Shown one piece after another: positions 1 to 64,000 of a stretch of DNA of 64,000 nt (within the stretch, counting starts at the first letter, position 1; the number at the start of each line of letters is the position of its first letter). Source of the DNA: a bacterium (GTDB lineage: Bacteria > UBA8248). The notes under the pieces were generated by a model. The model was not told the origin of the DNA. It made no database searches and saw only the letters and a list, made by a program, of their open reading frames with translations. A program made the position numbers and the translations under genes. The DNA is taken from contig CBDATS010000002.1 in the NCBI GenBank assembly GCA_965200245.1, positions 54,552 through 118,551 on the forward strand. The letters run 5' to 3'.

Positions 1-13
1 CATCTAGGTCTTT

Positions 14-87
14 TGGGGGATCGTCTAGCGGCAGGACACCAGACTCTGGATCTGGGTACGGAGGTTCGAATCCTCCTCCCCCAGCCA
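14..87 (+). tRNA. tRNA-Gln (anticodon CTG), CCA encoded
   Basis: Hand-folded cloverleaf: acceptor 14-20/77-83, D stem 23-26/34-37, anticodon stem 39-43/51-55 with loop CTCTGGA (anticodon 46-48), T arm GGAGG-TTCGAAT-CCTCC 60-76, discriminator G84, CCA 85-87. Confidence 0.9.
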
Positions 88-162
88 CCAAATGCTTGCC
101 CGCTGGGTTCTGGAACGCGGGAATTCGTGGTTTTCTTTCCTCGTCAATGAAAGGAGTCGATA

Positions 163-819
163 ATGACCTTGAGAATCAATTACGAAGCACCGGATTTCTC
201 CGCCAACACGACCCAGGGTCCCATCAATTTCCATGAATGGATTGGCGACGGCTGGGCCGTCATCTTTTCACATCCGAAGGACTTTACGCCAGTCTGCACC
301 ACAGAACTCGGTACGATGGCCGGCCTCAAGTCGGAATTCGACAAAAGAAACTGCAAAGTGATCGGTATCAGCGTCGACGGAGTTTCCGATCATGAAAAAT
401 GGTCCAAGGACATTGAAACTTCTCAGGGCCATGCCGTGAACTATCCGCTGATTGGCGATCCCGAACTGGCAATCGTCAAGGCCTACGACATGCTGCCCGC
501 CGATGCCGGTGACACTTCCGAGGGCCGGACGGCCGCCGATAATGCAACGGCCCGTTCGGTATTTGTTATCGGACCGGACAAAAGAATCAAGGCAACGCTC
601 ACCTATCCGATGAGTACGGGACGGAATTTCGTTGAAATTCTGAGGCTGCTCGATTCCTGCCAGTTGACAGCCAGTGAACAGGTGGCGACTCCGGCAAACT
701 GGCAACAAGGTGAAGACGTGATCATTTTGCCGGCCGTTTCTGATGAAGATGCGAGGAAGAAATATCCGGAAGGATGGGAGTCGCCGCTTCCGTATATTCG
801 GGTCGTCAAACAACCATAA
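163..819 (+). CDS. 1-Cys peroxiredoxin (Prx6-type)
   Basis: 218 aa; FSHPKDFTPVCTTELG active-site motif; AAAGGAG RBS upstream of the ATG. Confidence 0.9.
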   Translation: MTLRINYEAPDFSANTTQGPINFHEWIGDGWAVIFSHPKDFTPVCTTELGTMAGLKSEFDKRNCKVIGISVDGVSDHEKWSKDIETSQGHAVNYPLIGDPELAIVKAYDMLPADAGDTSEGRTAADNATARSVFVIGPDKRIKATLTYPMSTGRNFVEILRLLDSCQLTASEQVATPANWQQGEDVIILPAVSDEDARKKYPEGWESPLPYIRVVKQP

Positions 820-891
820 CTTTTTTGTATCTGTAGATGCACGCAAACAGGAAAGTTATACGGAATCGCCGGTCCGGTTAGACAAGTCAAA

Positions 892-932
892 AAGAGCCGC
901 GGTCATTGTTCCTGACCGCGGCTCTTGATTTT
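892..932. terminator. Bidirectional rho-independent terminator between convergent genes
   Basis: 14-bp perfect stem AAGAGCCGCGGTCA/TGACCGCGGCTCTT with a 7-nt loop, A-run upstream and T-run downstream. Confidence 0.8.
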
Positions 933-948
933 GATGAGCTTGAAAGGG

Positions 949-1944
949 CTAGTTCTTCCAACCTTCAGCTGCCATGGCCTTCTTCACCATGCTCAAGTCC
1001 ATGCCCTCCTTACGGAGATCCACTGTTCGTTTCGCTTTGCGTTTTTCCAGAAGCACCTTGCCCATGTGATCAAACCATTTGTAATCCGCCTCCGAAGGGA
1101 GAAGACCAAATGTCAGATCGTTTACAGAGGCTTTCACTATTTTCAGCTTGATTTTCGAACCTTTCGATTGCAGGTGATTCAAGTAAATACGGGCAAATTT
1201 GTCGCGATCATCCCTGTGCAATTTCATGCCACGAATGAATCCTCTCAGGAATTTCGTGTAGACATCCTTGTTTTTCTTGAGGGTTTTTCCGTTGGCCATG
1301 AGGATCCACAGGTTATTTGCATATTTGCAGAAAGTTTCCACTGTGCGGGCATACCCTCTGTCGATTGCAATGGCAGCCTGCGGGTTGTTCAAGGCTATCA
1401 TATCCACTGTCCGGGATTTAAGCGCCGCCATGCGGGTATCATTGTTCATGTTTACAGTTGTGAAGTCATTCACTGTCAATCCGTATTTCGGCAGGATGAA
1501 GGTTGTCAGTGTGAAATATGTACCCGTTGCCTTACCTACTCCCAGTCTTTTGCCTTTCAAATCATGCAGGGTTTTCACAGGTGACTTGGGAGATGTGAGA
1601 ATTTTGTTTGCCTTGCACCAATAGTTGGCGTTTGCGATGCCGGGCGCATTCGCTCTTTTCGATATCGCGGAATAAAAAGCACGGTCGGCAGCACCACCGA
1701 TATCAAGAGAGTTCGCCAGAATCGCCTGGCGCATCAATTTGCCCTGCGGAAACTGTTTAATGGTGTATTTTCCCTTGCCGATGGTTTGATCATAGTAGCC
1801 CATCTTGTGAGCAACGATTGTAACCGCTCCCATGACAGAGCGATGATGGCCTATGCGGAACGGCGCCGCATGAGCGGAATATACCGTGAACAGAATTCCC
1901 GCCACGGTCATGGCGACGGCAAGAAACATACCTCTTCGACTCAT
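949..1944 (-). CDS. ABC transporter periplasmic substrate-binding protein (NMT1/THI5, NitT/TauT-like)
   Basis: Start moved to MSRRGMFLAVAMTVAGILFTVYSAHA (signal peptide) with a GAGGAGG RBS; SsuA/NMT1-like body. Confidence 0.8.
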   Translation of the reverse strand: MSRRGMFLAVAMTVAGILFTVYSAHAAPFRIGHHRSVMGAVTIVAHKMGYYDQTIGKGKYTIKQFPQGKLMRQAILANSLDIGGAADRAFYSAISKRANAPGIANANYWCKANKILTSPKSPVKTLHDLKGKRLGVGKATGTYFTLTTFILPKYGLTVNDFTTVNMNNDTRMAALKSRTVDMIALNNPQAAIAIDRGYARTVETFCKYANNLWILMANGKTLKKNKDVYTKFLRGFIRGMKLHRDDRDKFARIYLNHLQSKGSKIKLKIVKASVNDLTFGLLPSEADYKWFDHMGKVLLEKRKAKRTVDLRKEGMDLSMVKKAMAAEGWKN

Positions 1945-2168
1945 TACAATATCCTCCTCAAGATTCATCGCCCGAAGGCATTCACAAAAGAAACTCCAAA
2001 TAAGCAACCCGTTGCCGTGAAGCGAATTTCAATGCTGAAATTTTACTCATCTCTATGGGTATGAGAAACGTTAGCATACCTTGAACCGAAATTACATCCC
2101 GTCAGGCTGAAGGTATCCATCTTCCATTTTTCATCGATGAATCTCCGCCCTGTTCTGACTTGCCCTGC

Positions 2169-3380
2169 TCAGGTGATAAATTCCGGACCGGGACTTCGTC
2201 TCTGCAGGGACAAGGCCAGAAGAAAACCCACAAACAAAACGATTGAAAGTGTCCAGAAAGCGTTCAACATCCCTATTCTTTCACCAAGTAATGAAAGAGG
2301 AATCGCCGTCAGGCCAGCCAATATCCAGCCGCCCCCCAAAATCAAGGAACTCGCGAACCCCCGATGCTCGGGGAGATATTCCTGTGCCAGCGCTACCGAT
2401 ACACCCATGGGCACGAACGCTCCGGCGCCAATGACTGCGAGTGAAATATAAGCCCACTCCAGGGAAGAAACCTGGAACAACAACATGCCGACAAAAGCGC
2501 ATCCGACACCAATCGTAATCACCTTGGGTTTTCCATACTTGTCACCCAGGATACCGCCGAGCATTACGCCGATGGCTCCCGAGCAGAAAATGACCGTGTT
2601 GGCAATGCCGCCGCGCCAAAGCCCCAAACCCTTTTCGACGAATATCGTGGGCAAGAATCCTCCCAGATTCGCTAATGTCGTCCCTCTGACAACGGCGATG
2701 CCAAAGAGAAGAAGTATGGGTCCGCGAACACCCTTCAGGGAAGCCAGCAACCCAACACGCTCACTCGTACCTTCCACTTTCTTCTCTCTCTGTGGTGGAG
2801 CCGGCATACCCAACTTCACACCCCCCATGGCAAGCACCGCCACAAGTATGAACACCCACAGATACTCCATACCCATCTTTTCCGCGATGAATATGGCGAT
2901 CAACGGCCCGAACGCAAAACCGAGCCTGCCTCCCGTAACGAACAGGCTGACGATAATACCGGAATGCGCGGAACTCAGCCTGCCTGCTCTCGCGGCCATA
3001 TCCGGATGACAAAGCCCAAAAAGAATTCCCCCTGAAATCAGTGCCGCAGCCAAGCCATATATGCTTGTGACCCACCCGATTGCCGTAAAGGCGATGGAAC
3101 TGCCAATCAAACCTACGGCAAGCCAAGGCAGCCAGGGCCACCTGTCGATGACGATGCCCGTGATGGGTTGCGTGATGGAACCGCTCACCGCCTGACATGA
3201 AATCAGCAATCCGACCGTCGTGAGGCTTAGTCCCAGTTTTTCCTTCAGTAATGGAACAAGGGGCGCAAAGAAATTCGCCTGGCTATCCACCACGAAATGC
3301 GCAAAGAATATGAGGCCCGTTCCAGTCCAAGGCGAAGTGCGGAAAGACGGCTTTTCCGCGGCTTGGGTGTTCTCTTGCAT
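2169..3380 (-). CDS. MFS transporter
   Basis: About 400 aa, polytopic and hydrophobic, with MFS-like loop motifs; ATG at 3380 preceded by GAGGTG (alternative GTG at 3386). Confidence 0.8.
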   Translation of the reverse strand: MQENTQAAEKPSFRTSPWTGTGLIFFAHFVVDSQANFFAPLVPLLKEKLGLSLTTVGLLISCQAVSGSITQPITGIVIDRWPWLPWLAVGLIGSSIAFTAIGWVTSIYGLAAALISGGILFGLCHPDMAARAGRLSSAHSGIIVSLFVTGGRLGFAFGPLIAIFIAEKMGMEYLWVFILVAVLAMGGVKLGMPAPPQREKKVEGTSERVGLLASLKGVRGPILLLFGIAVVRGTTLANLGGFLPTIFVEKGLGLWRGGIANTVIFCSGAIGVMLGGILGDKYGKPKVITIGVGCAFVGMLLFQVSSLEWAYISLAVIGAGAFVPMGVSVALAQEYLPEHRGFASSLILGGGWILAGLTAIPLSLLGERIGMLNAFWTLSIVLFVGFLLALSLQRRSPGPEFIT

Positions 3381-3382
3381 GC

Positions 3383-4381
3383 TCACCTCGGGGCCATGGC
3401 CTTGAGCGTACGCTCGACTGCTCCCTGATAACCCTCGCCCGCAAGCACGGGGTCAATCATCAAGGCGGGCATATCCACTCCGGCCTCACAAAAAACGGCC
3501 AGCCGTTCACGACATCTTTCCGGTGGACCGACAAGACAGAACTCGTCAATGATGGCGTCTGTGATTCCGTCTCTCAAGGCTGTCTGATCGCCTTGTTCGA
3601 AGGCTTTTCTGATGTTTTCCGCCTCTTGTTCATAGCCACTTTCCTGAATCGAGTTGTTATAGACGGGAAGTCCAAGCCAATACGTCAGGGTTTTACGGGC
3701 GGCTTCTCTGGCAAGGGCAAGGTCATCACAGAGAAAAGTATGCATTCCAAGGTCGATTTTCACGTCCCGGGGATTCCGACCCGCACGTTTCGCGCCTGCG
3801 TCTCTCGCTTCCAGATAGGCTTTCATTCTCGATAACGGAACCATATACGGCAATAATCCATCGGCGATTTCTCCACCCAGGGCCGTCATCTTCGGGCCGA
3901 CCGCCGCGATGTATATCCGGACTGGATAATTTGAGCGCCTGAATTTCAATTCTTCTCCCTGGTAAGTCTGGACAGGCAAAGGATAGACGGACTCACCCTC
4001 TAGGACGCCCCTTACCTCACAGACATATTTGCGCGTATCTTCTACAGGATTTCCCGGTTCAATCCCCATCGCCCGGATTCGAGGCGGGTGTCCGAGCCCA
4101 AGACCCAGGATATAGCGGCCACCTGAGATTTCGTTGATCGTTACCGCACCTTGGGCCGCCATGGAGGCATGGCGCAAATATATGATGGCTACCGAACTTC
4201 CAATCTCAATCCTGGAAGTGTATGTCGCCATCAATTGATTAATCGCCAGTGTGTCCGTAAGGGATTCTGTCGTATATACACGATCGTATCCCAATTCTTC
4301 GCCAAGCCTTGAAACCTCTCCCAGCCCCTTGAAGGAAATGTCCGCAAAAGTCAGAAGCCAAAATCCGAGGCGATGCGTCAT
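3383..4381 (-). CDS. LLM-class flavin/F420-dependent oxidoreductase
   Basis: Luciferase-like pattern (GGRYILGLGLGHPP, DRVYTTE); start taken at MTHRLGFWL. Confidence 0.8.
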   Translation of the reverse strand: MTHRLGFWLLTFADISFKGLGEVSRLGEELGYDRVYTTESLTDTLAINQLMATYTSRIEIGSSVAIIYLRHASMAAQGAVTINEISGGRYILGLGLGHPPRIRAMGIEPGNPVEDTRKYVCEVRGVLEGESVYPLPVQTYQGEELKFRRSNYPVRIYIAAVGPKMTALGGEIADGLLPYMVPLSRMKAYLEARDAGAKRAGRNPRDVKIDLGMHTFLCDDLALAREAARKTLTYWLGLPVYNNSIQESGYEQEAENIRKAFEQGDQTALRDGITDAIIDEFCLVGPPERCRERLAVFCEAGVDMPALMIDPVLAGEGYQGAVERTLKAMAPR

Positions 4382-4418
4382 GAAAAACCTTTCTCCAATC
4401 CCGAATTCCCGATAATGA

Positions 4419-5174
4419 CTATTGACACAACCTGCCCCCATCTACCAGCACAACCGCCCCGTTCATGTATGACGCTTCGTCCGACGCCATGAAAACGGCG
4501 CAGTCCGCGATTTCCTCGGGAGTCGCAAATCGTCCCAACGGTATATTACTCATCAGCCTCTCTCGTCTACCTGCTTCGACCTCTACACGATGCTTCGTGC
4601 CTTCGCTCAACGTCGTTCCCGGAGCTATGGCGTTGACACGAATCCCCTTAGGCCCGAGTTCGGCGGCATGCGCCTTCGTCATCAGATGCATGGCCCCTTT
4701 CGTCGCGCAATACAGGGAATTATCGGGTACTCCCGCCTCACCGGACGTCGAGCCAATGTTGATAATTTGACCCCCGGACCTGGGAATCATGTGCCTGGCG
4801 GCCAATCCGCTCAGCATAAACGAAGACATCGCGTTGACTTGAAACAGTGCGACCACGTCTTCATGCGATACTTCTTCTACGGGTTTGTTGCAGCGAATGC
4901 CGGCGCAGTTCACCAGTATATCGAGATACCCTAGATGCATGAGTGCGCGATTCATGAGTGGAGCAACATTCGCCAGGTTCATTAAGTCAACGCACTCTCC
5001 GGCAGCCGAAATTCCTTGAGCCTTGCAATGTTAGATCGTCTCCTGCAAGGCATCCCTGTTCCCGCCGCCCGCAAGATACAGCGAACAACCCTCCCCGGCG
5101 AAACGCCTTGCTATGGCGGAACCGATCCCCACAGAAGCACCGGTGATAAACGCTGTCTTTCCCTTTAGTCGCAT
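4419..5174 (-). pseudogene. SDR-family oxidoreductase interrupted by an in-frame TAA (codon 48, 5031-5033)
   Basis: The N-terminal Rossmann segment MRLKGKTAFITGASVGIGSAIARRF (from ATG 5174) is in the same frame as ORF 4419-4982 (NCAGI, YCATK motifs). Only one TAA separates them. Confidence 0.8.
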
Positions 5175-5189
5175 GCCGGATGGCCCCTT

Positions 5190-5744
5190 TTATCCTAGCG
5201 GAGGCTCCACTCCCTCAGGAAGCGGAAGTTCAAATGCGTTGAGCGTCATCGAGACTGTTGTGTAATGCCCGATGAGGCCAATCAACTCCACCAACCCGCG
5301 TTCCCCGAAATGATCGAACGCATTATGATAAACCTGATCGCTTACGAAGTGATTTTCATGCAGTTCGATACAAAAATCGTAGATCGCCTCCTCATCGCCA
5401 GCCATCCGTTCGGGTCGCTTGTTCTCCTGAACCGCCTTGATGATGTCAGGAGACAATCCTCCCTTTCTGGCCAGGGGTTCGTGGGCGTACCACTCGTACT
5501 GGGAACTCCAGAACCGGGCGGTGACAAGTATCGCAAACTCGCTCAGTCTGGGTTCAAAGAGTGTGCCATAGCGCAAATATCGCCCTGTTTCTTCCAGCTT
5601 TTCGAGGAAAGCGGGGCTTTTGAGCCATGCCAGAAATGGGCCGCGGACACCTCCTCTGGGGCCAGAGGCGATTTTTTCGTAGAGTTCTCTTTGCGAATCC
5701 GTCATCTGCTCGAACGGCGTTTCAATCAAACGAGTCATTGGCAT
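5190..5744 (-). CDS. Carboxymuconolactone decarboxylase (CMD/AhpD-like) family protein
   Basis: 184 aa; CMD-like helical pattern (ILVTARFWSSQYEWYAHEPLARKGGLS). Confidence 0.7.
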   Translation of the reverse strand: MPMTRLIETPFEQMTDSQRELYEKIASGPRGGVRGPFLAWLKSPAFLEKLEETGRYLRYGTLFEPRLSEFAILVTARFWSSQYEWYAHEPLARKGGLSPDIIKAVQENKRPERMAGDEEAIYDFCIELHENHFVSDQVYHNAFDHFGERGLVELIGLIGHYTTVSMTLNAFELPLPEGVEPPLG

Positions 5745-5941
5745 CTAATCTCCTTGGTTTATCTCCAACTTGAGCGGTGAAATTACCTGCTACAAAAGAA
5801 TATCGCAGGTTGCAAGGCGATGCTTAATTTGATACACAATGTTCAAGGTTGCGGGCGGCGCGACCAAGTTGAGTTTTCAGGGGATGTACGTGGGGTGAAG
5901 ATGGCCTCTACGCATTTCCAAAATTTGCAGGAGATCAGCAA

Positions 5942-6157
5942 GTGCCAGAAGGAACAGTGAAGTGGTTCAATGACGCGAAGGGCTATGGTTTCATTTCTCA
6001 AACGGATGGTGACGATGTTTTCGTTCATTTCTCCGCCATCCGGGGAGACGGCTTTAAAACCCTTGAGGAAGGACAAAGCGTGAATTTCGAAATTGTCCAA
6101 GGCCCGAAAGGGCTGCAGGCGGCCAACGTCACAAAAGGGGGTGACTCCGGAGAATAG
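5942..6157 (+). CDS. Cold-shock protein (CspA family)
   Basis: [15 protein letters not shown] and [12 protein letters not shown] motifs; GTG start. Confidence 0.9.
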
Positions 6158-6181
6158 CCTCTCACACAGAGAAAATCCAAA

Positions 6182-6212
6182 ACGGCGGCTCCCCCCGAGC
6201 CGTCGTTTTTTG
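6182..6212 (+). terminator. Rho-independent terminator after the csp gene
   Basis: Stem ACGGCGGCTC/GAGCCGTCGT (one G-U pair), C5 loop, T6 run. Confidence 0.75.
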
Positions 6213-6301
6213 TCTGCCGAGGGGTTGAACCTTCGTGATATGATTTTATCAGCCGAGTAATCCGAACCATCCAACGGTTCAAATTCACGGAAAGGCATTA
6301 C

Positions 6302-7405
6302 ATGCGCGACGTCATTATCATCGGTGGCGGCATCATCGGACTGCTTGCGGCCAGAGAACTCCAAAAAACGGGCAGGAGCGTCACCCTGATCGAGAAAGGT
6401 CGGCCGGGCGCGGGCGCGACCTGGGCTTCCGCCGGTATCATCTCGGTTCACGGCACGAGCGGATCCGCCGATATCCAGGGGCCACCGGGCCTGAAACTCC
6501 GGACAGCCTCCTATGAGGAATGGCCCTCTCTCACGCAAGCCATTGCGGAAGAAAGCGGAACGGATGTCGAGTTTCGCCTCACCGGGGTTTTGCTGATCGC
6601 CATGAACGAGGATGAAGCCGCGGCCATTCAGAAGAAAGCCCAATCACGCGAATGGGGCGATACGGAATGGATGCCACCCGAAGTACTCAGGAACGAAGAG
6701 CCCTGCCTTTCGGAGGAGTTGACGGGGGCTCTGCTCGTCGCGGGAGGAAACCTGGAAGTCAGAAAGTTGGGACCCGCTCTCGAAATCGCCTGCAGGCGGA
6801 TGGGGGTAGAGATACTCACAGGCTGTGCGGTGGAGGAGATTCTCCATGACGGCGAGAGAGTCACGGGCGTCCGCACCGACGCCGGTGTCCACGAGGCACC
6901 CGCCGTCTTTCTTTGCGCCGGGCTGGGCAGCAGGAACGTGCCCGGCGCTGCGCCGAGAGCTCCCATCACCCCGCAGCGCGGACAGATGATCGCCATGGAC
7001 GCCCGAGCTATCAGTCTGAAGCGCGTGGTGCTGACCGTGAACGATCCCTATCTCGTACCCCGCACAGAGGGCCGCATCCTGCTGGGTGCAACGAGAGAGT
7101 TCGCGGGCGAGGACCCGAGGCTCACGGTGGGCGGCCTCTCCTGGCTGCTGAGCGAGGGTGTGCGCATCGCGCCCGGAATCTCCGCCTGCGCCATCGAGGA
7201 AACCTGGTGCGGCTTCCGGCCTACTTCGTCGGACTACCTGCCCCTCATCGGCCAAGGTGCACTCGAGGGACTCCATTTCTGTACCGGGCACGGGCCTTCG
7301 GGCATCGGGCCCGCGCCAGCGAGCGTGCGGCTGGCGACGACTCTCTACCTGGGAGACGCACCCCCGCTCGACCCTGCACCCTATGACCCGATGCGCTTCG
7401 CGTAG
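6302..7405 (+). CDS. FAD-dependent oxidoreductase (glycine oxidase ThiO / DAO family)
   Basis: N-terminal VIIIGGGIIGLLAAREL dinucleotide-binding fold; DAO-like length and C-terminus. Confidence 0.75.
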   Translation: MRDVIIIGGGIIGLLAARELQKTGRSVTLIEKGRPGAGATWASAGIISVHGTSGSADIQGPPGLKLRTASYEEWPSLTQAIAEESGTDVEFRLTGVLLIAMNEDEAAAIQKKAQSREWGDTEWMPPEVLRNEEPCLSEELTGALLVAGGNLEVRKLGPALEIACRRMGVEILTGCAVEEILHDGERVTGVRTDAGVHEAPAVFLCAGLGSRNVPGAAPRAPITPQRGQMIAMDARAISLKRVVLTVNDPYLVPRTEGRILLGATREFAGEDPRLTVGGLSWLLSEGVRIAPGISACAIEETWCGFRPTSSDYLPLIGQGALEGLHFCTGHGPSGIGPAPASVRLATTLYLGDAPPLDPAPYDPMRFA

Positions 7406-7810
7406 CAAATGCGTGGCCGCATAAAAAATTCATTTTGAAAATTTCTGATATACGTCGATGCGTTACTTGAACATACTCTGGCAAGTATATGATTTAAATC
7501 ACAATATTGATTCAATATCCATCCTGAATCTTTCAAGAAACTGAATTTCAGGAATTCTATGGATACCTACGCGTAATCGAAATAGTCAATCGGAATTGAA
7601 GGCGTTTGTTGGGGTGCCGATTTCACTACGTTAACTTCCTTCTGTCCCCTCCAAAGGAAAACGCGAGGTTGTCGAGTTACCCATACTATTCCCCTGATTT
7701 CTGACGTCACGAATTGGGGAAGAAACAAACGGGGCGGACACTCAGGTCCGTTCCTGCTGTTTTTGACTACACGATATTTACTTGCTCCACCATCCCCGCC
7801 AGCATGAATC

Positions 7811-8119
7811 CTACGCAGTCGCTTCCTCGCGCAGCGGCTTCGTGAACGCGATCGCCGCCACGTCGAAGTATTCGAGGCTCGCGTTGTTCGCCCTGCGGAA
7901 ACTGCGCTGTTTCTCGGAGTTGAACCAGGCGTCGGCGCTGGCCTTGTCCTCAAAGTGGTAGACGGAAGCCATCCGGCCTGTCTCCTCGTTCATGCCCCAG
8001 GTCTTGTCGATGAGGCCGGGCACCTCGTTCTCGAAAAAGGCGGCGGCCTGCTCCCTGTCCGCACGAACCTCGGCGAGCGTGGGCGCGACGGCGGGATAGT
8101 GTAAAATGACCATCATCAT
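7811..8119 (-). CDS. Small ABM/YdhR-like monooxygenase-fold protein
   Basis: 102 aa with a ferredoxin-like alpha+beta pattern; candidate hairpin plus T-rich tract downstream near 7735-7760. Confidence 0.5.
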   Translation of the reverse strand: MMMVILHYPAVAPTLAEVRADREQAAAFFENEVPGLIDKTWGMNEETGRMASVYHFEDKASADAWFNSEKQRSFRRANNASLEYFDVAAIAFTKPLREEATA

Positions 8120-8293
8120 GGCGGTGTCCTCCTCAGGATGTCCGAACAGCGATGTGGGTAAACCTGCGCGTCTTTCGAGTGGAATGATAGCCTACGGGAC
8201 GCGAATCTGCCAAACGCTGACAGAGCGGGCGGGAGCCTGAAATCTGAACATTCGAGAGAATTTCCTGTTTTTGGCGAGAAAGGAGAAGCGAAG

Positions 8294-9241
8294 ATGACAG
8301 AGGCGGCGTATCGAGAAATATATGAACGGGCGAGAGAGAACCTGGAAAAATCGGGAGAACACAACCCCTACGACATTCTGGGTCCTGACCTGCCCGGCAC
8401 ACAGACGGCACTCGCAGGCTTCACGCGCTTCGGCCTCAAAATGCGCCTGATGCTCACCGATTCCGCCGACACCGGGTTCGACTTTCTCGGCAAAAAGCTC
8501 AAAACCCCCATCATGACGGGTTCGATGAGTGCCAACACGCTGGCGGCCCACTGGGCGGACGGATTCCTGCAAGTGGCCGAAGGTGCCGCGCGCTTTGGAA
8601 CCCAGTACTGGATAGGCGACTGCACGGATGAAACCTGGCGCGAGGCGGCCGCCGCCTTTCCCTCCGCGATTCGTATCGTTAAGCCCTGGCGGGACAGGCA
8701 GCGCACCTTGACTTCTCTCAAACTAGCGGAGGACACAGGCGCCTTCGCCGTCGGCATGGATTTCGAATCCTGCTTCTATAACCCCGAATGCAAACCCCAA
8801 AGAGCGGACTCGCTCGAGGGCTACGTGAAGGCCACAGGGCTTCCCTTCATCTTCAAGGCGATAGGCTCTGCGCAGAGTGCACGTATCGCACGCGACGCTG
8901 GCGCCGCTGCCGTCATCGTCACAACTCACGGAGGAGCGCACGGGCCCTCTTGGGCGCATCCCATGGAAATCCTGCCAGAAGTCGTGGAGGCCGTGGGAGA
9001 CGACTTGCTGGTTCTTGCCGAAAGCGGCGTGAGGCGCGGGGACGACGTATTGAAACTCCTGGCCCGTGGCGCGAAAGGCGTAACCTCGGGAAGGGCGCTC
9101 GTGCTTGGTCTGTTCGCAGGAGGACCGGCGGGCGTCGCGGAGATGCTGGAACTGATGCAGTCTGAACTCAAAAAGTCCATGGTCCTTGCGGGTTGCAGGG
9201 ATCTGGACTCGATTACGGGGGATATCCTGATTCCGAGGTAG
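8294..9241 (+). CDS. FMN-dependent alpha-hydroxy-acid oxidizing enzyme family protein
   Basis: C-terminal TIM-barrel motifs (VIVTTHGG, ESGVRRGDDVLKLLARGAKGV); AAGGAGAAG RBS. Confidence 0.7.
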   Translation: MTEAAYREIYERARENLEKSGEHNPYDILGPDLPGTQTALAGFTRFGLKMRLMLTDSADTGFDFLGKKLKTPIMTGSMSANTLAAHWADGFLQVAEGAARFGTQYWIGDCTDETWREAAAAFPSAIRIVKPWRDRQRTLTSLKLAEDTGAFAVGMDFESCFYNPECKPQRADSLEGYVKATGLPFIFKAIGSAQSARIARDAGAAAVIVTTHGGAHGPSWAHPMEILPEVVEAVGDDLLVLAESGVRRGDDVLKLLARGAKGVTSGRALVLGLFAGGPAGVAEMLELMQSELKKSMVLAGCRDLDSITGDILIPR

Positions 9242-9309
9242 CTACAAGGGAACCCTAAACCGAAAGGCCGGAGTTTGGCCTGCCACTCCCCCTCGGGGGG
9301 CAGTTTCTC

Positions 9310-9418
9310 TCATCGCCCGTCATCCCGGTATCGATTCCAGCCAACCCGGGAGGGGTCACGGGGTATGGGACAGATGGATTCATCGCCCGCCTGGATTCCG
9401 ACATTTGCCGGAATGACG
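9310..9418. repeat. REP-like imperfect palindromic element
   Basis: Direct repeat TCATCGCCCG at 9310 and 9380. Arms GTCATCCCGG (9319) and CCGGAATGAC (9408) are near reverse complements. The translated artefact WIPTFAGMT is typical of this repeat class. Confidence 0.45.
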
Positions 9419-9530
9419 ACATTCTTCGGCTTATGGGTTGCAGGAACAGGCCCTGTGCCTGTCCTGACCGAATCTACCCTGAAGAGGGGCCATTGCAGAG
9501 GACAACCACAGAATTCGACCCTGAAAACGT

Positions 9531-10619
9531 TCACACCGCCTCCGGCAAAAGCGGCAACAGGTATTTCCCGAAATTCCTGGCCTCGGCGTCATGCGGCCAG
9601 CCGGAAAGGATGAACGTGGTCGCGCCCACGTCGATGTATTCGCGTATGGCGTCAGCCACCACCTCGGGGCTGCCGACAAGCATGGTACCCGCCCCCTGAC
9701 GCACGAGATTGATGCCTGAAAAAAGTGCGGGACCGTGCCAGAGTTTCCCCTCCGCCGTCATTGCGTTCATGCGCTGCTGGGAGACGGACTCCACCTTTCC
9801 GGCCACTTGGCCAGTGACCGAAGAACTCTCCCCGTAGGACGCCGTGCCCGCGATGATGTCCTCGGCTTCTTCCTTGGCCTGCGCGTCGTCCTCACGCACG
9901 AGGATATGAAAACGCACGCCGAGCTTGAGATCGCGGCCATGCTCCTCGCGCGCCATCTGTTGTACTTCCGCAAATTCTTCGGCGATCTGCCAGGGGGGTT
10001 CACCCCATTTGAGGAAAACGTCGGCGTGCTTGGCAATGACCTTTTTCGCCGCAGGCGAGCTTCCGCCGAAATAAAGGGGTGGCCCTCCCGGTCGCGCGGC
10101 ACCAGGAAAGACGAAGCCATCTTCCACCTGATAGTGCTCCCCCTCGTAGTTCACCCGGCCATCATACGCCCAGAAAGCGCGAACGATTTCCAGGAACTCA
10201 TCGGCCCGCTCGTAACGCTCGTCGTGATCCGCCCAGTCCCCGTAGCGGCGCGCGTCCACCGAGGATCCGCCGGGCACAACGTTTACCGTCAGCCTCCCGC
10301 CCGAGATAAAATCAAGTGTGTTCGCCTGCTGCACGGCAAAGGTCGGCGTGGTGAGGCCGGGGCGGATTGCAACACAGAACTTGATGCGCTCGGTTTCTCG
10401 CGCAATCACGGAGGCCAGGAGCCAGCCGTCCGAACACGAGGTATTGCAGGGGATGAGCATGTTCGTGAGGCCGCTTGCCTCGGCCGTCTGCGCGACATGG
10501 ACGAGGTAGTCGATCTCGGGCGGTATCTCCACCTCTCCCGTACCGAGGCGGGTGGCGTCTCCCCGCTGGTTCGAGGGCAGATACCAAGCGTATTCGATGG
10601 GCTGCTTGCCGTTTTTCAT
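9531..10619 (-). CDS. LLM-class flavin-dependent monooxygenase (SsuD-like)
   Basis: 362 aa; luciferase-like monooxygenase pattern (FISGGRLTVNVVPGG, DERYERADEFLEI). Confidence 0.8.
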   Translation of the reverse strand: MKNGKQPIEYAWYLPSNQRGDATRLGTGEVEIPPEIDYLVHVAQTAEASGLTNMLIPCNTSCSDGWLLASVIARETERIKFCVAIRPGLTTPTFAVQQANTLDFISGGRLTVNVVPGGSSVDARRYGDWADHDERYERADEFLEIVRAFWAYDGRVNYEGEHYQVEDGFVFPGAARPGGPPLYFGGSSPAAKKVIAKHADVFLKWGEPPWQIAEEFAEVQQMAREEHGRDLKLGVRFHILVREDDAQAKEEAEDIIAGTASYGESSSVTGQVAGKVESVSQQRMNAMTAEGKLWHGPALFSGINLVRQGAGTMLVGSPEVVADAIREYIDVGATTFILSGWPHDAEARNFGKYLLPLLPEAV

Positions 10620-10690
10620 CTCTCACGCATCCTTTGTTCCGTGTCTCATGAACTCCAAATCAAGCGTTAATTTTCGCGCACAAGTTTGCG

Positions 10691-10730
10691 AAAAAAACCG
10701 TCCCGCCCGCAAGGGGCAGGGCATTTTTAT
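10691..10730. terminator. Bidirectional rho-independent terminator
   Basis: GC-rich stem CCCGCCC/GGGGCAGGG (one bulge) with loop GCAAG, flanked by an A7 run (10691-10697) and a T5 run (10724-10728). Confidence 0.65.
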
Positions 10731-10749
10731 TGGCGTGTCCGGCGTGACG

Positions 10750-10955
10750 CAACGATCCTGACGGGTGCTTAGGCCGATGACTCCCCCCATCGTTGCTCGT
10801 GATGGCGATGACCGAAGAGCGCGGCGTGGTTTTCTCGCCGCCTGGGAAGTGGCTGTCGCCTTCCCTCCAGCCGGTGTGCTGGATACCCACGAAGAGTGTC
10901 CTGCCGTCGGCCCTCCACCCGAAGAAATGACGCCGGGCTACATCCGCATTCTGGC
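10750..10955 (-). pseudogene. C-terminal relic of a PhoX/DUF839-like phosphatase
   Basis: The minus frame reads FFGWRADGRTLFVGIQHTGWREGDSHFPGGEKTTPRSSVIAITSNDGG, matching the conserved PhoX C-terminus. It is bounded upstream by TAA (10956-10958) and has no N-terminal body. Confidence 0.5.
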
Positions 10956-11243
10956 TTTAGAATCCGGGGAGTCTCCTAAAACTGATGAGATAAAGATTCG
11001 CGGAACAACCCAGAAAAAAGATGGAAGATAAAAGATACAGGCAAAACAACTTGTGCAGGGCATTTCCGGATTCCGGCGTTTTCTCTTTTCAGAGGGATTC
11101 GATGCAAGTTGACGAACCAAGACCATATTTAACCGCCGTCAAATACCTCCCCCGCTTCTCAAGAGTGTGCACAGGCTGTAGATTGAAGCTCGCCGGATTA
11201 CGGCGCGAGATGTCCCTGGGAACCCGACTGCCCCGAGAACCGG

Positions 11244-12128
11244 ATGAATCCCCAACTCATCGCCGCATCCTACGCCATGTCCACCGCCGTGGTCTTCGCC
11301 ACTTTCAGCGTGTTCATCCGCAAGGGTAGCGACCACGCAAACGCGCTCACGGGCGTATTCATCGGCCTGGTCACCTCACTGCCGGTCATGCTCGCCGTAA
11401 CCTGGTATTACTGGCAGCCCGAATGGTGGAACCCGCAAGCGTTTTTCTTCTTCTCGCTGGCAGGCCTCACCGGGCCAGCGATGTCGCGTGTGTTTCTCTA
11501 CTTGAGCATCTCCTACCTGGGCGTCGCGCGCGCGATGCCGTTCGTCTCGCTGACACCCCTGTTCTCCACCTCGCTCGCCATCGCCTTTCTGGGCGAGCGG
11601 CCAGGTGCGCTTATCCTCTCGGGTACACTCTTCATTGTGCTGGGCAGCGCCGCGCTCAGCTACAAGAAACCGGAAGACACCTCGTGGAAGAGAAAACACC
11701 TCCTGCTGGCTTTCTGTAGCGCCGTCACCGCCGCGTTTTCGTTCCTTTTCCGAAAATTCGCCTTCGCCCACGTCGATGCCCCCATCATGGGCGCCACCCT
11801 CACGACTCTAGCGGGATTCATCTTCCTCATCACCTTCATCCCGCTCTTCCCGAAAGACCAGAAACCGAACCAGTTCGACCGCCCGAAGGCGTGGCTCATC
11901 TTCGGGCTGTGCGGACTGTTGAACGCGGTCGGCTTTTTTCTGCACTTCACCGCCTTGAACATCGGCGATCTCTCCATCGTCTCACCGCTCACCTCGACGG
12001 CTCCTGTCTTCAGCCTGATCATGAGCTATTTCCTGCTCAGGAGCGTGGAACGCATCACGCCCGCCATCATCTTCGGCACGGCGTGCATGGTTATCGGCGC
12101 CGCGCTCATCGGCTGGCGTCTTCGTTGA
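11244..12128 (+). CDS. EamA/DMT-family transporter
   Basis: 294 aa; two EamA-like halves, about 10 TM segments. Confidence 0.8.
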   Translation: MNPQLIAASYAMSTAVVFATFSVFIRKGSDHANALTGVFIGLVTSLPVMLAVTWYYWQPEWWNPQAFFFFSLAGLTGPAMSRVFLYLSISYLGVARAMPFVSLTPLFSTSLAIAFLGERPGALILSGTLFIVLGSAALSYKKPEDTSWKRKHLLLAFCSAVTAAFSFLFRKFAFAHVDAPIMGATLTTLAGFIFLITFIPLFPKDQKPNQFDRPKAWLIFGLCGLLNAVGFFLHFTALNIGDLSIVSPLTSTAPVFSLIMSYFLLRSVERITPAIIFGTACMVIGAALIGWRLR

Positions 12129-12190
12129 GAGCACTGGATGTCGGTAAACCGTAAGGACAGGAACGGAGAACAGTCCGATGCTCGTTATAG

Positions 12191-12965
12191 ACCGTCATAG
12201 ATAATCAACGGCAATATGGCTCTATTGAATATTTTGCATCCTGCTCCGGGTACAGGGCAAGACTGGCGGAGAAGGTTACCGCCACTCTGGAGATAGAGCA
12301 TGCGCGGGTTGCACTTGCGCTGTTTCAGGGAGAGCGCGGCTCGGTCACAGAGTCTTTCGCTATGGAAGGAAAGGCTCTGCATCACGGCAATCAGGTATTG
12401 GAAAGAGTGATTCGTGGTTATGACTCCGAGAGACGGTTCCATCAATCGCATCATACCCCGGCGAATGTCTGGCAGGCGATGGACACGATTTTTCAGGAGC
12501 CGGAAACCAGTCGGTTGGCGAAGTTTCGCATTGCCGAATACCTGATTCCAGATGCACTGATCAAAAGCACGGACCGTCACCACGAGAACTGGGGGATACT
12601 GCTCGAGCATGTCGATGGTCACTGAAAAAGGCTTGTCGCCCCATCGTTTGACCATGCCGCACCGTTGGGACGGGAACTGCTGGATTCGCGTCGCGAGAGG
12701 CTCTTGACAGGGAATCGCGTCGGGGACTACGTCGAGAGAGGGCGGGGTGCAATTTACCGGTCAAAAGACGAGAGGCAAGCACCAGGCCCGCTGCATCTGG
12801 TGCGACGGATTGTAAGGCCAACAACGCCTAGAAGACCATGCCGAAGCTGTCGCCGCCTTTTGGCAACGATCAAAAGACGATGAATGGCTCGATTAGAGCA
12901 ACGCGGCAGCACAAACCGAAGAAGTCATCAGCCCCGCATTTCGAATGATGCGCGCAGCGGTCAAA
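12191..12965 (+). pseudogene. HipA-like Ser/Thr kinase toxin, 5'-truncated and frameshifted
   Basis: Catalytic-loop-like ALIKSTDRHHENWGIL in one frame, then LVAPSFDHAAPLGREL in another frame, then a third shift; no N-terminus. Confidence 0.6.
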
Positions 12966-13107
12966 TCAGTAACCCACACCCCTACATCGGAGCAGATAAG
13001 ACAGATACAGAATATTCCAAACAAGACGCGCAAAGACATTCGGTCGCTGAAATCGCTTAAGGAAAATCAACATTGCAAATGTCCGACGTAACGAAAGGGG
13101 CGAAACA

Positions 13108-14229
13108 ATGCAAAGCAGGAAAATGCGAAAACGAGCTTTTATTGTCGCAGCGGGGGTAATCTTTTCCATTGCTGCTGGGATCGGTGTTTCAGCGCTATTC
13201 CCGCGCTTTATGACTGGCCTGCTTTTCGGCGTAAATACTGCCCCCGTAAAGCTTTCTGTCAGCGACACACACAGCCCCCGTGAGACTGACGAGAAGACAA
13301 TCGCGATAGTAACCGCTGCCGATTCTTTCCTGTCCTCCTTGAGTACAGAACAAAAACAGGCCGCGACCTATGCATTTTCCGACAATAGGCAACGCTCGAA
13401 TTGGTCTAACTTCCCCGAAGGCATGATCCCCCGTGGCGGCTTAAAAATGGCCGCCCTTTCCGAAACCCAACAAACGAAGCTTGACAGTCTTCTTGCTGAA
13501 ATCATGAGTGCCAAAGGCATTCAAAACTTAAAATTTCAACTTGCCGCCGAAGAAACATTCCCAAAGGGCTCATTCAACAAGTACGGGGTCGAGTACTTCT
13601 ACGTTGCATTTTTGGGCGAACCCTCAACGACAAAACCCTAGATGTTCCAATTTGGTGGCCACCATCTAGCCATCAATGTAACGATCTACGGCGCAGGCGT
13701 AACATTTTCACCGATGCTCACTGGTGGCCATCCCCTCCATATTCAATACAACGGAAAGCAGATTTTCATAACCGAAGAAGAAACAGCAGCAGCCCAAGCC
13801 CTTCTCGACAGTCTCAACGACGAACAAAAAAAGATTGCTATCCGGAGTGAGCAAGCTATCGACCTTTTACTCGGGCCGGGTCAGTACGGCACTGTCGTGG
13901 CACCGGAAGGCATCAAGGGCAGCGACCTCACCGAGAGTCAAAAACAATCGCTCATAGCACTAATCAAAACGCGGTTAGACTTTATCAATGACAATGACCA
14001 TGCAGCAGCAATGGCCACTGTCATTGATGAGCTTGACGACACCTATTTCGGTTGGTGGGGGCCACAAGGAAAATTAGGATTTGCCTATTTTCGCATCACT
14101 GGCCCATCTCTAGTGATCGAATACGCGCCGCAAAATGACGCTGGCGACAGCGTTACGGATCACGCACACAGCATGTACCGCAACCCGGAAAACGACTATG
14201 GCTCTGCATGGATAGGGCAAAACAAATGA
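13108..14229 (+). pseudogene. DUF3500-family secreted protein with an in-frame TAG (13639-13641)
   Basis: ORFs 13108-13641 and 13642-14229 are contiguous in one frame. The junction reads STTKP-TAG-MFQFGGHHLAINV, where the family normally has W before the GHH motif. Confidence 0.75.
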
Positions 14230-14445
14230 AAAATGGTCTTCTAACCCTTGCCTGTGTACTTTGCTTTGTCAGTAAAATTCAAGCACACCCACATGGATGA
14301 CGGCCTCGTATCGAAGGAAGAAGCCGCTAATTTTGGCTCTGACGTAATCTCAAAACCCAAGTTCCAACTTAATGGCGACGAAATATCGCTAAACAACATC
14401 TATAAGCCCTTAATGAACCGCTCCTAAACACCAAAAACACAGCGT

Positions 14446-14638
14446 TCACAGCACGGCGATCATATGGAAATTAACTTCTCCCCATAGACAATAGGGTATT
14501 CAAGCCATTCGTCTGAGTCCTGCCGGCCGATTACTGCCAAGATCTGTCAGATTGGACAACACCCCACTACTCAAGGCCCTAAAACCAAATACGCTATAGG
14601 TCAGCTGCGACGCTCGGGGAAAGCCTATAATTTGCCAT
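14446..14638 (-). pseudogene. ParE-family toxin relic
   Basis: Reads MANYRLSPSVAADL*RIWF*GLE*WGVVQSDRSWQ*, with three TAG and one TAA at positions where ParE homologues have sense residues, followed by frameshifts; overlaps the parD 3' end. Confidence 0.65.
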
Positions 14639-14882
14639 CTTGACGGGCCTTCTCTTTGAAGCCGTCAAGTATCTGCTCAGGCGTTTTTGTGATCCATCCA
14701 TGCTCTACAACCGACTGCTCGGCAGCAATCAATCGTTCGCGAATAACCTCGATTTCACGAGCGTGGCGAATCAGGTCGTTGACCACCTCGCTACGGCTGG
14801 CAAATTCGCCGCTCTCGATCTGGCCCTGAATCCATTTCTCATTGGGTGTCGAAATCGACAAACTTGCACGTATCCCTGCCAT
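14625..14882 (-). CDS. parD: ParD-family (RHH) antitoxin
   Basis: 85 aa; SISTPNEKWIQGQIESGEFASRSEVVNDLIR matches the ParD/CopG ribbon-helix-helix; strong GGAGGAGGGAGGAGGA RBS. Confidence 0.85.
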   Translation of the reverse strand: MAGIRASLSISTPNEKWIQGQIESGEFASRSEVVNDLIRHAREIEVIRERLIAAEQSVVEHGWITKTPEQILDGFKEKARQDGKL

Positions 14883-14916
14883 TGCTTTTGTCCTCCTCCC
14901 TCCTCCGATAGGCGTG

Positions 14917-14942
14917 AATATGATGTAATTTTACATCATATT
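14917..14942. promoter_or_regulatory. 26-bp perfect palindrome, probable ParD operator
   Basis: AATATGATGTAATTTTACATCATATT lies 35 nt upstream of the parD start. Confidence 0.6.
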
Positions 14943-15225
14943 GCCCTTCTTGTCCATGCCCCTAGAATACCCGCCGGAGGCGTGGGCTTCTGCGTCAGTG
15001 ACATTCCCTCGGAGCCGACATTTTTAGAATGACAAAACGCGCGCAACGGCAGTCACCCCGAAGGGGTCGCAACGGAGTGTAGCGGAGTGAAGAACCGCGG
15101 AGCGGTTGACAGAGTGAGCACGTTTGTATGTTTTCGGTCGGATCAAAGGGAGCTTGCGACCGTTTTTAAGGCACTGTATCTGCCTTTGTCAATTCGGCGC
15201 CCGAAACATGGAATATCTCGCCTCA

Positions 15226-15870
15226 CTAAAGGCCACTAATGAAGCACCGGAGTTCCCGGAAAGCTGGCGCGTCGAAATCCCATACGCCCCTAAGCGCACC
15301 TTCTCCCACCCTAGCCAGCGGATCTTGCGTAGAAGCCAAATAGGCGTGCGCGAAGCTTTTATCGATATTGTCCGACTCCATGGCTTTGTGATCTTTGAGA
15401 CATTCCAGATACTGCTCGACGCACTGAGCCGCGTCTGTATCCGCCACGGATCGCCGGCACAGTGTCTCCAATGCACCATGTGCGGATCCGTCCGGCATGA
15501 TGAACACTCCAACCGGCGGTGTTCCATTCGAGAAAGTTCCGTGGGACTCTGGCGCTACGTACCCGGTATTATGAAGCTGAGTGCAGACGCTTCGAAAGGC
15601 GTTTTCTGGGTGGTGACCCCCGTCCCGAACGACTCCGAAGGATCGGAAGCTCGGACGAATTCGGAGCAGTTCCTGTATAGCTTTCAGACGCTTGGGGAAT
15701 TGATACTTTCCCCCCGCCTCAATCACCTGGATACCTGCATTTTTGCCAAGACAATGCCGGATCAACTCACAGAACAAGTTCACCTCGTCCCGACCCTCGA
15801 CCAACAGGAGCCGGTCGCAATGGATGCTCAGCCTCTTCCCCCGAGGATCAGCGGGTTGTCTCTGTGGCAC
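15226..15870 (-). CDS. TOPRIM-like protein (DUF3226/DUF4435/DUF4276-like)
   Basis: 214 aa; N-terminal LLLVEGRDEVNLF acidic motif; its GTG start overlaps the upstream ATPase TAG by 1 nt. Confidence 0.6.
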   Translation of the reverse strand: MPQRQPADPRGKRLSIHCDRLLLVEGRDEVNLFCELIRHCLGKNAGIQVIEAGGKYQFPKRLKAIQELLRIRPSFRSFGVVRDGGHHPENAFRSVCTQLHNTGYVAPESHGTFSNGTPPVGVFIMPDGSAHGALETLCRRSVADTDAAQCVEQYLECLKDHKAMESDNIDKSFAHAYLASTQDPLARVGEGALRGVWDFDAPAFRELRCFISGL

Positions 15871-16980
15871 TACCGGACTTCCAGGTTCAGGTCACGGGCC
15901 CCTATGAGCGTTTCTCCGGTAAACGTTGCGGCTTCCTTGTGTCCTGTATTCCCGTTACAAAAGAGGTGGTGAATAGAGAGATCCTCAGGCGCATCCTTAA
16001 AGGCGTCTATCGCCGCGTCGATAAACTCTCCGCTATGCGTCGTTGCCATAAACTGCGTGTTCCATTGGTCCATCCACTCTCGAGCCCGGTCCCATATTTC
16101 TCGTTGTGCGGAATGATGGATTCCGTTTTCCATCTCATCAACCAGCAAAATACCGTCCCGGGAGGCGGAAAAGCTGAGTAGCAACCGAACCAGCCTGACG
16201 GCACCATCCCCAAGATCGTGAACCGGTAGCCGCCTCCCGTTCTCCATCACCACCGACAGATAAGGCTCTCTGGTGTCGTTGGTCAGAATCTCCGCATCCG
16301 CGATTTTCTGCGCAAGCAGGTTGACGGCGACCTGCAATTCTTTCTTGCGGCCCTCTCTAACCAGATTGGAGTATTGATGTAGGTATTCGGCAGGGGTCTC
16401 AAGTTGAAACTTGGTGCTTTGGATAATACAAGCAGGCCGTCCAACGGGCTTTTTCTCCGACAGAAGCACCGTGCCTTGGGGTGTTATCTGGAAAGTGTCG
16501 GTGCCCTTCACGATTTCGTCGTCAATGTAGGTATGGATACGTCCCCGCACGGGCGACAGGTTTGCCAGACTCTCTTGTGAAGCTCCACTAGTCCCTAGGT
16601 TTGGTGGTGGAGGTGGTGGGGGGTGGTGGCTCTACCGTTTGCATAGCACCGCCGGCCCCCGGGCTTGGCGAGACGCTCTCAAACTTCTGGAAGACCCATT
16701 TCAATTTGTGATGAGTTCCGTCCTCCTGACCGTGAAGTTCCAATTCGCGGTCAGTCAGTCTGGAAATGGGATCGAGAGTGGGCATGGGAGGACGTTGGAC
16801 TTTCAAATTCCACAGTATGCTGGGATTGAATCGGCCCGTAAACAGCCATATTGCCTCGATCAAAGCTGTCTTGCCGACCCCATTTGCACCGGTAATCAGA
16901 TTGGCCTTAGACAGATGACGCAAAGAGAGGCCGTCGATACCGCGGAAGCGAACGGCGTTGAAACTATTCAATTGAACCAT
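15870..16980 (-). pseudogene. AAA_21/ABC-type ATPase, split by a frameshift in a C6 run (plus-strand G6 at 16618-16623)
   Basis: Walker A GANGVGKT lies in ORF 16588-16980; Walker B ILLVDEMENGIHH and a THS motif lie in ORF 15870-16550. Deleting one C fuses them through a P9 tract. Confidence 0.75.
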
Positions 16981-17961
16981 TGCATTTCTCCGTCAACCCC
17001 ACCATCTAGCCGAGCGACTCCGGCAGGGCTATACAGTTTAATGGTAGTGTTCGGAACACATGTCCGTCAAGGTGAATGACCAAGCGGCCAGTTTGCTGGT
17101 CCACCGAACCGCGCTTTGGTGAACCAACGTGGAACGTCCCAAGATAACCTGCCCGCACGAATGCATATACTTTGTCATCTCATTGGTGATGCCATAAAAC
17201 GCCCGCTCCGGGGACCTGTCGCTGTTGCGTGTTCGCCACCCCCGCGCGGCGCAAACCGGAAAACGCAGGCTCACTTCCACAACTCTCGGCGGGATGCAAG
17301 CACCGATGATCCATCGTCTCAGGCGGGCAGATGCGTGTCAAATATGGATTGACGGCCAAAAAATATGCGAAAACAGCGGCCGAAAATAGCCAATTTCATA
17401 TCGGGTTTCTGCTCAATTTCCAACACCTAAGTTCGACGTTTTCCCGCTCAAAAAAACGGGGCATTCTGAATACGGGTTGATCATATGATGAAAGGCGGCG
17501 ATTCGGGGTCGCCGCCCACGAGAACACAGGGATATCCGTACTTCCCCCGCGGCGAATCATATCCTCCGGCCATCCCCAGCGGGCGATCCCAAGGGCGAAC
17601 TCCGGCTCAAACGCTCCTCGCCGGCGGCTCTGACCTCGACCCCAGGGATGGACATGGCGGGCACGCCACGCTCCACGTACTACTGTAGGCAGGTTCTGTT
17701 GCGGCTGATGGCAATGTATATGGCCACGAGGGCAAGCTCATGTCGCCAGGGGAATCCTTGAACCTCGACTTGCGCGGCTTACAACTGAGCGTCTCTTTTT
17801 TGTTTTCATCCGTGTGGTTTCCTTTCAATTTTATCAAATCCCCGCGCAGCAGGCAGTAGACGGAAACACGTATGGAACCAAGCCACAGGAGATCCCCTAC
17901 CAAAACTCGTTGTCTGTGGTATGTTTTATGAGACAGCTTCCAGACAGACAGAGGAGTAAAT

Positions 17962-18378
17962 ATGCTGGGAGGCAATAATCATGCACACTGCGGTAATCTG
18001 GGTATGCAGTTACAGGAAATGCAACGGAAAGGCCTTGTAAAGGAAACCAGACTGACAGGATATTCCTGCCAGCATTGCTCCTCGAAAAATCCAAAAATAT
18101 ATGTCGCTACAGAAGATTACAATGGCTTCTTTAGCAGAAGCAGTTTATATGGGATGAGTCTCACAACTGGCATATTCTTCATCATATTCATGGGGTTTAT
18201 GCCGTCAATCAAGGGAAACGGAGACATAGGTGCAGAGAATATTTTCGGCTTCATGTTTTTCTCGATAGGAATCTCATTGTTGTGGAAAATGAGATGCGGA
18301 GTTCGCAGGGGAGACAGGGCTTGTATCGAGAGAGACGGGTGCCTTAGTGAAGATTTCGACAGACTTCCGGACGGATGA
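17962..18378 (+). CDS. Hypothetical zinc-ribbon membrane protein
   Basis: 138 aa; HCGN...CQHC pair followed by two hydrophobic segments; GAGGAG RBS; AT-rich context. Confidence 0.5.
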   Translation: MLGGNNHAHCGNLGMQLQEMQRKGLVKETRLTGYSCQHCSSKNPKIYVATEDYNGFFSRSSLYGMSLTTGIFFIIFMGFMPSIKGNGDIGAENIFGFMFFSIGISLLWKMRCGVRRGDRACIERDGCLSEDFDRLPDG

Positions 18379-18626
18379 GGCCTGCCACGCAAGAAAACCC
18401 GGGACGAACCGCTGTCTCTTCAGACATGGTACATCCACAATCAAATGACGATCCGCACGACCCTTGGGATGAGGTGCGTCGGGACTGCACCGGGGGTCGG
18501 TGGCCGGATTTTCAGACCATGGATCGTCGCTGACCGCAAGCTACGGTGCCAGCACGAACGCCATCATGGCTCCATCCTCCAGTATTGTTGCCCGTTTTTC
18601 CCTTGCCAAAATGAGAGGAAAAAGTC

Positions 18627-18773
18627 ATGACCACGACAATCGCTACACTTCTCAACTTCGGTGCCACACGTGGATTTTTCAGGTCTTCCGTGCCTGGAGA
18701 TGCAAAACGACCAATTACTGCTGGATTGTTTGCAAGTCTCAATCCTAGGCGGTTGGTTATCCGAGTGGGATGA
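18627..18773 (+). CDS. Hypothetical 48-aa ORF
   Basis: GAGAGGAAAAAG RBS 3 nt upstream of the ATG; no recognisable motif. Confidence 0.2.
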   Translation: MTTTIATLLNFGATRGFFRSSVPGDAKRPITAGLFASLNPRRLVIRVG

Positions 18774-18907
18774 TGCCTATTTTAGTCAGATACATTTTTT
18801 CAAACAATTTACACAAATTTCTGCCCGACAAAACAGAAACATGAGGGACTTCGACGACAAAGAGTGCGAACCTTAGCGGCAAGGACCGTCTAATAGTTGC
18901 GCTGGAC

Positions 18908-19612
18908 GTGCCAACACACGAGGAAGGGTTCGACCTGGTTGAAAAACTGACCAACGTGTCTTTTTTCAAAGTTGGTCTCGAACTCTTTTGGGCAGGGAAT
19001 GTGCTCGGACTCATTAAGGAGCTTCAGGCTCGCCGATCCGGTAAAGGCGGGGTGTTCGTGGACTTGAAACTTTCCGGTGACATCGACAATACGATTTCCA
19101 TGTTCATCAAGGGCTGCAAGGCCCTGAACGTCAAGTTCATTACGCTGACCGAGTCTGTTCCTCATGCAATAACGCTCAAGACAATTGAAACCGCGCTGAA
19201 AACTCGCGGGGAAGAAAAACACCCCAAACTCTTGATGGTTCCATTGCTTTCGAGTCTGAATGATGATGATCTCACAGAGGGAATGGATTCGACGCAATAC
19301 ATCCTGAAGCATGGTAAAAAACTACTGGCTGGCGAATGTGACGGGTTGATTGTTTCAGGCAACGCTATCAAGGCCTGCCGCGAGAGATTCCCGAACGCCG
19401 ACATCGTGAGTCCGGGTATCAGGCCTGTATGGACCGCTTCGGACGATCACAAACGATATACGACACCGGCCGATGCAATCCGAATGGGCTCGGACTATCT
19501 CGTCGTGGGCAGACCCATCACGAAAAGCGATCCTTTTTCCGCGGCCAAAGCCATCATCGAGGAAATGGACGAAGCACTGGATACCAATAATTTCGTCATC
19601 ACTGATAGATGA
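18908..19612 (+). CDS. Orotidine-5'-phosphate decarboxylase-like protein, 5' end anomalous
   Basis: OMPdecase motifs FKVGLELF, VDLKLSGDIDNT and DYLVVGRPI. The first conserved strand RLIVALD is encoded upstream (18845-18907) with no start codon. Confidence 0.65.
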   Translation: MPTHEEGFDLVEKLTNVSFFKVGLELFWAGNVLGLIKELQARRSGKGGVFVDLKLSGDIDNTISMFIKGCKALNVKFITLTESVPHAITLKTIETALKTRGEEKHPKLLMVPLLSSLNDDDLTEGMDSTQYILKHGKKLLAGECDGLIVSGNAIKACRERFPNADIVSPGIRPVWTASDDHKRYTTPADAIRMGSDYLVVGRPITKSDPFSAAKAIIEEMDEALDTNNFVITDR

Positions 19613-19652
19613 ATCACGCCGCTATTTTTTAAGGACCATAGCTACCACCCTC

Positions 19653-20532
19653 TCACAGACCCACACACTTCAGAAGCGTGAACCCGAAGGCAAAACCGGG
19701 TCCGCACCGCGCAGTTTGTAGCGATAACAACACCCATCCACGTAGTACCGGAGATATTTCCGGCTCAAGTTGTGGAACGATCCGAACATCCCGCGGCTTC
19801 AGGAATGTCCATAAGCCCGCGATCATGTTCTCGATCATGTTGATGTACGTATCGCTGTGACACAGCATTTCGCGTGGTGGACCACCTGGAGCGGCCGGAG
19901 CGACCCCACCCGGGAATAGCCGTATTCGTCCGCAACCAAAGAACGGTCCGACCGATACCCCAAGGCCAACCGAGTACACTCTGAAGACGAGATATTGAGC
20001 GATGCCGCGAGTTACGTATTTCCTTGATAACGGCATAATCGACAACTTCTCCGTCCGCTTCGACCACAACTTCCTCGACTTTCTTGGAAGTTGGCATACG
20101 CCGGAGAGCTTGACGGGTAGTAGTATGTCGGGACATTTTTCGTGTCGGCAGACACGTCGGGCTGTGGCGTCGCCGATTGGCAGCCGCCCTCGGCTGCGAC
20201 CCGAGAAATTCCAATCCTGACGCCTCTATCCGCGCCTGGATCGTGCGCTCGCGTTTCGGCATCGAAAGTCGGCTACCCGTCGCGCCGTAGAACATGTTCC
20301 GGTCGCCCGCGGTCAGGGTGCAGTAATTGAACGGATCGGGGTACCTGATGAAGGTTGAAAGGTCCGAGAGTATCCAATGCACCAAAACGCCGAAAGCGCC
20401 GAGTGTCTGACGAGGGAGTGGAGAGTTGTTCACACATCTCACATCGTGCGATATTGCGAACATGCAACAACACCATATCGGGAATGATAAATGGAGACAA
20501 GCCTTTGGGGAGGAAAGGCGACGACAGATCAA
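19653..20532 (-). mobile_element. Degenerate DDE transposase relic (IS1595-like)
   Basis: Fragments VVVEADGEVV and DTYINMIENMIAGLWTFLKPRDV resemble IS1595-type motifs (VE.DE and H.NT.E..W..LK) but lie in different frames without an intact ORF. Confidence 0.4.
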
Positions 20533-20775
20533 ACATTTCCTTTAAAAGACGAATTTAAATTCTACATTGATCACCAATCCGAATTGGCAGAACAATATGA
20601 AGGAAAGTATATCGTTATCAAGGACAGAAAAGTGATTGGTGAGTATGATGAACAAATGGAAGCAATTGAAACCACTACCGAGGAACACGAATTAGGCACG
20701 TTCCTTGTGCAAAAATGCGATCCCGATCCAGAAAGCACCCTACAGACATTTCATTCACGAGCATACTTTTCCTAG
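20491..20775 (+). CDS. DUF5678-like small protein
   Basis: 94 aa; YEGKYIVIKDRKVIGEYDEQMEAIE...GTFLVQKC pattern, typical of small partners of retropepsin-like proteases. Confidence 0.6.
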   Translation: METSLWGGKATTDQTFPLKDEFKFYIDHQSELAEQYEGKYIVIKDRKVIGEYDEQMEAIETTTEEHELGTFLVQKCDPDPESTLQTFHSRAYFS

Positions 20776-21146
20776 ATGCAGGAATCACAAGCTTCAGCTT
20801 TTACGGCATCTTCAAACGGTCTCAAAAAAGTCCTTGTCAATGAGGTTGAAGTAACGACCGCTGATCAGCCTTCCGATGGTTCTCCTGCGCCTGAATTCAA
20901 AACTTGCAACGGGATTTGGGATACGGGGCTACTGCAACTGTAATTGCAAGGCGCATAGTCGATGATTGCGACCTCACATTTCGGATACCATCACAATCAA
21001 AAATAGATTTTGTCAAAGAACTTCGAATGGACTCTATAATAAAGGGAAAAGGCTCCGAAAAAAACGACCTAAGTCACGAGGGAAATAACCGAGACTCCCG
21101 ATGGATAAATGGAAAACGAGAAGATGAAGTTGCTGATCGCCGATGA
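20776..21146 (+). pseudogene. Retropepsin-like (clan AA) aspartic protease, frameshifted in a G4 run (20925-20928)
   Basis: Frame 1 ends IWDTGLLQL*; the next frame reads GATATVIARRIVDDCDL. One extra G restores IWDTGATATVI (DTGA active site). Confidence 0.55.
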
Positions 21147-21230
21147 CTCCGCAGGAAACCGGGACAGTTTTCGGGCCAAGCGATTCGAGCGCTGTGCATC
21201 CGCTCGATCGACATTCCCGAACAGCGCCTC

Positions 21231-21482
21231 TCAGATCATCCCGCCCACGAAACCCTGTCTTCGAATTCTGGCGATCGGTTCGAGACGCGCCTTCTTTGAA
21301 CGGCATTCCCGGCAACGCAGAAGGGGCGCAAGATCCTCCACGCGCATCCCGCGATGGACCCTTCCCATCCCCGACCGGGCCAGGAGGTCGGCGGGCTCCA
21401 GGGTCGTCTCCCGGCCGCAGGTCTCGCACACCACAATGAAATACCACTCTCCTTCCGCATAATCGCCCAGGGAAAGCGCCAC
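21231..21482 (-). CDS. Small zinc-ribbon protein coupled to the polymerase gene
   Basis: 83 aa; CETC...CREC pairs; its GTG start shares one nucleotide with the polymerase TAG stop. Confidence 0.4.
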   Translation of the reverse strand: MALSLGDYAEGEWYFIVVCETCGRETTLEPADLLARSGMGRVHRGMRVEDLAPLLRCRECRSKKARLEPIARIRRQGFVGGMI

Positions 21483-22720
21483 TACTGGAAACCCTCCAGT
21501 TGTGGAATGCGGCCATACGCAATCTTCGCCCCCGCGTAACCGCCTGGAGGCGCACACCCGCCGTAGCCGACGAGGGTGCGTGCATAGCGACGGTTGATCG
21601 AATCGACGGCAGCGCTCAGCCTCGCCCGCCGGCATCCCTCGTCCGGCATTCCAGATGACATTTCGAGTTGCGCTTCCTCCGAGGGGAAGAGCCGGTCGAA
21701 CGACACGGCAACCCGGAACAGGGTGGCCCGTCTCCGCGCGGTGGCGAGACCGGCCCACAGCACCGAGAGAGCCTCGAGACAGGTCAGATCATCGTTCGCC
21801 CTGGCAACGAATCCCGAGTCCGTCCAGGAGGGACCACCGAGACAATCAACCGAAAGAGTGAGCCTCCGGGCGAGGAACCCCTCCCGGCGCAGGCGCCGGG
21901 CCGCCTTCACCACCAGTTTCCTGGCCATCGGCCGGGCAGCCGGCACGCTGCGCTCTCCAGGTGGCAGGACCCGGCCGTGGCCGATCGAGGCGCGTTTCGT
22001 CACCGGCGGTTCGACGGCATAGCCGTGGAGTGCGTACCAGAAGCGCGCGCCGGCCACGTTGCCCCAGAGCGAACGCAGCCGGGCGGGGTCAGCGTTCCAC
22101 ACGTCCGCGACCGTCGCCATTCCACCCCGTTTCAAACGCGCGTGCATGCCCTTCCCCACTCCGGGAAGCGCTTTCAGTTCAAGACCGAGCAGGGGGCCCG
22201 GCAGGTCGCCGGGATACAGCACCGTGAGGCCGTCCGGTTTGTCCATGCCTGCCGCTATCCTGGCGAGCCACCTGTTGGGCGCACAGCCGACCGAGCAGGT
22301 GATGCGCTCCCCCACGGCTGCACGCACGCGGCTCTTGATTCGTCCCGCGACCTCCCCGGGGCAGTCCCGCTTCCCCAGAGTGGCGGCGAACTCGTCAATC
22401 GAGCAGACAAGGTCAACCGGCAAGACGGAGAGCACCGCCGCCATGATCCGGTGGTGTACCCACACATAGAGGTCCGGACGCTGCGGCGTGAGAACTATCC
22501 GGGGACATAACCGCCGCGCCTCGGCGATCGAGGTCCCGGTCCTGACATCGAACCGCTTGGCCACGGCGTTGGCAGCGAGCACGCAGCTGTTGCGCGCCCC
22601 CACAAATGGGATGACCCCAACGGGACGGCCGTGCAGACCGGTGTTCGCCTGCTCCTCGCAGGATGCAAAAAAGCCGTCGAAATCGATATAGAGGTGCCTG
22701 GGTTCGGTCGGTCGGCGCAT
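21482..22720 (-). CDS. Y-family DNA polymerase (DinB/ImuB-like)
   Basis: 412 aa; N-terminal LYIDFDGFFASCE, RPVGVIP and LCPRIVL motifs of the Y family; AGGTGA RBS. Confidence 0.8.
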   Translation of the reverse strand: MRRPTEPRHLYIDFDGFFASCEEQANTGLHGRPVGVIPFVGARNSCVLAANAVAKRFDVRTGTSIAEARRLCPRIVLTPQRPDLYVWVHHRIMAAVLSVLPVDLVCSIDEFAATLGKRDCPGEVAGRIKSRVRAAVGERITCSVGCAPNRWLARIAAGMDKPDGLTVLYPGDLPGPLLGLELKALPGVGKGMHARLKRGGMATVADVWNADPARLRSLWGNVAGARFWYALHGYAVEPPVTKRASIGHGRVLPPGERSVPAARPMARKLVVKAARRLRREGFLARRLTLSVDCLGGPSWTDSGFVARANDDLTCLEALSVLWAGLATARRRATLFRVAVSFDRLFPSEEAQLEMSSGMPDEGCRRARLSAAVDSINRRYARTLVGYGGCAPPGGYAGAKIAYGRIPQLEGFQ

Positions 22721-23000
22721 AGCTCACCTAGGTGAATAAAAAGCGAATATACCGCAGTATGGGCAAGCCATGCAAGACAAAAATCGACAAAACCAAGGCG
22801 CGTGGCTACAATCCCGATATCAGGAACCCCCGTACAACGGAGGCAGAACCCGGCGACCCCGAGACGCTGCTGGGCGAATTGTCTCCTGCCGGGGCGGAGG
22901 TAGCCACACTGCGCGAGCGGCTGAAGAAGACGCTGGCGGAGACGTTGTTACGATAACATCCAGAAGGCGCGGCACTGGCCGTTCAGCGGGAGACTCGGAT

Positions 23001-23312
23001 ATGCACGCCGCAATCGCTGACAAGCGGGAAGAGCTGGTCGAACTCTGCCGGCGTCACGGCGTGATCCGGCTGGAGGTTTTTGGTTCCGCCGCCCGTGGTT
23101 CGGATTTCGACCCGGAGACCAGCGACGCCGATTTTCTCGTGGAATTTGGCCCCACGGACGGTCCCCGGACGCTCGGCCAGTATTTCGACTTCAGGGATGC
23201 CTTGCGCCATGCGCTTGGCCGCCCAGTCGATCTGGTTGAAGCGGGCGTGATCCGCAATCCATACCTGCGCGCTGCCATCGACAAGCCGCGTGAGCTTGTC
23301 TATGCATCGTGA
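23001..23312 (+). CDS. MNT-type nucleotidyltransferase antitoxin
   Basis: 103 aa; FGSAARGSDFDPETSDADFLVEF minimal nucleotidyltransferase motif. Confidence 0.8.
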   Translation: MHAAIADKREELVELCRRHGVIRLEVFGSAARGSDFDPETSDADFLVEFGPTDGPRTLGQYFDFRDALRHALGRPVDLVEAGVIRNPYLRAAIDKPRELVYAS

Positions 23313-23547
23313 CCTTCGCGTCCTGTTGATGGATATCGAACAGGCTGGTGCCGACATCAAGCGCTTTACGGAAGGCGCGACATTCGGCGGCTATCTCGAA
23401 GACACGATGATGCAGGCGGCGGTCGAGCGCAAGTTCGAGATCATCGGCATGCGAAATCATCTGAGGCGGGCAACTCCGACATCCCCTCAAGAAGACGATT
23501 CCACTCCGGTTCATCAATCAGCCGGGGCGGTATCTGCGAACGGATGA
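23302..23547 (+). pseudogene. HEPN (DUF86) toxin relic, 3' half lost
   Basis: MHRDLRVLLMDIEQAGADIKRFTEG...AAVERKFEIIG matches the DUF86 N-terminus. Similarity stops near 23445 and no Rx4H motif follows. Confidence 0.6.
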
Positions 23548-23651
23548 ACGTGTCGAGAACAGAGGCAAAACCGTCATATCCCGTACGTTTCATCTGGATT
23601 TCCCGACCCCACAATCCGGCGCGGAAAAACCGGAAGGAGCCCGAGGTTTCG

Positions 23652-23912
23652 CTATGCCCCCCAATAACCATCACCATAGCTACCGCGAGCGTCTCCCAAC
23701 TGTTCCTCAGTGAGCCGGGACGCAGGCGGAAGGACGAGATAGCCGTTCTCGGCGTCGTCTTCCATCACATGCAGGTTGAAATTCTCCGGCATCGTTATCC
23801 CGAACTCCTCGGATACCACGGCCTTCGGTTCAGACATCAGACGGGCACGGAACTCCTCACTGTCGCCTGCCTTCCCGATCAGGTGCTCGTGCATCTCGGT
23901 AACGGATTTCAT
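23652..23912 (-). CDS. NHLP-leader RiPP precursor peptide
   Basis: 86 aa; LIGKAGDSEEFRARLMSEPKAVVSEEFGITMPENFNLHVMEDDAENGYLVLPP matches the nitrile-hydratase-like leader; C-terminal tail ...EEQLGDARG-SYGDGYWGA; GAGGAGAGGAG RBS. Confidence 0.8.
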   Translation of the reverse strand: MKSVTEMHEHLIGKAGDSEEFRARLMSEPKAVVSEEFGITMPENFNLHVMEDDAENGYLVLPPASRLTEEQLGDARGSYGDGYWGA

Positions 23913-23986
23913 CCTGGTCTCCTCTCCTCGATAAATGTGTTTGAGTGGATACCCCCGATGCTTTTTTGCATTGTTGTCATGAACAG

Positions 23987-24014
23987 ATTATAGAATACCC
24001 CGACGGGGAAGCAA
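23987..24014 (-). promoter_or_regulatory. Sigma70-like promoter of the NHLP precursor
   Basis: On the minus strand: TTGCTT, 16-nt spacer, TATAAT, about 70 nt upstream of the ATG. Confidence 0.55.
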
Positions 24015-24281
24015 GAAATTTTGGGTAATCATAACCCGAAGCCGACAAATTTCTGTGCCGCGATGCTCTTTTTGTTGAAGCGGTTGTCAATGCGAACAGG
24101 CTTCCCACGAAAACGCGCCTCACACGCTTGTCCTTGGATCCCCGGGATTTTCCGAAAAGTCTGTGCCTAGCTCATGGAGATGTCTCGATTCTTCCGGAAA
24201 CTTCGATCCGGGAGTGGGCATCAATCCTGATGGCAACCACCAGAATGTCTGACAGGAAGAACCCGGACTCCGCCCATTGAC

Positions 24282-24584
24282 ATGGCATGTTCCCGTATCG
24301 CTGGCCCCTGCCCTGCTGAACCGACTGGATCGGGAAGATCGGCTCGCGGGCGGTCATTCCGGGAATCAAACACGAGAGTGTCGGGTTCCGCCGATTTGCT
24401 GATGCAATTCCGGCGCGACCCTGGAAATCTTCCTGCTGATTTCGAGGATTTCGTCTTGCGACCGTCTCGTTTCATGTTGCGGGTAATGGCCTGCGCGATG
24501 AGCAGGGCGATGGTGTTGGAGAAACTCGGTTGGGGGACTGCCGAGCGCTTGATGCGGATGCAGGCAAGTTACGATTTTGCGTAA
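24282..24584 (+). pseudogene. HigA-family antitoxin relic
   Basis: The C-terminus AMVLEKLGWGTAERLMRMQASYDFA matches the HigA HTH tail. The upstream HTH segment is shortened and there is no partner toxin. Confidence 0.45.
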
Positions 24585-24734
24585 GCGCGAGCGCGCTGCG
24601 CGACGGTAGCCATGTTGAGATCTGCCATTCAGGCCCGAACACCACCTCCGGCAGTCCGCTCTTGACGCTCTTTACAGGGATGGAAACCCACTGATACATT
24701 AACTTCCGCGAATTGTTGCAATTGAAAGGTTAGC

Positions 24735-26875
24735 ATGCATCTCGAGAACATTGATTTCCTGCAATTGCTCAACGGTGATGTCCAGTATGTCGTACCTCGC
24801 TGGCAACGTCGCTACTGTTGGGGACAAGCCGACATTGAGCGGCTTGTCGATGACCTGATTGCGGTCGCTGCCGCGGGAGACGACGCCACTCACTATGGGG
24901 GCACCCTCCTCACTTTCCCGGAACCGCGGGCGGCGGGTGTTCTGAGGACCATTCGTGTCGTCGACGGCCAGCAGAGGCTCACAACGGTGAGCATCCTGCT
25001 CGCATGCATTGCAACAAATCTCGAACGAGATGGCTCATGTCGTGATTGGACAGCAGAAATCATTCGCGAGCGGCGATTGACCAATCCCCATATGGAGTCA
25101 GAGAAACGCCTCAAATTGCAGCTGCAAACCAGAGACGAGGATGAATATCGCCGTGGTCTCGATGGTAGTCCCGAAGGAACCGGTGCGGTTGCTCAGGCTT
25201 GGCGGATTGCGCGGCGCTTGGTCGATCTGCACGATACGGATTCGCTACTACTGGGCCTTGAACGGCTCCAGGTGGTCAGCATCGGCCTTGACACCACGGA
25301 CGACCCGCAACAGATATTTGAGAGTTTGAACGCCACGGGTCGTCCGCTCACGGAAAGCGAGAAAGTCAAGAACTGGCTCTTGCTCGGACTGCCGGAAAAA
25401 CAGCAGCGGGAACTTCACGACGAATATTGGCGTAGCATTGAAAAAGCGCTCGGCGCTGAACACACGACCGAACCCATCGACACATTCCTTAGGGATGTCA
25501 TGCGCTGGCGCACAGGCGAGGTCCATGGCGGCAACAAGACCTATGAACAGCTTCGACGCTGGGCGCTGAGGCAAGGGGACGGGAAGAATCGTGCCGAAAT
25601 TTGCCGCGATCTGGCATGTCTCGCGAAACTGTATGGAATTCTGACCGGCACAGCGGCGAAATTCTCCGACAAGAAAGTTGACAAGGAGATCAGGCATCTG
25701 CGGGCGTTGGGACTGGATGTCCACCGTCCGCTGACGTTGCGGCTGCTCCATGAGACTTCCGATACCGATTCGACATCTGTGGCGAACTCCGATCTGGCGA
25801 AAACCCTCGCAGGAATTGGAGCTTGGATCACGCGCCTATGGCTGGCCGATAGGCCAACGGCCGGACTGAACAAGGCCATGGCGGAACTTGCCTATAGTGC
25901 TGCTGGACCCGGCGAGAGAGAGGATTATACGGAGTATTGGCTCGATCAGATACGCAGCCTTCGAAACCAACGCATCGGTGTTCCAAGAGACGAAGAAGTT
26001 CGCGAAGGCATGCGTATGCGTCCAGCCTATGGGGGTGGAGTTACTCAATCCACATTTGCCGTTCTTTGCGAACTGATGGAAGCGGAACATCCTGACGAGG
26101 CGCCGGCACGCTGTCGTCTGACAGTCGAGCATGTGATGCCGCAGAAGCTCACGAACGAATGGAAACTCTATCTCGGAGAAAACGCTGAGGAAATACATGA
26201 GCGGTATTGCCATCGGTTCGCGAACTAACCCTGAGCGGAGACATTTCCAACGCCAGCATGGGTGCAAATACCTTCGCTTCTAAACAGGAGATATACCGCA
26301 ACAGTTCGATTGGAATGACGAGAAGACTCGCTGAAGAGAATGCATGGAATGAGGCAACTCTCGAACGACGCGCCGAAGACATCGCTCGACGGGCTCTCGA
26401 CCGCTGGCCGTGGTCCGACCATGGAACTCAGGCAGACGCAAATTGGTCAGATGGCGCATCCGTGACGGAGCGATTCTGGAGAATTTTCAAGGAAATCACG
26501 GGTGGTGTTCCGGGACAGAAGGAAACCTGGCGTCACCGAAATCTGTGGACGAAACCCTGCAATTCGTCAGGTGACTGTATCGGCATTTACGTCGGCATTG
26601 AGTATGAGGTAGCCTGGCTCTACGTCTTGGCGGGTGATCAGCAATCGGCAAACAAGACGGTACGAAGTCGGAAACTCTCGCGACTTATTTGCGACTCAAT
26701 GTCGGGTCAGGAGATTTCCGGCGACCTGGAGAAAGAAAGCGAGTCCGGGAGAACTGTGTGCGTCAAGCGGCACTGGCCCACCGATGATGAAGATGAATGG
26801 CCGGAAACTGCGAGATGGATCAAGGCTCAATACGACAGACTGCAGGGGATTTTAGCGAATTCATCCATCGAATGA
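24735..26875 (+). pseudogene. GmrSD-like type IV restriction enzyme (DUF262 + DUF1524 + C-terminal DUF4268-like tail), frameshifted
   Basis: DUF262 motif VVDGQQRLTT; HNH-like TVEHVMPQ...HERYCHRFAN then TAA at 26226-26228. The next frame continues LTLSGDISNASMGANTF. One missing nucleotide restores HRFANLTLSG. Confidence 0.75.
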
Positions 26876-27112
26876 CAGAAACGGCACGGTAGGCTGTGAA
26901 TGTTGTCGCAAGAGTCACTTGGGTAGAAAGTGGCTGCATTGATAGCTGGCCTGATGGCCAGTTGTACCAAACCGTAGCTGTTACCGGACATCTTGCTCGC
27001 GATAATGCTTTCGACTTTCTCATGATCTCGACCAGATATATCCCCATGGCAGCCACCATCTGAAGGCAGTTGCGTACGGACAAGAACCGAGTATTTCCGG
27101 GGAAAATGTTCC

Positions 27113-27141
27113 CGGAGTCAACGGAGTCAACGGAGTCAACG
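27113..27141. repeat. Tandem repeat, 9-bp unit CGGAGTCAA x3
   Basis: Read directly from the sequence; preceded by a short CCGGG/CCCGG hairpin at 27097-27115. Confidence 0.9.
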
Positions 27142-27276
27142 AGGCTGAGCCTGCAAATGGGCTACGCTAGTCAGTCTTGAGAAACAGTTAGTCTGAAGTT
27201 CCCCGGCTATCACGGATTATCCCATTGATTATACTGATTGTTTCGGTGAATCAGGAGTTCGTTACCGGGGACAGGA

Positions 27277-28197
27277 TTACAACGACACGCCGGGCAGACG
27301 GAAGGCTTCGTCCTGCAGGCCGGCAGGCCGGGTGAGGACCTCGAACGGTTCGGTTCCGGCCATGCGAGACATGACCCGGTTGCGGGTGATGGTGGCAGGG
27401 TCGGCGAGCAGGGTGCGGAAGCTGTGCACAGGCCAGCCCCCGTCGGTGCGTCTGCGCCGGTAGTGGAACCGGCCCCCGGCGTCGACCCGCCACGCGAAGT
27501 GTCTGGCCACCCTGTACCTGCCGATGACCCTGCCCACCCGCGCGCCGATCCTGTCTTTCCCCTCAGGCGCCGCTTCTCCCGCCGCGTCGCCGCAGCGATG
27601 GGTTCCGGCAGTTTCTCCGTAGCTTCCGGCAGGGTCTCCCGCCTGCGCGCACGCTCCCCGGCCAGCAGCGGATTGCGGCAGACCATCAGCCGTTCGCCGG
27701 GGTACGCGTCGCTGTGGACCTCCACGAGGTCCTTCCCGTCGAACAGGGACAGCGCCACGGGGCAGCCGTCCCGGTCGCACGGCAACCCGGATTCGGCAGC
27801 CTGCCCTTCCTGCCATCGCGCGAATACCTGCGCTTCGCCAGCGGGCAGTGGTGTCCTTCCACGCAGATCGGGGTCAGGTCGCAGGGCACCAGGGCGCCTT
27901 CTTCGGGATGCCGCCGGGCCAGGCTCCGTTCGATCCGCTTTCAGACCCGGCTTCCGCAGTGTGCCGGGCACTGCGGCGATATGGCCGTGGGGTCGGGAAC
28001 ACACGATTTCGAAGGCATCGTCGCGACCGGCCAAGGGGTTCGTTCCGCAGCAGACGGCGCAGGGTGTCGATTTTGCTTTTGGGCCATTTCGAGAGGTTGG
28101 CCAGCGTGCGTTCCCTGACTTTCCCGCCCTCACGCCATCCTTCGCGCAGCAGGATGGCAGGCGGTGAATTCCGGTTGAGGACGGTTTCGATGTACAT
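27277..28197 (-). mobile_element. IS1634-family transposase relic (frameshifts and internal deletion)
   Basis: N-terminus MYIETVLNRNSPPAILLREGWREGGKVRERTLANLSKWP, middle GERLMVCRNPLLAGERARRRETL and C-terminus FRTLLADPATITRNRV lie in three different frames; the DDE core is missing. Confidence 0.65.
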
Positions 28198-28365
28198 GGG
28201 AACAGTATTTCTGTTTCCACCCACAATATTCCCCATGAAATCAATCGCCTGAACCCAAAATCAACACAAAATCATCGGGGAACTTCAGGTTAGGAGAACC
28301 ATGGTGATAAAGACGATAATCAAATCATTGAAGGATATGGTGCTCCTCGGGGACAGGATCGCCCT

Positions 28366-28716
28366 TCATGAAGTGATCAGTCGCCAAAGATCATGGGCTT
28401 CGATTAGAGGTTGGACGTTCTCTAGCGTGTCCCTTCCTGAGGCATGTGCCATAAACATATCTGGCAACCTCAAAGAGAACAAGACATATTGAACCAAGCC
28501 TTGCCCTCGGAATTGTATGCCAACTTGCTCTCGATCCGCGTTCTTCCATATTGCGCGAAAGTTGCCATTGTCCAGAAGAGTGAGGTGCGGCCGCCGCGTT
28601 ATCGCCAAAGAATAGAGAAATGACCATAAATCTTTCTCGGAGTCGTTCGATATTTCAAGTCCTTCATTAGCAGCGATGTCTTTCAGACTATCGAGTCGAG
28701 TTTGAATCTCCTGCAC
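28366..28716 (-). CDS. Hypothetical protein
   Basis: 116 aa; GTG start with a TAGGAGGTGA RBS; AT-rich; no recognisable motif. Confidence 0.5.
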   Translation of the reverse strand: MQEIQTRLDSLKDIAANEGLEISNDSEKDLWSFLYSLAITRRPHLTLLDNGNFRAIWKNADREQVGIQFRGQGLVQYVLFSLRLPDMFMAHASGRDTLENVQPLIEAHDLWRLITS

Positions 28717-29200
28717 GTATCACCTCCTAAACTCCCCCATCATTTGATATCCTTTTCGATATAGTGTATAATAAGTAATAAGTGTTGTCTGGCTTGGTGG
28801 GTGAATGGGTGGGATCGGAGGACGGAGATTAAGGTGAAGGATTCGTAAGGACACGACGTTCCGCCCAACGCGTCAGTTCTATGGCGAAGTTCGGAAAGGT
28901 TTCGGGTACAACAAATATGCGTTCGGAACTCCAAATAATCCCCGTGGGTACGCTTCGACCCTATGGTATAATATTATACTTGAGATTCTTTACGGCATCC
29001 TCGTTCCACTTCAATGCCTCTTCGAAGCCTGCCATCTTGACATCCACGACTGAGGTGCCACGCTTCCGCTGTCCTATTTCTATGGCCTTCAACGGGATTG
29101 CACAACGCAATCCTTCAGGACTATGATCACCAAACCAGACACATCAGAGTCTCACCCTGATTGTCGCTGCGTCTCATCCAGATTGTCGCGCTATAAGTTC

Positions 29201-30055
29201 ATGCCGTCGTCCATCTTGCCTTCCTTGCTTGCAGCCACCGCCAAGTTCGGGGTTCTCGCGGCGCTGGTGTCGCGTCTCGTTTTCGGCCTGTCGCCTCCGG
29301 TATCGGCGGGGCAAGGCTGCACCGACGGCCAGCGCGTCCTCAATGTCGGTTTCTACGCCTTTTGCGCGCCGGTCAGCTACAGCGCCGATCCGGATCCGGC
29401 CGCCGTTGGCTTCCATTCGCATCAAGGCTACGAGGCGGATCTGCTGACCGCTCTCGAGGCCATGAAAGACGCGGGGCTGTCATTTTCCCGCCGTCCAATT
29501 GGTTTGTGGGAAGGCATCTGGTCGAGGCCGGCGCGCACGCGCGACGACATCACCGGCGGCGGCATCACGATCCTCGATTCCCGGACCCGCGACTCGACGG
29601 GTAAGCGCGTCGTCATGTTCACCGCCGGCCACATTGCGTTCCACCAATCGCTTCTCGTGCGTGCTGCAGAGGCCGCGAGCCTGGCCAGCTATGATGCGCT
29701 GACCAGCGGTGTGCGCGTCGGTGTCCTCGCCGGCACGACGGGGGGGGGGGGGGGGGGGGGAGCCGCCTGTTGCAACTAACGGGGCTCTCCGACGCCAACG
29801 GCATCCTCGCTGCCGGCGTGCGCATTGAGACGCCGAGCGGCCAAGTGGTCGCCGACGGCAGCGCCTCGCCAAGATTGGCGGCGCGGCGGCGGCTTTGCAC
29901 TCGCCACAGAAGACTGGGCACTGGCGTCGTGCATCGACCGGAAGATCGCATGGCTGACCGACAACCGTCGTATCGGTTTCCCGGAATGGCTGGACGACCC
30001 CACGGTGTTCATGAGACGCGCCCGGCTGTGGAACAAGGCCGAACGCCAACCATGA
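29201..30055 (+). pseudogene. Periplasmic substrate-binding-like protein disrupted by a poly-G tract and further frameshifts
   Basis: Signal-like N-terminus, then ...GVRVGVLAGTTG-(G run)-SRLLQLTGLSDANGILAAGVRIETPSGQVVADGSA in another frame, then GGFALATEDWALASCIDRKIAWLTD in a third. Confidence 0.55.
29740..29760. repeat. Poly-G homopolymer, 21 nt
   Basis: Read directly: G at 29740 followed by 20 G. Confidence 0.95.
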
Positions 30056-30123
30056 CCCGGGGGCGAGGCAAGCGCTCCGGCCCGCGCCGGGCGCTGTCGG
30101 ACTGTTGGTTCCCTCCGAAAGTG

Positions 30124-30567
30124 TCAAATCATGCATTCGTCAAGCTGGCTGGGTAAACCCCTTACAGAATATGAACCGTAGATTTCTGCAAGGCTACCGG
30201 AGCCAAGGGCGTTGGGCCACTGCTCCGATAGGATGCTTTCGAAACCGGACAGCGCCAAGTCGCCCGGCAGCAAGGAGAGGGACGGTGAAATGCCCTGAAC
30301 TTCCGGCGAGAGGAGATCGCCGACTTCCGTGAGAGGCTTGACACACTGGAATATCGTGGCACCGCGATTTTCCGTTTTTCCCCCGTCCCAGATTTCTTCC
30401 AGCGTATCTTCATCAAGGAACGCGGCCGTCAGATTGGCCTGCGGATCCAGATCGCACACGAGAACGGTATGGCCGATTTCAGACAACATCCAGGCCAGAT
30501 GGCAGGTAAGCAAGGTCTTCCCCACACCGCCTTTGTTGTCAAAAAACGTGAGAACAGGAACACTCAT
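30124..30567 (-). pseudogene. ParA/MinD-like ATPase, 3'-truncated
   Basis: N-terminal deviant Walker A FDNKGGVGKT and CDLDPQANLT are present, but the ORF ends after 147 aa without the Walker B half. Confidence 0.6.
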
Positions 30568-30827
30568 TTGCTCTTTCCCTTGATGGTAGCCAGCATGAAA
30601 TCGTCATCCACTTCAAATCGAAGTCCCGGGTTTCCATTGTCGACGAGCGTCTTTTTCGCACTGGCGATGCCTACCCCGAGGCGTTCACGAAACCAGGTAC
30701 TTTCATGGCTTTCGCCAGGTTCGGGCTGCGGTAGTCGGTGATCCCGGGTCGTCGCGAGTTTGCTTCCGCGCGAAAGATACCACCTCGCATACGGCGTCCA
30801 GCATGTACCGTAAACGGATTTCGTCAT
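30564..30827 (-). pseudogene. HEPN (DUF86) toxin relic
   Basis: ATGA-coupled to the upstream MNT gene. The DUF86-like DEIRLRYMLDAVCEVVSFARKQTRDD appears only in a shifted frame right after the ATG; the rest is unrecognisable. Confidence 0.45.
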
Positions 30828-31129
30828 GCTTGCGTATATCCGACTTCCGCCGTATCGAGAATTTCCTGGAGAAAATTGGGGCTCAAGTCTTTCGGAGTCC
30901 TCAGGCCCACCTTGTGGCCGCCGAACAGGGCCGACAACTTGATCTACATTCCGGCAATGCCAAGCAAGCCGGGAATACGGTCCGGATCGAACCCTACCAG
31001 CACGTCGATATCGTTCCCGGGCCCGAAATCAGCCCGCAGCACCGAGCCGAAGACCGCGAGCCGCCGGATTCCGTGCGCTTGGCAGAACACTGCTACCCCA
31101 GCCTTCGGGAATGACAGAAGCGGGTTCAT
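30824..31129 (-). pseudogene. MNT-type nucleotidyltransferase with an in-frame TAG (30944-30946)
   Basis: FGSVLRADFGPGNDIDVLVGF motif. Read-through of the TAG continues IKLSALFGGHKVGLRTPKDLSPNFLQEILDTAEVGYTQA, the normal family C-terminus. Confidence 0.7.
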
Positions 31130-31422
31130 GACTAAAGCACCAGGTTTTCGTCGACGCCGAAGCCAGCGGATCGCAGTTCCTTGATGAACTCCCCATGCCC
31201 GGGTCGCTCACGACCCTATCCATTAGCCTGTTCGTGCCCACCCGACCCGAAGGGCGGTGGTTCGGCTTCACGTTATGCCGCCATCAAACTTCGGTCAATC
31301 TCCCCCGCAAGCTAGTGAAAAGTTCACCGATGGTCAGCATGAAACGGTTGAGACCAAACTGATCGTCTCCTGACATAGAACTGTCTTTTCTTTGGTTTGA
31401 CCACCAGTAATGAGGGAATAAT

Positions 31423-31518
31423 CTGACATGTCAGGGTCGCATGTATGCTCCCTCTACAATGAAAATCCAGCCCGTGAATCAACATCCCGCAAACGAAGAA
31501 ATTCACGCTACAATGAAA
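31423..31518. promoter_or_regulatory. Repeat-rich control region upstream of the MFS gene
   Basis: 12-nt perfect palindrome CTGACATGTCAG (31423-31434); direct repeat CTACAATGAAA at 31454 and 31508; inverted CGTGAAT/ATTCACG between them. Confidence 0.4.
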
Positions 31519-31628
31519 CATGTGCACTACGCCTGATCGGTGCAGGCGCGTACCATTCGCTTCCCGTTCCGCTGATCTTGCGCGAAACAGGCGGGGGAGC
31601 GAAATTGTAGGGAAGGAGGGTTCGTTCG

Positions 31629-32861
31629 ATGATGATGTTCCGATTCTCGCTATACGGTTTCCTCAAGAACCAGACCTATTTCGAACCCTTCCTCATCCTC
31701 GCCTTTCTGGAGAAAGACCTCTCTTTCTTCCAGATAGGGATTCTCATCGGCTTTCGAGAAGTGTGTATCAACATTTTCGAGATTCCGAGCGGCGCGGTGG
31801 CCGACCTCTACGGCAGAAGGCGCTCGATGATTTTCTCCTTCCTCGCCTACATCACTTCGTTCCTCGTTTTCGGCTTATCGGCCTCTTTCACCGCGCTTTT
31901 CCTCGCCATGTTCGCCTTCGCACTCGGCGATTCGTTCCGCACAGGCACGCACAAGGCGATGATTTTCGAGTGGCTGAGAATCCAGGGCCGCGAGAAAGAA
32001 CGCACCCGTGTCTACGGCTTCACGCGCTCATGGTCGAAGGTGGGTTCGGCCGTCTCGGTTGTGATCGCCAGCGCGTTCATCTTCACCGGCGCGCGCTACA
32101 GCGACATATTCCTGCTCGCCATCATCCCCTACGCGATGAACATCGTGAACTTTCTCGGTTACCCCAGGGAACTCGAAGGCTTGCGCGCGCCGGATACCAA
32201 AATTCCCGGCGTCTGGAGGCATCTAAAAGACTCCATGCGCATGGCGTTCACCGACAGGCCGCTGCGAGGCATTCTTGTGGAGTCCATGAGTTACGAGGGT
32301 ACCTACAAGGTCGCGAAGGACTATATCCAGCCCGTAATCCAACAAGCCGCCCTGGGGCTGGCCCTGCTCGCCACCTGGCAGCAGCAACAGCGCGTAGCCA
32401 TCCTGATGGGGGCGGTCTACTTCGTGCTCCACATGCTATCGAGCTTCGCCTCGCGCGGGGGGCACCGCCTCGTCGAAGCCACGGGTTCCGAGGAAGCGGC
32501 AGCGAAATCGCTCTGGGGTGCTACCGCCCTCATCTACGCGGCTCTCGCCTGGGGGCTCTGGACGGGCTGGGATTCGGTGGTCATCGCGGGCTTCGTCGCC
32601 CTGGCGGTGCTGCAGAACTTCTGGCGTCCGGTACTCATCAGCCGAATCGACGCACACAGCACACCCGAGGCAGGTGCAACGATACTCTCCGTCGAGACAC
32701 AGGCCAAATCAATTCTCGCCATGGTGCTAGCTCCCCTCATCGGTCTTTTCGTGGACATGTTCGGCATGGTGGGCGTGGGCGTTGTGGCCGCGCTGGTCAC
32801 GCTGCCCTTCGCGCTGACGCGCCTGGGCGGCACGCGAGAGAGGGCGGTTCACCAGCCCTAG
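31629..32861 (+). CDS. MFS transporter
   Basis: 410 aa, polytopic; GAVADLYGRRRS loop motif; GGAAGGAGGG RBS. Confidence 0.8.
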   Translation: MMMFRFSLYGFLKNQTYFEPFLILAFLEKDLSFFQIGILIGFREVCINIFEIPSGAVADLYGRRRSMIFSFLAYITSFLVFGLSASFTALFLAMFAFALGDSFRTGTHKAMIFEWLRIQGREKERTRVYGFTRSWSKVGSAVSVVIASAFIFTGARYSDIFLLAIIPYAMNIVNFLGYPRELEGLRAPDTKIPGVWRHLKDSMRMAFTDRPLRGILVESMSYEGTYKVAKDYIQPVIQQAALGLALLATWQQQQRVAILMGAVYFVLHMLSSFASRGGHRLVEATGSEEAAAKSLWGATALIYAALAWGLWTGWDSVVIAGFVALAVLQNFWRPVLISRIDAHSTPEAGATILSVETQAKSILAMVLAPLIGLFVDMFGMVGVGVVAALVTLPFALTRLGGTRERAVHQP

Positions 32862-33026
32862 AACGCGTTTCCACCGGACAACGGATCCCCCCAAGAACGC
32901 TTGGATTCCCCCATAATGAAATGGTAGAGTCACCTCACCTGCGTCAAGAGGGTTCAAAATAATTTTGTTCGTGTACAGGAGGCGAACGAACAAGGGGCGG
33001 CGCGCGCTGCCCGTGGGGAGTGCAAC

Positions 33027-34184
33027 TTGAATAATGCCGAAAATCAAGGAAATCTCGGGATAACCATTGGGCTGGAGGAAGAGTTCTTTCTCGTCGACCC
33101 CGACTCACGCGACCTGATTGCGGACCCGAACCCGGCGATCTTCGAAGCCTGCGAGGCCGGTATCGGACCGCACAAGGTTACGACCGAGTTGATTCGTTCC
33201 CAGGTCGAGACCAACACCCGGGTGTGTGCTTCGGTGCATGAGGCTCGCGAGGCGTTACGCGAGACAAGGCGGATCATCATCAAGGCTGCCGAGGCGCACG
33301 GCGCAGCGGTGCTTGGTTCCTCCACCCATCCCTTCGCGCAGTGGCGAGAGTTGAAGGTCACGGCCAAGGAACGTTACGAGCGCTTTCTGATGACTTTCCA
33401 GGAGACCATCCGCCGCATGGTCATCGGGGGAATGCACATTCACGCGGGCTTCGGCGACCCGGAATCCCGCATCCGGATCATGACGGCCATCCGCCGTTAC
33501 CTGCCGGCCATCCATGCGCTCTCCACCTCATCGCCCTTCAACAGTGGCAATGATACGGGCTACAAGTCATATCGCCTGAACCTCTTCGGCATCCTGCCGC
33601 GCACCAACCTGCCCCCTCCCCTGCGTACCCGGGCGGAATTCGAAAACATCATTTCCGAATACCAGCGAATGAAATTCATCGAAACCGGCAGCGAACTCTG
33701 GTGGGACGTCCGCCCCGCCCACGCCTTCCCGACACTCGAACTTCGCATCTGCGACATCTGTCCCAGGATAGAGGACGCCATCGCCATCACAGCACTCTAC
33801 GTCTGCCTGCTGCAGTGGCTCATACAACAGGACGAAGCGGGCACGCTGCCACCCGAGCCGCTCACCGAGATCATTGCGGAGAACCGCTGGGTGGCCCATC
33901 GCTACGGCACGCTTTCTTTCTTCGGCGACGCGACCAGCGAAAGCGGCCGGATGGATATCAACGATTTCGTGCACGCGCTCGTCGAGAAACTCACGCCTCA
34001 GGCCCGCGCGCTAGGGTGTGAGGCGGAACTTCACCACACACTCACTATCATGCGCGAGGGCAGCGGCGCGGACCGCCAGGCCGACCTCTACCGCCTGCGC
34101 CGCCTGGAAGGCGACACGGAAGAAGAGGCGCTTCGACACGTAGTGGACCTTGTGCTCGCCGAAACCAAAGAGGGCGTGTTCTGA
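33027..34184 (+). CDS. Carboxylate-amine ligase (GCS2/YbdK family)
   Basis: TIGLEEEFFLVD N-terminal motif plus GMHIHAG and WWDVRP; the start codon (TTG at 33027) is uncertain. Confidence 0.8.
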   Translation: MNNAENQGNLGITIGLEEEFFLVDPDSRDLIADPNPAIFEACEAGIGPHKVTTELIRSQVETNTRVCASVHEAREALRETRRIIIKAAEAHGAAVLGSSTHPFAQWRELKVTAKERYERFLMTFQETIRRMVIGGMHIHAGFGDPESRIRIMTAIRRYLPAIHALSTSSPFNSGNDTGYKSYRLNLFGILPRTNLPPPLRTRAEFENIISEYQRMKFIETGSELWWDVRPAHAFPTLELRICDICPRIEDAIAITALYVCLLQWLIQQDEAGTLPPEPLTEIIAENRWVAHRYGTLSFFGDATSESGRMDINDFVHALVEKLTPQARALGCEAELHHTLTIMREGSGADRQADLYRLRRLEGDTEEEALRHVVDLVLAETKEGVF

Positions 34185-34504
34185 GAGAAAAATTCGCAGG
34201 TCGATTCGATTCCGGAACTCTATCCATTCGTAAAATGGAAGCCTCGTAAAATGGAAGCCAGCCGCTACCCGTCTAACATGAATTCATGGGCGAGACCATC
34301 CTGTCCCTCCTGCGCCATTTGCTTGCCGTCAGTTCATCTCAGAGATTTCCCATAATCAAGGATGCGTATCCACCACGCCCCGTCAGCCAGTCCCACGCCA
34401 TCCTGATCCCCTGATCGCATTGACCGTTTGAGTCGAAACAAACTAGACTGCTCCCATACCATCAGCAAAAGAGGGATGCGGCTCCATTCCCCGCGCAAGA
34501 AGGG

Positions 34505-35008
34505 ATGCGCAACGTGCGAAACATCGAACGAAATCTCTCCTGGATACTCCTTCTCTCGCTCACGCTGATGCTCACCGTGCAGGTCATCGCGCGCTACATC
34601 TTCTTCACCTCGATCAGCTGGATCGAGGAGTTTTCGCGCATCGTCTTCATCTGGTTTATCTACCTGACGATCAGCTGGATCATCCTCCAGGGCCGTCACA
34701 TACGCGTAAACGCCATCGAGATGATCACGCCCGCCTCCTGGGCACGCCCGATAGTTTTTTTCTCCGACTGCCTGTGGATGACCTTCAACGTCTTGATGAC
34801 GTATTACGGTTTCCTCTTCGTGAAAAGCGAGATCGACGTCTGGTCGGAGACCGACATTCTCCAGATACCGGAAGCTGCCGTACACGCGATTATTCCCATC
34901 GGCTTCGGGTTGATGACCATACGGCTCGCTCAATATATGTACCGCGTCTACGTGCAGGGCGGCCCCGAGGTGGTGTATGAGGTCGAAAAGCAGGAGGAAG
35001 AGCGATGA
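34505..35008 (+). CDS. TRAP transporter small permease (DctQ-type)
   Basis: 167 aa with 4 TM segments; overlaps the large permease start by 4 nt. Confidence 0.8.
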   Translation: MRNVRNIERNLSWILLLSLTLMLTVQVIARYIFFTSISWIEEFSRIVFIWFIYLTISWIILQGRHIRVNAIEMITPASWARPIVFFSDCLWMTFNVLMTYYGFLFVKSEIDVWSETDILQIPEAAVHAIIPIGFGLMTIRLAQYMYRVYVQGGPEVVYEVEKQEEER

Positions 35009-36291
35009 ACATGCCTCTGCTTCTGCTCGGCTCCCTAGCCGTCTTCCTCTTCATCCGCGTGCCTGTGGGCGTCTCTCTTGGCCTGGCCTCCATCCTCGTC
35101 TACTACGCCACCGGAGAGCGCTTCGAGAGTCTGGCACTTTCCTATTACGACGGGCTGGACAAGTTCCCCTTTATCGCCGTGCCCATGTTCCTGCTTGCGG
35201 GCGCGCTCATGGAAAAAGGCGGTATCAGCAAGCGCCTGATATCGGTGGCGGACTGCTTCGTGGGCAACGTGCAGGGCGGCCTCGCCCACGTCACCATACT
35301 CGCTTGCATGCTTTTCTCCGCCATCTCAGGGTCGGGACCCGCCACGACGGCCGCCGTGGGCGGACTCATGATCCCCACCATGCTCAGGCGTCAGTATGAC
35401 AGGAACTATTCGGGCGCAGTCTCCGCCTGCGGGGGGACGCTCGGTATCCTCATCCCGCCGAGCATCACCTTGATCGTCTATGGCGTCAGCGCCGATCAGT
35501 CCGTCACGCGGCTGTTCATCGCGGGTTTTCTGCCCGGCATCCTGCTGGGCTGCATGCTGATGTGCTGCGCCACAATCCTGGCACGCTTCATGACGGTGGA
35601 ATCGGATTCCGAACCCTTCTCCGCCGCGCGCACGCTCACCACCATCTGGGGGTCCCGCTGGGCGCTCCTGGCACCGGTCGTCATCATCGGCGGCATCTAC
35701 GGGGGCTTCGTGACACCGACGGAGAGTGCCGTCATCGCCGTGCTCTATGGCTGGGTGATCGGCACGTTCGTCTACAGGGAGCTCGACTGGAAAAGGACAC
35801 GCGAGTGCCTGGAAATCGCGGCCCTCGTCACCGGAACCATCGCCATCATCTGGGGAGCGTCGCTCGCGTTCGGCGAACTCATCACCATCCACCGGATTCC
35901 CCAGTTGGTGACGGCTTTCATCGAGAGTGTGACGCGATCGCCGTTTCTGATCCTCATGCTCATCAGCCTGTTTCTCACCTTCGTCGGAATGTGGCTGAAC
36001 ACCATGGCACAGGTCATCATCCTCACACCGATGTTCCTGCCCGTCATCCAGGCGGTGGGCATCGACCCCATCCACTTCGGCATCGTTTTCGTGGTGAACT
36101 GCGAAATCGGCTACCTCACGCCGCCTCTGGGCACGAGCCTGTTCGTGGCAATGGGCATCGCGGACACGACGCTGGGCGCGATCGCCAAGGCTGTCCTGCC
36201 TTTCATCGCGACCATGTTCCTGTGCGTGATCATCCTCTCGTATTTCCCCAGCATCTCCCTCGTTCTGCCGAACCTGATCATCGGCAGATGA
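35005..36291 (+). CDS. TRAP transporter large permease (DctM-type)
   Basis: 428 aa, polytopic; DctM-like motifs. Confidence 0.85.
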   Translation: MNMPLLLLGSLAVFLFIRVPVGVSLGLASILVYYATGERFESLALSYYDGLDKFPFIAVPMFLLAGALMEKGGISKRLISVADCFVGNVQGGLAHVTILACMLFSAISGSGPATTAAVGGLMIPTMLRRQYDRNYSGAVSACGGTLGILIPPSITLIVYGVSADQSVTRLFIAGFLPGILLGCMLMCCATILARFMTVESDSEPFSAARTLTTIWGSRWALLAPVVIIGGIYGGFVTPTESAVIAVLYGWVIGTFVYRELDWKRTRECLEIAALVTGTIAIIWGASLAFGELITIHRIPQLVTAFIESVTRSPFLILMLISLFLTFVGMWLNTMAQVIILTPMFLPVIQAVGIDPIHFGIVFVVNCEIGYLTPPLGTSLFVAMGIADTTLGAIAKAVLPFIATMFLCVIILSYFPSISLVLPNLIIGR

Positions 36292-36320
36292 GGGAGCGAA
36301 CAAAAAAAAGGAGGCAAGAC

Positions 36321-37334
36321 ATGCGACATCTGAAACAATGCTTCACGGTGATGGTGGGCATTATCCTCGCCACCGGGCTCCTCGTCTGCGCTGTTCCGCA
36401 AGCCGAGGCCGCCAAGTACGTGATGAAGTTCGCCCACAACAATCCGCCAAAACCGCAGCTTCTCTATCAGGCCATCGCACTGACAATGCAGAAGAACCTG
36501 CAGGTCTACTCCAAGGGGGACATCGACATCCAGATATTCCCCTCCTCACAACTCGGCAAGGATCGCGTTGCCGCCAAGAAACTCCAACTCGGCTCGGTGC
36601 AAATGCAGGTCGTGGCGTCGAACAACATCACGGCCTTCGACAGGCGGCTTGATATCTTCACCCTGCCCTTCATGTTCGGTAGCTTCAAAGGCGCCGTGAA
36701 GGTCTTCAACAGCGACATCGGCAAGAACATCGGCGAGAATTTCCGCAAGAAATCAGGCATCCGGGTGCTGGGCTTCGTCGCCACGGGGTTCCGGAACATG
36801 ATGAACAGCAAACACCCCATCATGAAGCCTGCGGATCTCGGCGACCTGCGGATGCGGATCGCGAAAAATCCCATCATGGTGCAGACCTATAAGGCGCTCG
36901 GCGGCAGCACCATCGGCATGGCACCGACAGAACTGTTCAGCGCGCTCAGCACCAAGACGGTGGACGGCCACGACGGCGGATCGAGCTGGGCGTGGGCGCA
37001 GAAACTCTACGAGGTGCAGAAATACCTCTCCATCACCCGGCACCAACTCGTGGCGGGCGCGCTCATCATGAACGACAAATATTACGCCAAGCTCCCCAAA
37101 CATTTGCAAAAAGCCGTGCAGATGGCCGCGCGCGACACCATCGCATGGGCGAACACCTACGCGGAGGAGAACGAACAGGACATCATGAAGGGTTTCGCAC
37201 AGAAGGGGCTCACGATCGCCACACCCGATCTCAAGCCTTTCCGTGAAGCGGTGAAGCCCGTGCACAAGATGTTCGCCGACAAGGTGGGCGGCATCGACCT
37301 CATCAACCGCATTCTGAAGATGCAGGAAGGTTAG
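36321..37334 (+). CDS. TRAP transporter substrate-binding protein (DctP-type)
   Basis: Start at MRHLKQC with an AAGGAGG RBS and a signal peptide ending AEAAKY; the long upstream ORF extension is rejected. Confidence 0.85.
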   Translation: MRHLKQCFTVMVGIILATGLLVCAVPQAEAAKYVMKFAHNNPPKPQLLYQAIALTMQKNLQVYSKGDIDIQIFPSSQLGKDRVAAKKLQLGSVQMQVVASNNITAFDRRLDIFTLPFMFGSFKGAVKVFNSDIGKNIGENFRKKSGIRVLGFVATGFRNMMNSKHPIMKPADLGDLRMRIAKNPIMVQTYKALGGSTIGMAPTELFSALSTKTVDGHDGGSSWAWAQKLYEVQKYLSITRHQLVAGALIMNDKYYAKLPKHLQKAVQMAARDTIAWANTYAEENEQDIMKGFAQKGLTIATPDLKPFREAVKPVHKMFADKVGGIDLINRILKMQEG

Positions 37335-37343
37335 TCAACCACA

Positions 37344-37382
37344 AGGCGCGCGGCGACCCGGGTCGTCGCGCGCCTGTTTTTT
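37344..37382 (+). terminator. Rho-independent terminator after the TRAP operon
   Basis: 13-bp GC stem (one mismatch), CCGG loop, T6-7 run. Confidence 0.75.
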
Positions 37383-37400
37383 CTGGAGAAGGAAAGCGCA

Positions 37401-38156
37401 ATGAGCAGTTTTGAGGGTCAAAACGCCGTCGTTACGGGTGCGGCAACGGGAATCGGCGAGTCGACGGCGAGAATCCTGGCCCACAGGGGAGCGAAAGTAA
37501 CCGTGATGGATTTCAATGCGGAAGGTGCCGAGGCAGTGGCGGAATCCATCAACGAAAGCGGAGGTGCGGCCCACGCCGCCGTCGTCGATCTCACAGGCTG
37601 GGAGGCGACCCTCGCCACAGTGAACGAGGTGCATCGCCGGGCGGGCAGTATCGACGTTCTCGTGCACAGCGCCGGCGGCTTTCCGCAATACGTGAGCCTG
37701 CTCGACTGCCCCGTGGAAGCGTGGGACGGCGTAGTGGACTCGAACCTGAAGTCGATGTTCTATCTCTTGAAGGCCACGGCACCTTTGATGGTCGAAGCGA
37801 AATACGGGCGTTTCGTCACCCTCTCCAGCATGGCCGCGCGCAGCGGCGTGAACCCCAACCCGCCGCACTATACTGCTGCAAAGGCGGGCGTACTCGGACT
37901 GACCCGCCAGGCCGCGCGAGAACTCGGGCCTCACGGAATAACCGTGAATGCAGTCGCCCCCGCGAACGTGCGCACGCCCAGGACGCTTGCCATCAGAACA
38001 CCCGAACGCATCACACACATCGAGAAGTCATCCCCCGCGGGCAGACTCTCGGAACCCCACGAGATAGCCGAGGCCGTGGTTTTCCTTTGCAGCAGGGAGG
38101 CGGGCTACATCACAGGCGTCACGCTCGACGTGAACGGCGGCGCGACGATGGTTTGA
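37401..38156 (+). CDS. SDR-family oxidoreductase (FabG-like)
   Basis: TGAATGIG, NSAGG-like and YTAAKAG motifs. Confidence 0.85.
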   Translation: MSSFEGQNAVVTGAATGIGESTARILAHRGAKVTVMDFNAEGAEAVAESINESGGAAHAAVVDLTGWEATLATVNEVHRRAGSIDVLVHSAGGFPQYVSLLDCPVEAWDGVVDSNLKSMFYLLKATAPLMVEAKYGRFVTLSSMAARSGVNPNPPHYTAAKAGVLGLTRQAARELGPHGITVNAVAPANVRTPRTLAIRTPERITHIEKSSPAGRLSEPHEIAEAVVFLCSREAGYITGVTLDVNGGATMV

Positions 38157-38353
38157 TGGTTTAATCACAAAGGCTGTCCCATCACCCATACGGGTTTTGC
38201 TTCGAACTGGCGAACATCCCCGCTTCCACAAAAATAGTGACATGGTGGCCGAAACTGAGTGACTTGTTGCAGAAAATCCCGATAAATCCGATTATAATCT
38301 CATGTTGAATTAAACAGGTTTTGAAAGTTCTGCCGGGAAAGAGAAATCTGAAA

Positions 38354-38788
38354 ATGAACAAATCCAAGCTGTTACGTCTAGCGAACGTCATTGAGAAACA
38401 GCCTGTCAGTAACGGCAAGGAAGGTTTCGGAATGGATCGTGTCTATTATTTGGATTGGGGCGATGCACCCAGTTCCATACTAGGCTGGACACTCCATTTG
38501 GAAGGCTGTGATTTCGAGGACGATTTGGCTTACGAAGATATGTGGGACGAGAAAGCAGCAGGCATTCTGGAAATAAATGAACATGACGCGGAAAGGCTAT
38601 TTTGGCTTAAATTCAGCACCGATGGCTACAACTATCATTCACCTCGTCCGTCAAACTTCTTCATTACGCCGAAACATGCGGCCGAAACCATCCGTCATTT
38701 TGTCGAAACCGGCGAGGTCAACTGGCGAAAAGGCAAGGAACGCGAACAGAAGCGGAAAGAAAATGCCGCTATGGAAAAAACGATATGA
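38354..38788 (+). CDS. Hypothetical protein
   Basis: Start taken at MNKSKLLRLANVIEKQ; AT-rich; no motif recognised. Confidence 0.45.
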   Translation: MNKSKLLRLANVIEKQPVSNGKEGFGMDRVYYLDWGDAPSSILGWTLHLEGCDFEDDLAYEDMWDEKAAGILEINEHDAERLFWLKFSTDGYNYHSPRPSNFFITPKHAAETIRHFVETGEVNWRKGKEREQKRKENAAMEKTI

Positions 38789-39008
38789 TCAATGACGAGG
38801 AAAGGAAACCAATCAAAAGAGATGTTTCACGATCACCGGATTGACTTCGGCCCGGGCGATACAATGTGACCCGCTTCCCTGTATGGCCCATATCGACGAC
38901 GGAGTTCCAATCCAATGCAACCACGAATGAAGCGTTTTCGTTTTCGCCGCTGCTTTTTCCCTGAACCAGGTTCAGCACTGTCCAGTCAGAATCGTCGTTT
39001 CGCGCCAA
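38769..39008 (-). CDS. Hypothetical small protein
   Basis: TTG start with an AGGAGA RBS; beta-rich sequence; converges on and overlaps the previous gene by 20 nt. Confidence 0.3.
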   Translation of the reverse strand: MARNDDSDWTVLNLVQGKSSGENENASFVVALDWNSVVDMGHTGKRVTLYRPGRSQSGDRETSLLIGFLSSSLIISFFP

Positions 39009-39230
39009 TGCTTCCCTTCTCCTAGTATAGGCAAGGGATATATGGCTGTAACGTGAATTTCAATATCCCCGAGTCAGAAACCACCTGCGCCACAAGAGAA
39101 CCTGGCGACTATTTCACCTGCAGGGACCACATGCATGCGGCCTTTCCCCTCCAATAGCGGGTCGCATACAGGCGACCCCTACGGCTGGTCTTGTACTACA
39201 GCGGAATCGCCGGGAATTATGGTCGTATCA

Positions 39231-40130
39231 TTACGCGTTCCGGAGGGCTTGTTTCACGAGGGGCACGACCTTGGAGAAACTCTCGGCCACGAGGACGCCC
39301 GCCTCTTTCAGGAGCCTTTTCTTGCCCGATGGCGCGCCGCGGCCCCGCTCGATAAGTGCGCCCGTGTGGCTCACGCTCGCCGGCGTGGGCGAGGTTTCCC
39401 AGAACTCGCCGGGAATCATGGCCACCACGGGTTTCGTGAATCCGCCGGAGGCAATGAAGCGCGCAGCCTCTTCTTCTCTGTCCGTTCCGGGTTCCCCGAA
39501 CATGACGACGACGCGCGTCTCCGGATCCTGCTCGAACAGCGCCAGCATCTCGACGAAAGCGGAACCGATCAGCAAGTCACCGCCCAGGGCCACGTAGGTG
39601 CTCTGGCCGATTCCCGCCCGTGTCAGGAAAAGACATATCTCGGCCCCCATGCCCCCGCTTCGGCTCACCACTCCCACGGGTCCGGGGCGAAACATCAGGT
39701 CGGGCACCTCGCCCCCCGTACCGCCGAGTTTCGCCTTGCCGGGACTCACCATGCCCTGGCTATTGGGGCCGATGACGAAGGTTCCCATCTCCGTTGCGCG
39801 TGTCAGGAGTGCACAGGCATCGTGGTGCGGCACGCCTTCTGCGAGAATGTGCACGGTGGGAACGCCCGCCTCGATGGCCTCGAGAGCCGCCTCGCGCACG
39901 AAGCGCGCGGGCACGAATAGTACGGAAAGATCGGCCTCGTGTTCCTTCAAGGCGTTGGCCACGGTTCCGTAGACGGGTACGTCGCCCACCGACTCCCCTT
40001 CCTTGCCGGGAGATACGCCTGCCACCACGCGGGTGCCGTAGTCCGTCATGGTGGGCAAAAGGCGCCTCGCCTCGCCTCCCGTGGCCCCCTGTACAAGTAC
40101 GCGGGTATCCGAGTCCAGAAGTATGCTCAA
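39231..40130 (-). CDS. Succinyl-CoA synthetase alpha-subunit-like (CoA-binding) protein
   Basis: VLVQGATGG, GPNSQG, SRSGG and a phosphohistidine-loop-like SVSHTGALI. Confidence 0.8.
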   Translation of the reverse strand: MSILLDSDTRVLVQGATGGEARRLLPTMTDYGTRVVAGVSPGKEGESVGDVPVYGTVANALKEHEADLSVLFVPARFVREAALEAIEAGVPTVHILAEGVPHHDACALLTRATEMGTFVIGPNSQGMVSPGKAKLGGTGGEVPDLMFRPGPVGVVSRSGGMGAEICLFLTRAGIGQSTYVALGGDLLIGSAFVEMLALFEQDPETRVVVMFGEPGTDREEEAARFIASGGFTKPVVAMIPGEFWETSPTPASVSHTGALIERGRGAPSGKKRLLKEAGVLVAESFSKVVPLVKQALRNA

Positions 40131-41353
40131 CTTTCATCGCTCCCGTAAGCACGCGCTACGATCCGTTTGGCAAGGTCTTCAATGGACGCTTCATCCTCGT
40201 GCCATTCCACCCCCGGAACCTCGGCGATGAGCCGCCTGGCCTCCTCCACCCCGGGGCCTGCGTAGCGGACGATGACGGGGAATTTCTCGAAATCCAGTGC
40301 CGCTTCCTTGAGCGCGCGGACCACACCCGCCACCTTGATGTCCACCCGCGTGAAATTGCTCACGTTTCCCGCCAGGAGCAGCCCCCGGATACCGGGCTTC
40401 GAGAGCACCGCCTTCACCGCCTGGCGCATTTTCTCCTCGTAACGTCCGGGTGTGATGTCGAAAGTGGTGGCGGGTCTTCCGCCTTCGTCCAGCAGCGCTT
40501 CCAGGCTCGACAGGCCATACCCCCCGCCCGTGACCATGAAGCCGATGTCGCCGTCGAGTTCGCTGAAGCGAATCGCGCCCACGTGGGGGTCAATGGCGTC
40601 GATTTCGCGCATGCGCATCTCAAGCCCGGTGAAGGGCCGCCAACCGTTTCCGCCTTCGACGCCCAGCTTGGCTTCAAGTTCGGGGTGACGGAAGAGCGCC
40701 TGTGCGTCCAGCTGCACCACGCCCGCCGCCGCCAGAACGCGGCCGTCGGTAAGTTCCGCCAGGGGGTTCACCTCTATCATCTCGCAGTCATGGGCGCAGA
40801 AAACCCCGTACATCGCGCGCACGGCGCGGCAAACCTGCCCTGCGAGGTCGCCCGAAAGTCCCGCGCGCCTGGTCAACTCCATGGCGTCTTCGGCCTCCAG
40901 TCCCTCCAGGATATTTACGGGCCATTCGAGCAGCTTGTCGGGATGGTTCTCCGCCAGTTCCTCCACGTCCACGCCGCCTTCTGCACTGAAGAGGATGAGT
41001 GGGCATTTTCTCGGCGCATCGAAGGAAATCGAGCAGAATATCTCACGCGCGATGTCGAGCGCTTCCATGACGATGAGTTTCTTGACGGGAAAGCGCCGCA
41101 CCTCCATGCCGAGAATGGCATCTGCGTGCGCGCGGGCCTCATCCGCGGACGCGGCGAATTTGACCGCGCCGGCTTTTCCGCGCTTGCCGACGGGCACGAG
41201 CGCCTTGATGACGACGCGTCCCCCCAGACGCTCGAGAGCATGAGCGGTTTCTTCGGCGTCCGTACAAACCTCGAAGCGTGGAACGGGGAGGCCGCCTTCA
41301 CCCAGCAGCGTCAACGAGTCGTTTTCCAGAAGGCGAGACACGACATTCTCCAC
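40127..41353 (-). CDS. Succinyl-CoA synthetase beta-subunit-like (ATP-grasp) protein
   Basis: 408 aa with an ATP-grasp N-terminal half; 4-nt overlap with the alpha subunit gene; GTG start uncertain. Confidence 0.75.
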   Translation of the reverse strand: MENVVSRLLENDSLTLLGEGGLPVPRFEVCTDAEETAHALERLGGRVVIKALVPVGKRGKAGAVKFAASADEARAHADAILGMEVRRFPVKKLIVMEALDIAREIFCSISFDAPRKCPLILFSAEGGVDVEELAENHPDKLLEWPVNILEGLEAEDAMELTRRAGLSGDLAGQVCRAVRAMYGVFCAHDCEMIEVNPLAELTDGRVLAAAGVVQLDAQALFRHPELEAKLGVEGGNGWRPFTGLEMRMREIDAIDPHVGAIRFSELDGDIGFMVTGGGYGLSSLEALLDEGGRPATTFDITPGRYEEKMRQAVKAVLSKPGIRGLLLAGNVSNFTRVDIKVAGVVRALKEAALDFEKFPVIVRYAGPGVEEARRLIAEVPGVEWHEDEASIEDLAKRIVARAYGSDES

Positions 41354-41549
41354 ACGAAATGCGTTCGGCGCGTTATCGCGAGAAAACCTGCAAGATTTGC
41401 ACTAGCTAGCACCTGAACTTCCCAGCGTCAAGATTTGCGGAAAAAACGCGCGAATTCACCCGAACGCCCCTTGCCAAAGTATGTTCATGAGATAGAATTA
41501 TCTTAACGAGCACAACCAATTTTCTGCGATTTTCAACGGAGGAGAGTCT

Positions 41550-42548
41550 ATGCGCATTTACAAAAGATTGATCGCAGCAACGGCCGTTTTCGCCATGGTC
41601 GGCTTCGCCGCCTCACTGGCGAGCGCAGCCACCACCAACATCACCATCGTCGGCGCGGGCAAGGGCGCGGGTGCGTTCCGCATGGCGGCGGGCTTGGCCG
41701 AGGCAGTGAACAAGACGAGCAAGACCGTCAACGTCACCAACCGTGAATCGAAGGGCTTCGTCGCCAACACCCGCCTCGTTGCCAGCGGTCGTTCCGAAAT
41801 CGGAATGACGAACGGGATATTCGTCGACTTCATCCAGCGAAAGCAAAAACCCTTCGACAAGGGCAAGGCGATGAAAACCATCCGGGGAATCGGCCCTGTA
41901 TCGACTTCCTGGTTCCAGGTGACAACATTCCACAAGTCCGGCATCAAGACCTATTACGATCTCGCCGGCAAGCGGGTGAACATGGGGCCCCGAGGCAGTT
42001 CCACGCTGTTCATGATGAAGTTCATCACCGACAACCTCGGAATCACCGACAAGATCCGCAAGGACTACATGGGCTGGGCCCAAGCTGCCACCAACATGAT
42101 CGACGGCAAGCTCGACGCCTTCGGCATTCCGAACCCGGTGCCCTCGCCCTCGATTCTGCGTGCCTCACGCAGCGCCCCGCTCCGCATTCTGAGCATTCCC
42201 GACAAGGTGCGTGACAAGTTCGTCGCCCTGAGCGCGGGCTATTACAAGGACAACAAGGATGCCAGCCCCTATCAGGGCATGAAGGGCCAGAAGTTCAAGA
42301 CGGTCGCCTACACCATTTTCGCCGTAGCGAACGAGAAGGTGCCCAACGACGTCATATACGAGGTGACGCGGCGGGTATACGACAAGGCGAACCGCGACTT
42401 CCTGATCAACGTCTTCAAGGGCTGGAAGATCGGGCTGGACTTCGCCGCCAAGTCCGATGAGTTCATCAAGCAGATGGGCAACTTCAACATGAAGCTCCAT
42501 CCCGGCGCTGCGCGCTACTGGAAGACCAAGGGCTATAACGTAAACTAG
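41550..42548 (+). CDS. TAXI-family TRAP solute receptor
   Basis: Signal peptide plus a TAXI/NMT1-like body (TIVGAGKGAGAF, RVNMGPRGSST). Confidence 0.8.
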   Translation: MRIYKRLIAATAVFAMVGFAASLASAATTNITIVGAGKGAGAFRMAAGLAEAVNKTSKTVNVTNRESKGFVANTRLVASGRSEIGMTNGIFVDFIQRKQKPFDKGKAMKTIRGIGPVSTSWFQVTTFHKSGIKTYYDLAGKRVNMGPRGSSTLFMMKFITDNLGITDKIRKDYMGWAQAATNMIDGKLDAFGIPNPVPSPSILRASRSAPLRILSIPDKVRDKFVALSAGYYKDNKDASPYQGMKGQKFKTVAYTIFAVANEKVPNDVIYEVTRRVYDKANRDFLINVFKGWKIGLDFAAKSDEFIKQMGNFNMKLHPGAARYWKTKGYNVN

Positions 42549-42634
42549 AGGTTTCCCGGCATCCCCGGAGGGCACGAAACCCTCCGGGAGCCGGTGAAGC
42601 GCTTGTTATCGGTCTCTGGTGAGAAAGGGTGGCG

Positions 42635-45241
42635 ATGCGGAAGGTTTTTGATTTTCTCTGGGAATGGCTCCGGTTCATCTTCGCTCCGGAATCGGCCACC
42701 CGCAGGGACATCGAACCGGGCTTTCAGAAGGAAAACCTGCCCGTTTGCGTTTTTTTCTCCGGTCTTCTTCTCGTTTATATCCTTTTTCTGGCTGGCAGGA
42801 CATACAATCTCTACCTTCCCTACGAGATATCCTGGGACTGGCAGGAAGTCGAGTTTCCGGCTCTCGATGCTTGGCTATACGCTCTCATCTGGCTCTACGT
42901 CTCAGGTTTGTGCGTTCTGCCGAAAGCGACGACCCTGCTCTCCTCGTTCGTGTTCGCTTCCTATTTTCTATATGGCGCCGCGAACAAGGCACCTGTGGAT
43001 CTCGGGCTGGGCTTCGGCGAGGTCATCGTCTACGCCCTTTCCCCCTTTCTCACGGAAGGAATGGAAAAATCCCTCTCGGCGATATGGGAGACGTTTCACT
43101 TTCCGGGTCTGGCCATTTATGCGTTTCATTTCTATCTCCCCCTGTACGTTATCTTCACTGCCATCCTGACGTTCATCTTCTGTCCGGCGCGGGCGGGCGC
43201 TCCAATGCGTCGACCCTCTGTCGTGGACCTCATCCTGTGTGCAGGCGTGGTCATCTTCACGGTGGAATACATCATGAACTTCGCCGACCGGGGAGACCGG
43301 GCGGGTCTCGTCCTCTGGACGGACGTTGCCATGGGCACAATCGCCGTCATCGTATCGATAGAAATGTGTCGCCGGGTGCTGGGCTGGGTACTCCCGCTTT
43401 TGGGCCTCTTTTTCTTCTACTACGCCATGTACGGCAACCATTTTCCGGGGCGACTCCTGCACAAGGGGTTTTCCTACAACGAGGTCGTGAACTTCATATA
43501 CGGGACGTCCGGCATTTTCGGCGTCATCGCGAACGTCTATGCGAGCTATGTGTTCCTGTTCATCCTGTTCGGCGTCTTCCTGGAAAAAACGAAGGTCGGT
43601 GACGTGTTCATCGACCTCTCCTACGCCCTGGTGGGCCGTCTGCGCGGAGGCGCCGCCAAGGCGTCTGTCGTATCGAGTGGCATGGTGGGATCGGTGGTGG
43701 GAAGCGGGGCGGCGAACATCGTCATCACAGGCACCTTCACGATCCCGCTCATGAAGCGCGCGGGCTACAAGGCCCATTACGCAGGAGCTGTCGAGGCAGT
43801 CTCCTCCATCGGGGGACACCTGCTGCCGCCGATCATGGGCTCGGCGGCGTTCCTCGTGGCGGCGTTCACCGAGACGGATTACGGCTGGATTGCGCTCATA
43901 TCACTCGTGCCCGCATTGCTGTACTACTTCTCGGTCTACATGTCGGTACACTTTCGATCGGGGCTGGATGGCATCCACGGCCTCTCGAAAGAGGAATTAC
44001 CCGAACTTTTGCCACTTCTGAAAAAAGAGGGTTACCTGCTGCTGCCGGTGGTGCTGCTCATCTTCCGGCTCATCATCGGCCGTTCGCCCTTCGATGCGGC
44101 ACTCTGGTCCATCGTCCTGGCAATGGTTCTGGGATTCCTGCGCGAGGACACCCGCCTGCTGGCCCTGCCGCCGGTTCTCGCGCGTCTGGTGGGCAAGCCC
44201 GCGTGGAGCACCAGAAACGACAGACTCGAATTTGAGGCCGCAAAACACCACAAGAAACTCATGGAATCGGGCAAAAGCCTGGAAGATGCCGATGCAGAGG
44301 CGGAAGCCTATCTCGAAGCGGCGAAGGCCGAACCGTCCGGTAATCCGATCATGGAGAACTGGCCACTGCTCGCCGGGCTGGGGCTGTTCATCGTGCTCCC
44401 GGCGGCGGGGCATTCGTTCGCCGAGTCGATCTTCTGGTCGGTGCTCGCGGCAATTATCCTGTCTTCGCCCCGCGTTCTGGACGGACTGGAACGAGGCGCC
44501 GTCAACTCGCTCATCATCGGCGTGACGGCGGGCGTGATGGGCATCGTGCTCGCAGGCGTCTCCATGCCAGGTCTCGGCATCAAGTTCTCCTCCATCATCC
44601 TGGGCTACGCCTCCATCATCGACAACGCCTTCGGTATCACTGGAACAGCGCTCCCGGTGGCGATTCTGCTCTGCACTGTCGCCAGCTATATTATGGGCAT
44701 GGGCATGACGATCACAGCGAGCTACGTGCTGCTCTCGATCCTCGCCGTGCCCGCGCTGGTGGAACTCGGCGTTCCGCTCCTGAGCGCGCACCTGATGATC
44801 CTCTGGCTGAGTCAGGACGCCTCGCTCACGCCGCCCTTCGCGCTTGGCGCGTTCATCGCTGCGGGCGTGGCGGGGGCAGACCCGATGCGCACAGGTTTCG
44901 CCTCTCTCAAACTCGGCAAGGCGCTCTACATCGTCCCCTTCCTGATGGCATACACCCCGATCAACATGCCCCCCGGATCGGAGTGGTTCAACATCCTCGT
45001 CGTCTGGGTAACCGGATTCATGGGCTTTTTCTGCACCTCGGCGTCGCTCGAAGGTTACATGCGCAGAAAGCTCGAAATCTGGGAACGTGTCGTCTTTGCC
45101 GTGGCGGGCGGCCTGCTGTTCTTCTACATCCCGTGGATGAAGATAACAGGCGCCGTCATCATGGCCATCATGGTCGCCATCCAGTTCATGAGCGCGCAAG
45201 ACGGGGGCGGAGCCTCCGCAAGTCCCGCAGCCTCTTCGTAA
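42635..45241 (+). CDS. TRAP transporter fused permease (TAXI-associated)
   Basis: About 870 aa, highly hydrophobic fused small and large permease; ATG at 42635 (alternative GTG at 42629). Confidence 0.85.
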   Translation: MRKVFDFLWEWLRFIFAPESATRRDIEPGFQKENLPVCVFFSGLLLVYILFLAGRTYNLYLPYEISWDWQEVEFPALDAWLYALIWLYVSGLCVLPKATTLLSSFVFASYFLYGAANKAPVDLGLGFGEVIVYALSPFLTEGMEKSLSAIWETFHFPGLAIYAFHFYLPLYVIFTAILTFIFCPARAGAPMRRPSVVDLILCAGVVIFTVEYIMNFADRGDRAGLVLWTDVAMGTIAVIVSIEMCRRVLGWVLPLLGLFFFYYAMYGNHFPGRLLHKGFSYNEVVNFIYGTSGIFGVIANVYASYVFLFILFGVFLEKTKVGDVFIDLSYALVGRLRGGAAKASVVSSGMVGSVVGSGAANIVITGTFTIPLMKRAGYKAHYAGAVEAVSSIGGHLLPPIMGSAAFLVAAFTETDYGWIALISLVPALLYYFSVYMSVHFRSGLDGIHGLSKEELPELLPLLKKEGYLLLPVVLLIFRLIIGRSPFDAALWSIVLAMVLGFLREDTRLLALPPVLARLVGKPAWSTRNDRLEFEAAKHHKKLMESGKSLEDADAEAEAYLEAAKAEPSGNPIMENWPLLAGLGLFIVLPAAGHSFAESIFWSVLAAIILSSPRVLDGLERGAVNSLIIGVTAGVMGIVLAGVSMPGLGIKFSSIILGYASIIDNAFGITGTALPVAILLCTVASYIMGMGMTITASYVLLSILAVPALVELGVPLLSAHLMILWLSQDASLTPPFALGAFIAAGVAGADPMRTGFASLKLGKALYIVPFLMAYTPINMPPGSEWFNILVVWVTGFMGFFCTSASLEGYMRRKLEIWERVVFAVAGGLLFFYIPWMKITGAVIMAIMVAIQFMSAQDGGGASASPAASS

Positions 45242-45292
45242 CCGGAACCATCTTGAAGCTCTAAGGAGAGCCGGGGCTTCGTTCCGGCTGTT

Positions 45293-46231
45293 TCACTCCG
45301 GCAAGGAACGCGCAAGACACGCCCTTAGCGCCCCGCCGCAATAAGAGCGGGCGAAATCCTCACCGTGCGCGGCAGCGAGGCGTTCTGCGAAGTCCACTGT
45401 CCCCCAGACGCCCCGGAATTCATCGAAAAGGCGCCTGCCGTCGGGCGCCGGGCGGTTGATGCCCGCAAAATCGCTGCCGAGCACAACCTGTTGGGCGGCG
45501 ATTTCGGCCAGAAACTCGATTTCCTCGAGGTGGCGATCGAATGTCTCGTAGAACCCCGGGTGCGGTGCCAATCCGATGAGCGCGCCCGTTTCGAGGAGTC
45601 TCCTCGCCATATCGCGCGGAAGCCCCCGTTCGCCGAAGACGGGCAACAGTGGTTCGTCCAGATGCCCGTGGGAGTAATGCACCTCCTGACCCGTGACGAG
45701 GGCGAGATCGATCATGTCCGATTTCGTTCGGTGGTTCGCGTGCGCGCAATCAACCATAAGTCCCATCCGCCAGGCCTGCATCAGGAAAGCGCGGCCCAAG
45801 GGAGTGAGACCACGCACGGATCCTCCCATCGCTCCGCCACCCAAGGCATTGTCGTCGTTATACATGGGACCAATGCTCCGAACGCCCTCCTCCCACAACC
45901 ATTCGAGATATCTCAGATCGTCTTCCGTTTCGATGAAATAGATGCCCTCTGCATGTATCAACTGCCGTCCCACGCCTTCCAGGTCTCCCCTTTTGAGCAC
46001 GATGCCCAGGCCCTCCGCGGAACGAATCCGATCCAGATCGCGTCTCACCAGATCGAATTGCGCGTTCTGTGGCGCGCCTTCCAGCCGCTCAAGCGCCGAG
46101 AAAACCCCGCCCAGCTTTGCCGCCGTGGGGATGTCTATCTGATCTGCCAGATGAACGCGCTCCTCGGGCAAATCGACCATCCAGCGCAGATCGGTGTGAA
46201 AATCCCAGACGTCTTTCAGTTCAATCGGCAT
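45293..46231 (-). CDS. Membrane dipeptidase (peptidase M19 family)
   Basis: VDCAHANH, HYSHGH and GSDFAG metal-ligand-like motifs; start at MPIELKD with a GAGAGGA RBS. Confidence 0.7.
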   Translation of the reverse strand: MPIELKDVWDFHTDLRWMVDLPEERVHLADQIDIPTAAKLGGVFSALERLEGAPQNAQFDLVRRDLDRIRSAEGLGIVLKRGDLEGVGRQLIHAEGIYFIETEDDLRYLEWLWEEGVRSIGPMYNDDNALGGGAMGGSVRGLTPLGRAFLMQAWRMGLMVDCAHANHRTKSDMIDLALVTGQEVHYSHGHLDEPLLPVFGERGLPRDMARRLLETGALIGLAPHPGFYETFDRHLEEIEFLAEIAAQQVVLGSDFAGINRPAPDGRRLFDEFRGVWGTVDFAERLAAAHGEDFARSYCGGALRACLARSLPE

Positions 46232-46371
46232 CCGTGTCCTCTCCCGGAAACAGGGGCGAGCAATTTCCCCGAGCGAAAACGCCATCATAACACGCGGGAT
46301 CGGGGGTTCGCCTTTGCGCTGCGGAGCAAGCTCGCATAGGCTTGTCGCTTCGCTTTCAGGGAGGACGTTCC

Positions 46372-47163
46372 ATGTCGAAAAAACCGTTGATTCACATCGA
46401 GCGCGACGGCCCGCTTGCCACGCTCACGTTAAATCGCCCCGAAAAAAGGAACGCCATGAACTCGCAGATGATCCGGGAGGCGAAATCGGCTCTGGCCGAA
46501 CTCGAGACTGCGGATGATTTGCGGGTTCTCGTAATCGAGGGCGCGGGGAAATTCTTTTCCGCCGGGGCAGACGTGGTCGAGATGGGTTCGCTTACGGAGG
46601 ATACCGCGCGCGGTTTCATCTCGAATCTCCACTCTCTCATCCGCAACGTGCGGGAATTCCCGCATCCCGTGGTCTGCAAATGCCAAGGATACGTTCTGGG
46701 CGGTGCACTGGAACTGATGCTCGGCTGCGATCTCCGTGTCGCAGCTGACGATACGAAGTTCGGCATGCCCGAGGTGCGGGTGGGCGTTCCCTCCGTCATC
46801 GAGGCGGCGTTGTTCGTGCCCTTCTGCGGTTTGGGGGCCGCACAGCATATTCTGCTTACGGGCAGGACATTCGGCGCACACGAGGCGCATCGCCTGGGAA
46901 TCGTCCAGCGAATATGCGCGCCATCCGATCTGGAAGAGACGATACGGGGAACCATAGCGGAACTTCTTCAGGCCGCACCCGGCGCGCTCAGTGCCCAGAA
47001 GGCACTGATGAGAAAATGGATGCAGGCCTATATTGAAGCCGCCGTTGCGCCTTCCATCGACGCCTTCGAGGCATCTTTCCGAACCGGTGAACCGCAGGAG
47101 GGCATGGCCGCGGCACACGGGAAACGTCCCCCCGCCTGGGCGCCCGGCAAGAGGGGCAAGTAG
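46372..47163 (+). CDS. Enoyl-CoA hydratase/isomerase (crotonase) family protein
   Basis: LNRPEKRNAM, GAGKFFSAGADV and GGALELML motifs; GGAGGA RBS. Confidence 0.85.
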   Translation: MSKKPLIHIERDGPLATLTLNRPEKRNAMNSQMIREAKSALAELETADDLRVLVIEGAGKFFSAGADVVEMGSLTEDTARGFISNLHSLIRNVREFPHPVVCKCQGYVLGGALELMLGCDLRVAADDTKFGMPEVRVGVPSVIEAALFVPFCGLGAAQHILLTGRTFGAHEAHRLGIVQRICAPSDLEETIRGTIAELLQAAPGALSAQKALMRKWMQAYIEAAVAPSIDAFEASFRTGEPQEGMAAAHGKRPPAWAPGKRGK

Positions 47164-47262
47164 AATGCTCTCCCTCGCGGTGGCTTTCGCTGGTTTCATG
47201 TGGCATCTTCACTCATCTCGCCAGAACGAAACGGGAGAACCAAGATGCCGGAAAACGATGTG

Positions 47263-47565
47263 CCAATCTGATTCTCAGGCGGCTCAAGTGATTTTCCGAA
47301 AAAGATGTTCGGCGGCGTGTGCTTCCTGATCAACGGCAGCATGTACGTCGTCACATGGAAATACGCGTTCATCGTTCGACTCGGCAGTAAGAACCACGAG
47401 GCAACGCTGTTTGAATCCCACACGAAGCCTGCCGATATTACGGGTCGCGGGATGAAACGCTGGCACTGATTGAACCGGCGGGCATCGAGACTGAAGACGC
47501 CCTGAAATCCCGGGTGCGACGGGCAACAGGTTCGCGGGCTCGCTCCCTTCCAGGTGAGCGTTCCG
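47263..47565 (+). pseudogene. TfoX N-terminal-domain protein relic
   Basis: KKMFGGVCFLINGSMYVV...ITGRGMKRWH*, then ALIEPAGIETEDALKS in the next frame, then another shift. Confidence 0.55.
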
Positions 47566-47607
47566 CACGTACCACATTGGAATTCATTTATTCTAAAAGG
47601 ATGAGGG

Positions 47608-48603
47608 ATGAAAGCGATTACAATCCAGGGAGACGCCGGAATCGAGGGATTGGTCTACGGCGAAGTCCCGACACCCGAGCCGGGTGAGGGCGAGGTTCTG
47701 GTCCGGCTCCTAGCTTCGGGCATCAACCACATCGACGTCTACCAGTGCACCCCCGACATGGTCCGCCACGAAAACCCCCACACCATGGGGGCGGACGGCG
47801 CTGGCGTAGTATACAAGGCAGGATCGGGCGTGCGCCTGGAACAAGGTGCCAAGGTGGTCGTCGATCCCAATCTGAGTGACCCCACCGAGCCGGGCTACGG
47901 CATCGTGGGCGCGCACTGCCAGGGTACACACGCGGAGTTCATCGTCTTGCCGGAAAAAAATTTCTTTCCCATGCCAGGACACCTGACGTTCGAGGAAGCG
48001 GCGGCACTCCCCCTCGCACTTTGCACGGCCTATCGACAGCTCATCAGCCGCGCACGTCTTGCAGCGGGCGAGAGCGTGCTCATCCATGGTGTGGGCGGTG
48101 GCGTCATGCTCTACTGCCTGCAACTCGCCGTACAGGCGGGCGCATTCACAATTGTTACTTCATCGAGCGGTGAGAAACTCGAAACCGCCAAATCCTTCGG
48201 CGCGGATGTGTGCATCGACTACAAGACGCAGGACGTCACCCAGGCCGTGATGGACGCCACCGATGGCCGGGGGGCCGACGTGGTGGTGGACAACGTGGGC
48301 GCGCCCACTTTCGCGCTTAGTGCCAGGTGCGTCGCACTCAACGGACGCATCTCCATCGTGGGCGGAGCGGCGCATCACGTGATTCCGGAAGTGAACCTGC
48401 GCGATCTCTACTTCAAACAGGTCGACATTCACACTTCCACTATGGCGACTCCCGAAGAATTCAGCGCGGCGATGAGCCTCGCCGCCGAGGGCAAAGTGAA
48501 GGCCCACATCGACTCCACCTATCCACTTTCGCGTTTCCGCGAAGCCATAGAACGCGTGGCGAAAGGCCTTCAATTCGGAAAGGTTGTGATAACGAGAGAG
48601 TAG
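47608..48603 (+). CDS. Zinc-binding/MDR-family alcohol dehydrogenase or quinone oxidoreductase
   Basis: 331 aa; GEVLVRL, GINHIDV and VLIHGVGGGV Rossmann motifs. Confidence 0.85.
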   Translation: MKAITIQGDAGIEGLVYGEVPTPEPGEGEVLVRLLASGINHIDVYQCTPDMVRHENPHTMGADGAGVVYKAGSGVRLEQGAKVVVDPNLSDPTEPGYGIVGAHCQGTHAEFIVLPEKNFFPMPGHLTFEEAAALPLALCTAYRQLISRARLAAGESVLIHGVGGGVMLYCLQLAVQAGAFTIVTSSSGEKLETAKSFGADVCIDYKTQDVTQAVMDATDGRGADVVVDNVGAPTFALSARCVALNGRISIVGGAAHHVIPEVNLRDLYFKQVDIHTSTMATPEEFSAAMSLAAEGKVKAHIDSTYPLSRFREAIERVAKGLQFGKVVITRE

Positions 48604-48667
48604 CAACGATGCACCTGTGCCTCCCATCACCAGGCAGACAATTCATCTTTGGAGAAAACACAAAAAC

Positions 48668-49816
48668 ATGAAAAGGCACCTCGCAAAGACCGTCGCCGCT
48701 ACCGCAGGCGGAGAACGCGCCAACCACATGACAGCCAGGAAACCACCGGGTCTGGTGCCGCTCGATTCGGGAACGCCCAATTTCCCCACTCCCGAACACA
48801 TCAGAGAAGCCGGCAAGGAAGCACTCGACCAGGGCCTCACCGGCTATGCCCCCGGTCAGGGAGACCCCGAATTCCTCGAAGCCGTGTGCGAGCACGTCGA
48901 GCGCGAGGCAAAAGCGAACTATACGCCCCGGTCCGTCATCGCAACGAACGGGGCAAGTTCGGGCATCTATGCCGTCATGACGACTTTGCTCGACCCGGGC
49001 GATGAGACCATCCTCATGGACCCCACGTTTTCACTCTACGCCCATGTCGCCCTGCAATTGGGAGCCGTTCCCGTCTCCGTGCCACACGACGCGGATTATC
49101 AGATTGACGCAGAGGCAGTGCGCCGCGCCATCACCCCGCGCACGCGCCTCATTCTCGTCAACAACCCGAACAACCCCACCGGCGTGGTCTACCGGGGTGA
49201 ATATCTGGCGGCTCTCGCCGAACTCGCCGCCGAACACGACCTCATGCTCGTATCGGATGAGGCCTATGCGAAAATCCTGCAACCAGGCTTCGAACACGTG
49301 CCCCTGCTCTCGTTCACCGAACACAAGGAACGGCTCATCCTGCTCGACACCTTCTCCAAGACCTATTCGATGACCGGCTGGCGTCTCGGCTACATGGTCC
49401 TGCCCGAGGACCTGGCCCAGCCCATGTTCAGCGTTCACCGTTCCATCAACGGGCCGATCAACACCTTCGTCCAGCGTGCGGGTGCGACTGCACTCAGGGG
49501 TTCCCAGGAGTGCGTGGAGGACTTCGGGCGTGAATACCACAAGCGGGGCCGCCTCATGCACGAGATGACCCAGGCCATTCCAGGTCTCATTCCCATCGAG
49601 CCCCAGGGCGGTTTCTACCAATGCTGCCGGTATGAATACCCGATTCCCTCAAGCGAGGTCCGAAAGCGCGTCTGGGAGGCCGGGGCGGCGATTCGCAGCG
49701 GTTCCGAATTCGGCGCTTCGGGCGAGAACCACTTGCGCTTCACCTATTCGGTAGATGAAGAAGTCATCGAAAAGGGTATGAAGATCGTGGGCGAGGTGTT
49801 CCGCCACCTGGGCTGA
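48668..49816 (+). CDS. Class I/II PLP-dependent aminotransferase
   Basis: NNPNNPTG, SDEAYA and FSKTYSMTGWRLGY (PLP lysine) motifs. Confidence 0.85.
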   Translation: MKRHLAKTVAATAGGERANHMTARKPPGLVPLDSGTPNFPTPEHIREAGKEALDQGLTGYAPGQGDPEFLEAVCEHVEREAKANYTPRSVIATNGASSGIYAVMTTLLDPGDETILMDPTFSLYAHVALQLGAVPVSVPHDADYQIDAEAVRRAITPRTRLILVNNPNNPTGVVYRGEYLAALAELAAEHDLMLVSDEAYAKILQPGFEHVPLLSFTEHKERLILLDTFSKTYSMTGWRLGYMVLPEDLAQPMFSVHRSINGPINTFVQRAGATALRGSQECVEDFGREYHKRGRLMHEMTQAIPGLIPIEPQGGFYQCCRYEYPIPSSEVRKRVWEAGAAIRSGSEFGASGENHLRFTYSVDEEVIEKGMKIVGEVFRHLG

Positions 49817-49879
49817 GGCTTGTCCGTTTCAAGCAAAAAGACCGCCTTCCCCCTGATGACGGCCTTCGTGTCGGCCTCA

Positions 49880-50881
49880 TCAATAGACGGGCAGAATATC
49901 CTTCTCGTAGGTTTCGTCCACCCCCCGGGCGGCGGCATAGAAAATTTCCTGCAGCCTGCGCGTGAATTTCCCTGGCTTTCCGTCTCCTACCTCGATGCGA
50001 TCCAGCGAGAGCACGGGTGCAACCTCAGCGGCGGAGCCACATATCATCGCCTCATCGGCCACGTAGATCTCCGTACGATCCATCGGCCTCTCCAGGGGTT
50101 CAGAACCGATGTGTCTGCCGAACATCTCGATTACGCTGTCGCGCGTAATGCTCTCGAGAATCGAGGCCGTCACAGGTGGGGTGATAAGCCTGCCCTCACG
50201 GACGATCATGATGCACGTGCCCGTTCCCTCGGCCACCGTACCGTTCTGGTTGAGAAGAATGGCGTCGTCGTATCCGTTGATTCGCGCTTCGACGCCGGCA
50301 AGTCTGCCGTTTTGGTAATTCGCCGAAGCCTTGACACGCGGCGGCACGGAATCATCCGAGATGCGCCGCCAACTGCTCACGCACAGGTTCACGCCCTGCT
50401 CCTGTCGTTTGCGGTTGCTGTTCGGTCCTCCGCTGATGAACACGCAGGTGTCCACTTCGTCCGCCGCGTAGCCCTTCATGTCCAGGGGCCCCGAATCGTC
50501 GAAATACACGTTGAGCCTGAAATGGATATCTTCCTTGAACTCGTTCGCCCGTATCCACTCGATGACAGCGTCCCTGAATTCCTCCGCCGTATAGGGCGAC
50601 GTCATCCGCATCACCCGCATCGAATCGAACAGTCGCCGGATGTGCGGGTCTATCTTCCAAAGAAAGAGATTGTTTCTCTCCTCGCTCCAATAGGCGCGAA
50701 TCCCCTCGTATACGCTCGAACCCCTGAGGACCGCCTGGCTGAATACGCTGATCCTGGCTTCCTCGGGCGGAACCACCTCTCCGTTGAGCCATACCTTGGC
50801 ATGATTGTAACTGGGCACATAAATCTCCAATTTGGAAATGAAAACGGTTTCCCGAAAAGAAAAACACGGCATAATGAACAT
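49880..50881 (-). CDS. Class IV aminotransferase (branched-chain/D-amino-acid type)
   Basis: VWLNGEVVPPEEARISV and YEGIRAY motifs; exact start is ambiguous (50881 or 50872). Confidence 0.75.
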   Translation of the reverse strand: MFIMPCFSFRETVFISKLEIYVPSYNHAKVWLNGEVVPPEEARISVFSQAVLRGSSVYEGIRAYWSEERNNLFLWKIDPHIRRLFDSMRVMRMTSPYTAEEFRDAVIEWIRANEFKEDIHFRLNVYFDDSGPLDMKGYAADEVDTCVFISGGPNSNRKRQEQGVNLCVSSWRRISDDSVPPRVKASANYQNGRLAGVEARINGYDDAILLNQNGTVAEGTGTCIMIVREGRLITPPVTASILESITRDSVIEMFGRHIGSEPLERPMDRTEIYVADEAMICGSAAEVAPVLSLDRIEVGDGKPGKFTRRLQEIFYAAARGVDETYEKDILPVY

Positions 50882-50985
50882 TTGGAAGCCGGTTGACAAG
50901 GCGCTTCCCAGCCTTGACGCTCGGATGCGCTTGGGCGTAGCGTTGTAGCGGAAAAATTTCAGGACACCATCCTTATGGAGATTTT

Positions 50986-52355
50986 ATGCCGCAGCCAACT
51001 GACACCCCCAAGCTAGCCGACGCCTACGCCGAATCCCTGCCCGCCTCGCGTGCCCTCTACGAGCGGGCACAAGAGGTCTTCCCCGACGGGGTGACACACG
51101 ACAACCGCAGGATGCAGCCGTTTCCCATCTACGTCGAGCGTGCCGAGGGCGCACACAAGTGGGATGTGGACGGTAACCGCTACATCGACTACTGGATGGG
51201 CCACGGCGCGCTTCTCCATGGACACAACCCGCCTCACATCCGGGATGCCGTGAGCGAGGCCGTTCTCAAGGGTTCACATTACGGGGCGAGCCACGGGCCG
51301 GAGGTGGAATGGGGTGAATGGGTGCAACGCCTCGTGCCCTGCGCCGAGCGGGTGCGCTTTACCGCTTCGGGAACCGAGGCCACCCACATGGCACTCCGGC
51401 TCGCGCGCGCCTTCACAGGCCGGAAACGCGTTGTCAAGTTCGCAGGCCATTTCCACGGCTGGCACGAGGGACTCGAAATCGGCGTACGCGCCCCTACACG
51501 AATGCGCCCGAAGCGGGACAACTGGAAGTGGTGACGGACCTGGTCACCGTCTGCCCGCCGGACGACACCGAAGCCGTCCGGGAGGCACTCGCACCGGGCG
51601 AGGTCGCTGCGCTCATCCTGGAGCCGACCGGCGGACATTTCGGCACTATCCCGATGAGACAGGATTTCGTTGCCGCGCTCAGGGAAGAGACGGAAAAGTC
51701 GGGCACACTCCTCGTTTTCGATGAGGTGGTAACCGGCTTTCGCGTCGCGCCGGGCGGCGCGCAGGCGCATTTCTGTGTAACGCCCGATCTGGCGAGCCTC
51801 GCCAAGATACTCGCAGGCGGCCTGCCGGGGGGAGCCGTCGTGGGACGGGCTGACGTGCTCGAGTATCTCGCCACCAAGCCGGATCCCGAGGTGAACCGCC
51901 ACACGAAAATCCCCCATCACGGTACCTTCAACGCGAACCCCATATCTGCGGCCGCAGGCGTCGCCATGCTCTCGACCCTGAGGGATGGCCGGATAACCGA
52001 AGAGGTGAACACGCAGGCGCATAAACTCAGATGCGGGATGAACGAGATTCTCGCGCGAGAAGCCGTGGCCTGGCGGGTGTATGGCGAATACAGCGACTGG
52101 AAAATATTCTTCGACGCCGATGTCCCGCCGAAAGACGGAGAGGATCAGGATGTAGGCGGAATCGACTGGCGGCGCCTCGATTCCAAAAACGCGCAGAAAA
52201 GCCGGGCACTCAGACAATCGCTGATCCTCCACGGTGTAGATTTCAACGGCGCGCGCGCTTTGGTGGGAACATGTCACACGGACGACGTAATCGAGGAAAC
52301 TCTTGCCGCCTTCCGGGCGGGCGTCCGGACCATGAAGGAAGAAGGCATCGCCTAG
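50986..52355 (+). pseudogene. Class III aminotransferase (GSA-aminomutase-like), frameshifted in a C4 run (51491-51494)
   Basis: The N-terminal part ends HFHGWHEGLEIGVRAP. The next frame continues YTNAPEAGQLEVV...LVFDEVVTGFR...KILAGGLPGG. One extra C restores the frame. Confidence 0.75.
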
Positions 52356-52458
52356 AGATTTTTCCAACAGACGCATCAAACCCCATGTAGGAGAGTTACA
52401 CTTGTACAGCGCGCTGAAAGGCCTATTGAGCTTCGAATCCGGACGCATCGTGGACGAC

Positions 52459-53652
52459 ATGGAACATCCTTTCACCTGCCCTGAAACGGGCGGGAACCTG
52501 CAGGGCAGCTACGACTTCGAGTGGATAAGGGCGAACGTGGACAGGGACGAAATCGCTCGCAGACCACAGGGAATCTGGCGCTGGCGCGAACTTCTGCCCG
52601 TGCGGGACGAGAAGAACGTGGTATCGCTTGTGGAGGGCGACACCCCTCTCATCCACGCGGAGAGGCTCGGGAAGGCGATCGGGTACAGGAACCTCTACAT
52701 TCTGGATGAATCGAGAAACCCTACGGGATCGTTCAAGGACAGGGGCGGATCGGTCACTATCAGCAAATGCAGGGAAGTAGGGATAGACCGCATCGTGCTG
52801 CCTTCATCGGGCAACGCCGCCGCCTGTTTCAGTGCCTATTGTGCGCGGGGAGGTATCGAGTTCATCGGCTTCGTGCGCGATGACAGTTCGGCGGTCCATT
52901 GCCTGCAAGTCGGGGCATACGGAGCATTCACGCTCATCGTCGAGGGCGATCAGGGCGTGGGCGGGTGCTTCGCCGAAGAAGTCTCGAAAGAACTCGGCTG
53001 CCTGCACGCCACCCTGCCCCGGAATCTCTACAGAATCGAGGGCAAAAAGACGGCAGCTTTCGAGATTGCGGAAAAACTCGGCTGGCGCGCTCCGGATCGC
53101 GTCGTCTGCCCCACGGCGGGTGGCACCATGGCGCTCGCGATGGATCAGGGTTTCCGAGAACTTCTGGCCTTGGGATGGATAGACAGCATGCCGGCCATCG
53201 ACATCGTGCAGCCAGAAGGATGTGCGCCCATCGTCCGGGCACTGCGCACGGGCGGAAAGGTGGAGCCATGGGGCGAAGTGCGCACGAAATCCGCCGGCCT
53301 CACGAGTCCTTCGCCGGGTGCGGGCGAACGCGTGTCCGAAGTTGTTCGGAAATCAGAGGGTCACGGCATCATCGTGAGCGACGCGATGAACCTAGAAGCC
53401 GAATTCCAGATTGCCGGACGCGAGGGACTTTTCCTGCAGCCCGCCTCTGCGGCGTCCGTCGCGAGCCTGATGGAAGGCGCCGAGCGTCCCGGAAAACCCG
53501 AAGCCGACGAGGTAATCGTCTGCATCGGCACGGGTACGGGCAAGAACGCAACGGAAGTGGCGAGCGAGTCGCTCGGCAGGCCGGGGCGCATTCCACCCGA
53601 CATCAAGGCCTTCAAGCAAGCGCGCACCGCCTGGCGGGGCAACGGTTCCTGA
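52459..53652 (+). CDS. Threonine synthase-like fold-type II PLP enzyme
   Basis: NPTGSFKDRG (PLP lysine) and SSGNAA motifs; start at MEHPF (alternative TTG at 52402). Confidence 0.75.
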   Translation: MEHPFTCPETGGNLQGSYDFEWIRANVDRDEIARRPQGIWRWRELLPVRDEKNVVSLVEGDTPLIHAERLGKAIGYRNLYILDESRNPTGSFKDRGGSVTISKCREVGIDRIVLPSSGNAAACFSAYCARGGIEFIGFVRDDSSAVHCLQVGAYGAFTLIVEGDQGVGGCFAEEVSKELGCLHATLPRNLYRIEGKKTAAFEIAEKLGWRAPDRVVCPTAGGTMALAMDQGFRELLALGWIDSMPAIDIVQPEGCAPIVRALRTGGKVEPWGEVRTKSAGLTSPSPGAGERVSEVVRKSEGHGIIVSDAMNLEAEFQIAGREGLFLQPASAASVASLMEGAERPGKPEADEVIVCIGTGTGKNATEVASESLGRPGRIPPDIKAFKQARTAWRGNGS

Positions 53653-53706
53653 GGCTGTACGTCTGTGCGAATGCAATCCTGACAAACGACACAACACCTG
53701 CTGATG

Positions 53707-53727
53707 CCGGAGAACACTCCGGTTCTT
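53707..53727 (+). terminator. Weak hairpin terminator candidate
   Basis: CCGGAG-AACA-CTCCGG followed by TTCTT. Confidence 0.35.
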
Positions 53728-53931
53728 AATAGTACAGGTTCGACTCCACGCGATTTTTATACAGGCGAAAATCTTTCCTCCTCCCGTATTATGATAATGT
53801 TCCACTTCATCATATAAAGCATAAATATATGTTAATAAGTGCATTACATGGATGTCAAAAAATATCCTTTACTTTCGTATTATTTTTGTATACCTTTTTC
53901 TCTCACGTCAATTCACACAGGGAGAATAACC

Positions 53932-55176
53932 ATGGTAACGGAAAAAATCCTCCACAAGCTGACCATTCTCGGCGGACAATCCTTCGACGACAGGGAGGGC
54001 CCGCCCGGGGTGCGGAAACATCCCGTATTTCGCCGAAAATTCCTGGCCTCGGATACCCCTGCGATATTTCCCGTCCCTTTCAAGGGTGGACGCATCATGC
54101 CACTTCTCTCCACCATGATGACCAACGCCTGTAGCTACGACTGCCACTACTGTCCAATGCGGGCCTCGCGCAACATGCCGCGCCACTCCTTCAGCCCCGA
54201 TGAGTTGGCCGATACCTTCATGGCCCTCAAGAAGAGAAACCGTGCAGAGGGGCTGTTCCTCACCAGCGGTATTCCGGGCAGCGGCGTCAGGGGCGCGGAC
54301 AGGATGATAGCGACGGCGGAAATTCTGCGCTTCAAGTATCGTTTCAGCGGCTACATTCACCTGAAAATGCTGCCCGGTGCAGAGGATTCCCAGCTCAGCC
54401 GTGCCGCACAGATAGCCACGAGGCTCTCCGTAAACCTCGAAGCCGCCACCCAGCGAGGACTTCACGCCTTAGCACCCGAGAAAAGGCTGGAAACCGACCT
54501 GAAACGCGCCCTTCGCTATGTGGGGAGGATGGCGCGCGAGTCATTTTTCGAGAGAACAGGCCTCATCAAAGGCGGCGTGACGACACAGTTCATCGTGGGC
54601 GCAAGCGGGGAGAGCGATATGGACGTCCTGACTGCCTCCCATTCCCTCCAGAAGCAGGGTCTCTTGCGCCATACTCATTTCAGTGCCTTCAAGCCCGTGG
54701 AGGACACCCCGATGGACGGCGTGCCCTCAGTCTCCAAGACGCGCGAGCACAGACTGTATCAGGCGGAGCACCTCCTTCGCGAATATGAATTCGGGCTGGA
54801 TGAGATTCCCGCTTCAAATGGCAATCTGGCGCTTGATGAAGACCCCAAAGCGATGTGGGCGAGGCAGAACCTCTCACAGTTCCCGGTGGAGATCATGACT
54901 GCGGACCCCAGAATGCTCATGCGCGTACCGGGCATCGGACCCACTTGGGCGAAACGCCTGGTAGAGGTCAGGAAAAAAGCGCACATACGCGATCTCAGGG
55001 ATTTGATGCGCCTGGGCCGCATCCGCAAATCGGCGGCTGGCTGGCTCATGCTACACGGCAAGCGTCTCGGCCCCGAACCCGTACTGGCCACGCAGATGAG
55101 CCTCGGACTGCAGCACAGGGGCAAAAGGTGGGTTCATCCTTCGATGCGAATGCTGCCACCGTGTTCCTTTCGTTGA
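53932..55176 (+). CDS. Radical SAM protein of the putative DNA modification/repair type (HhH C-terminus)
   Basis: CSYDCHYC cluster motif, a long TIM half-barrel, and C-terminal VPGIGPTWAKRLV helix-hairpin-helix; start at MVTEKIL with a GGGAGA RBS. Confidence 0.75.
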   Translation: MVTEKILHKLTILGGQSFDDREGPPGVRKHPVFRRKFLASDTPAIFPVPFKGGRIMPLLSTMMTNACSYDCHYCPMRASRNMPRHSFSPDELADTFMALKKRNRAEGLFLTSGIPGSGVRGADRMIATAEILRFKYRFSGYIHLKMLPGAEDSQLSRAAQIATRLSVNLEAATQRGLHALAPEKRLETDLKRALRYVGRMARESFFERTGLIKGGVTTQFIVGASGESDMDVLTASHSLQKQGLLRHTHFSAFKPVEDTPMDGVPSVSKTREHRLYQAEHLLREYEFGLDEIPASNGNLALDEDPKAMWARQNLSQFPVEIMTADPRMLMRVPGIGPTWAKRLVEVRKKAHIRDLRDLMRLGRIRKSAAGWLMLHGKRLGPEPVLATQMSLGLQHRGKRWVHPSMRMLPPCSFR

Positions 55177-55298
55177 TGAGGTATCCAAAACAGGGAGATG
55201 AATCGTGCCGCCTGCTTGACGCGAAAAAATGATGGGACTACTCTTCCCGTCTCTCGTCATCGCACCCGTAAACGCGATGATTACAAGAACCGCTTCAT

Positions 55299-55373
55299 GG
55301 CCCCTTCGTCTAGCGGTCAGGACACCGGCCTCTCACGCCGGCAACAGGGGTTCGAGTCCCCTAGGGGTCACCA
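55299..55373 (+). tRNA. tRNA-Glu (anticodon CTC), CCA encoded
   Basis: Hand-folded: acceptor 55299-305/55363-369 (one G-U pair), anticodon stem 55325-329/55337-341 with loop CTCTCAC (anticodon 55332-334), T arm AGGGG-TTCGAGT-CCCCT, A370, CCA. Confidence 0.9.
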
Positions 55374-55411
55374 GGCTACGAAACTTTCCGGCAACCGGCT
55401 CGAACTCCGCC

Positions 55412-56056
55412 TCACCCCCAAGTGTTCACATGCACAATCTCGTCGAGCGGACGACGCACAGCGGGCTTGAAGTTCGTTCCCAGCTTGTAGGCCACCGGAA
55501 TCAGCGCCACCTGCATGAAATCATCCGGCACGCCGAGAATCTCCGCGGCCTCGGCCTCGCAGCGCAGGTGCAACGTGGTGAACACGGAACCAAGACCTCG
55601 TGAGCGCAGTGCCAGCTGGAAACTCCACACGGCCGGCATGATGGAACCCAGCAGACCCGCCCACATGAATCTCGGCGGGCTTTCGGGCAGGAAATTCTGG
55701 ATACAGGGAATCACTTGCACGGGGGCGTGCTCGATGTTCTCGGCCAGATAGATGGCGGAATCGAACACCCGCTCGTCCTGCGTGGCCCCGCTCTCGCGCG
55801 CCTGCGCCAGACCCTGCGCAAGATATTCGTCTCCCCCCTTTCGGTAGAGCCGTCCGAGTTCTCGGCGTTTTTCCTCATCCGTCACCACGAGCCAGCGCCA
55901 GCCCTGCCGGTTCGAACCCGTAGGAGCCTGCAGGCCGAGTTCAAGACAATCCAACACAACCTGCGTCGGCACTTCACGGGTGAAATCGAGGCGCTTGCGT
56001 ACCGAACGCGTGGTGGAGAGAAGCTTGTCGGTCATTTCGAGGTCAAAATCGGCCAT
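55412..56056 (-). CDS. Nitroreductase family protein
   Basis: 214 aa; TRSVRKRLDF and APTGSNRQGWRWLVV motifs; AAGGAGG RBS. Confidence 0.85.
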   Translation of the reverse strand: MADFDLEMTDKLLSTTRSVRKRLDFTREVPTQVVLDCLELGLQAPTGSNRQGWRWLVVTDEEKRRELGRLYRKGGDEYLAQGLAQARESGATQDERVFDSAIYLAENIEHAPVQVIPCIQNFLPESPPRFMWAGLLGSIMPAVWSFQLALRSRGLGSVFTTLHLRCEAEAAEILGVPDDFMQVALIPVAYKLGTNFKPAVRRPLDEIVHVNTWG

Positions 56057-56214
56057 GCGGCCCTCCTTTCAGATGCAGGTCTCGTTTGTTACAAGCGGGA
56101 TACGGCATGGTACCAGAACTGAAAACTCCGCGTAACACACATGCGCGCCGGTTCCCAAGATTTCAGGGCTTGCCTATAATCATCCAAAGATTCCATCACC
56201 AAAGCGAGGAAACC

Positions 56215-56898
56215 ATGAATAGTCAAGCGCAACAAGCAAGCAGAATCCGGTTGCTCGACCCCGATGAGGCGGCGGGCGATACGGCGCGTTTTTTCGAGGC
56301 GACGCGCGAGTTTCTCGGCCGCATCCCCAATTCCGCGCTTGCGATGGCGAACACGCCCTACATCGCGCGCTTCTACCTCCCCTTCAACGCCACGCTCCAG
56401 CGCGAGGGCATGGGCGGGTTACTCACGTGCAAGATCAAGGAGATCGTGGTCCTGAAGACGAGCTTCGTGAATTCGTGCGCCTACTGAATCGCTCACAACA
56501 CGGCGCTTGGTCAAGCAACGGGAATCACTGATGAGCAAATCGAGGCCATCGCCTCGGACGATTACATGACCTCCCCGGTTTTAAGCCCGCGCGAGCGTGC
56601 CGCCTGCCTGTGGGCGGAGCACTTTACGAAAAATACCGCACGCGAGAACCCGGGCGTGCTCGAAGAGGTAAAAAAACACTTCACCGACGGGGAGATCGTC
56701 GAAATGTCGCTCATGAGCGGCAAACAGGGCATGATGAACCGCTTCATGGACTCGTTCGGCATCCCTATCGAGGACGAGGGCGAGGTGAACAAGATTAAAA
56801 AATCCGTGCGCGGAAATCCTGACAAGATGAAAGCCTACCTACAGGCGCTCATCGACAACTGGCCCGAGGACTTTCCAGAACCCAGCCCGGATGATTAG
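56215..56898 (+). CDS. AhpD/CMD-family protein with an in-frame TGA (56485-56487) at the CxxC position; selenoprotein candidate or pseudogene
   Basis: The two ORFs (56086-56487 and 56566-56898) share one frame with a single TGA and no other stop between them. Motif VNSCAY-TGA-IAHN; GAGGA RBS before the ATG at 56215. Confidence 0.6.
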
Positions 56899-57211
56899 AA
56901 GCGCCTGTGGCGGGCGGAGGCCGCCGCACGCACAGAAGTGACATTCAAGCTTACGCGCCTCTTGCTACAGGTGCCCTCTCCTCACGGATCGAACCATCTC
57001 TTGAGTTGCGCGCAGAAGGTCACGACGCCGGCGAGTCCCACGGACGGAACACTAACCTGCGCTTGCACCTGGAATGGCAGTTACGGCATGCCTGTCCTGG
57101 CAGTTATTCGTCCTGAAATGGGACAACCATGGGGGACATCCCTTCAAATACGGACACGGCGGCAGGACGGATCCGAAAATGCCAACCTACGAGGGATTGC
57201 ACAGCGCTTTT

Positions 57212-58141
57212 TCAACATCTATTCATGGCCTCATGGCCGAGGCCGAGTATCCATCCTTCTTCCGTCCTGACGATTCGCCGCTCGTCGAGATTGAGATAAG
57301 GAGCACCCTCGAACAAGGGGCCTAGACGGCCCAATGCGTCGAGCCACGCGAAAGCCTCCGCATTCACGCGAACCTGAGCGGCGTCGAGTATCTCACCCAC
57401 ATTCTGTCGCTTTTCGATCTCTATCCTGAGGAGGGAGGGATAGATTTCACAAATCACGGCGGACCCTTCCCCTTCTGGCACTTCGGGCACGCAGAGACCG
57501 GTATCGAAGGGCCAGACGGCGAGGCGGCGTTCTTTGAGGAGCGAATGCTCGACGAGGCGCTTGAGAGCGGGAATGCCCAGGAGTGTCTGCGAACCGACGG
57601 AACCTGCGTAGAACAGTTGCCACACGCTCTTGGCGCCTTTGGCTTTATGATCGGCGATTCGCCATTCGCAGGGATGCCCCTTCTCGTTCGTACGGTCTGA
57701 GGCGTTTGTCGGCACGTTGGGGTAATTCTGTTCTTTCGGGCGCCCCCAAAAGGGACCAGTCCCCGGATAAGTTTCGTTGATCTTCGCTGCGACCTCGAAG
57801 CGGTTGTTCTTATTTTTAGAGTTGTCACAGATATGGAGCTTCAACCAATCCCAAAGTGCAAAGGCCGAATCCTCGCCCGTCAGGTGCTTCGCAACTCCGG
57901 CGGGATATCCGAAGGGAAAATCGAAGCCTATCAATACCCGCCGGTCAGCGTCGAGTTCCTTTGAGATAAGGCAGGCGAGCCGCTCCACAGCATCATGTCG
58001 GGTGCGGGCGTAAGCGAGTTCTACCACGCCGTCCCTGGCGGCGGCCCAGCAGATGGCGTCTTCCGTATAACCCTCGGAGCTCGGCGACGAACGTGCCGAC
58101 CAGTCGACCATGACGTATGTGTCGAAGATGTTCTCGGGCAA
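57212..58141 (-). CDS. Conserved hypothetical protein (N-terminal VDWSA motif, DUF429-like)
   Basis: 309 aa; TTG start with an AGGAGGA RBS; coherent globular sequence; function not recognised. Confidence 0.55.
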   Translation of the reverse strand: MPENIFDTYVMVDWSARSSPSSEGYTEDAICWAAARDGVVELAYARTRHDAVERLACLISKELDADRRVLIGFDFPFGYPAGVAKHLTGEDSAFALWDWLKLHICDNSKNKNNRFEVAAKINETYPGTGPFWGRPKEQNYPNVPTNASDRTNEKGHPCEWRIADHKAKGAKSVWQLFYAGSVGSQTLLGIPALKRLVEHSLLKERRLAVWPFDTGLCVPEVPEGEGSAVICEIYPSLLRIEIEKRQNVGEILDAAQVRVNAEAFAWLDALGRLGPLFEGAPYLNLDERRIVRTEEGWILGLGHEAMNRC

Positions 58142-58204
58142 GCGGTACTCCTCCTAAAAACGGATTGTCCTCACGAGAGGAACCCTGTGTCAGACGACCT
58201 CACA

Positions 58205-59380
58205 CTAGCCGCAGAGTTTCTCCTGGAGCCAGTCAAACATGTAGGTCGCGCCGATGGCGTAGTTGTCGCGCTGGCAGTGCTGGGAGCCGCCCTCCTCCAC
58301 GGTGAAGACCTTGAGCGTCTTGTCTTCGGAACCCACGGCGTCGTAGAGGGCCTGCGCGTCTTCGAGTGGAATCTGCTTGTCGTCCTCCCCGTGCGTGACG
58401 AGGAAGGGACACCGCATCTTCTGCACCACTCCGTCGAGCCGGAAGCCCTCGAGCTTGACCAGGGCGTCGTCGAGCGAATCCGCGTTCAGTATCCACTGGA
58501 TGTGATGGCCCGGAACGGAAAGTTCTGCCTTGAAGGAAGCTTCGATGCGCTTTTTCCAGGTGGCATGGTAGTCCCATATCGCCCCCCATGCCAGACACGC
58601 CTTGCAGCGGTCTTCCATGCTGGCGATGCGCGGCGCATAGTAACCGCCCAGGCTGATGGCCATGACACCCGCGCGGTTCACATCCACATCGTCTCTGGTT
58701 TCGAGGTAATCGAGTGCGGCCGAGCCCGCGACCTCGTAGTCGGGTCGCAGGTAGATTTCGCGCAGCCGGATGGCCTCGCCCGTGCCGGGGCCGTCCATGA
58801 TCAGGCAGCTCATGCCCCGGCGAACGAGGTCTTCCACGCCGCGCGTGAACTGAAGCTCCTTGGTGACGTCGAGTCCGTCGAAGAAGATCACCACAGGTGG
58901 TCTGCTCTCCTCGGTGTTCTCTGCGTGCACGAAATAGCCCGGCAGGTGCTTTCCACCCTCGAAGGGAACCTCCACGGCCTCGATTCGGGGCCTGTCCGTC
59001 AGGCGCACGAAACGGCGGAACACGTCGAGCGATTTCTCGAATGTGGCGATGGCTCGTTCGTCCTTGGGTGTCCGGAAACGCTCGCCCATCTGGTAGTAGC
59101 AGGTGGCACGCTTGTAGTGGGAGGCGGCGGAGAGATATCTGTTCGTCTCCTCGGCAGCACGCCCCAGATCGCGCACGATGTCGCCCATGCGATCCCACTC
59201 GTCGAACCAAAGGTCGTCGTCACCGAGCTTCCTGTAGAGGCGGCGGCAAACCTTGTCGACTTCGCCGATCTCCGTCCCGCCCCATTGCGCACTGGACACC
59301 ATGCCGCAGATGGCGGCCGACCAGCGGTAGTCTTCGGGAAAATACGTGAACCAGTTCGTGTTCGCGGGTGCTTCCGCCAT
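58205..59380 (-). CDS. Alpha/beta hydrolase (dienelactone hydrolase/peptidase S9-like)
   Basis: Nucleophile elbow ISLGG and C-terminal THGEDD; start at MAEAPANT with an AAGGAGG RBS. Confidence 0.75.
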   Translation of the reverse strand: MAEAPANTNWFTYFPEDYRWSAAICGMVSSAQWGGTEIGEVDKVCRRLYRKLGDDDLWFDEWDRMGDIVRDLGRAAEETNRYLSAASHYKRATCYYQMGERFRTPKDERAIATFEKSLDVFRRFVRLTDRPRIEAVEVPFEGGKHLPGYFVHAENTEESRPPVVIFFDGLDVTKELQFTRGVEDLVRRGMSCLIMDGPGTGEAIRLREIYLRPDYEVAGSAALDYLETRDDVDVNRAGVMAISLGGYYAPRIASMEDRCKACLAWGAIWDYHATWKKRIEASFKAELSVPGHHIQWILNADSLDDALVKLEGFRLDGVVQKMRCPFLVTHGEDDKQIPLEDAQALYDAVGSEDKTLKVFTVEEGGSQHCQRDNYAIGATYMFDWLQEKLCG

Positions 59381-59559
59381 GAAGAGCCTCCTTTGGACCG
59401 CATCCATATCGCACCAGATCACATGAACGCCCAGCCCTGCGAGTCGCGCGAATGCGGGTTATCGGGTTGAATGTAAACGGTGGGGATCATATCTTTGTTC
59501 CGAGCCGATAATCAAACTGATGAGCGGATTGCGGGCGTCCCGAGAATGAGGAATGTGCG

Positions 59560-60918
59560 ATGAGCGAAAGGAAAGACTTCGGAGCCATACTGGACTATAT
59601 CGACGCGAACGCGGAGCGTTTCGTGGCCGATTTACAGGAGCTATGTCGCCAGCCGAGCATCTCCACAACCAACGTCGGAATAAGGGAGATGGCGGCCCTG
59701 CTCGAATCCCGCGTGGCGCGCTCAGGCCTTGAGACGACGCTTCACGAGACCGGAGGCAACCCGATTCTCACCGCCCATCTCGCGGGCAAGGGCGACAAGA
59801 CGCTTCTCTTCTACAACCATTACGACGTGCAGCCTGCCGAGCCGCTTTCTGAATGGAACACCCCGCCCTTCGACGCCCAAGTGGTGGATGGCGCCATCAT
59901 CGCGCGGGGTGCGACGGACAACAAGGGCAACATCATGAGTCGCCTCGCGGCGTTCGAGGCGTTTCTCGCGGTGCGGGGAGAACTCCCCTGCACGGTCAAG
60001 TACATCATCGAGGGCGAAGAGGAGGTGGGAAGCCCATCACTCGAACCCTTCGTCATCGAAAATGCGGATTTACTCTCTGCAGACGGCTGCGTATGGGAGG
60101 ACAACACCACGCGGGTGGACATCCCCGTCCTGTCGCTCGGCAACAAGGGGCTTTGCTACATGGAACTCACCTGCCGGACGGCGAACGTGGACTTCCACAG
60201 TTCGAACGCACAGATATACGAAAACGCCGCCTGGCGGATGACCTGGGCACTCTCGACCATGAAGGATCGAGACGAAAACGTGCTCGTGGATGGATTCTAT
60301 GACGATGTGCTGCCCGTCAATGAAATCGAGGACAGTCTCATACGGCGTATCAGGCCCTACAACGGGGCCGAGCGCATCGAGAAGTTCGAACTTCGCAGGT
60401 TCCTCCTCGACATGAAAGATGAGGACCTCCCCCGCCGTCACCTCGCGAACCCCACCTTCAACATCGCAGGCTTTGACGGTGGCTACACCGGTGATGGGGT
60501 GAAAACCATCGTTTCGGCCCGCGCGCGCGCCAAGGTGGACTGCCGCCTCGTACCGAACCAGGATCCTTTCAGGATTCGCGATTGCGTGCGCGCACACCTT
60601 GACAAGCACGGCTTCGGGGATATCGGCGTAGAGCTTCTCTTCACCTCCTGCCCGGCGAAGAGCGACCCCGAGGCCGATATCGTCAAGGCCTGCAACGCAG
60701 CGGCACAGAGGCTCTACAGGCAGGACGCCATCATCAATCCCTTCGGTAACGGCAGCACGCCGACCTGGATCGTCTTGAAACATTTGGGCATCCCGCTCTC
60801 CTCCACAGGGGTGGGCCGCATCACCTCGCGAACGCACAGCGCGAACGAGAACCTCAAGATCGAGGACCTGATCGACGGGGCCAAGTGGATGGCCGCTATC
60901 TGCGAGGAGTTCAGCTGA
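59560..60918 (+). CDS. M20-family metallopeptidase/deacylase
   Basis: YNHYDVQP, ARGATDNKG and EGEEEVGS metal-site motifs. Confidence 0.85.
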   Translation: MSERKDFGAILDYIDANAERFVADLQELCRQPSISTTNVGIREMAALLESRVARSGLETTLHETGGNPILTAHLAGKGDKTLLFYNHYDVQPAEPLSEWNTPPFDAQVVDGAIIARGATDNKGNIMSRLAAFEAFLAVRGELPCTVKYIIEGEEEVGSPSLEPFVIENADLLSADGCVWEDNTTRVDIPVLSLGNKGLCYMELTCRTANVDFHSSNAQIYENAAWRMTWALSTMKDRDENVLVDGFYDDVLPVNEIEDSLIRRIRPYNGAERIEKFELRRFLLDMKDEDLPRRHLANPTFNIAGFDGGYTGDGVKTIVSARARAKVDCRLVPNQDPFRIRDCVRAHLDKHGFGDIGVELLFTSCPAKSDPEADIVKACNAAAQRLYRQDAIINPFGNGSTPTWIVLKHLGIPLSSTGVGRITSRTHSANENLKIEDLIDGAKWMAAICEEFS

Positions 60919-60993
60919 CAGTAAAGAGTTCATGCGGGCCGCGTTCGCGCGTCCGTTTTCATTGCGATGGCATCACGCCCACAGGAGAAGAAG

Positions 60994-61389
60994 ATGCATG
61001 TTTTCGATCTGGAAAAGGAAAAGGAGTTCAGCAGCGTAAAGCACGTGGAGAAAATCCTGGGCCGTTTCGAGGAAGGTGACGTGACGGTGGCCTGTTGGGA
61101 ACCCGGTCAGGTAAGTCCCTACCACTGCCACCCCTACGCGACGGAGATTTACTTCTGCTACAAGGGCGGCGGCAGAATGAAGACCCCCACCGGCGAGGTC
61201 GACGTCATACCCGGCTCTTTCATCGTCCATCCCCCGGGCGAACTTCACGAGTACACGAACGGCTCGGAACGCACGCTCCTCTACCGGGTGCGCTACGGAG
61301 GTGACAAGGTTTCGCGCCACAAGGAATGGCCCACCAACCCGAACTGGAAAGCCAGGCCCGAGGACGAAGAGTATTTCAAGGGCGAGTAA
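60994..61389 (+). CDS. Cupin-domain protein
   Basis: HCHPYATEIYF...PPGELHEY cupin motifs; AGGAGA RBS. Confidence 0.75.
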   Translation: MHVFDLEKEKEFSSVKHVEKILGRFEEGDVTVACWEPGQVSPYHCHPYATEIYFCYKGGGRMKTPTGEVDVIPGSFIVHPPGELHEYTNGSERTLLYRVRYGGDKVSRHKEWPTNPNWKARPEDEEYFKGE

Positions 61390-61494
61390 GCGTCGGTGAG
61401 TTACAGGGGCGGACCTGTGTAGCCGTCTCTACGAAATTACGCCTGAACCGATACCGAACCCTGAAACGAGAGGCGATGAGCCCCTGGCCGGAGC

Positions 61495-62292
61495 GTGCCC
61501 GTGAGCGACACGATGAATTTCGACGCCGGCGCCTCGCGCGGTGCCGAAGCCATTTACCAGACTCCGGACATGGTGGAGGCTAGACGGCAAACGATAGAAG
61601 CTTTGCGTCTCGCACCCGGCGTACGCGTTCTGGACGTGGGTTCGGGCCCCGGACTATTTGTCGATGAGATAGCGCACATTTGCGGCCCGACGGGTTTTGT
61701 GCACGGCGTCGACCTGAGCGAATCGATGAACGAGATCGCCCGGGCGCGCTGTGCCGATAAACCCTGGGTCGACTTTCAAGTCGCCGACGCCGTATCACTC
61801 CCGTTCGAAGACGGGGATTTCGACGCCTGCGTGTGCGTGCAGACGCTCGAGTTTGTGGCTGACGTGGGCGCGGCCTTGCGCGAGATTCACCGCGTGTTGA
61901 AACCCGGCGGACGACTCGTGGCCAGCGACACCGACTGGGGCACCACGACGTGGCACTGCAAGAATGCGGCGCTCTGCGAGCGGGTGATGGCTGGTTGGCT
62001 GGAAGGCTTCGCCCACCTGAGGCTGCCGCTTACGCTCAGGTCCAGCATCGAGGCGGCAGGCTTCGTCGGTGCTTCCGTACAGGCGACTCCCATTCTCAAC
62101 ACCGCCTACGGACCCGAGGGCTTCAGCTTTCACCTCATACGAATGATCCAGGGCGTCGTCCCGGGACGTACCGGCCTCACGCAGGAAGAGGTCGATACCT
62201 GGGCGGAAGACATGCGGGAACAAGGCGAGATGGGCGTTTATTTCTTTGCGCACTACAGGTACATGTTCACGGCAGACAAGTCGGGCCTGTAA
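61495..62292 (+). CDS. Class I SAM-dependent methyltransferase
   Basis: VLDVGSGPG motif I and LKPGGRL; the start may instead be the ATG at 61513. Confidence 0.8.
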   Translation: MPVSDTMNFDAGASRGAEAIYQTPDMVEARRQTIEALRLAPGVRVLDVGSGPGLFVDEIAHICGPTGFVHGVDLSESMNEIARARCADKPWVDFQVADAVSLPFEDGDFDACVCVQTLEFVADVGAALREIHRVLKPGGRLVASDTDWGTTTWHCKNAALCERVMAGWLEGFAHLRLPLTLRSSIEAAGFVGASVQATPILNTAYGPEGFSFHLIRMIQGVVPGRTGLTQEEVDTWAEDMREQGEMGVYFFAHYRYMFTADKSGL

Positions 62293-62295
62293 GGG

Positions 62296-63012
62296 TTATC
62301 CCTCTTTCGATTTAATCTTCTTGTACACTACGGGGATGAGCGAGAGCACGGCGAGTCCCACGAGCGCGATGATGACCTGCGGCGTCAGTATCCCCTTGGC
62401 GGAGAACTCACCCCCAGACTCGAATATGCTGCCGAGTCCCGCACCCACCGAAGCGAAGACGAACGATCCGGGAATGATCCCAAGGAACGTGCCGACAACG
62501 TAGACGCTCAAGGACACCCCGAGAAACGCAGGTACGAGGTTCACCACGAAAAAAGGAAAGATTGGCACCAGTCTCAAGACGAGAAGATAGCTCAACGCGT
62601 TTTCCTGAAAACCCTCCTCCATCTTCTGAAGCCAGGGGCCGGCCTTCGCCCGCAGGGGGTCTCCGAGTGAGGTCTTTGCTGCAATGAAGAGAACTGTCGC
62701 ACCCACCGTCGCACCCACGACGATGTAGAGCGCACCCCAGATAGCCCCAAAGAGAAAACCGCCGGTGATGCTCATCACCAGCCCCCCGGGAAGCGAGAAT
62801 ATTGTCACCGCCGCGTAGGCGAGCATGTAGGCGATGACGGCGAGAGTACCGTTCGTTTGCACCCAAGTCTTCAGGGCGTCCTGGTTCTCCCGCAAGGTAT
62901 CGAAAGTGAGGTAGCGACCCAGCCCCGAGTAGAAGAAGGCGACGAGCACAATGACGAGGAGCAACGGAATGATGAAATTTTTATACGATAGTTTTTTTCC
63001 TGTTTCGCTCAT
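62296..63012 (-). CDS. TVP38/TMEM64 (DedA-related) membrane protein
   Basis: 238 aa; LRLVPIFPFFVVN motif and multiple TM segments. Confidence 0.8.
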   Translation of the reverse strand: MSETGKKLSYKNFIIPLLLVIVLVAFFYSGLGRYLTFDTLRENQDALKTWVQTNGTLAVIAYMLAYAAVTIFSLPGGLVMSITGGFLFGAIWGALYIVVGATVGATVLFIAAKTSLGDPLRAKAGPWLQKMEEGFQENALSYLLVLRLVPIFPFFVVNLVPAFLGVSLSVYVVGTFLGIIPGSFVFASVGAGLGSIFESGGEFSAKGILTPQVIIALVGLAVLSLIPVVYKKIKSKEG

Positions 63013-63073
63013 TTTCGGATGACTGCTTTCATATTTTGGGCAGCGATTCGATAGGAATTTTTATTCCCTTTGG

Positions 63074-63268
63074 TTAGAAACTCAGCGCGCGCCTGCATGG
63101 CAATCCGCTTCTATCACATTTCACTTGCAGGGTGAAATCGGGATTGAAGTCGAAAATAAGTGCGATTTTCGACCTGATTCGGGGATAATAACTTTCTGCG
63201 CAACTGGTGATGAACTGATGTACACACGGCTGAAACCACATCAGACCCTCGGCATCCCACTTGTTCAT
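63074..63268 (-). CDS. Hypothetical small protein, ATGA-coupled to the upstream oxidoreductase
   Basis: 64 aa; its ATG overlaps the TGA of the Gfo/Idh/MocA gene. Confidence 0.35.
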   Translation of the reverse strand: MNKWDAEGLMWFQPCVHQFITSCAESYYPRIRSKIALIFDFNPDFTLQVKCDRSGLPCRRALSF

Positions 63269-64000
63269 AGATACCCCCGCACCTCCACCGTTCTGCCCAG
63301 ACGCGAACTCGCGTCCGCCGCGAAGACCACGGCGAGGTTCTCGTGCGCCACGCGGCCGTCCACCTCCGGCCTGCGGTCCTCGCGCACGCAATCGGCGAAG
63401 TCCCCGAGCGCGTCTCGGAACATGTCCCCCTCCGGCATGTGGTATACCGCGTCCTCCCCCAGCGGGTCCCTGTCCACGTGCAGGCGAATCGGTTCCGGCG
63501 CCTTCGACGGGTCGCGCCACTGCTGGCCCGTGATCCGGAAGTGCGCCACGCCCCCCGTGCCGTGCACGTTCATGTGAAACGCCCAAGGACACGCCCAGCC
63601 ACCACCCACGTAGGAGAGCACGCCGCTCTCGTGTTCCAGAATCATCATCGAGGTGTCGTCCACGTCCGCGGTCGCAAAGGCACGCTTCAGTTTCGCCGTC
63701 ACGCTCCTCACGGGCCCGTACAGGTAGCGGAACGTGTCGATGTGGTGAATCGACAGCTGGATCACCACACCCGTAGGGTTGAACTCCCGGCTCGAGCGCC
63801 ACTTCTCCGGCGTGAGTTCCAGCCCGCGCTCTGTGCAGAAGTTGCTCTCGCTCATCGAGACCCTGCCGATCTCGCCCGCATCCACGAGTTCCTTCAGGCG
63901 TCTCGACACGGCCAGGCGACGGGCACTGTGGCCCACCGCCAGTTTCACGCCCGCCCCCTCCACCGCATCCACGATCGCACGGGAATCCTCCAGGCTGTGG
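63265..64000 (-). CDS. Gfo/Idh/MocA-family oxidoreductase (C-terminal part; 5' end outside the window)
   Basis: C-terminal alpha/beta domain pattern (IGRVSMSESNF, IHHIDTFRYL); the ORF runs off the window edge. Confidence 0.7.
   Translation of the reverse strand, partial: HSLEDSRAIVDAVEGAGVKLAVGHSARRLAVSRRLKELVDAGEIGRVSMSESNFCTERGLELTPEKWRSSREFNPTGVVIQLSIHHIDTFRYLYGPVRSVTAKLKRAFATADVDDTSMMILEHESGVLSYVGGGWACPWAFHMNVHGTGGVAHFRITGQQWRDPSKAPEPIRLHVDRDPLGEDAVYHMPEGDMFRDALGDFADCVREDRRPEVDGRVAHENLAVVFAADASSRLGRTVEVRGYL

Follow-up and report, generated by a model that had tools for sequence, protein, structure and literature searches.

Some splicease substrates use nitrile-hydratase-like (NHLP) leaders, and the spliceotides (PlpA/PlpX/PlpY) are made from precursors with NHLP or Nif11 leaders, the radical SAM spliceases PlpX/PlpY excising tyramine at an X-Y-G motif. 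Leader-directed peptide lipidation has so far been documented only for Nif11-leader lanthipeptides, through MppC, and for enzymes of the unrelated ComQ/PalQ fold. The ABBA prenyltransferase MppC geranylates the core Trp of its precursor, a reaction for which both the Nif11 leader and the L(X)4L motif in it are required (MppE/MppC, Moorena producens; PMC12715784), and in Paenibacillus alvei the C-terminal Trp of the NHLP precursor PalX is prenylated by PalQ (PMC10853753). PalX/PalQ and ComX/ComQ are characterized by a precursor of the NHLP type whose core is short (DNVRRFFW), and by a conserved, often C-terminal Trp that is the site of prenylation, and the leader enhances their reaction. The cyanobactin F-family (PagF, KgpF, LimF, PatF and DciF) comprises RiPP prenyltransferases of the PT-barrel type that modify short peptides at the side chains of Tyr, Trp, His or Arg; their clusters carry PatA/PatG proteases, and the reaction is leader-independent, on excised or macrocyclised cores (PMC12715784). 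Finally, the reports on the srp proteusins (SrpE/SrpI; Nguyen et al. 2021, via bioRxiv 10.1101/2023.06.09.544420, PMC10858898) describe NHLP precursors across sponge-type microbiome phyla with an LTEEQL leader motif, Cys-rich LCCCW cores treated by a YcaO enzyme and a flavin brominase, and a Trp, often C-terminal, that serves as the modification handle.

The locus described here lies in a window of 64,000 nucleotides (the whole stretch of DNA analysed) and is probably the remnant of a RiPP cluster of a widespread, apparently undescribed type whose partner enzymes would prenylate Trp. With MppE/MppC it shares a long structured leader of the NHase/Nif11 class with an L(X)4L motif, a cluster-encoded soluble alpha-beta-beta-alpha (PT-barrel) enzyme and, as the predicted target, the indole of a Trp within a short core; by analogy with MppC, the enzyme may also require the leader. 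It differs in that its leader is of the NHLP class (TIGR03793) whereas that of MppE is Nif11, that no sequence similarity between its partner family and annotated prenyltransferases could be detected, and that its precursors occur in hypervariable tandem arrays. In contrast to the MppE lanthipeptide, systems of this type have no lanthionine synthetase and cores without Cys (in the family at large, 4–13% of cores contain one), so that the substrate would be linear. PalQ and ComQ have an all-helical isoprenoid-synthase fold in place of a PT-barrel, and the three genes of the pal cluster, including one for a histidine kinase, form a unit that resembles a quorum-sensing system, whereas the loci considered here combine NHLP export with arrays of variable cores. 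A PalQ-type partner was rejected on its fold, as the partner is a beta-barrel and gives no polyprenyl-synthase match in Pfam. The cyanobactin enzymes are among the structural matches of the partner family, although no PatA/PatG proteases are found in the window system, and the srp systems are set apart by the Cys-poor cores and prenyltransferase-like (PT-like) partner of this family.

The precursor gene and its predicted core

The precursor ORF (86 aa, 23652..23912, ATG start, TAG stop at 23652..23654) has exactly the sequence quoted in the earlier note, to which it should be added that the gene lies on the minus strand. The NHLP-leader HMM search proposed there gave a significant match to NCBIfam TIGR03793 (61.6 bits against a curated cut-off of 50.9, E = 4.8e-17, residues 5–73), and Pfam NHase_alpha was likewise matched above its cut-off (34.7 against 27.2 bits). 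Residues 4–78 could be aligned with 8TB1, an NHLP precursor of solved structure (E = 1.4e-7). By its sequence, the ORF is thus a true NHLP-leader RiPP precursor, as the earlier note had held. That note had also raised relatives that are simply longer nitrile-hydratase-related proteins; the relatives measure 83–94 aa throughout, and a truncated nitrile hydratase is therefore ruled out.

The leader comprises residues 1–78 (23679..23912, minus strand), as indicated by the TIGR03793 score and the 8TB1 alignment, and its L(X)4L motif reads LTEEQL (residues 67–72). In the alignment, G77-S78 sits opposite the terminal GG of 8TB1, i.e. at a double-glycine-type site, which among the 253 distinct precursors of the related loci reads GG in 217, GA in 13 and GS in 5. 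With S78 in this position, the tail that had been read as SYGDGYWGA is more likely to yield a predicted core of 8 aa, YGDGYWGA (residues 79–86; 23655..23678, minus strand), than one of 9 aa. The core is short and Cys-free as originally described; with the cleavage register taken from the family alignment it also contains no Ser or Thr, and its Trp is not C-terminal.

Upstream of the gene is a promoter-like element (23988..24014, minus strand) consisting of a −35 box TTGCTT (24014..24009), a 16-nt spacer and a −10 box TATAAT (23993..23988). It had been described as near-consensus, of which the letters, the spacer and the −10 box (6/6 positions) hold, whereas the −35 box agrees at only 3/6 positions and a promoter consensus scan returned no site for this element by its own criteria. 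The strong ribosome-binding site reported before is present as the Shine-Dalgarno-like GAGGAGAGGAGA (23918..23929, minus strand), 5 nt 5′ of the ATG. The precursor gene is intact and, judged from these signals, looks expressible. A weak terminator-like hairpin with a 5-bp stem and a T-run was found by a scan at 23630..23644 (minus strand), between the precursor and the gene that follows it; with 2 such sites seen against 0.7 expected, it might possibly act as an attenuator.

The downstream stub, the junction and the rest of the window

The gene that follows begins 58 nt 3′ of the precursor gene on the same strand and is reduced to 50 codons (23444..23593, minus strand; stop codon TGA at 23441..23443). 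Of all 1,652 ORF segments in the six-frame translation of the window, this stub alone matched a profile of the PT-like enzyme family from the related loci (E = 2.2e-5), and with a broader family profile it scored E = 1.3e-6 while the next best segment remained above E = 1.6. The homology covers 23462..23590, or profile positions 15–56 of 354 (the first ∼45 codons of the gene), and is short at 42 profile positions and 20–24 bits; the 50-aa stub, used by itself as the query of a homology search, gave no matches. In blastp against the 964 neighbouring ORFs of 70 related loci, all 30 best matches were N-termini of PT-like family members. Taken at the level of sequence, the stub encodes the N-terminal part of the modifying enzyme cognate to this precursor family, which has the PT-barrel (ABBA prenyltransferase) fold. 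The earlier note did not recognise it as such.

That this ORF is cut off at a rearrangement junction, as had been proposed, is borne out by the other side of the joint. At 23449..23461 two convergent, 3′-truncated genes abut, the PT-like homology ending at 23462 and a HepT-like match at 23448. The latter belongs to the 5′ fragment of a HepT-like toxin gene (23290..23448, plus strand; Pfam PF01934, residues 16–53) that spans only profile positions 1–38 of 120 and is preceded by its nucleotidyltransferase partner (22770..23312; PF01909). The fragment is outside the RiPP system and marks the far side of the junction. Repeats flanking the junction, which would point to a mobile element or a misjoin, were sought, but only short, chance-level matches were found, and the stub itself runs on in frame through a few non-homologous codons to the stop. 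The surrounding 19–29 kb region of the window is a compositional mosaic with GC blocks from 43% to 72%, and other genes in it are broken (HepT truncated, GmrSD split).

The precursor had been called a local orphan, and this applies to the whole 64-kb window, where no intact maturase, peptidase or exporter was found. Profiles built from the NHLP export genes of the relatives gave nothing at E ≤ 1 in the window, and of the PT-like gene only profile positions 15–56 of 354 are represented, the full-length gene being absent. An intact precursor, a truncated maturase and the lack of an exporter together imply that the locus is a relic. As the enzyme is truncated and the exporter absent, maturation of the window precursor in cis is impossible; we infer that the precursor is a decaying relic unless an intact paralog of the enzyme, P0071, serves it in trans. 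P0071 probably lies on the same contig outside the window, as P0071 and P0001 are both singletons from a contig of 334,985 bp.

Related loci and the partner enzyme family

The comparison set comprises 70 related loci, nearly all from MAGs, with 277 leader matches that correspond to the 253 distinct precursors. These often form tandem arrays, with one to 17 precursors per locus; the leader is conserved and the core hypervariable. Trp occurs in 95% of the 253 cores against ∼15% expected, 56% of the cores end in it, and it makes up ∼10% of core residues versus 0.1% of leader residues. In contrast, Tyr-Gly is found in only 3–5% of the cores, and the closest paralogs of the window precursor have AYY, GQY, AYW, AFY or GEW where it has S-Y-G. 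On these alignments the conserved feature of the family cores is Trp and not Tyr-Gly.

The recurrent neighbours of the precursors are a TIGR03797 ABC exporter (739.9 bits), a TIGR03794-like HlyD protein and an unannotated protein of ∼350 aa. The relatives thus show the co-location with NHLP export genes (TIGR03796/03797 ABC transporters, TIGR03794 HlyD) that is missing from the window locus, their export and cleavage genes coding for C39-peptidase/ABC transporters and a HlyD adaptor. Among the candidate modifying enzymes, only the ∼350-aa, PT-like protein recurs in the majority of loci. Its gene is present in 53 of the 70 and was not found within 10 kb in the other 17; the distance to the closest precursor has a median of 150 bp, and 74 of the 92 genes scored share the precursor strand. 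This comparison of homologous loci, which the earlier note had suggested, thus supports a dedicated partner enzyme next to NHLP exporters and speaks against a radical SAM one. The gene order expected for the window locus was derived from relatives of 37–53% identity and not from the closest ones (P0002–P0009, 70–85% identity); a scan of metagenome contigs with the alignment of the close subfamily returned nothing.

The fold of the partner was assigned from two independent AlphaFold2 models, of P0071 (pLDDT 88.6, pTM 0.88) and of P0200 (pLDDT 93.9, pTM 0.92), which is 26% identical to it. Each model exhibits five alpha-alpha-beta-beta repeats that form a ten-stranded antiparallel barrel. Compared against the PDB with Foldseek, P0071 and P0200 gave ABBA prenyltransferases as all of their top 50 and top 45 matches, respectively, including NphB/Orf2, EpzP, CloQ, AmbP1/3, TleC, CymD, DMATS and FgaPT2 as well as the RiPP enzymes PagF, PatF, KgpF, LimF and DciF. 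E-values reach down to 8e-6 with a probability of 1.00 for the significant matches, at TM-scores of 0.35–0.60 and ∼10–14% identity. According to the models, the partner has the PT-barrel fold of the ABBA aromatic prenyltransferases. Across 116 members (23–54% identity to P0071), E47, D58, E111, D113, R183, R189, H304, K306, K328 and Y330 are conserved, and nearly all of them are on barrel strands in the P0071 model. In ABBA prenyltransferases basic and Tyr residues line the lumen and bind the prenyl diphosphate, together with an acidic base or metal ligand, roles for which the conserved residues are candidates. At the level of sequence no link was detected: the 116 members gave no match in a Pfam scan, three members matched no NCBIfam family, including no cyanobactin prenyltransferase model, and family profiles against PDB chains gave only chance matches (E ≥ 0.49). 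Clustered at 50% identity, the family numbers about 2,280 representatives, and its tight linkage with NHLP precursors extends over at least eight bacterial lineages (Dehalococcoidia, Alpha- and Gammaproteobacteria, Vicinamibacterales, Binatia, Spirochaetia, Nitrospirales and Latescibacterota). A literature search, whose coverage took in few subscription-journal papers, found no description of a system that combines NHLP precursors with a PT-barrel protein.

Proposed chemistry and rival explanations

From the modelled fold and the composition of the cores, we infer that the partner is a prenyltransferase acting on the core Trp. The enzyme would bind both the L(X)4L motif and the structured NHLP leader that contains it, and prenylate (alkylate) the indole of the core Trp, or Tyr in cores that contain only Tyr; the C39 transporter would then cut after the GG/GS site and export the lipidated short peptide. 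Circumstantially, a cytokinin-dehydrogenase-like FAD enzyme recurs in 3 loci, and its family acts on N-isopentenyl groups. PT-barrel proteins can be inactive, for example PatF, and the partner could instead be a leader-binding scaffold or chaperone, a PatF-like inactive relic or a catalyst of other electrophile or Trp chemistry, in which case the window would hold the relic of a system with a different modification. The absence of a sequence-level link to any prenyltransferase model, the only moderate TM-scores and the unusually high number of conserved acidic residues (E47, D58, E111 and D113) are consistent with such a function, and the P450, methyltransferases, JmjC protein or FAD oxidase of some clusters could supply the real chemistry. 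However, the significant structural matches are all prenyltransferases, and the strong conservation of polar, basic and aromatic residues at alternate positions of the barrel strands fits an active site better than a scaffold. Moreover, no candidate modifying enzyme other than the PT-like protein recurs through most loci and the near-universal core Trp fits indole prenylation, all of which makes a non-prenyltransferase role unlikely. An origin of the junction as a MAG assembly artefact, with the full-length enzyme gene and perhaps exporters really located 3′ of the precursor and nothing orphaned, is less probable again. The mosaic composition of the region, its several broken genes and the derivation of nearly all relatives from MAGs would agree with a misjoin, but broken toxin–antitoxin and restriction genes are equally typical of a decaying genomic island, the stub closes in frame with a stop and no repeat that would cause a misjoin is present at the joint, and the source collection records a contig of 334,985 bp.

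Two other chemistries suggested by the peptide itself were rejected. The LTEEQL of the leader is the reported recognition sequence of srp precursors (bioRxiv 10.1101/2023.06.09.544420) and many relatives end in Trp, which would suit YcaO-formed azolines and SrpI bromination of a C-terminal Trp in a sponge srp-type proteusin. This is very improbable for a core that lacks Cys, Ser and Thr from which azolines could form and whose Trp is not C-terminal, whereas srp cores are of the LCCCW type (same preprint); neither YcaO nor a halogenase is among the annotated recurrent neighbour clusters, and the attached gene is PT-like. The earlier note had instead read S-Y-G as the motif excised by spliceases, or the aromatic-rich core as the substrate of a cyclophane-forming radical SAM/SPASM enzyme, encoded elsewhere in the genome. 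Apart from S-Y-G and the aromatic residues in the core region, the use of NHLP leaders by some splicease substrates is in its favour. Nevertheless, the rarity of Tyr-Gly among the cores and its absence from the closest paralogs show the motif not to be conserved, and radical SAM enzymes do not recur in the loci: CxxxCxxC occurs in only 2 of the 964 neighbouring ORFs, both small singletons. The only radical SAM gene of the window (53839..55176; Radical_SAM and HHH_3, helix-hairpin-helix) is 30 kb away and has no SPASM domain, and the gene attached downstream of the precursor is the PT-barrel stub. Splicing or cyclophane formation is thus largely refuted by context and scarcely credible for this peptide.

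The window's copy alone, as a broken relic, is of little consequence, but it leads to a large unannotated enzyme family tightly tied to NHLP precursors. It is a real possibility, if just short of an even one, that these ∼350-aa PT-barrel proteins are an undescribed leader-dependent peptide-modifying family that defines a new, very widespread RiPP class, of which the window holds a decayed copy. On the same tentative footing, the class would belong to marine and sponge-type microbiomes and make linear, Trp-anchored, hypervariable peptides with cores down to 2–5 residues from arrays of up to 17, and prenylation, or a related electrophilic alkylation or cyclisation of the indole, would precede secretion. 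If the proteins are leader-guided Trp prenyltransferases, the arrays would be naturally diversified libraries of lipidated short peptides and the family a new scaffold for leader-directed peptide lipidation. For some of the abundant and strongly expressed ‘cryptic NHLP’ clusters that have been reported in sponge microbiomes, the proposal also gives a concrete chemistry that can be tested.

The precursor gene and its truncated partner

The 86-codon ORF quoted in the earlier note is present exactly in the window, on the minus strand from the ATG at 23912 to the TAG at 23652. Its product scores 61.6 bits against the NHLP-leader model TIGR03793 (curated cut-off 50.9, E = 4.8e-17), exceeds the gathering score of Pfam NHase_alpha, and aligns through residues 4–78 with the solved NHLP precursor in PDB 8TB1; these matches place the window's precursor within the NHLP family. 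The leader carries its L(X)4L motif as LTEEQL at residues 67–72, and as this motif together with the double-glycine position in relatives and in 8TB1 sets cleavage after G77-S78, the core is most likely YGDGYWGA. The short peptide tail noticed earlier is thereby retained, with its boundary moved from the nine-residue SYGDGYWGA. Upstream, a perfect -10 hexamer TATAAT (23993..23988, minus strand) is separated by a 16-nt spacer from a -35 hexamer TTGCTT (24014..24009, minus strand) that matches the consensus at 3/6 positions, and a promoter scan of this upstream region called no promoter under its own criteria; the description of the promoter as near-consensus therefore holds for the -10 box only. 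The upstream element GAGGAGAGGAGA lies 5 nt ahead of the precursor ATG.

On the same strand, 58 nt past the precursor stop, the ATG at 23593 opens the 5′ stub of a PT-like gene, MKRTGYDGFASVLDTFIRSQIPPRLIDEPEWNRLLEGMSELPAS. A blastp search of the stub against 964 neighbour ORFs of related loci returned the N-termini of PT-like proteins as all of its best 30 matches. When all 1,652 ORF segments from the six frames of the window were searched, the PT-like profile matched the stub alone (E = 2.2e-5, profile positions 15–56 of 354), and a broader PT-like profile gave E = 1.3e-6, with the next best segment at E > 1.6. The homology ends at 23462 and is followed by six unrelated codons and a TGA. From the plus strand, a HepT-like toxin gene fragment that matches profile positions 1–38 of 120 only, about the first third, approaches the same point, and its match ends at 23448. 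Because the two homologies end at these positions, the 3′ parts of both convergent genes are gone, with the joint lying within 23449–23461, in agreement with the rearrangement junction at which the downstream ORF had been described as cut off. The upstream partner of the HepT-like gene is an MNT-type nucleotidyltransferase antitoxin (22770..23312, plus strand), and the toxin-antitoxin pair that spans 22770..23548 (plus strand) and lies at the junction is disabled. The whole window contains no other copy of the leader, PT-like gene, exporter or HlyD, consistent with the remark that no maturase, peptidase or exporter is adjacent, and the earlier annotation, an NHLP precursor orphaned next to a rearrangement junction, was right. 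The window very probably holds an intact precursor and a truncated PT-barrel partner.

Precursor relatives, their cores and neighbour genes

Only 12 precursor relatives were found among 5.8 billion proteins. Eight of these are 68–85% identical, with an almost invariant leader and short cores unrelated to each other (YYDWDDAF, QYDPFGGRIP, YWGDVPNHV, FYHEDGTPWV and EWVWH). As the relatives are 83–94 aa in size, with the exception of P0004 (123 aa), a close relative that is larger owing to an extended C-terminal tail, the alternative raised in the earlier note, that the ORF is a longer nitrile-hydratase protein truncated here, is excluded.

Scanning the family alignment across 185,579 species-representative genomes gave 70 related loci (37–53% identity), all from metagenome-assembled genomes (MAGs), of Dehalococcoidia/Chloroflexota, Alpha- and Gammaproteobacteria, Vicinamibacterales, Binatia, Spirochaetia, Nitrospirales and Latescibacterota, a mix that we take, from some isolate names, to be typical of sponge/marine microbiomes. 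Re-searching these loci yielded 277 leader matches, corresponding to 253 distinct precursors and 197 distinct cores. Tandem arrays are frequent, with at least five precursors in 18 loci and a maximum of 17 (locus L027). The cores have a median length of 11–14 aa (range 2–31), and Trp is present in 95% of them versus ∼15% expected at typical Trp frequency, occupies the last position in 56%, and accounts for ∼10% of core residues versus 0.1% of leader residues; Cys is present in 4–13% of cores. Trp is the sole constant of the cores, with Tyr substituting in a few very short Tyr-only cores.

In the alphaproteobacterial versions (L001/L071, L003, L005, L006, L026, L054, L055) the predicted cores after GG/GA are YY, AYY, IYY, GGYY, EADYY and QFW. 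Cores of 2–5 residues would rank among the smallest RiPP cores and, as read from sequence, suggest a small-molecule-like product. These versions add a P450 and two methyltransferases; the L071 precursor (L071:9704-9976) is flanked by a P450, two CMAS-like methyltransferases, a PT-like gene, HlyD and a C39-ABC transporter. Elsewhere, the same cores (e.g. HHTGLWG, GSHKGYYW, VFIWGYV, LSVIGTWN and IAMIIW) reappear across arrays of separate MAGs and even phyla (Dehalococcoidia L002, L004, L008, L018, L036 and L039; Nitrospirales L023), and adjacent cores inside one array are wholly different even where identical cores recur elsewhere. This pattern points to horizontal transfer, with certain peptides under selection.

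When every ORF of 120 aa or longer in the 70 loci was clustered (964 in total), the ABC protein of the NHLP exporter (TIGR03797, 739.9 bits) appeared in 40 loci and a ∼350–375-aa PT-like protein in 37, with a HlyD adaptor (TIGR03794-like) and C39-peptidase ABC transporters as further recurrent neighbours of the precursors. By family profile, the PT-like gene is found in 53/70 loci at a median of 150 bp from the nearest precursor, mostly on the same strand, and the family-wide order runs from precursor to PT-barrel protein to NHLP export and cleavage genes. Optional tailoring neighbours include SAM methyltransferases in 8 loci (e.g. the small L004:4742-5449), JmjC/cupin-type oxygenases in 7 (e.g. 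L065:5148-6803), and a cytokinin-dehydrogenase-like FAD enzyme (FAD_binding_4 and cytokinin-binding domain; cluster 18) in 3 (e.g. L010:3174-4544). The cytokinin-dehydrogenase family oxidises N-isopentenyl groups, and its presence near the arrays is a circumstantial hint of prenyl chemistry. In sponge metagenomes, ‘cupin-4 + NHLP’ gene cluster families have been noted (PMC9426513), and the cupin beside related arrays agrees with these.

The earlier note had proposed, from the S-Y-G of the tail, a substrate of an XYG-excising splicease or of a cyclophane-forming radical SAM enzyme. Comparison with the relatives supports neither proposal: YG occurs in only 3–5% of their cores, the neighbour ORFs of the 70 loci include no recurrent radical SAM enzyme, CxxxCxxC is found in only 2/964 of these ORFs (both small singletons), and the usual neighbours are the PT-like protein and NHLP exporter genes rather than a radical SAM gene. 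The sole radical SAM gene of the window (53839..55176, plus strand) lies 30 kb from the precursor, and with its C-terminal helix-hairpin-helix resembles a DNA-repair/modification type, not a peptide maturase.

The PT-like family and proposed core prenylation

Searched exhaustively with the family profile, 1.84 billion representatives of clusters at 50% identity contained 2,280 PT-like matches with E ≤ 1e-3, of which 1,226 reach E ≤ 1e-10. Of 116 diverse members none matches any Pfam model, an NCBIfam scan of three family members likewise gave no match, and the family profiles find no PDB sequence. Structures were predicted for two members that are 26% identical, P0071 (31-sequence alignment; pLDDT 88.6, pTM 0.88) and P0200 (78 sequences; pLDDT 93.9, pTM 0.92), and each model consists of five consecutive alpha-alpha-beta-beta units. 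The best 50 and best 45 Foldseek matches in the PDB, respectively, are all ABBA/PT-barrel aromatic prenyltransferases (E down to 8e-6, probability 1.00 for significant matches, TM-scores 0.35–0.60), including NphB/Orf2, EpzP, CloQ, AmbP1/3, TleC, CymD, DMATS1, FgaPT2, AnaPT, CdpNPT, NotF and FunA, and the RiPP enzymes PagF, PatF, KgpF, LimF and DciF. Residues at least 90% conserved across the 116 divergent members (E47, D58, E111, D113, R183, R189, H304, K306, K328 and Y330) lie nearly all on barrel strands of the predicted model, a pattern expected of a candidate diphosphate-binding, cation-stabilising lumen. By its predicted fold, the partner belongs structurally to the PT-barrel superfamily, although no curated sequence model includes it.

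We propose that the PT-barrel enzyme would bind the structured leader, including its L(X)4L motif, and prenylate the core indole, or Tyr in Tyr-only cores, after which the C39 transporter would cut at GG/GS and export the peptide. Trp/Tyr prenylation is, on balance, the chemistry we favour for the family. The ABBA prenyltransferase MppC geranylates a core Trp and needs a Nif11-type leader and an L(X)4L motif (PMC12715784), whereas the leader at the related loci is NHLP; the NHLP peptide PalX is prenylated at a C-terminal Trp by PalQ (PMC10853753), which shares the precursor class and Trp but has a fold unrelated to the PT-barrel. Given these precedents, leader-guided core prenylation is plausible by analogy. 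Membership of the spliceotide, srp or PalX types was rejected because their defining features were tested and found absent. RiPP prenylation by ABBA enzymes is already known; apparently new here are the enzyme clade, the leader class, the linear hypervariable substrates and the array organisation, and in the part of the literature covered we found no account of an NHLP and PT-barrel system with linear Trp cores.

With an intact precursor, a truncated partner and no exporter, the pathway cannot run in cis within the window. Since an intact paralog, P0071 (340 aa), appears to lie on the same contig outside the window, modification of the precursor in trans is possible; P0071 and the window's precursor are each recorded from a contig of 334,985 bp, and both are singletons with shared sources. 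Taken alone, the window's copy is a relic that matters little in its own right; its worth lies in leading to a sizeable enzyme family that lacks annotation and is closely linked with precursors of RiPPs.

Genomic surroundings

Base composition changes sharply along the surrounding 10 kb (19000..29000), in blocks that range between 43% and 72% GC: ∼43–46% at 20.4–21.2 kb, 63–70% at 21.2–22.6 kb (a Y-family polymerase gene), 51–58% around the precursor locus, 65–72% at 27.2–28.2 kb (a 344-aa ORF without Pfam match) and 44–48% beyond 28.2 kb. Two overlapping plus-strand ORFs (24735..26228 and 26207..26875) together represent one GmrSD-type restriction endonuclease gene that has been broken in two; its GmrSD_C profile breaks at position 82/83, and the gene is probably a frameshifted pseudogene. 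Such a mosaic with broken genes fits a decaying, patchwork genomic island; the same GC blocks and broken genes would also agree with a chimeric assembly, which we consider less likely than an island in decay. Upstream of the precursor promoter, a 100-aa ORF (24282..24584, plus strand) without a Pfam match may be another gene fragment; its C-terminus, …LEKLGWGTAERLMRMQASYDFA, resembles by eye a HigA-type antitoxin end. Further along the plus strand, the TRAP transporter genes DctP and DctM lie in ORFs with long N-terminal extensions (35562..37334 and 42629..45241), the DctP domain beginning at residue 291 of 590; the real start codons probably lie further downstream, or the ORFs are fused through high GC content.

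Follow-up and report, generated by a model that had tools for sequence, protein, structure and literature searches.

The earliest report of AhpD-like selenoproteins with a CxxU redox motif comes from the Sargasso Sea, where 27 sequences belonging to COG2128 were found (Zhang, Fomenko & Gladyshev 2005, PMC1088965), and in the GOS study of 2008 the group 'AhpD-like 1' comprised 299 sequences and ranked fourth by count among the tabulated prokaryotic selenoprotein families (PMC2398784). These reports are the marine surveys to which an earlier note on the present DNA had rightly referred as containing AhpD-like proteins with selenocysteine (Sec). The family is also listed in BSepDB (PMC13326102), and a 2026 review places AhpD-like selenoproteins under TIGR01926 (PMC13188914). 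With respect to the insertion of Sec, the SECIS element of E. coli fdhF serves as a further reference, a hairpin within the coding region directly 3' of the UGA with the tetraloop GGUC. The earlier note had put this GGUC at positions +22 to +25, which is borne out by an fdhF sequence that occurs, annotated as fdhF, at 100% identity in more than 5,400 genomes of E. coli.

The DNA analysed here is a stretch of 64 kb, referred to as the window, in which the gene at 56215-56898 very probably encodes a functional selenoprotein of the AhpD-like or peroxidase-related branch of the CMD family, as judged from sequence comparisons. The proposal of a candidate selenoprotein with a CxxU motif, made in the earlier note, is supported by an in-frame TGA in 151 loci, by a dN/dS of 0.087 downstream of the TGA and by a hairpin that occurs in the TGA forms only.

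Reading frame, protein family and the TGA column

The gene consists of one frame of 227 codons which runs from the ATG at 56215 to the TAG ending at 56898, and its sole internal stop is the TGA at 56485-56487. The ORF list and a straight translation of 56086-56898 agree with two earlier statements, namely that the ORFs at 56086-56487 and 56566-56898 lie in the same frame and are parted by this TGA alone, and that read-through from an ATG with a supporting ribosome-binding site (GAGGA precedes it) gives 227 residues. The read-through product would have a mass of about 25 kDa and contains the TGA in the context KTSFVNSC88-A-Y-[TGA]91-I-A-H94-NTALGQATG, that is, as a C88-A-Y-U91 motif of the CxxU type with Sec predicted at the second position. 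The features of the locus are compiled in the table.

Features of the predicted selenoprotein gene and its surroundings (positions refer to the window; signed numbers are counted from the U of the UGA)
Feature	Position	Strand	Remarks
Predicted AhpD-like (CMD/peroxidase-related) selenoprotein gene	56215..56898	+	227 codons including one predicted Sec-UGA; terminator TAG 56896-56898
Shine-Dalgarno-like GAGGA	56206..56210	+	4 nt ahead of ATG 56215; read from the sequence
Glu76 codon (KIKE)	56440..56442	+	invariant in alignment A2; spacing E76-x11-C88
Cys88 codon TGC, first residue of the CxxU redox motif	56476..56478	+	column is Cys in every TGA form
In-frame TGA, predicted selenocysteine codon U91	56485..56487	+	aligned with the second Cys of CxxC
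Predicted Sec-containing peptide SC(A)Y-U-IAHNTALGQATGITDEQIEAIASDDYMTSPVLSPR			spans U91
His94 codon, invariant H of U-x-x-H-N-T	56494..56496	+	family alignment
SECIS-like hairpin	56501..56520	+	synonymous-site conservation, pair counts, covariation, folding
Hairpin upper stem GCUU/AAGC	56505-56508/56513-56516	+	apical loop GGUC 56509-56512 (+25 to +28)
Hairpin lower pairs C17-G36 and G18-C35		+	family consensus adds a fifth upper pair, C20-G33 (56504/56517)
Outer 5-bp helix GCTCA/TGAGC	56491-56495 with 56532-56536	+	confined to the window and its clade
Nitroreductase-family gene	55412..56056	-	divergently transcribed neighbour; context

The protein matches Pfam CMD (PF02627) with 34.7 bits at a cutoff of 23. 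Its top NCBIfam match, for a query with U replaced by C, is TIGR01926, 'peroxidase-related enzyme', which is covered completely (model positions 1-178 of 178) at 57.5 bits compared to a curated cutoff of 81.8. Two other NCBIfam families were rejected, NF053654 (YciW-related (seleno)protein; GroundWater_YciW) with a score of 54.3 at a cutoff of 310 and NF041238 (AhpD_rel_CFYUT) with 30.1 at a cutoff of 175; both are members of this superfamily, likewise with Sec and Cys variants, but the scores stay below these equivalog cutoffs. A profile search of solved structures returned, among others, PA0269 (2ijc, 2o4d, 7xw1) at 1e-17, Atu0492, 2pfx, 2prr, 6k40 and Bmp8. The NGCAYC of PA0269 aligns residue for residue with the motif and, therefore, the TGA takes the place of the second CxxC cysteine, as the earlier note had claimed. 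As a stand-in for the window protein, an AlphaFold model was made for the Cys-containing homologue P0003, which JGI names an 'uncharacterized peroxidase-related enzyme'. The model is all-helical with a mean pLDDT of 71 (82-97 in the core), and its best PDB matches were 6k40, 2prr, 3c1l, 2gmy and Bmp8 with TM-scores to the target of 0.76-0.86. Together, the PF02627 match, the PDB profiles at 1e-17 and the similarity of the P0003 model to 6k40, 2prr and 3c1l indicate that the window protein has a CMD/AhpD core domain and fold. Beyond the end of the TIGR01926 model there is a C-terminal tail of about 40 residues (189-227; 56779-56895), which is conserved as EVNKIK...Y..L..NWP..FP.P with the invariant residues K193, I194, P202, Y208, W216, P217, F220, P221 and P223, and for which the confidence of the P0003 model is low.

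A protein search across the whole database yielded only 12 homologous proteins. Cys is present at the TGA column in P0003, within a complete CxxC, and in P0009, which has Ser at the first motif position; P0004, P0005 and P0008 are listed with W at this column, and P0007 and P0010 begin directly past it. The DNA of each of the four contigs examined has C-A/E-Y-TGA here, with the TGA in frame. Two collection scans with a family profile added 160 further loci. Of 164 homologous loci with the motif, orthologues and paralogues from genomes and metagenomes, 151 have TGA and 13 have a Cys codon (TGC 12, TGT 1); a few further loci are second domains without Cys. The in-frame UGA is, thus, aligned with a Cys of homologues, including that of the PA0269 CxxC, and homologues have Cys at the column, never Trp or Gly. 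The TGA forms come from at least six labelled lineages, among them Nitrospinota/Nitrospinaceae, Rhodospirillales, SAR324, Acidimicrobiia, Betaproteobacteria/Burkholderiales and Tectomicrobia. With 151 independent TGA loci, a misread base at 56485-56487 is unlikely. In some of the sequences (loci L046, L054, L059, L120 and L134 and proteins P0001, P0002 and P0006; betaproteobacterial and some other loci), a second in-frame CMD domain follows about 234-250 codons after the TGA-containing one. Either one Cys or both are missing from this second domain (KTHHxH..A/S.Y[T/L/M], or SAYC), and gene callers report from these two-domain forms only the part after the TGA, of 353-366 aa.

Twenty loci encode proteins with 86-93% amino-acid identity to that of the window and are syntenic on the upstream side; several come from 'Nitrospinota bacterium' MAGs of sponge origin or from complete chromosomes labelled 'MAG: bacterium'. 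Of these orthologues, nineteen are intact, each with 684 nt, a single TGA and the identical start codon and terminal stop position. The remaining one, L036 (chromosome OZ253442.1, 10001-10680), has a length difference of 1 nt and seven in-frame stops near the 3' end, and is either a real pseudogene or the result of a long-read indel error. For the window and its 19 intact orthologues (20 sequences), Nei-Gojobori-type counting gave a dN/dS of 0.143 for codons 1-90 and of 0.087 for codons 92-227, at a dS of about 0.35-0.47. Purifying selection behind the TGA is, thus, no weaker than in front of it. The dN/dS of 0.087 indicates that the 136 codons downstream of the TGA are translated and under selection. 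The genomes of relatives contain a second TGA paralogue, 52-56% identical (pairs L009 and L038, L015 and L045, L021 and L049, L022 and L035, L024 and L052, L013 and L040, L014 and L034, L016 and L053), with a dN/dS of 0.088 after the TGA, and FO_M_Nitrospinota_01 has three TGA copies (L025, L027 and L028). Hence, the UGA is conserved and the sequence is constrained on both of its sides. The GGUC hairpin described below is common to all copies of these paralogue sets.

The hairpin downstream of the TGA

The hairpin GCUU-GGUC-AAGC, which the earlier note had folded by hand at 56505-56516, exists as described, with the GGUC at +25 to +28 from the U of the UGA. The stem of 4 bp given there applies to the window, but not to the family, in which the conserved stem has 5 bp (C20-G33, G21-C32, C22-G31, U23-A30 and U24-A29) and the consensus reads CGCUU-GGUC-AAGCG. 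Among 123 distinct TGA forms, third positions are 85-97% conserved in the six codons from +16 to +33 (ACG GCG CTT GGT CAA GCG) as compared to 30-76% in the flanks, and the loop bases G25, G26 and C28 are invariant. This synonymous freezing is limited to the TGA forms. The Cys forms (8 distinct sequences) encode L-G-M/R/A by GGC ATG, GGC CGG or GGC GCG and cannot form the GGUC hairpin, and a conserved downstream structure is accordingly kept in the one group and absent from the other. Compensatory double changes were found at the pair U24-A29, which is replaced by A-U in three sequences (CTA...CTA/CTG) and by C-G in two (CTC...CGG/CGA), each combining a synonymous Leu change with a replacement of Gln by Leu or Arg. 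In alignment A3, the hairpin positions pair in 83% of the cells as opposed to 23-59% in slid registers, and the covariation score exceeds those of all 500 shuffles and of all slid registers.

For the 60 nt that follow the TGA, folding energies had z-scores of about 0 relative to shuffles in the window and five relatives, with the exception of L006 (-2.15). As the energy is no better than that of shuffled sequences, the significance of the hairpin rests on the comparative data. RNAalifold returned an empty consensus structure at default settings, and Rfam, which contains nothing SECIS-like, matched neither the whole window at gathering thresholds nor 56440-56600 at E <= 10. In bSECISearch, the apical loop is expected at about 16-37 nt from the UGA. 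The stem-loop found here has its loop within this range, with the two conserved G residues and the compensatory pair 24-29, in the window on a stem of 4 bp. The larger helix that the earlier note had drawn around the hairpin (56491-495 with 56532-536) is part of the minimum free energy fold of the window; as a feature of the family it was rejected, since all five pairs are complete in only 7 of the 123 sequences.

Two synonymous changes set the window apart from the other TGA forms. An A at +33 (56517; GCA for GCG) occurs in the window only, among the 123 distinct sequences, and turns the fifth upper pair into a C20-A33 mismatch; the 28-nt hairpin has -5.0 kcal/mol in the window, with its 4-bp upper stem, and -7.0 kcal/mol in L007. 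Nine other sequences of alignment A3 are also without the C20-G33 pair, having U or C at +33, and their genes are otherwise intact. The second change, a G-to-T at +9 (56493), is likewise unique to the window and completes the outer helix GCTCA/TGAGC, which, to go by the sequence, may compensate for the lost C20-G33 pair. The element CGCUU-GGUC-AAGCG is almost letter-for-letter the same in the TGA forms of at least six labelled lineages. One might speculate, as a rather doubtful idea, that such a 14-nt mini-SECIS, fixed at +20 to +33 in these lineages, has spread together with the gene by horizontal transfer or represents a minimal portable SelB module, with the window as a natural variant in which, by loss of the fifth stem pair and gain of the outer helix, the SECIS is being remodelled rather than decaying.

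Selenocysteine machinery, competing explanations and genomic context

If the selenoprotein reading is true, the source genome encodes the machinery for Sec incorporation. Within the 64-kb window, no tRNA-Sec, selA, selB or selD was found by ARAGORN, Rfam, Pfam and tblastn, the Pfam search for SelA, SelB and SelD covering the 20 largest window ORFs; ARAGORN also returned no tRNA-Sec on the window together with 166 loci (1.63 Mb). The SelD and SelA proteins of E. coli, used as tblastn queries, gave matches in L026 and L090 only. Both loci contain a 755-aa Pyr_redox_2-SelD fusion (AIRS and AIRS_C), which in L026, from a Rhodospirillales MAG, is encoded at 1027-3294 on the minus strand, convergent to the AhpD-like TGA gene (355-1005) and 10-20 nt from the gene end. 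This Ndh-SelD fusion type has been described (PMC2398784). For FO_M_Nitrospinota_01, BSepDB lists 54 selenoprotein genes (PMC13326102). A scan of the window for further TGA-split ORF pairs was too noisy, at a GC content of 57%, to show more selenoprotein candidates.

Based on these data, we propose that the UGA at codon 91 would be decoded as selenocysteine. The short hairpin would form in the mRNA directly past the UGA and would bring SelB-GTP-Sec-tRNA(Sec) to the ribosome, by analogy to E. coli fdhF and one codon further out. The product would be an all-helical AhpD-core protein in which the C88-A-Y-U91 redox centre is predicted to be positioned at the start of a helix, flanked by E76 and H94. 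In M. tuberculosis AhpD, the second Cys of the CxxC is the nucleophile. By extension from AhpD biochemistry, U91 may attack an oxidised substrate, which might be a hydroperoxide or else the oxidised form of a peroxiredoxin or thiol partner, C88 may then resolve the adduct to yield a selenenylsulfide, and a cellular thiol reductant may re-reduce the centre. E76 would correspond to the Glu in the AhpD signature E-x11-CxxC and is, by analogy with the M. tuberculosis protein, a candidate for the proton relay.

It might be argued that the gene is genuine in the lineage while the copy in the window is impaired or newly decaying, the weaker SECIS stem leading mostly to termination and release of a 90-residue fragment. 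Such a loss would be in line with the C20-A33 mismatch, which the window alone shows among the 123 sequences, and with a hairpin that is weaker by about 2 kcal/mol than that of L007. In addition, two other genes in the window, encoding a DUF3500 protein and a class-III aminotransferase, are disrupted and the orthologue L036 is frameshifted, and for this reason a small probability is kept for a recent loss of function. Nevertheless, we consider it improbable: the ORF of the window carries no other lesion, the comparison with relatives after the TGA gives a dN of 0.03-0.06 against a dS of 0.5-1.0, and the nine A3 sequences that also lack C20-G33 have kept an intact gene. Moreover, the outer helix completed by the unique change at +9 may compensate, and the A at +33 may equally well be a base-call error.

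The earlier note had regarded a plain pseudogene as a real alternative, in which a nonsense mutation has converted the TGC or TGT of an ordinary CxxC AhpD/CMD gene into TGA. A single base separates these codons, and other pseudogenes do exist within the window; yet the 151 loci from distant lineages that have TGA in this very column, the low dN/dS downstream of it and an RNA element that is kept only in TGA forms effectively exclude this explanation for the family and the clade, and we give it hardly any weight for the locus. The chances are just as slender that the locus comprises two separate genes, one for a 90-residue N-terminal and one for a downstream C-terminal protein, or that TGA has been reassigned to Trp or Gly, as public annotations would have it, which either split the gene (84 + 140 aa in L001, 84 + 124 aa in L002) or give W. 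The Cys-form homologues, however, are single polypeptides with the CxxC lying across the junction, and the TGA is followed by ATC, the next ATG being 27 codons on, yet the intervening codons are conserved. A reassigned TGA is at odds with a homologue column that holds Cys and with the fact that TGA is the terminator of 9 of the 18 Pfam-supported ORFs in the window, which argues against a genetic code with TGA as a sense codon and for a local recoding. A functional selenoprotein remains the explanation that we favour.

The remark of the earlier note that further genes in the window are disrupted was correct. The DUF3500 (PF12006) gene at 13051-14229 on the plus strand is split by an in-frame TAG (13639-13641), with model positions 3-106 before and 110-296 after the stop, and is probably a nonsense pseudogene. 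The class-III aminotransferase gene (50986-52355, plus strand) lies in two frames, of which 50986-51534 corresponds to positions 4-129 and 51318-52355 to positions 181-335 of PF00202. Its orthologue in L007 is a single intact ORF of 474 aa (4421-5845), indicating a frameshift or an assembly error in the window. The 6.3 kb or so right after the selenoprotein gene (56900-63265) have no counterpart in most close relatives, where the match to 63265-64000 of the window often begins within 0.04-1.5 kb of the selenoprotein gene. This variable or inserted segment comprises a 309-aa ORF without Pfam match and genes for an FrsA-like esterase, an M20 peptidase and a methyltransferase. A gene for a GmrSD-type restriction endonuclease (PF03235 and PF07510) at 24735-26228 on the plus strand is a defence gene that is unrelated to the selenoprotein gene.

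Relation to known selenoproteins and AhpD-type proteins

The window gene is an unannotated additional member of the known AhpD-like CxxU family. As this family has been known since 2005, the selenoprotein call is, in our view, correct but ordinary, and general knowledge of selenoproteins is left unchanged by it; for the organism, the recognised gene would mean one more selenoprotein in its redox and antioxidant repertoire. In every public relative that we examined, including L001, an NCBI Nitrospinota MAG, the callers of NCBI, JGI and ENA split the gene or translate the TGA as Trp. The family is, thus, systematically mis-annotated in Nitrospinota-labelled symbiont MAGs and in many other MAGs. 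The alignment of 110-123 distinct downstream sequences provides a compact SECIS consensus, which could improve bacterial SECIS predictors.

Among the Cys-type proteins with an AhpD core are PA0269/AhpD of P. aeruginosa, D. radiodurans AhpD (6k40), 2prr, 2oyo, 2pfx, mlr4105 (3c1l) and the debrominase Bmp8 (6ohi). The all-helical fold is shared between these proteins and the family of the window, and their N-G-C-A-Y-C can be aligned position by position with the family motif; they differ from the family in having Cys in place of the TGA, an identity of only 21-32% and no C-terminal tail. The signature of M. tuberculosis AhpD, E-x11-C-x-x-C-x3-H, is matched by E76-x11-C88-x-x-U91, while the His is found at +3 (H94) rather than at +4. 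Membership in the M. tuberculosis type was rejected on account of this spacing and because 1gu9 and 1lw1 match the P0003 model at E > 1 only.

With the E. coli fdhF SECIS, the element described here shares the location directly 3' of the UGA within the coding region and the identical GGUC tetraloop, the G residues of which are invariant in the family. Differences exist in the position of the loop, which is shifted away from the UGA by exactly one codon, in the closing pair, which is U-A here and A-U in fdhF, and in the upper stem, which has just 5 bp (4 bp in the window) and no obvious bulged U, the SelB site being a prediction. The closest correspondence is to the AhpD-like selenoprotein family itself, which likewise originates from marine and symbiont bacteria and has MCB9421940.1 as its published representative. 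Common to both are the CMD/AhpD core, a CxxU with Sec at the second position, the existence of Cys homologues and a SECIS downstream with G in the apical loop, whereas the window protein is distinguished by a score below the TIGR01926 cutoff and by its conserved tail of about 40 residues.
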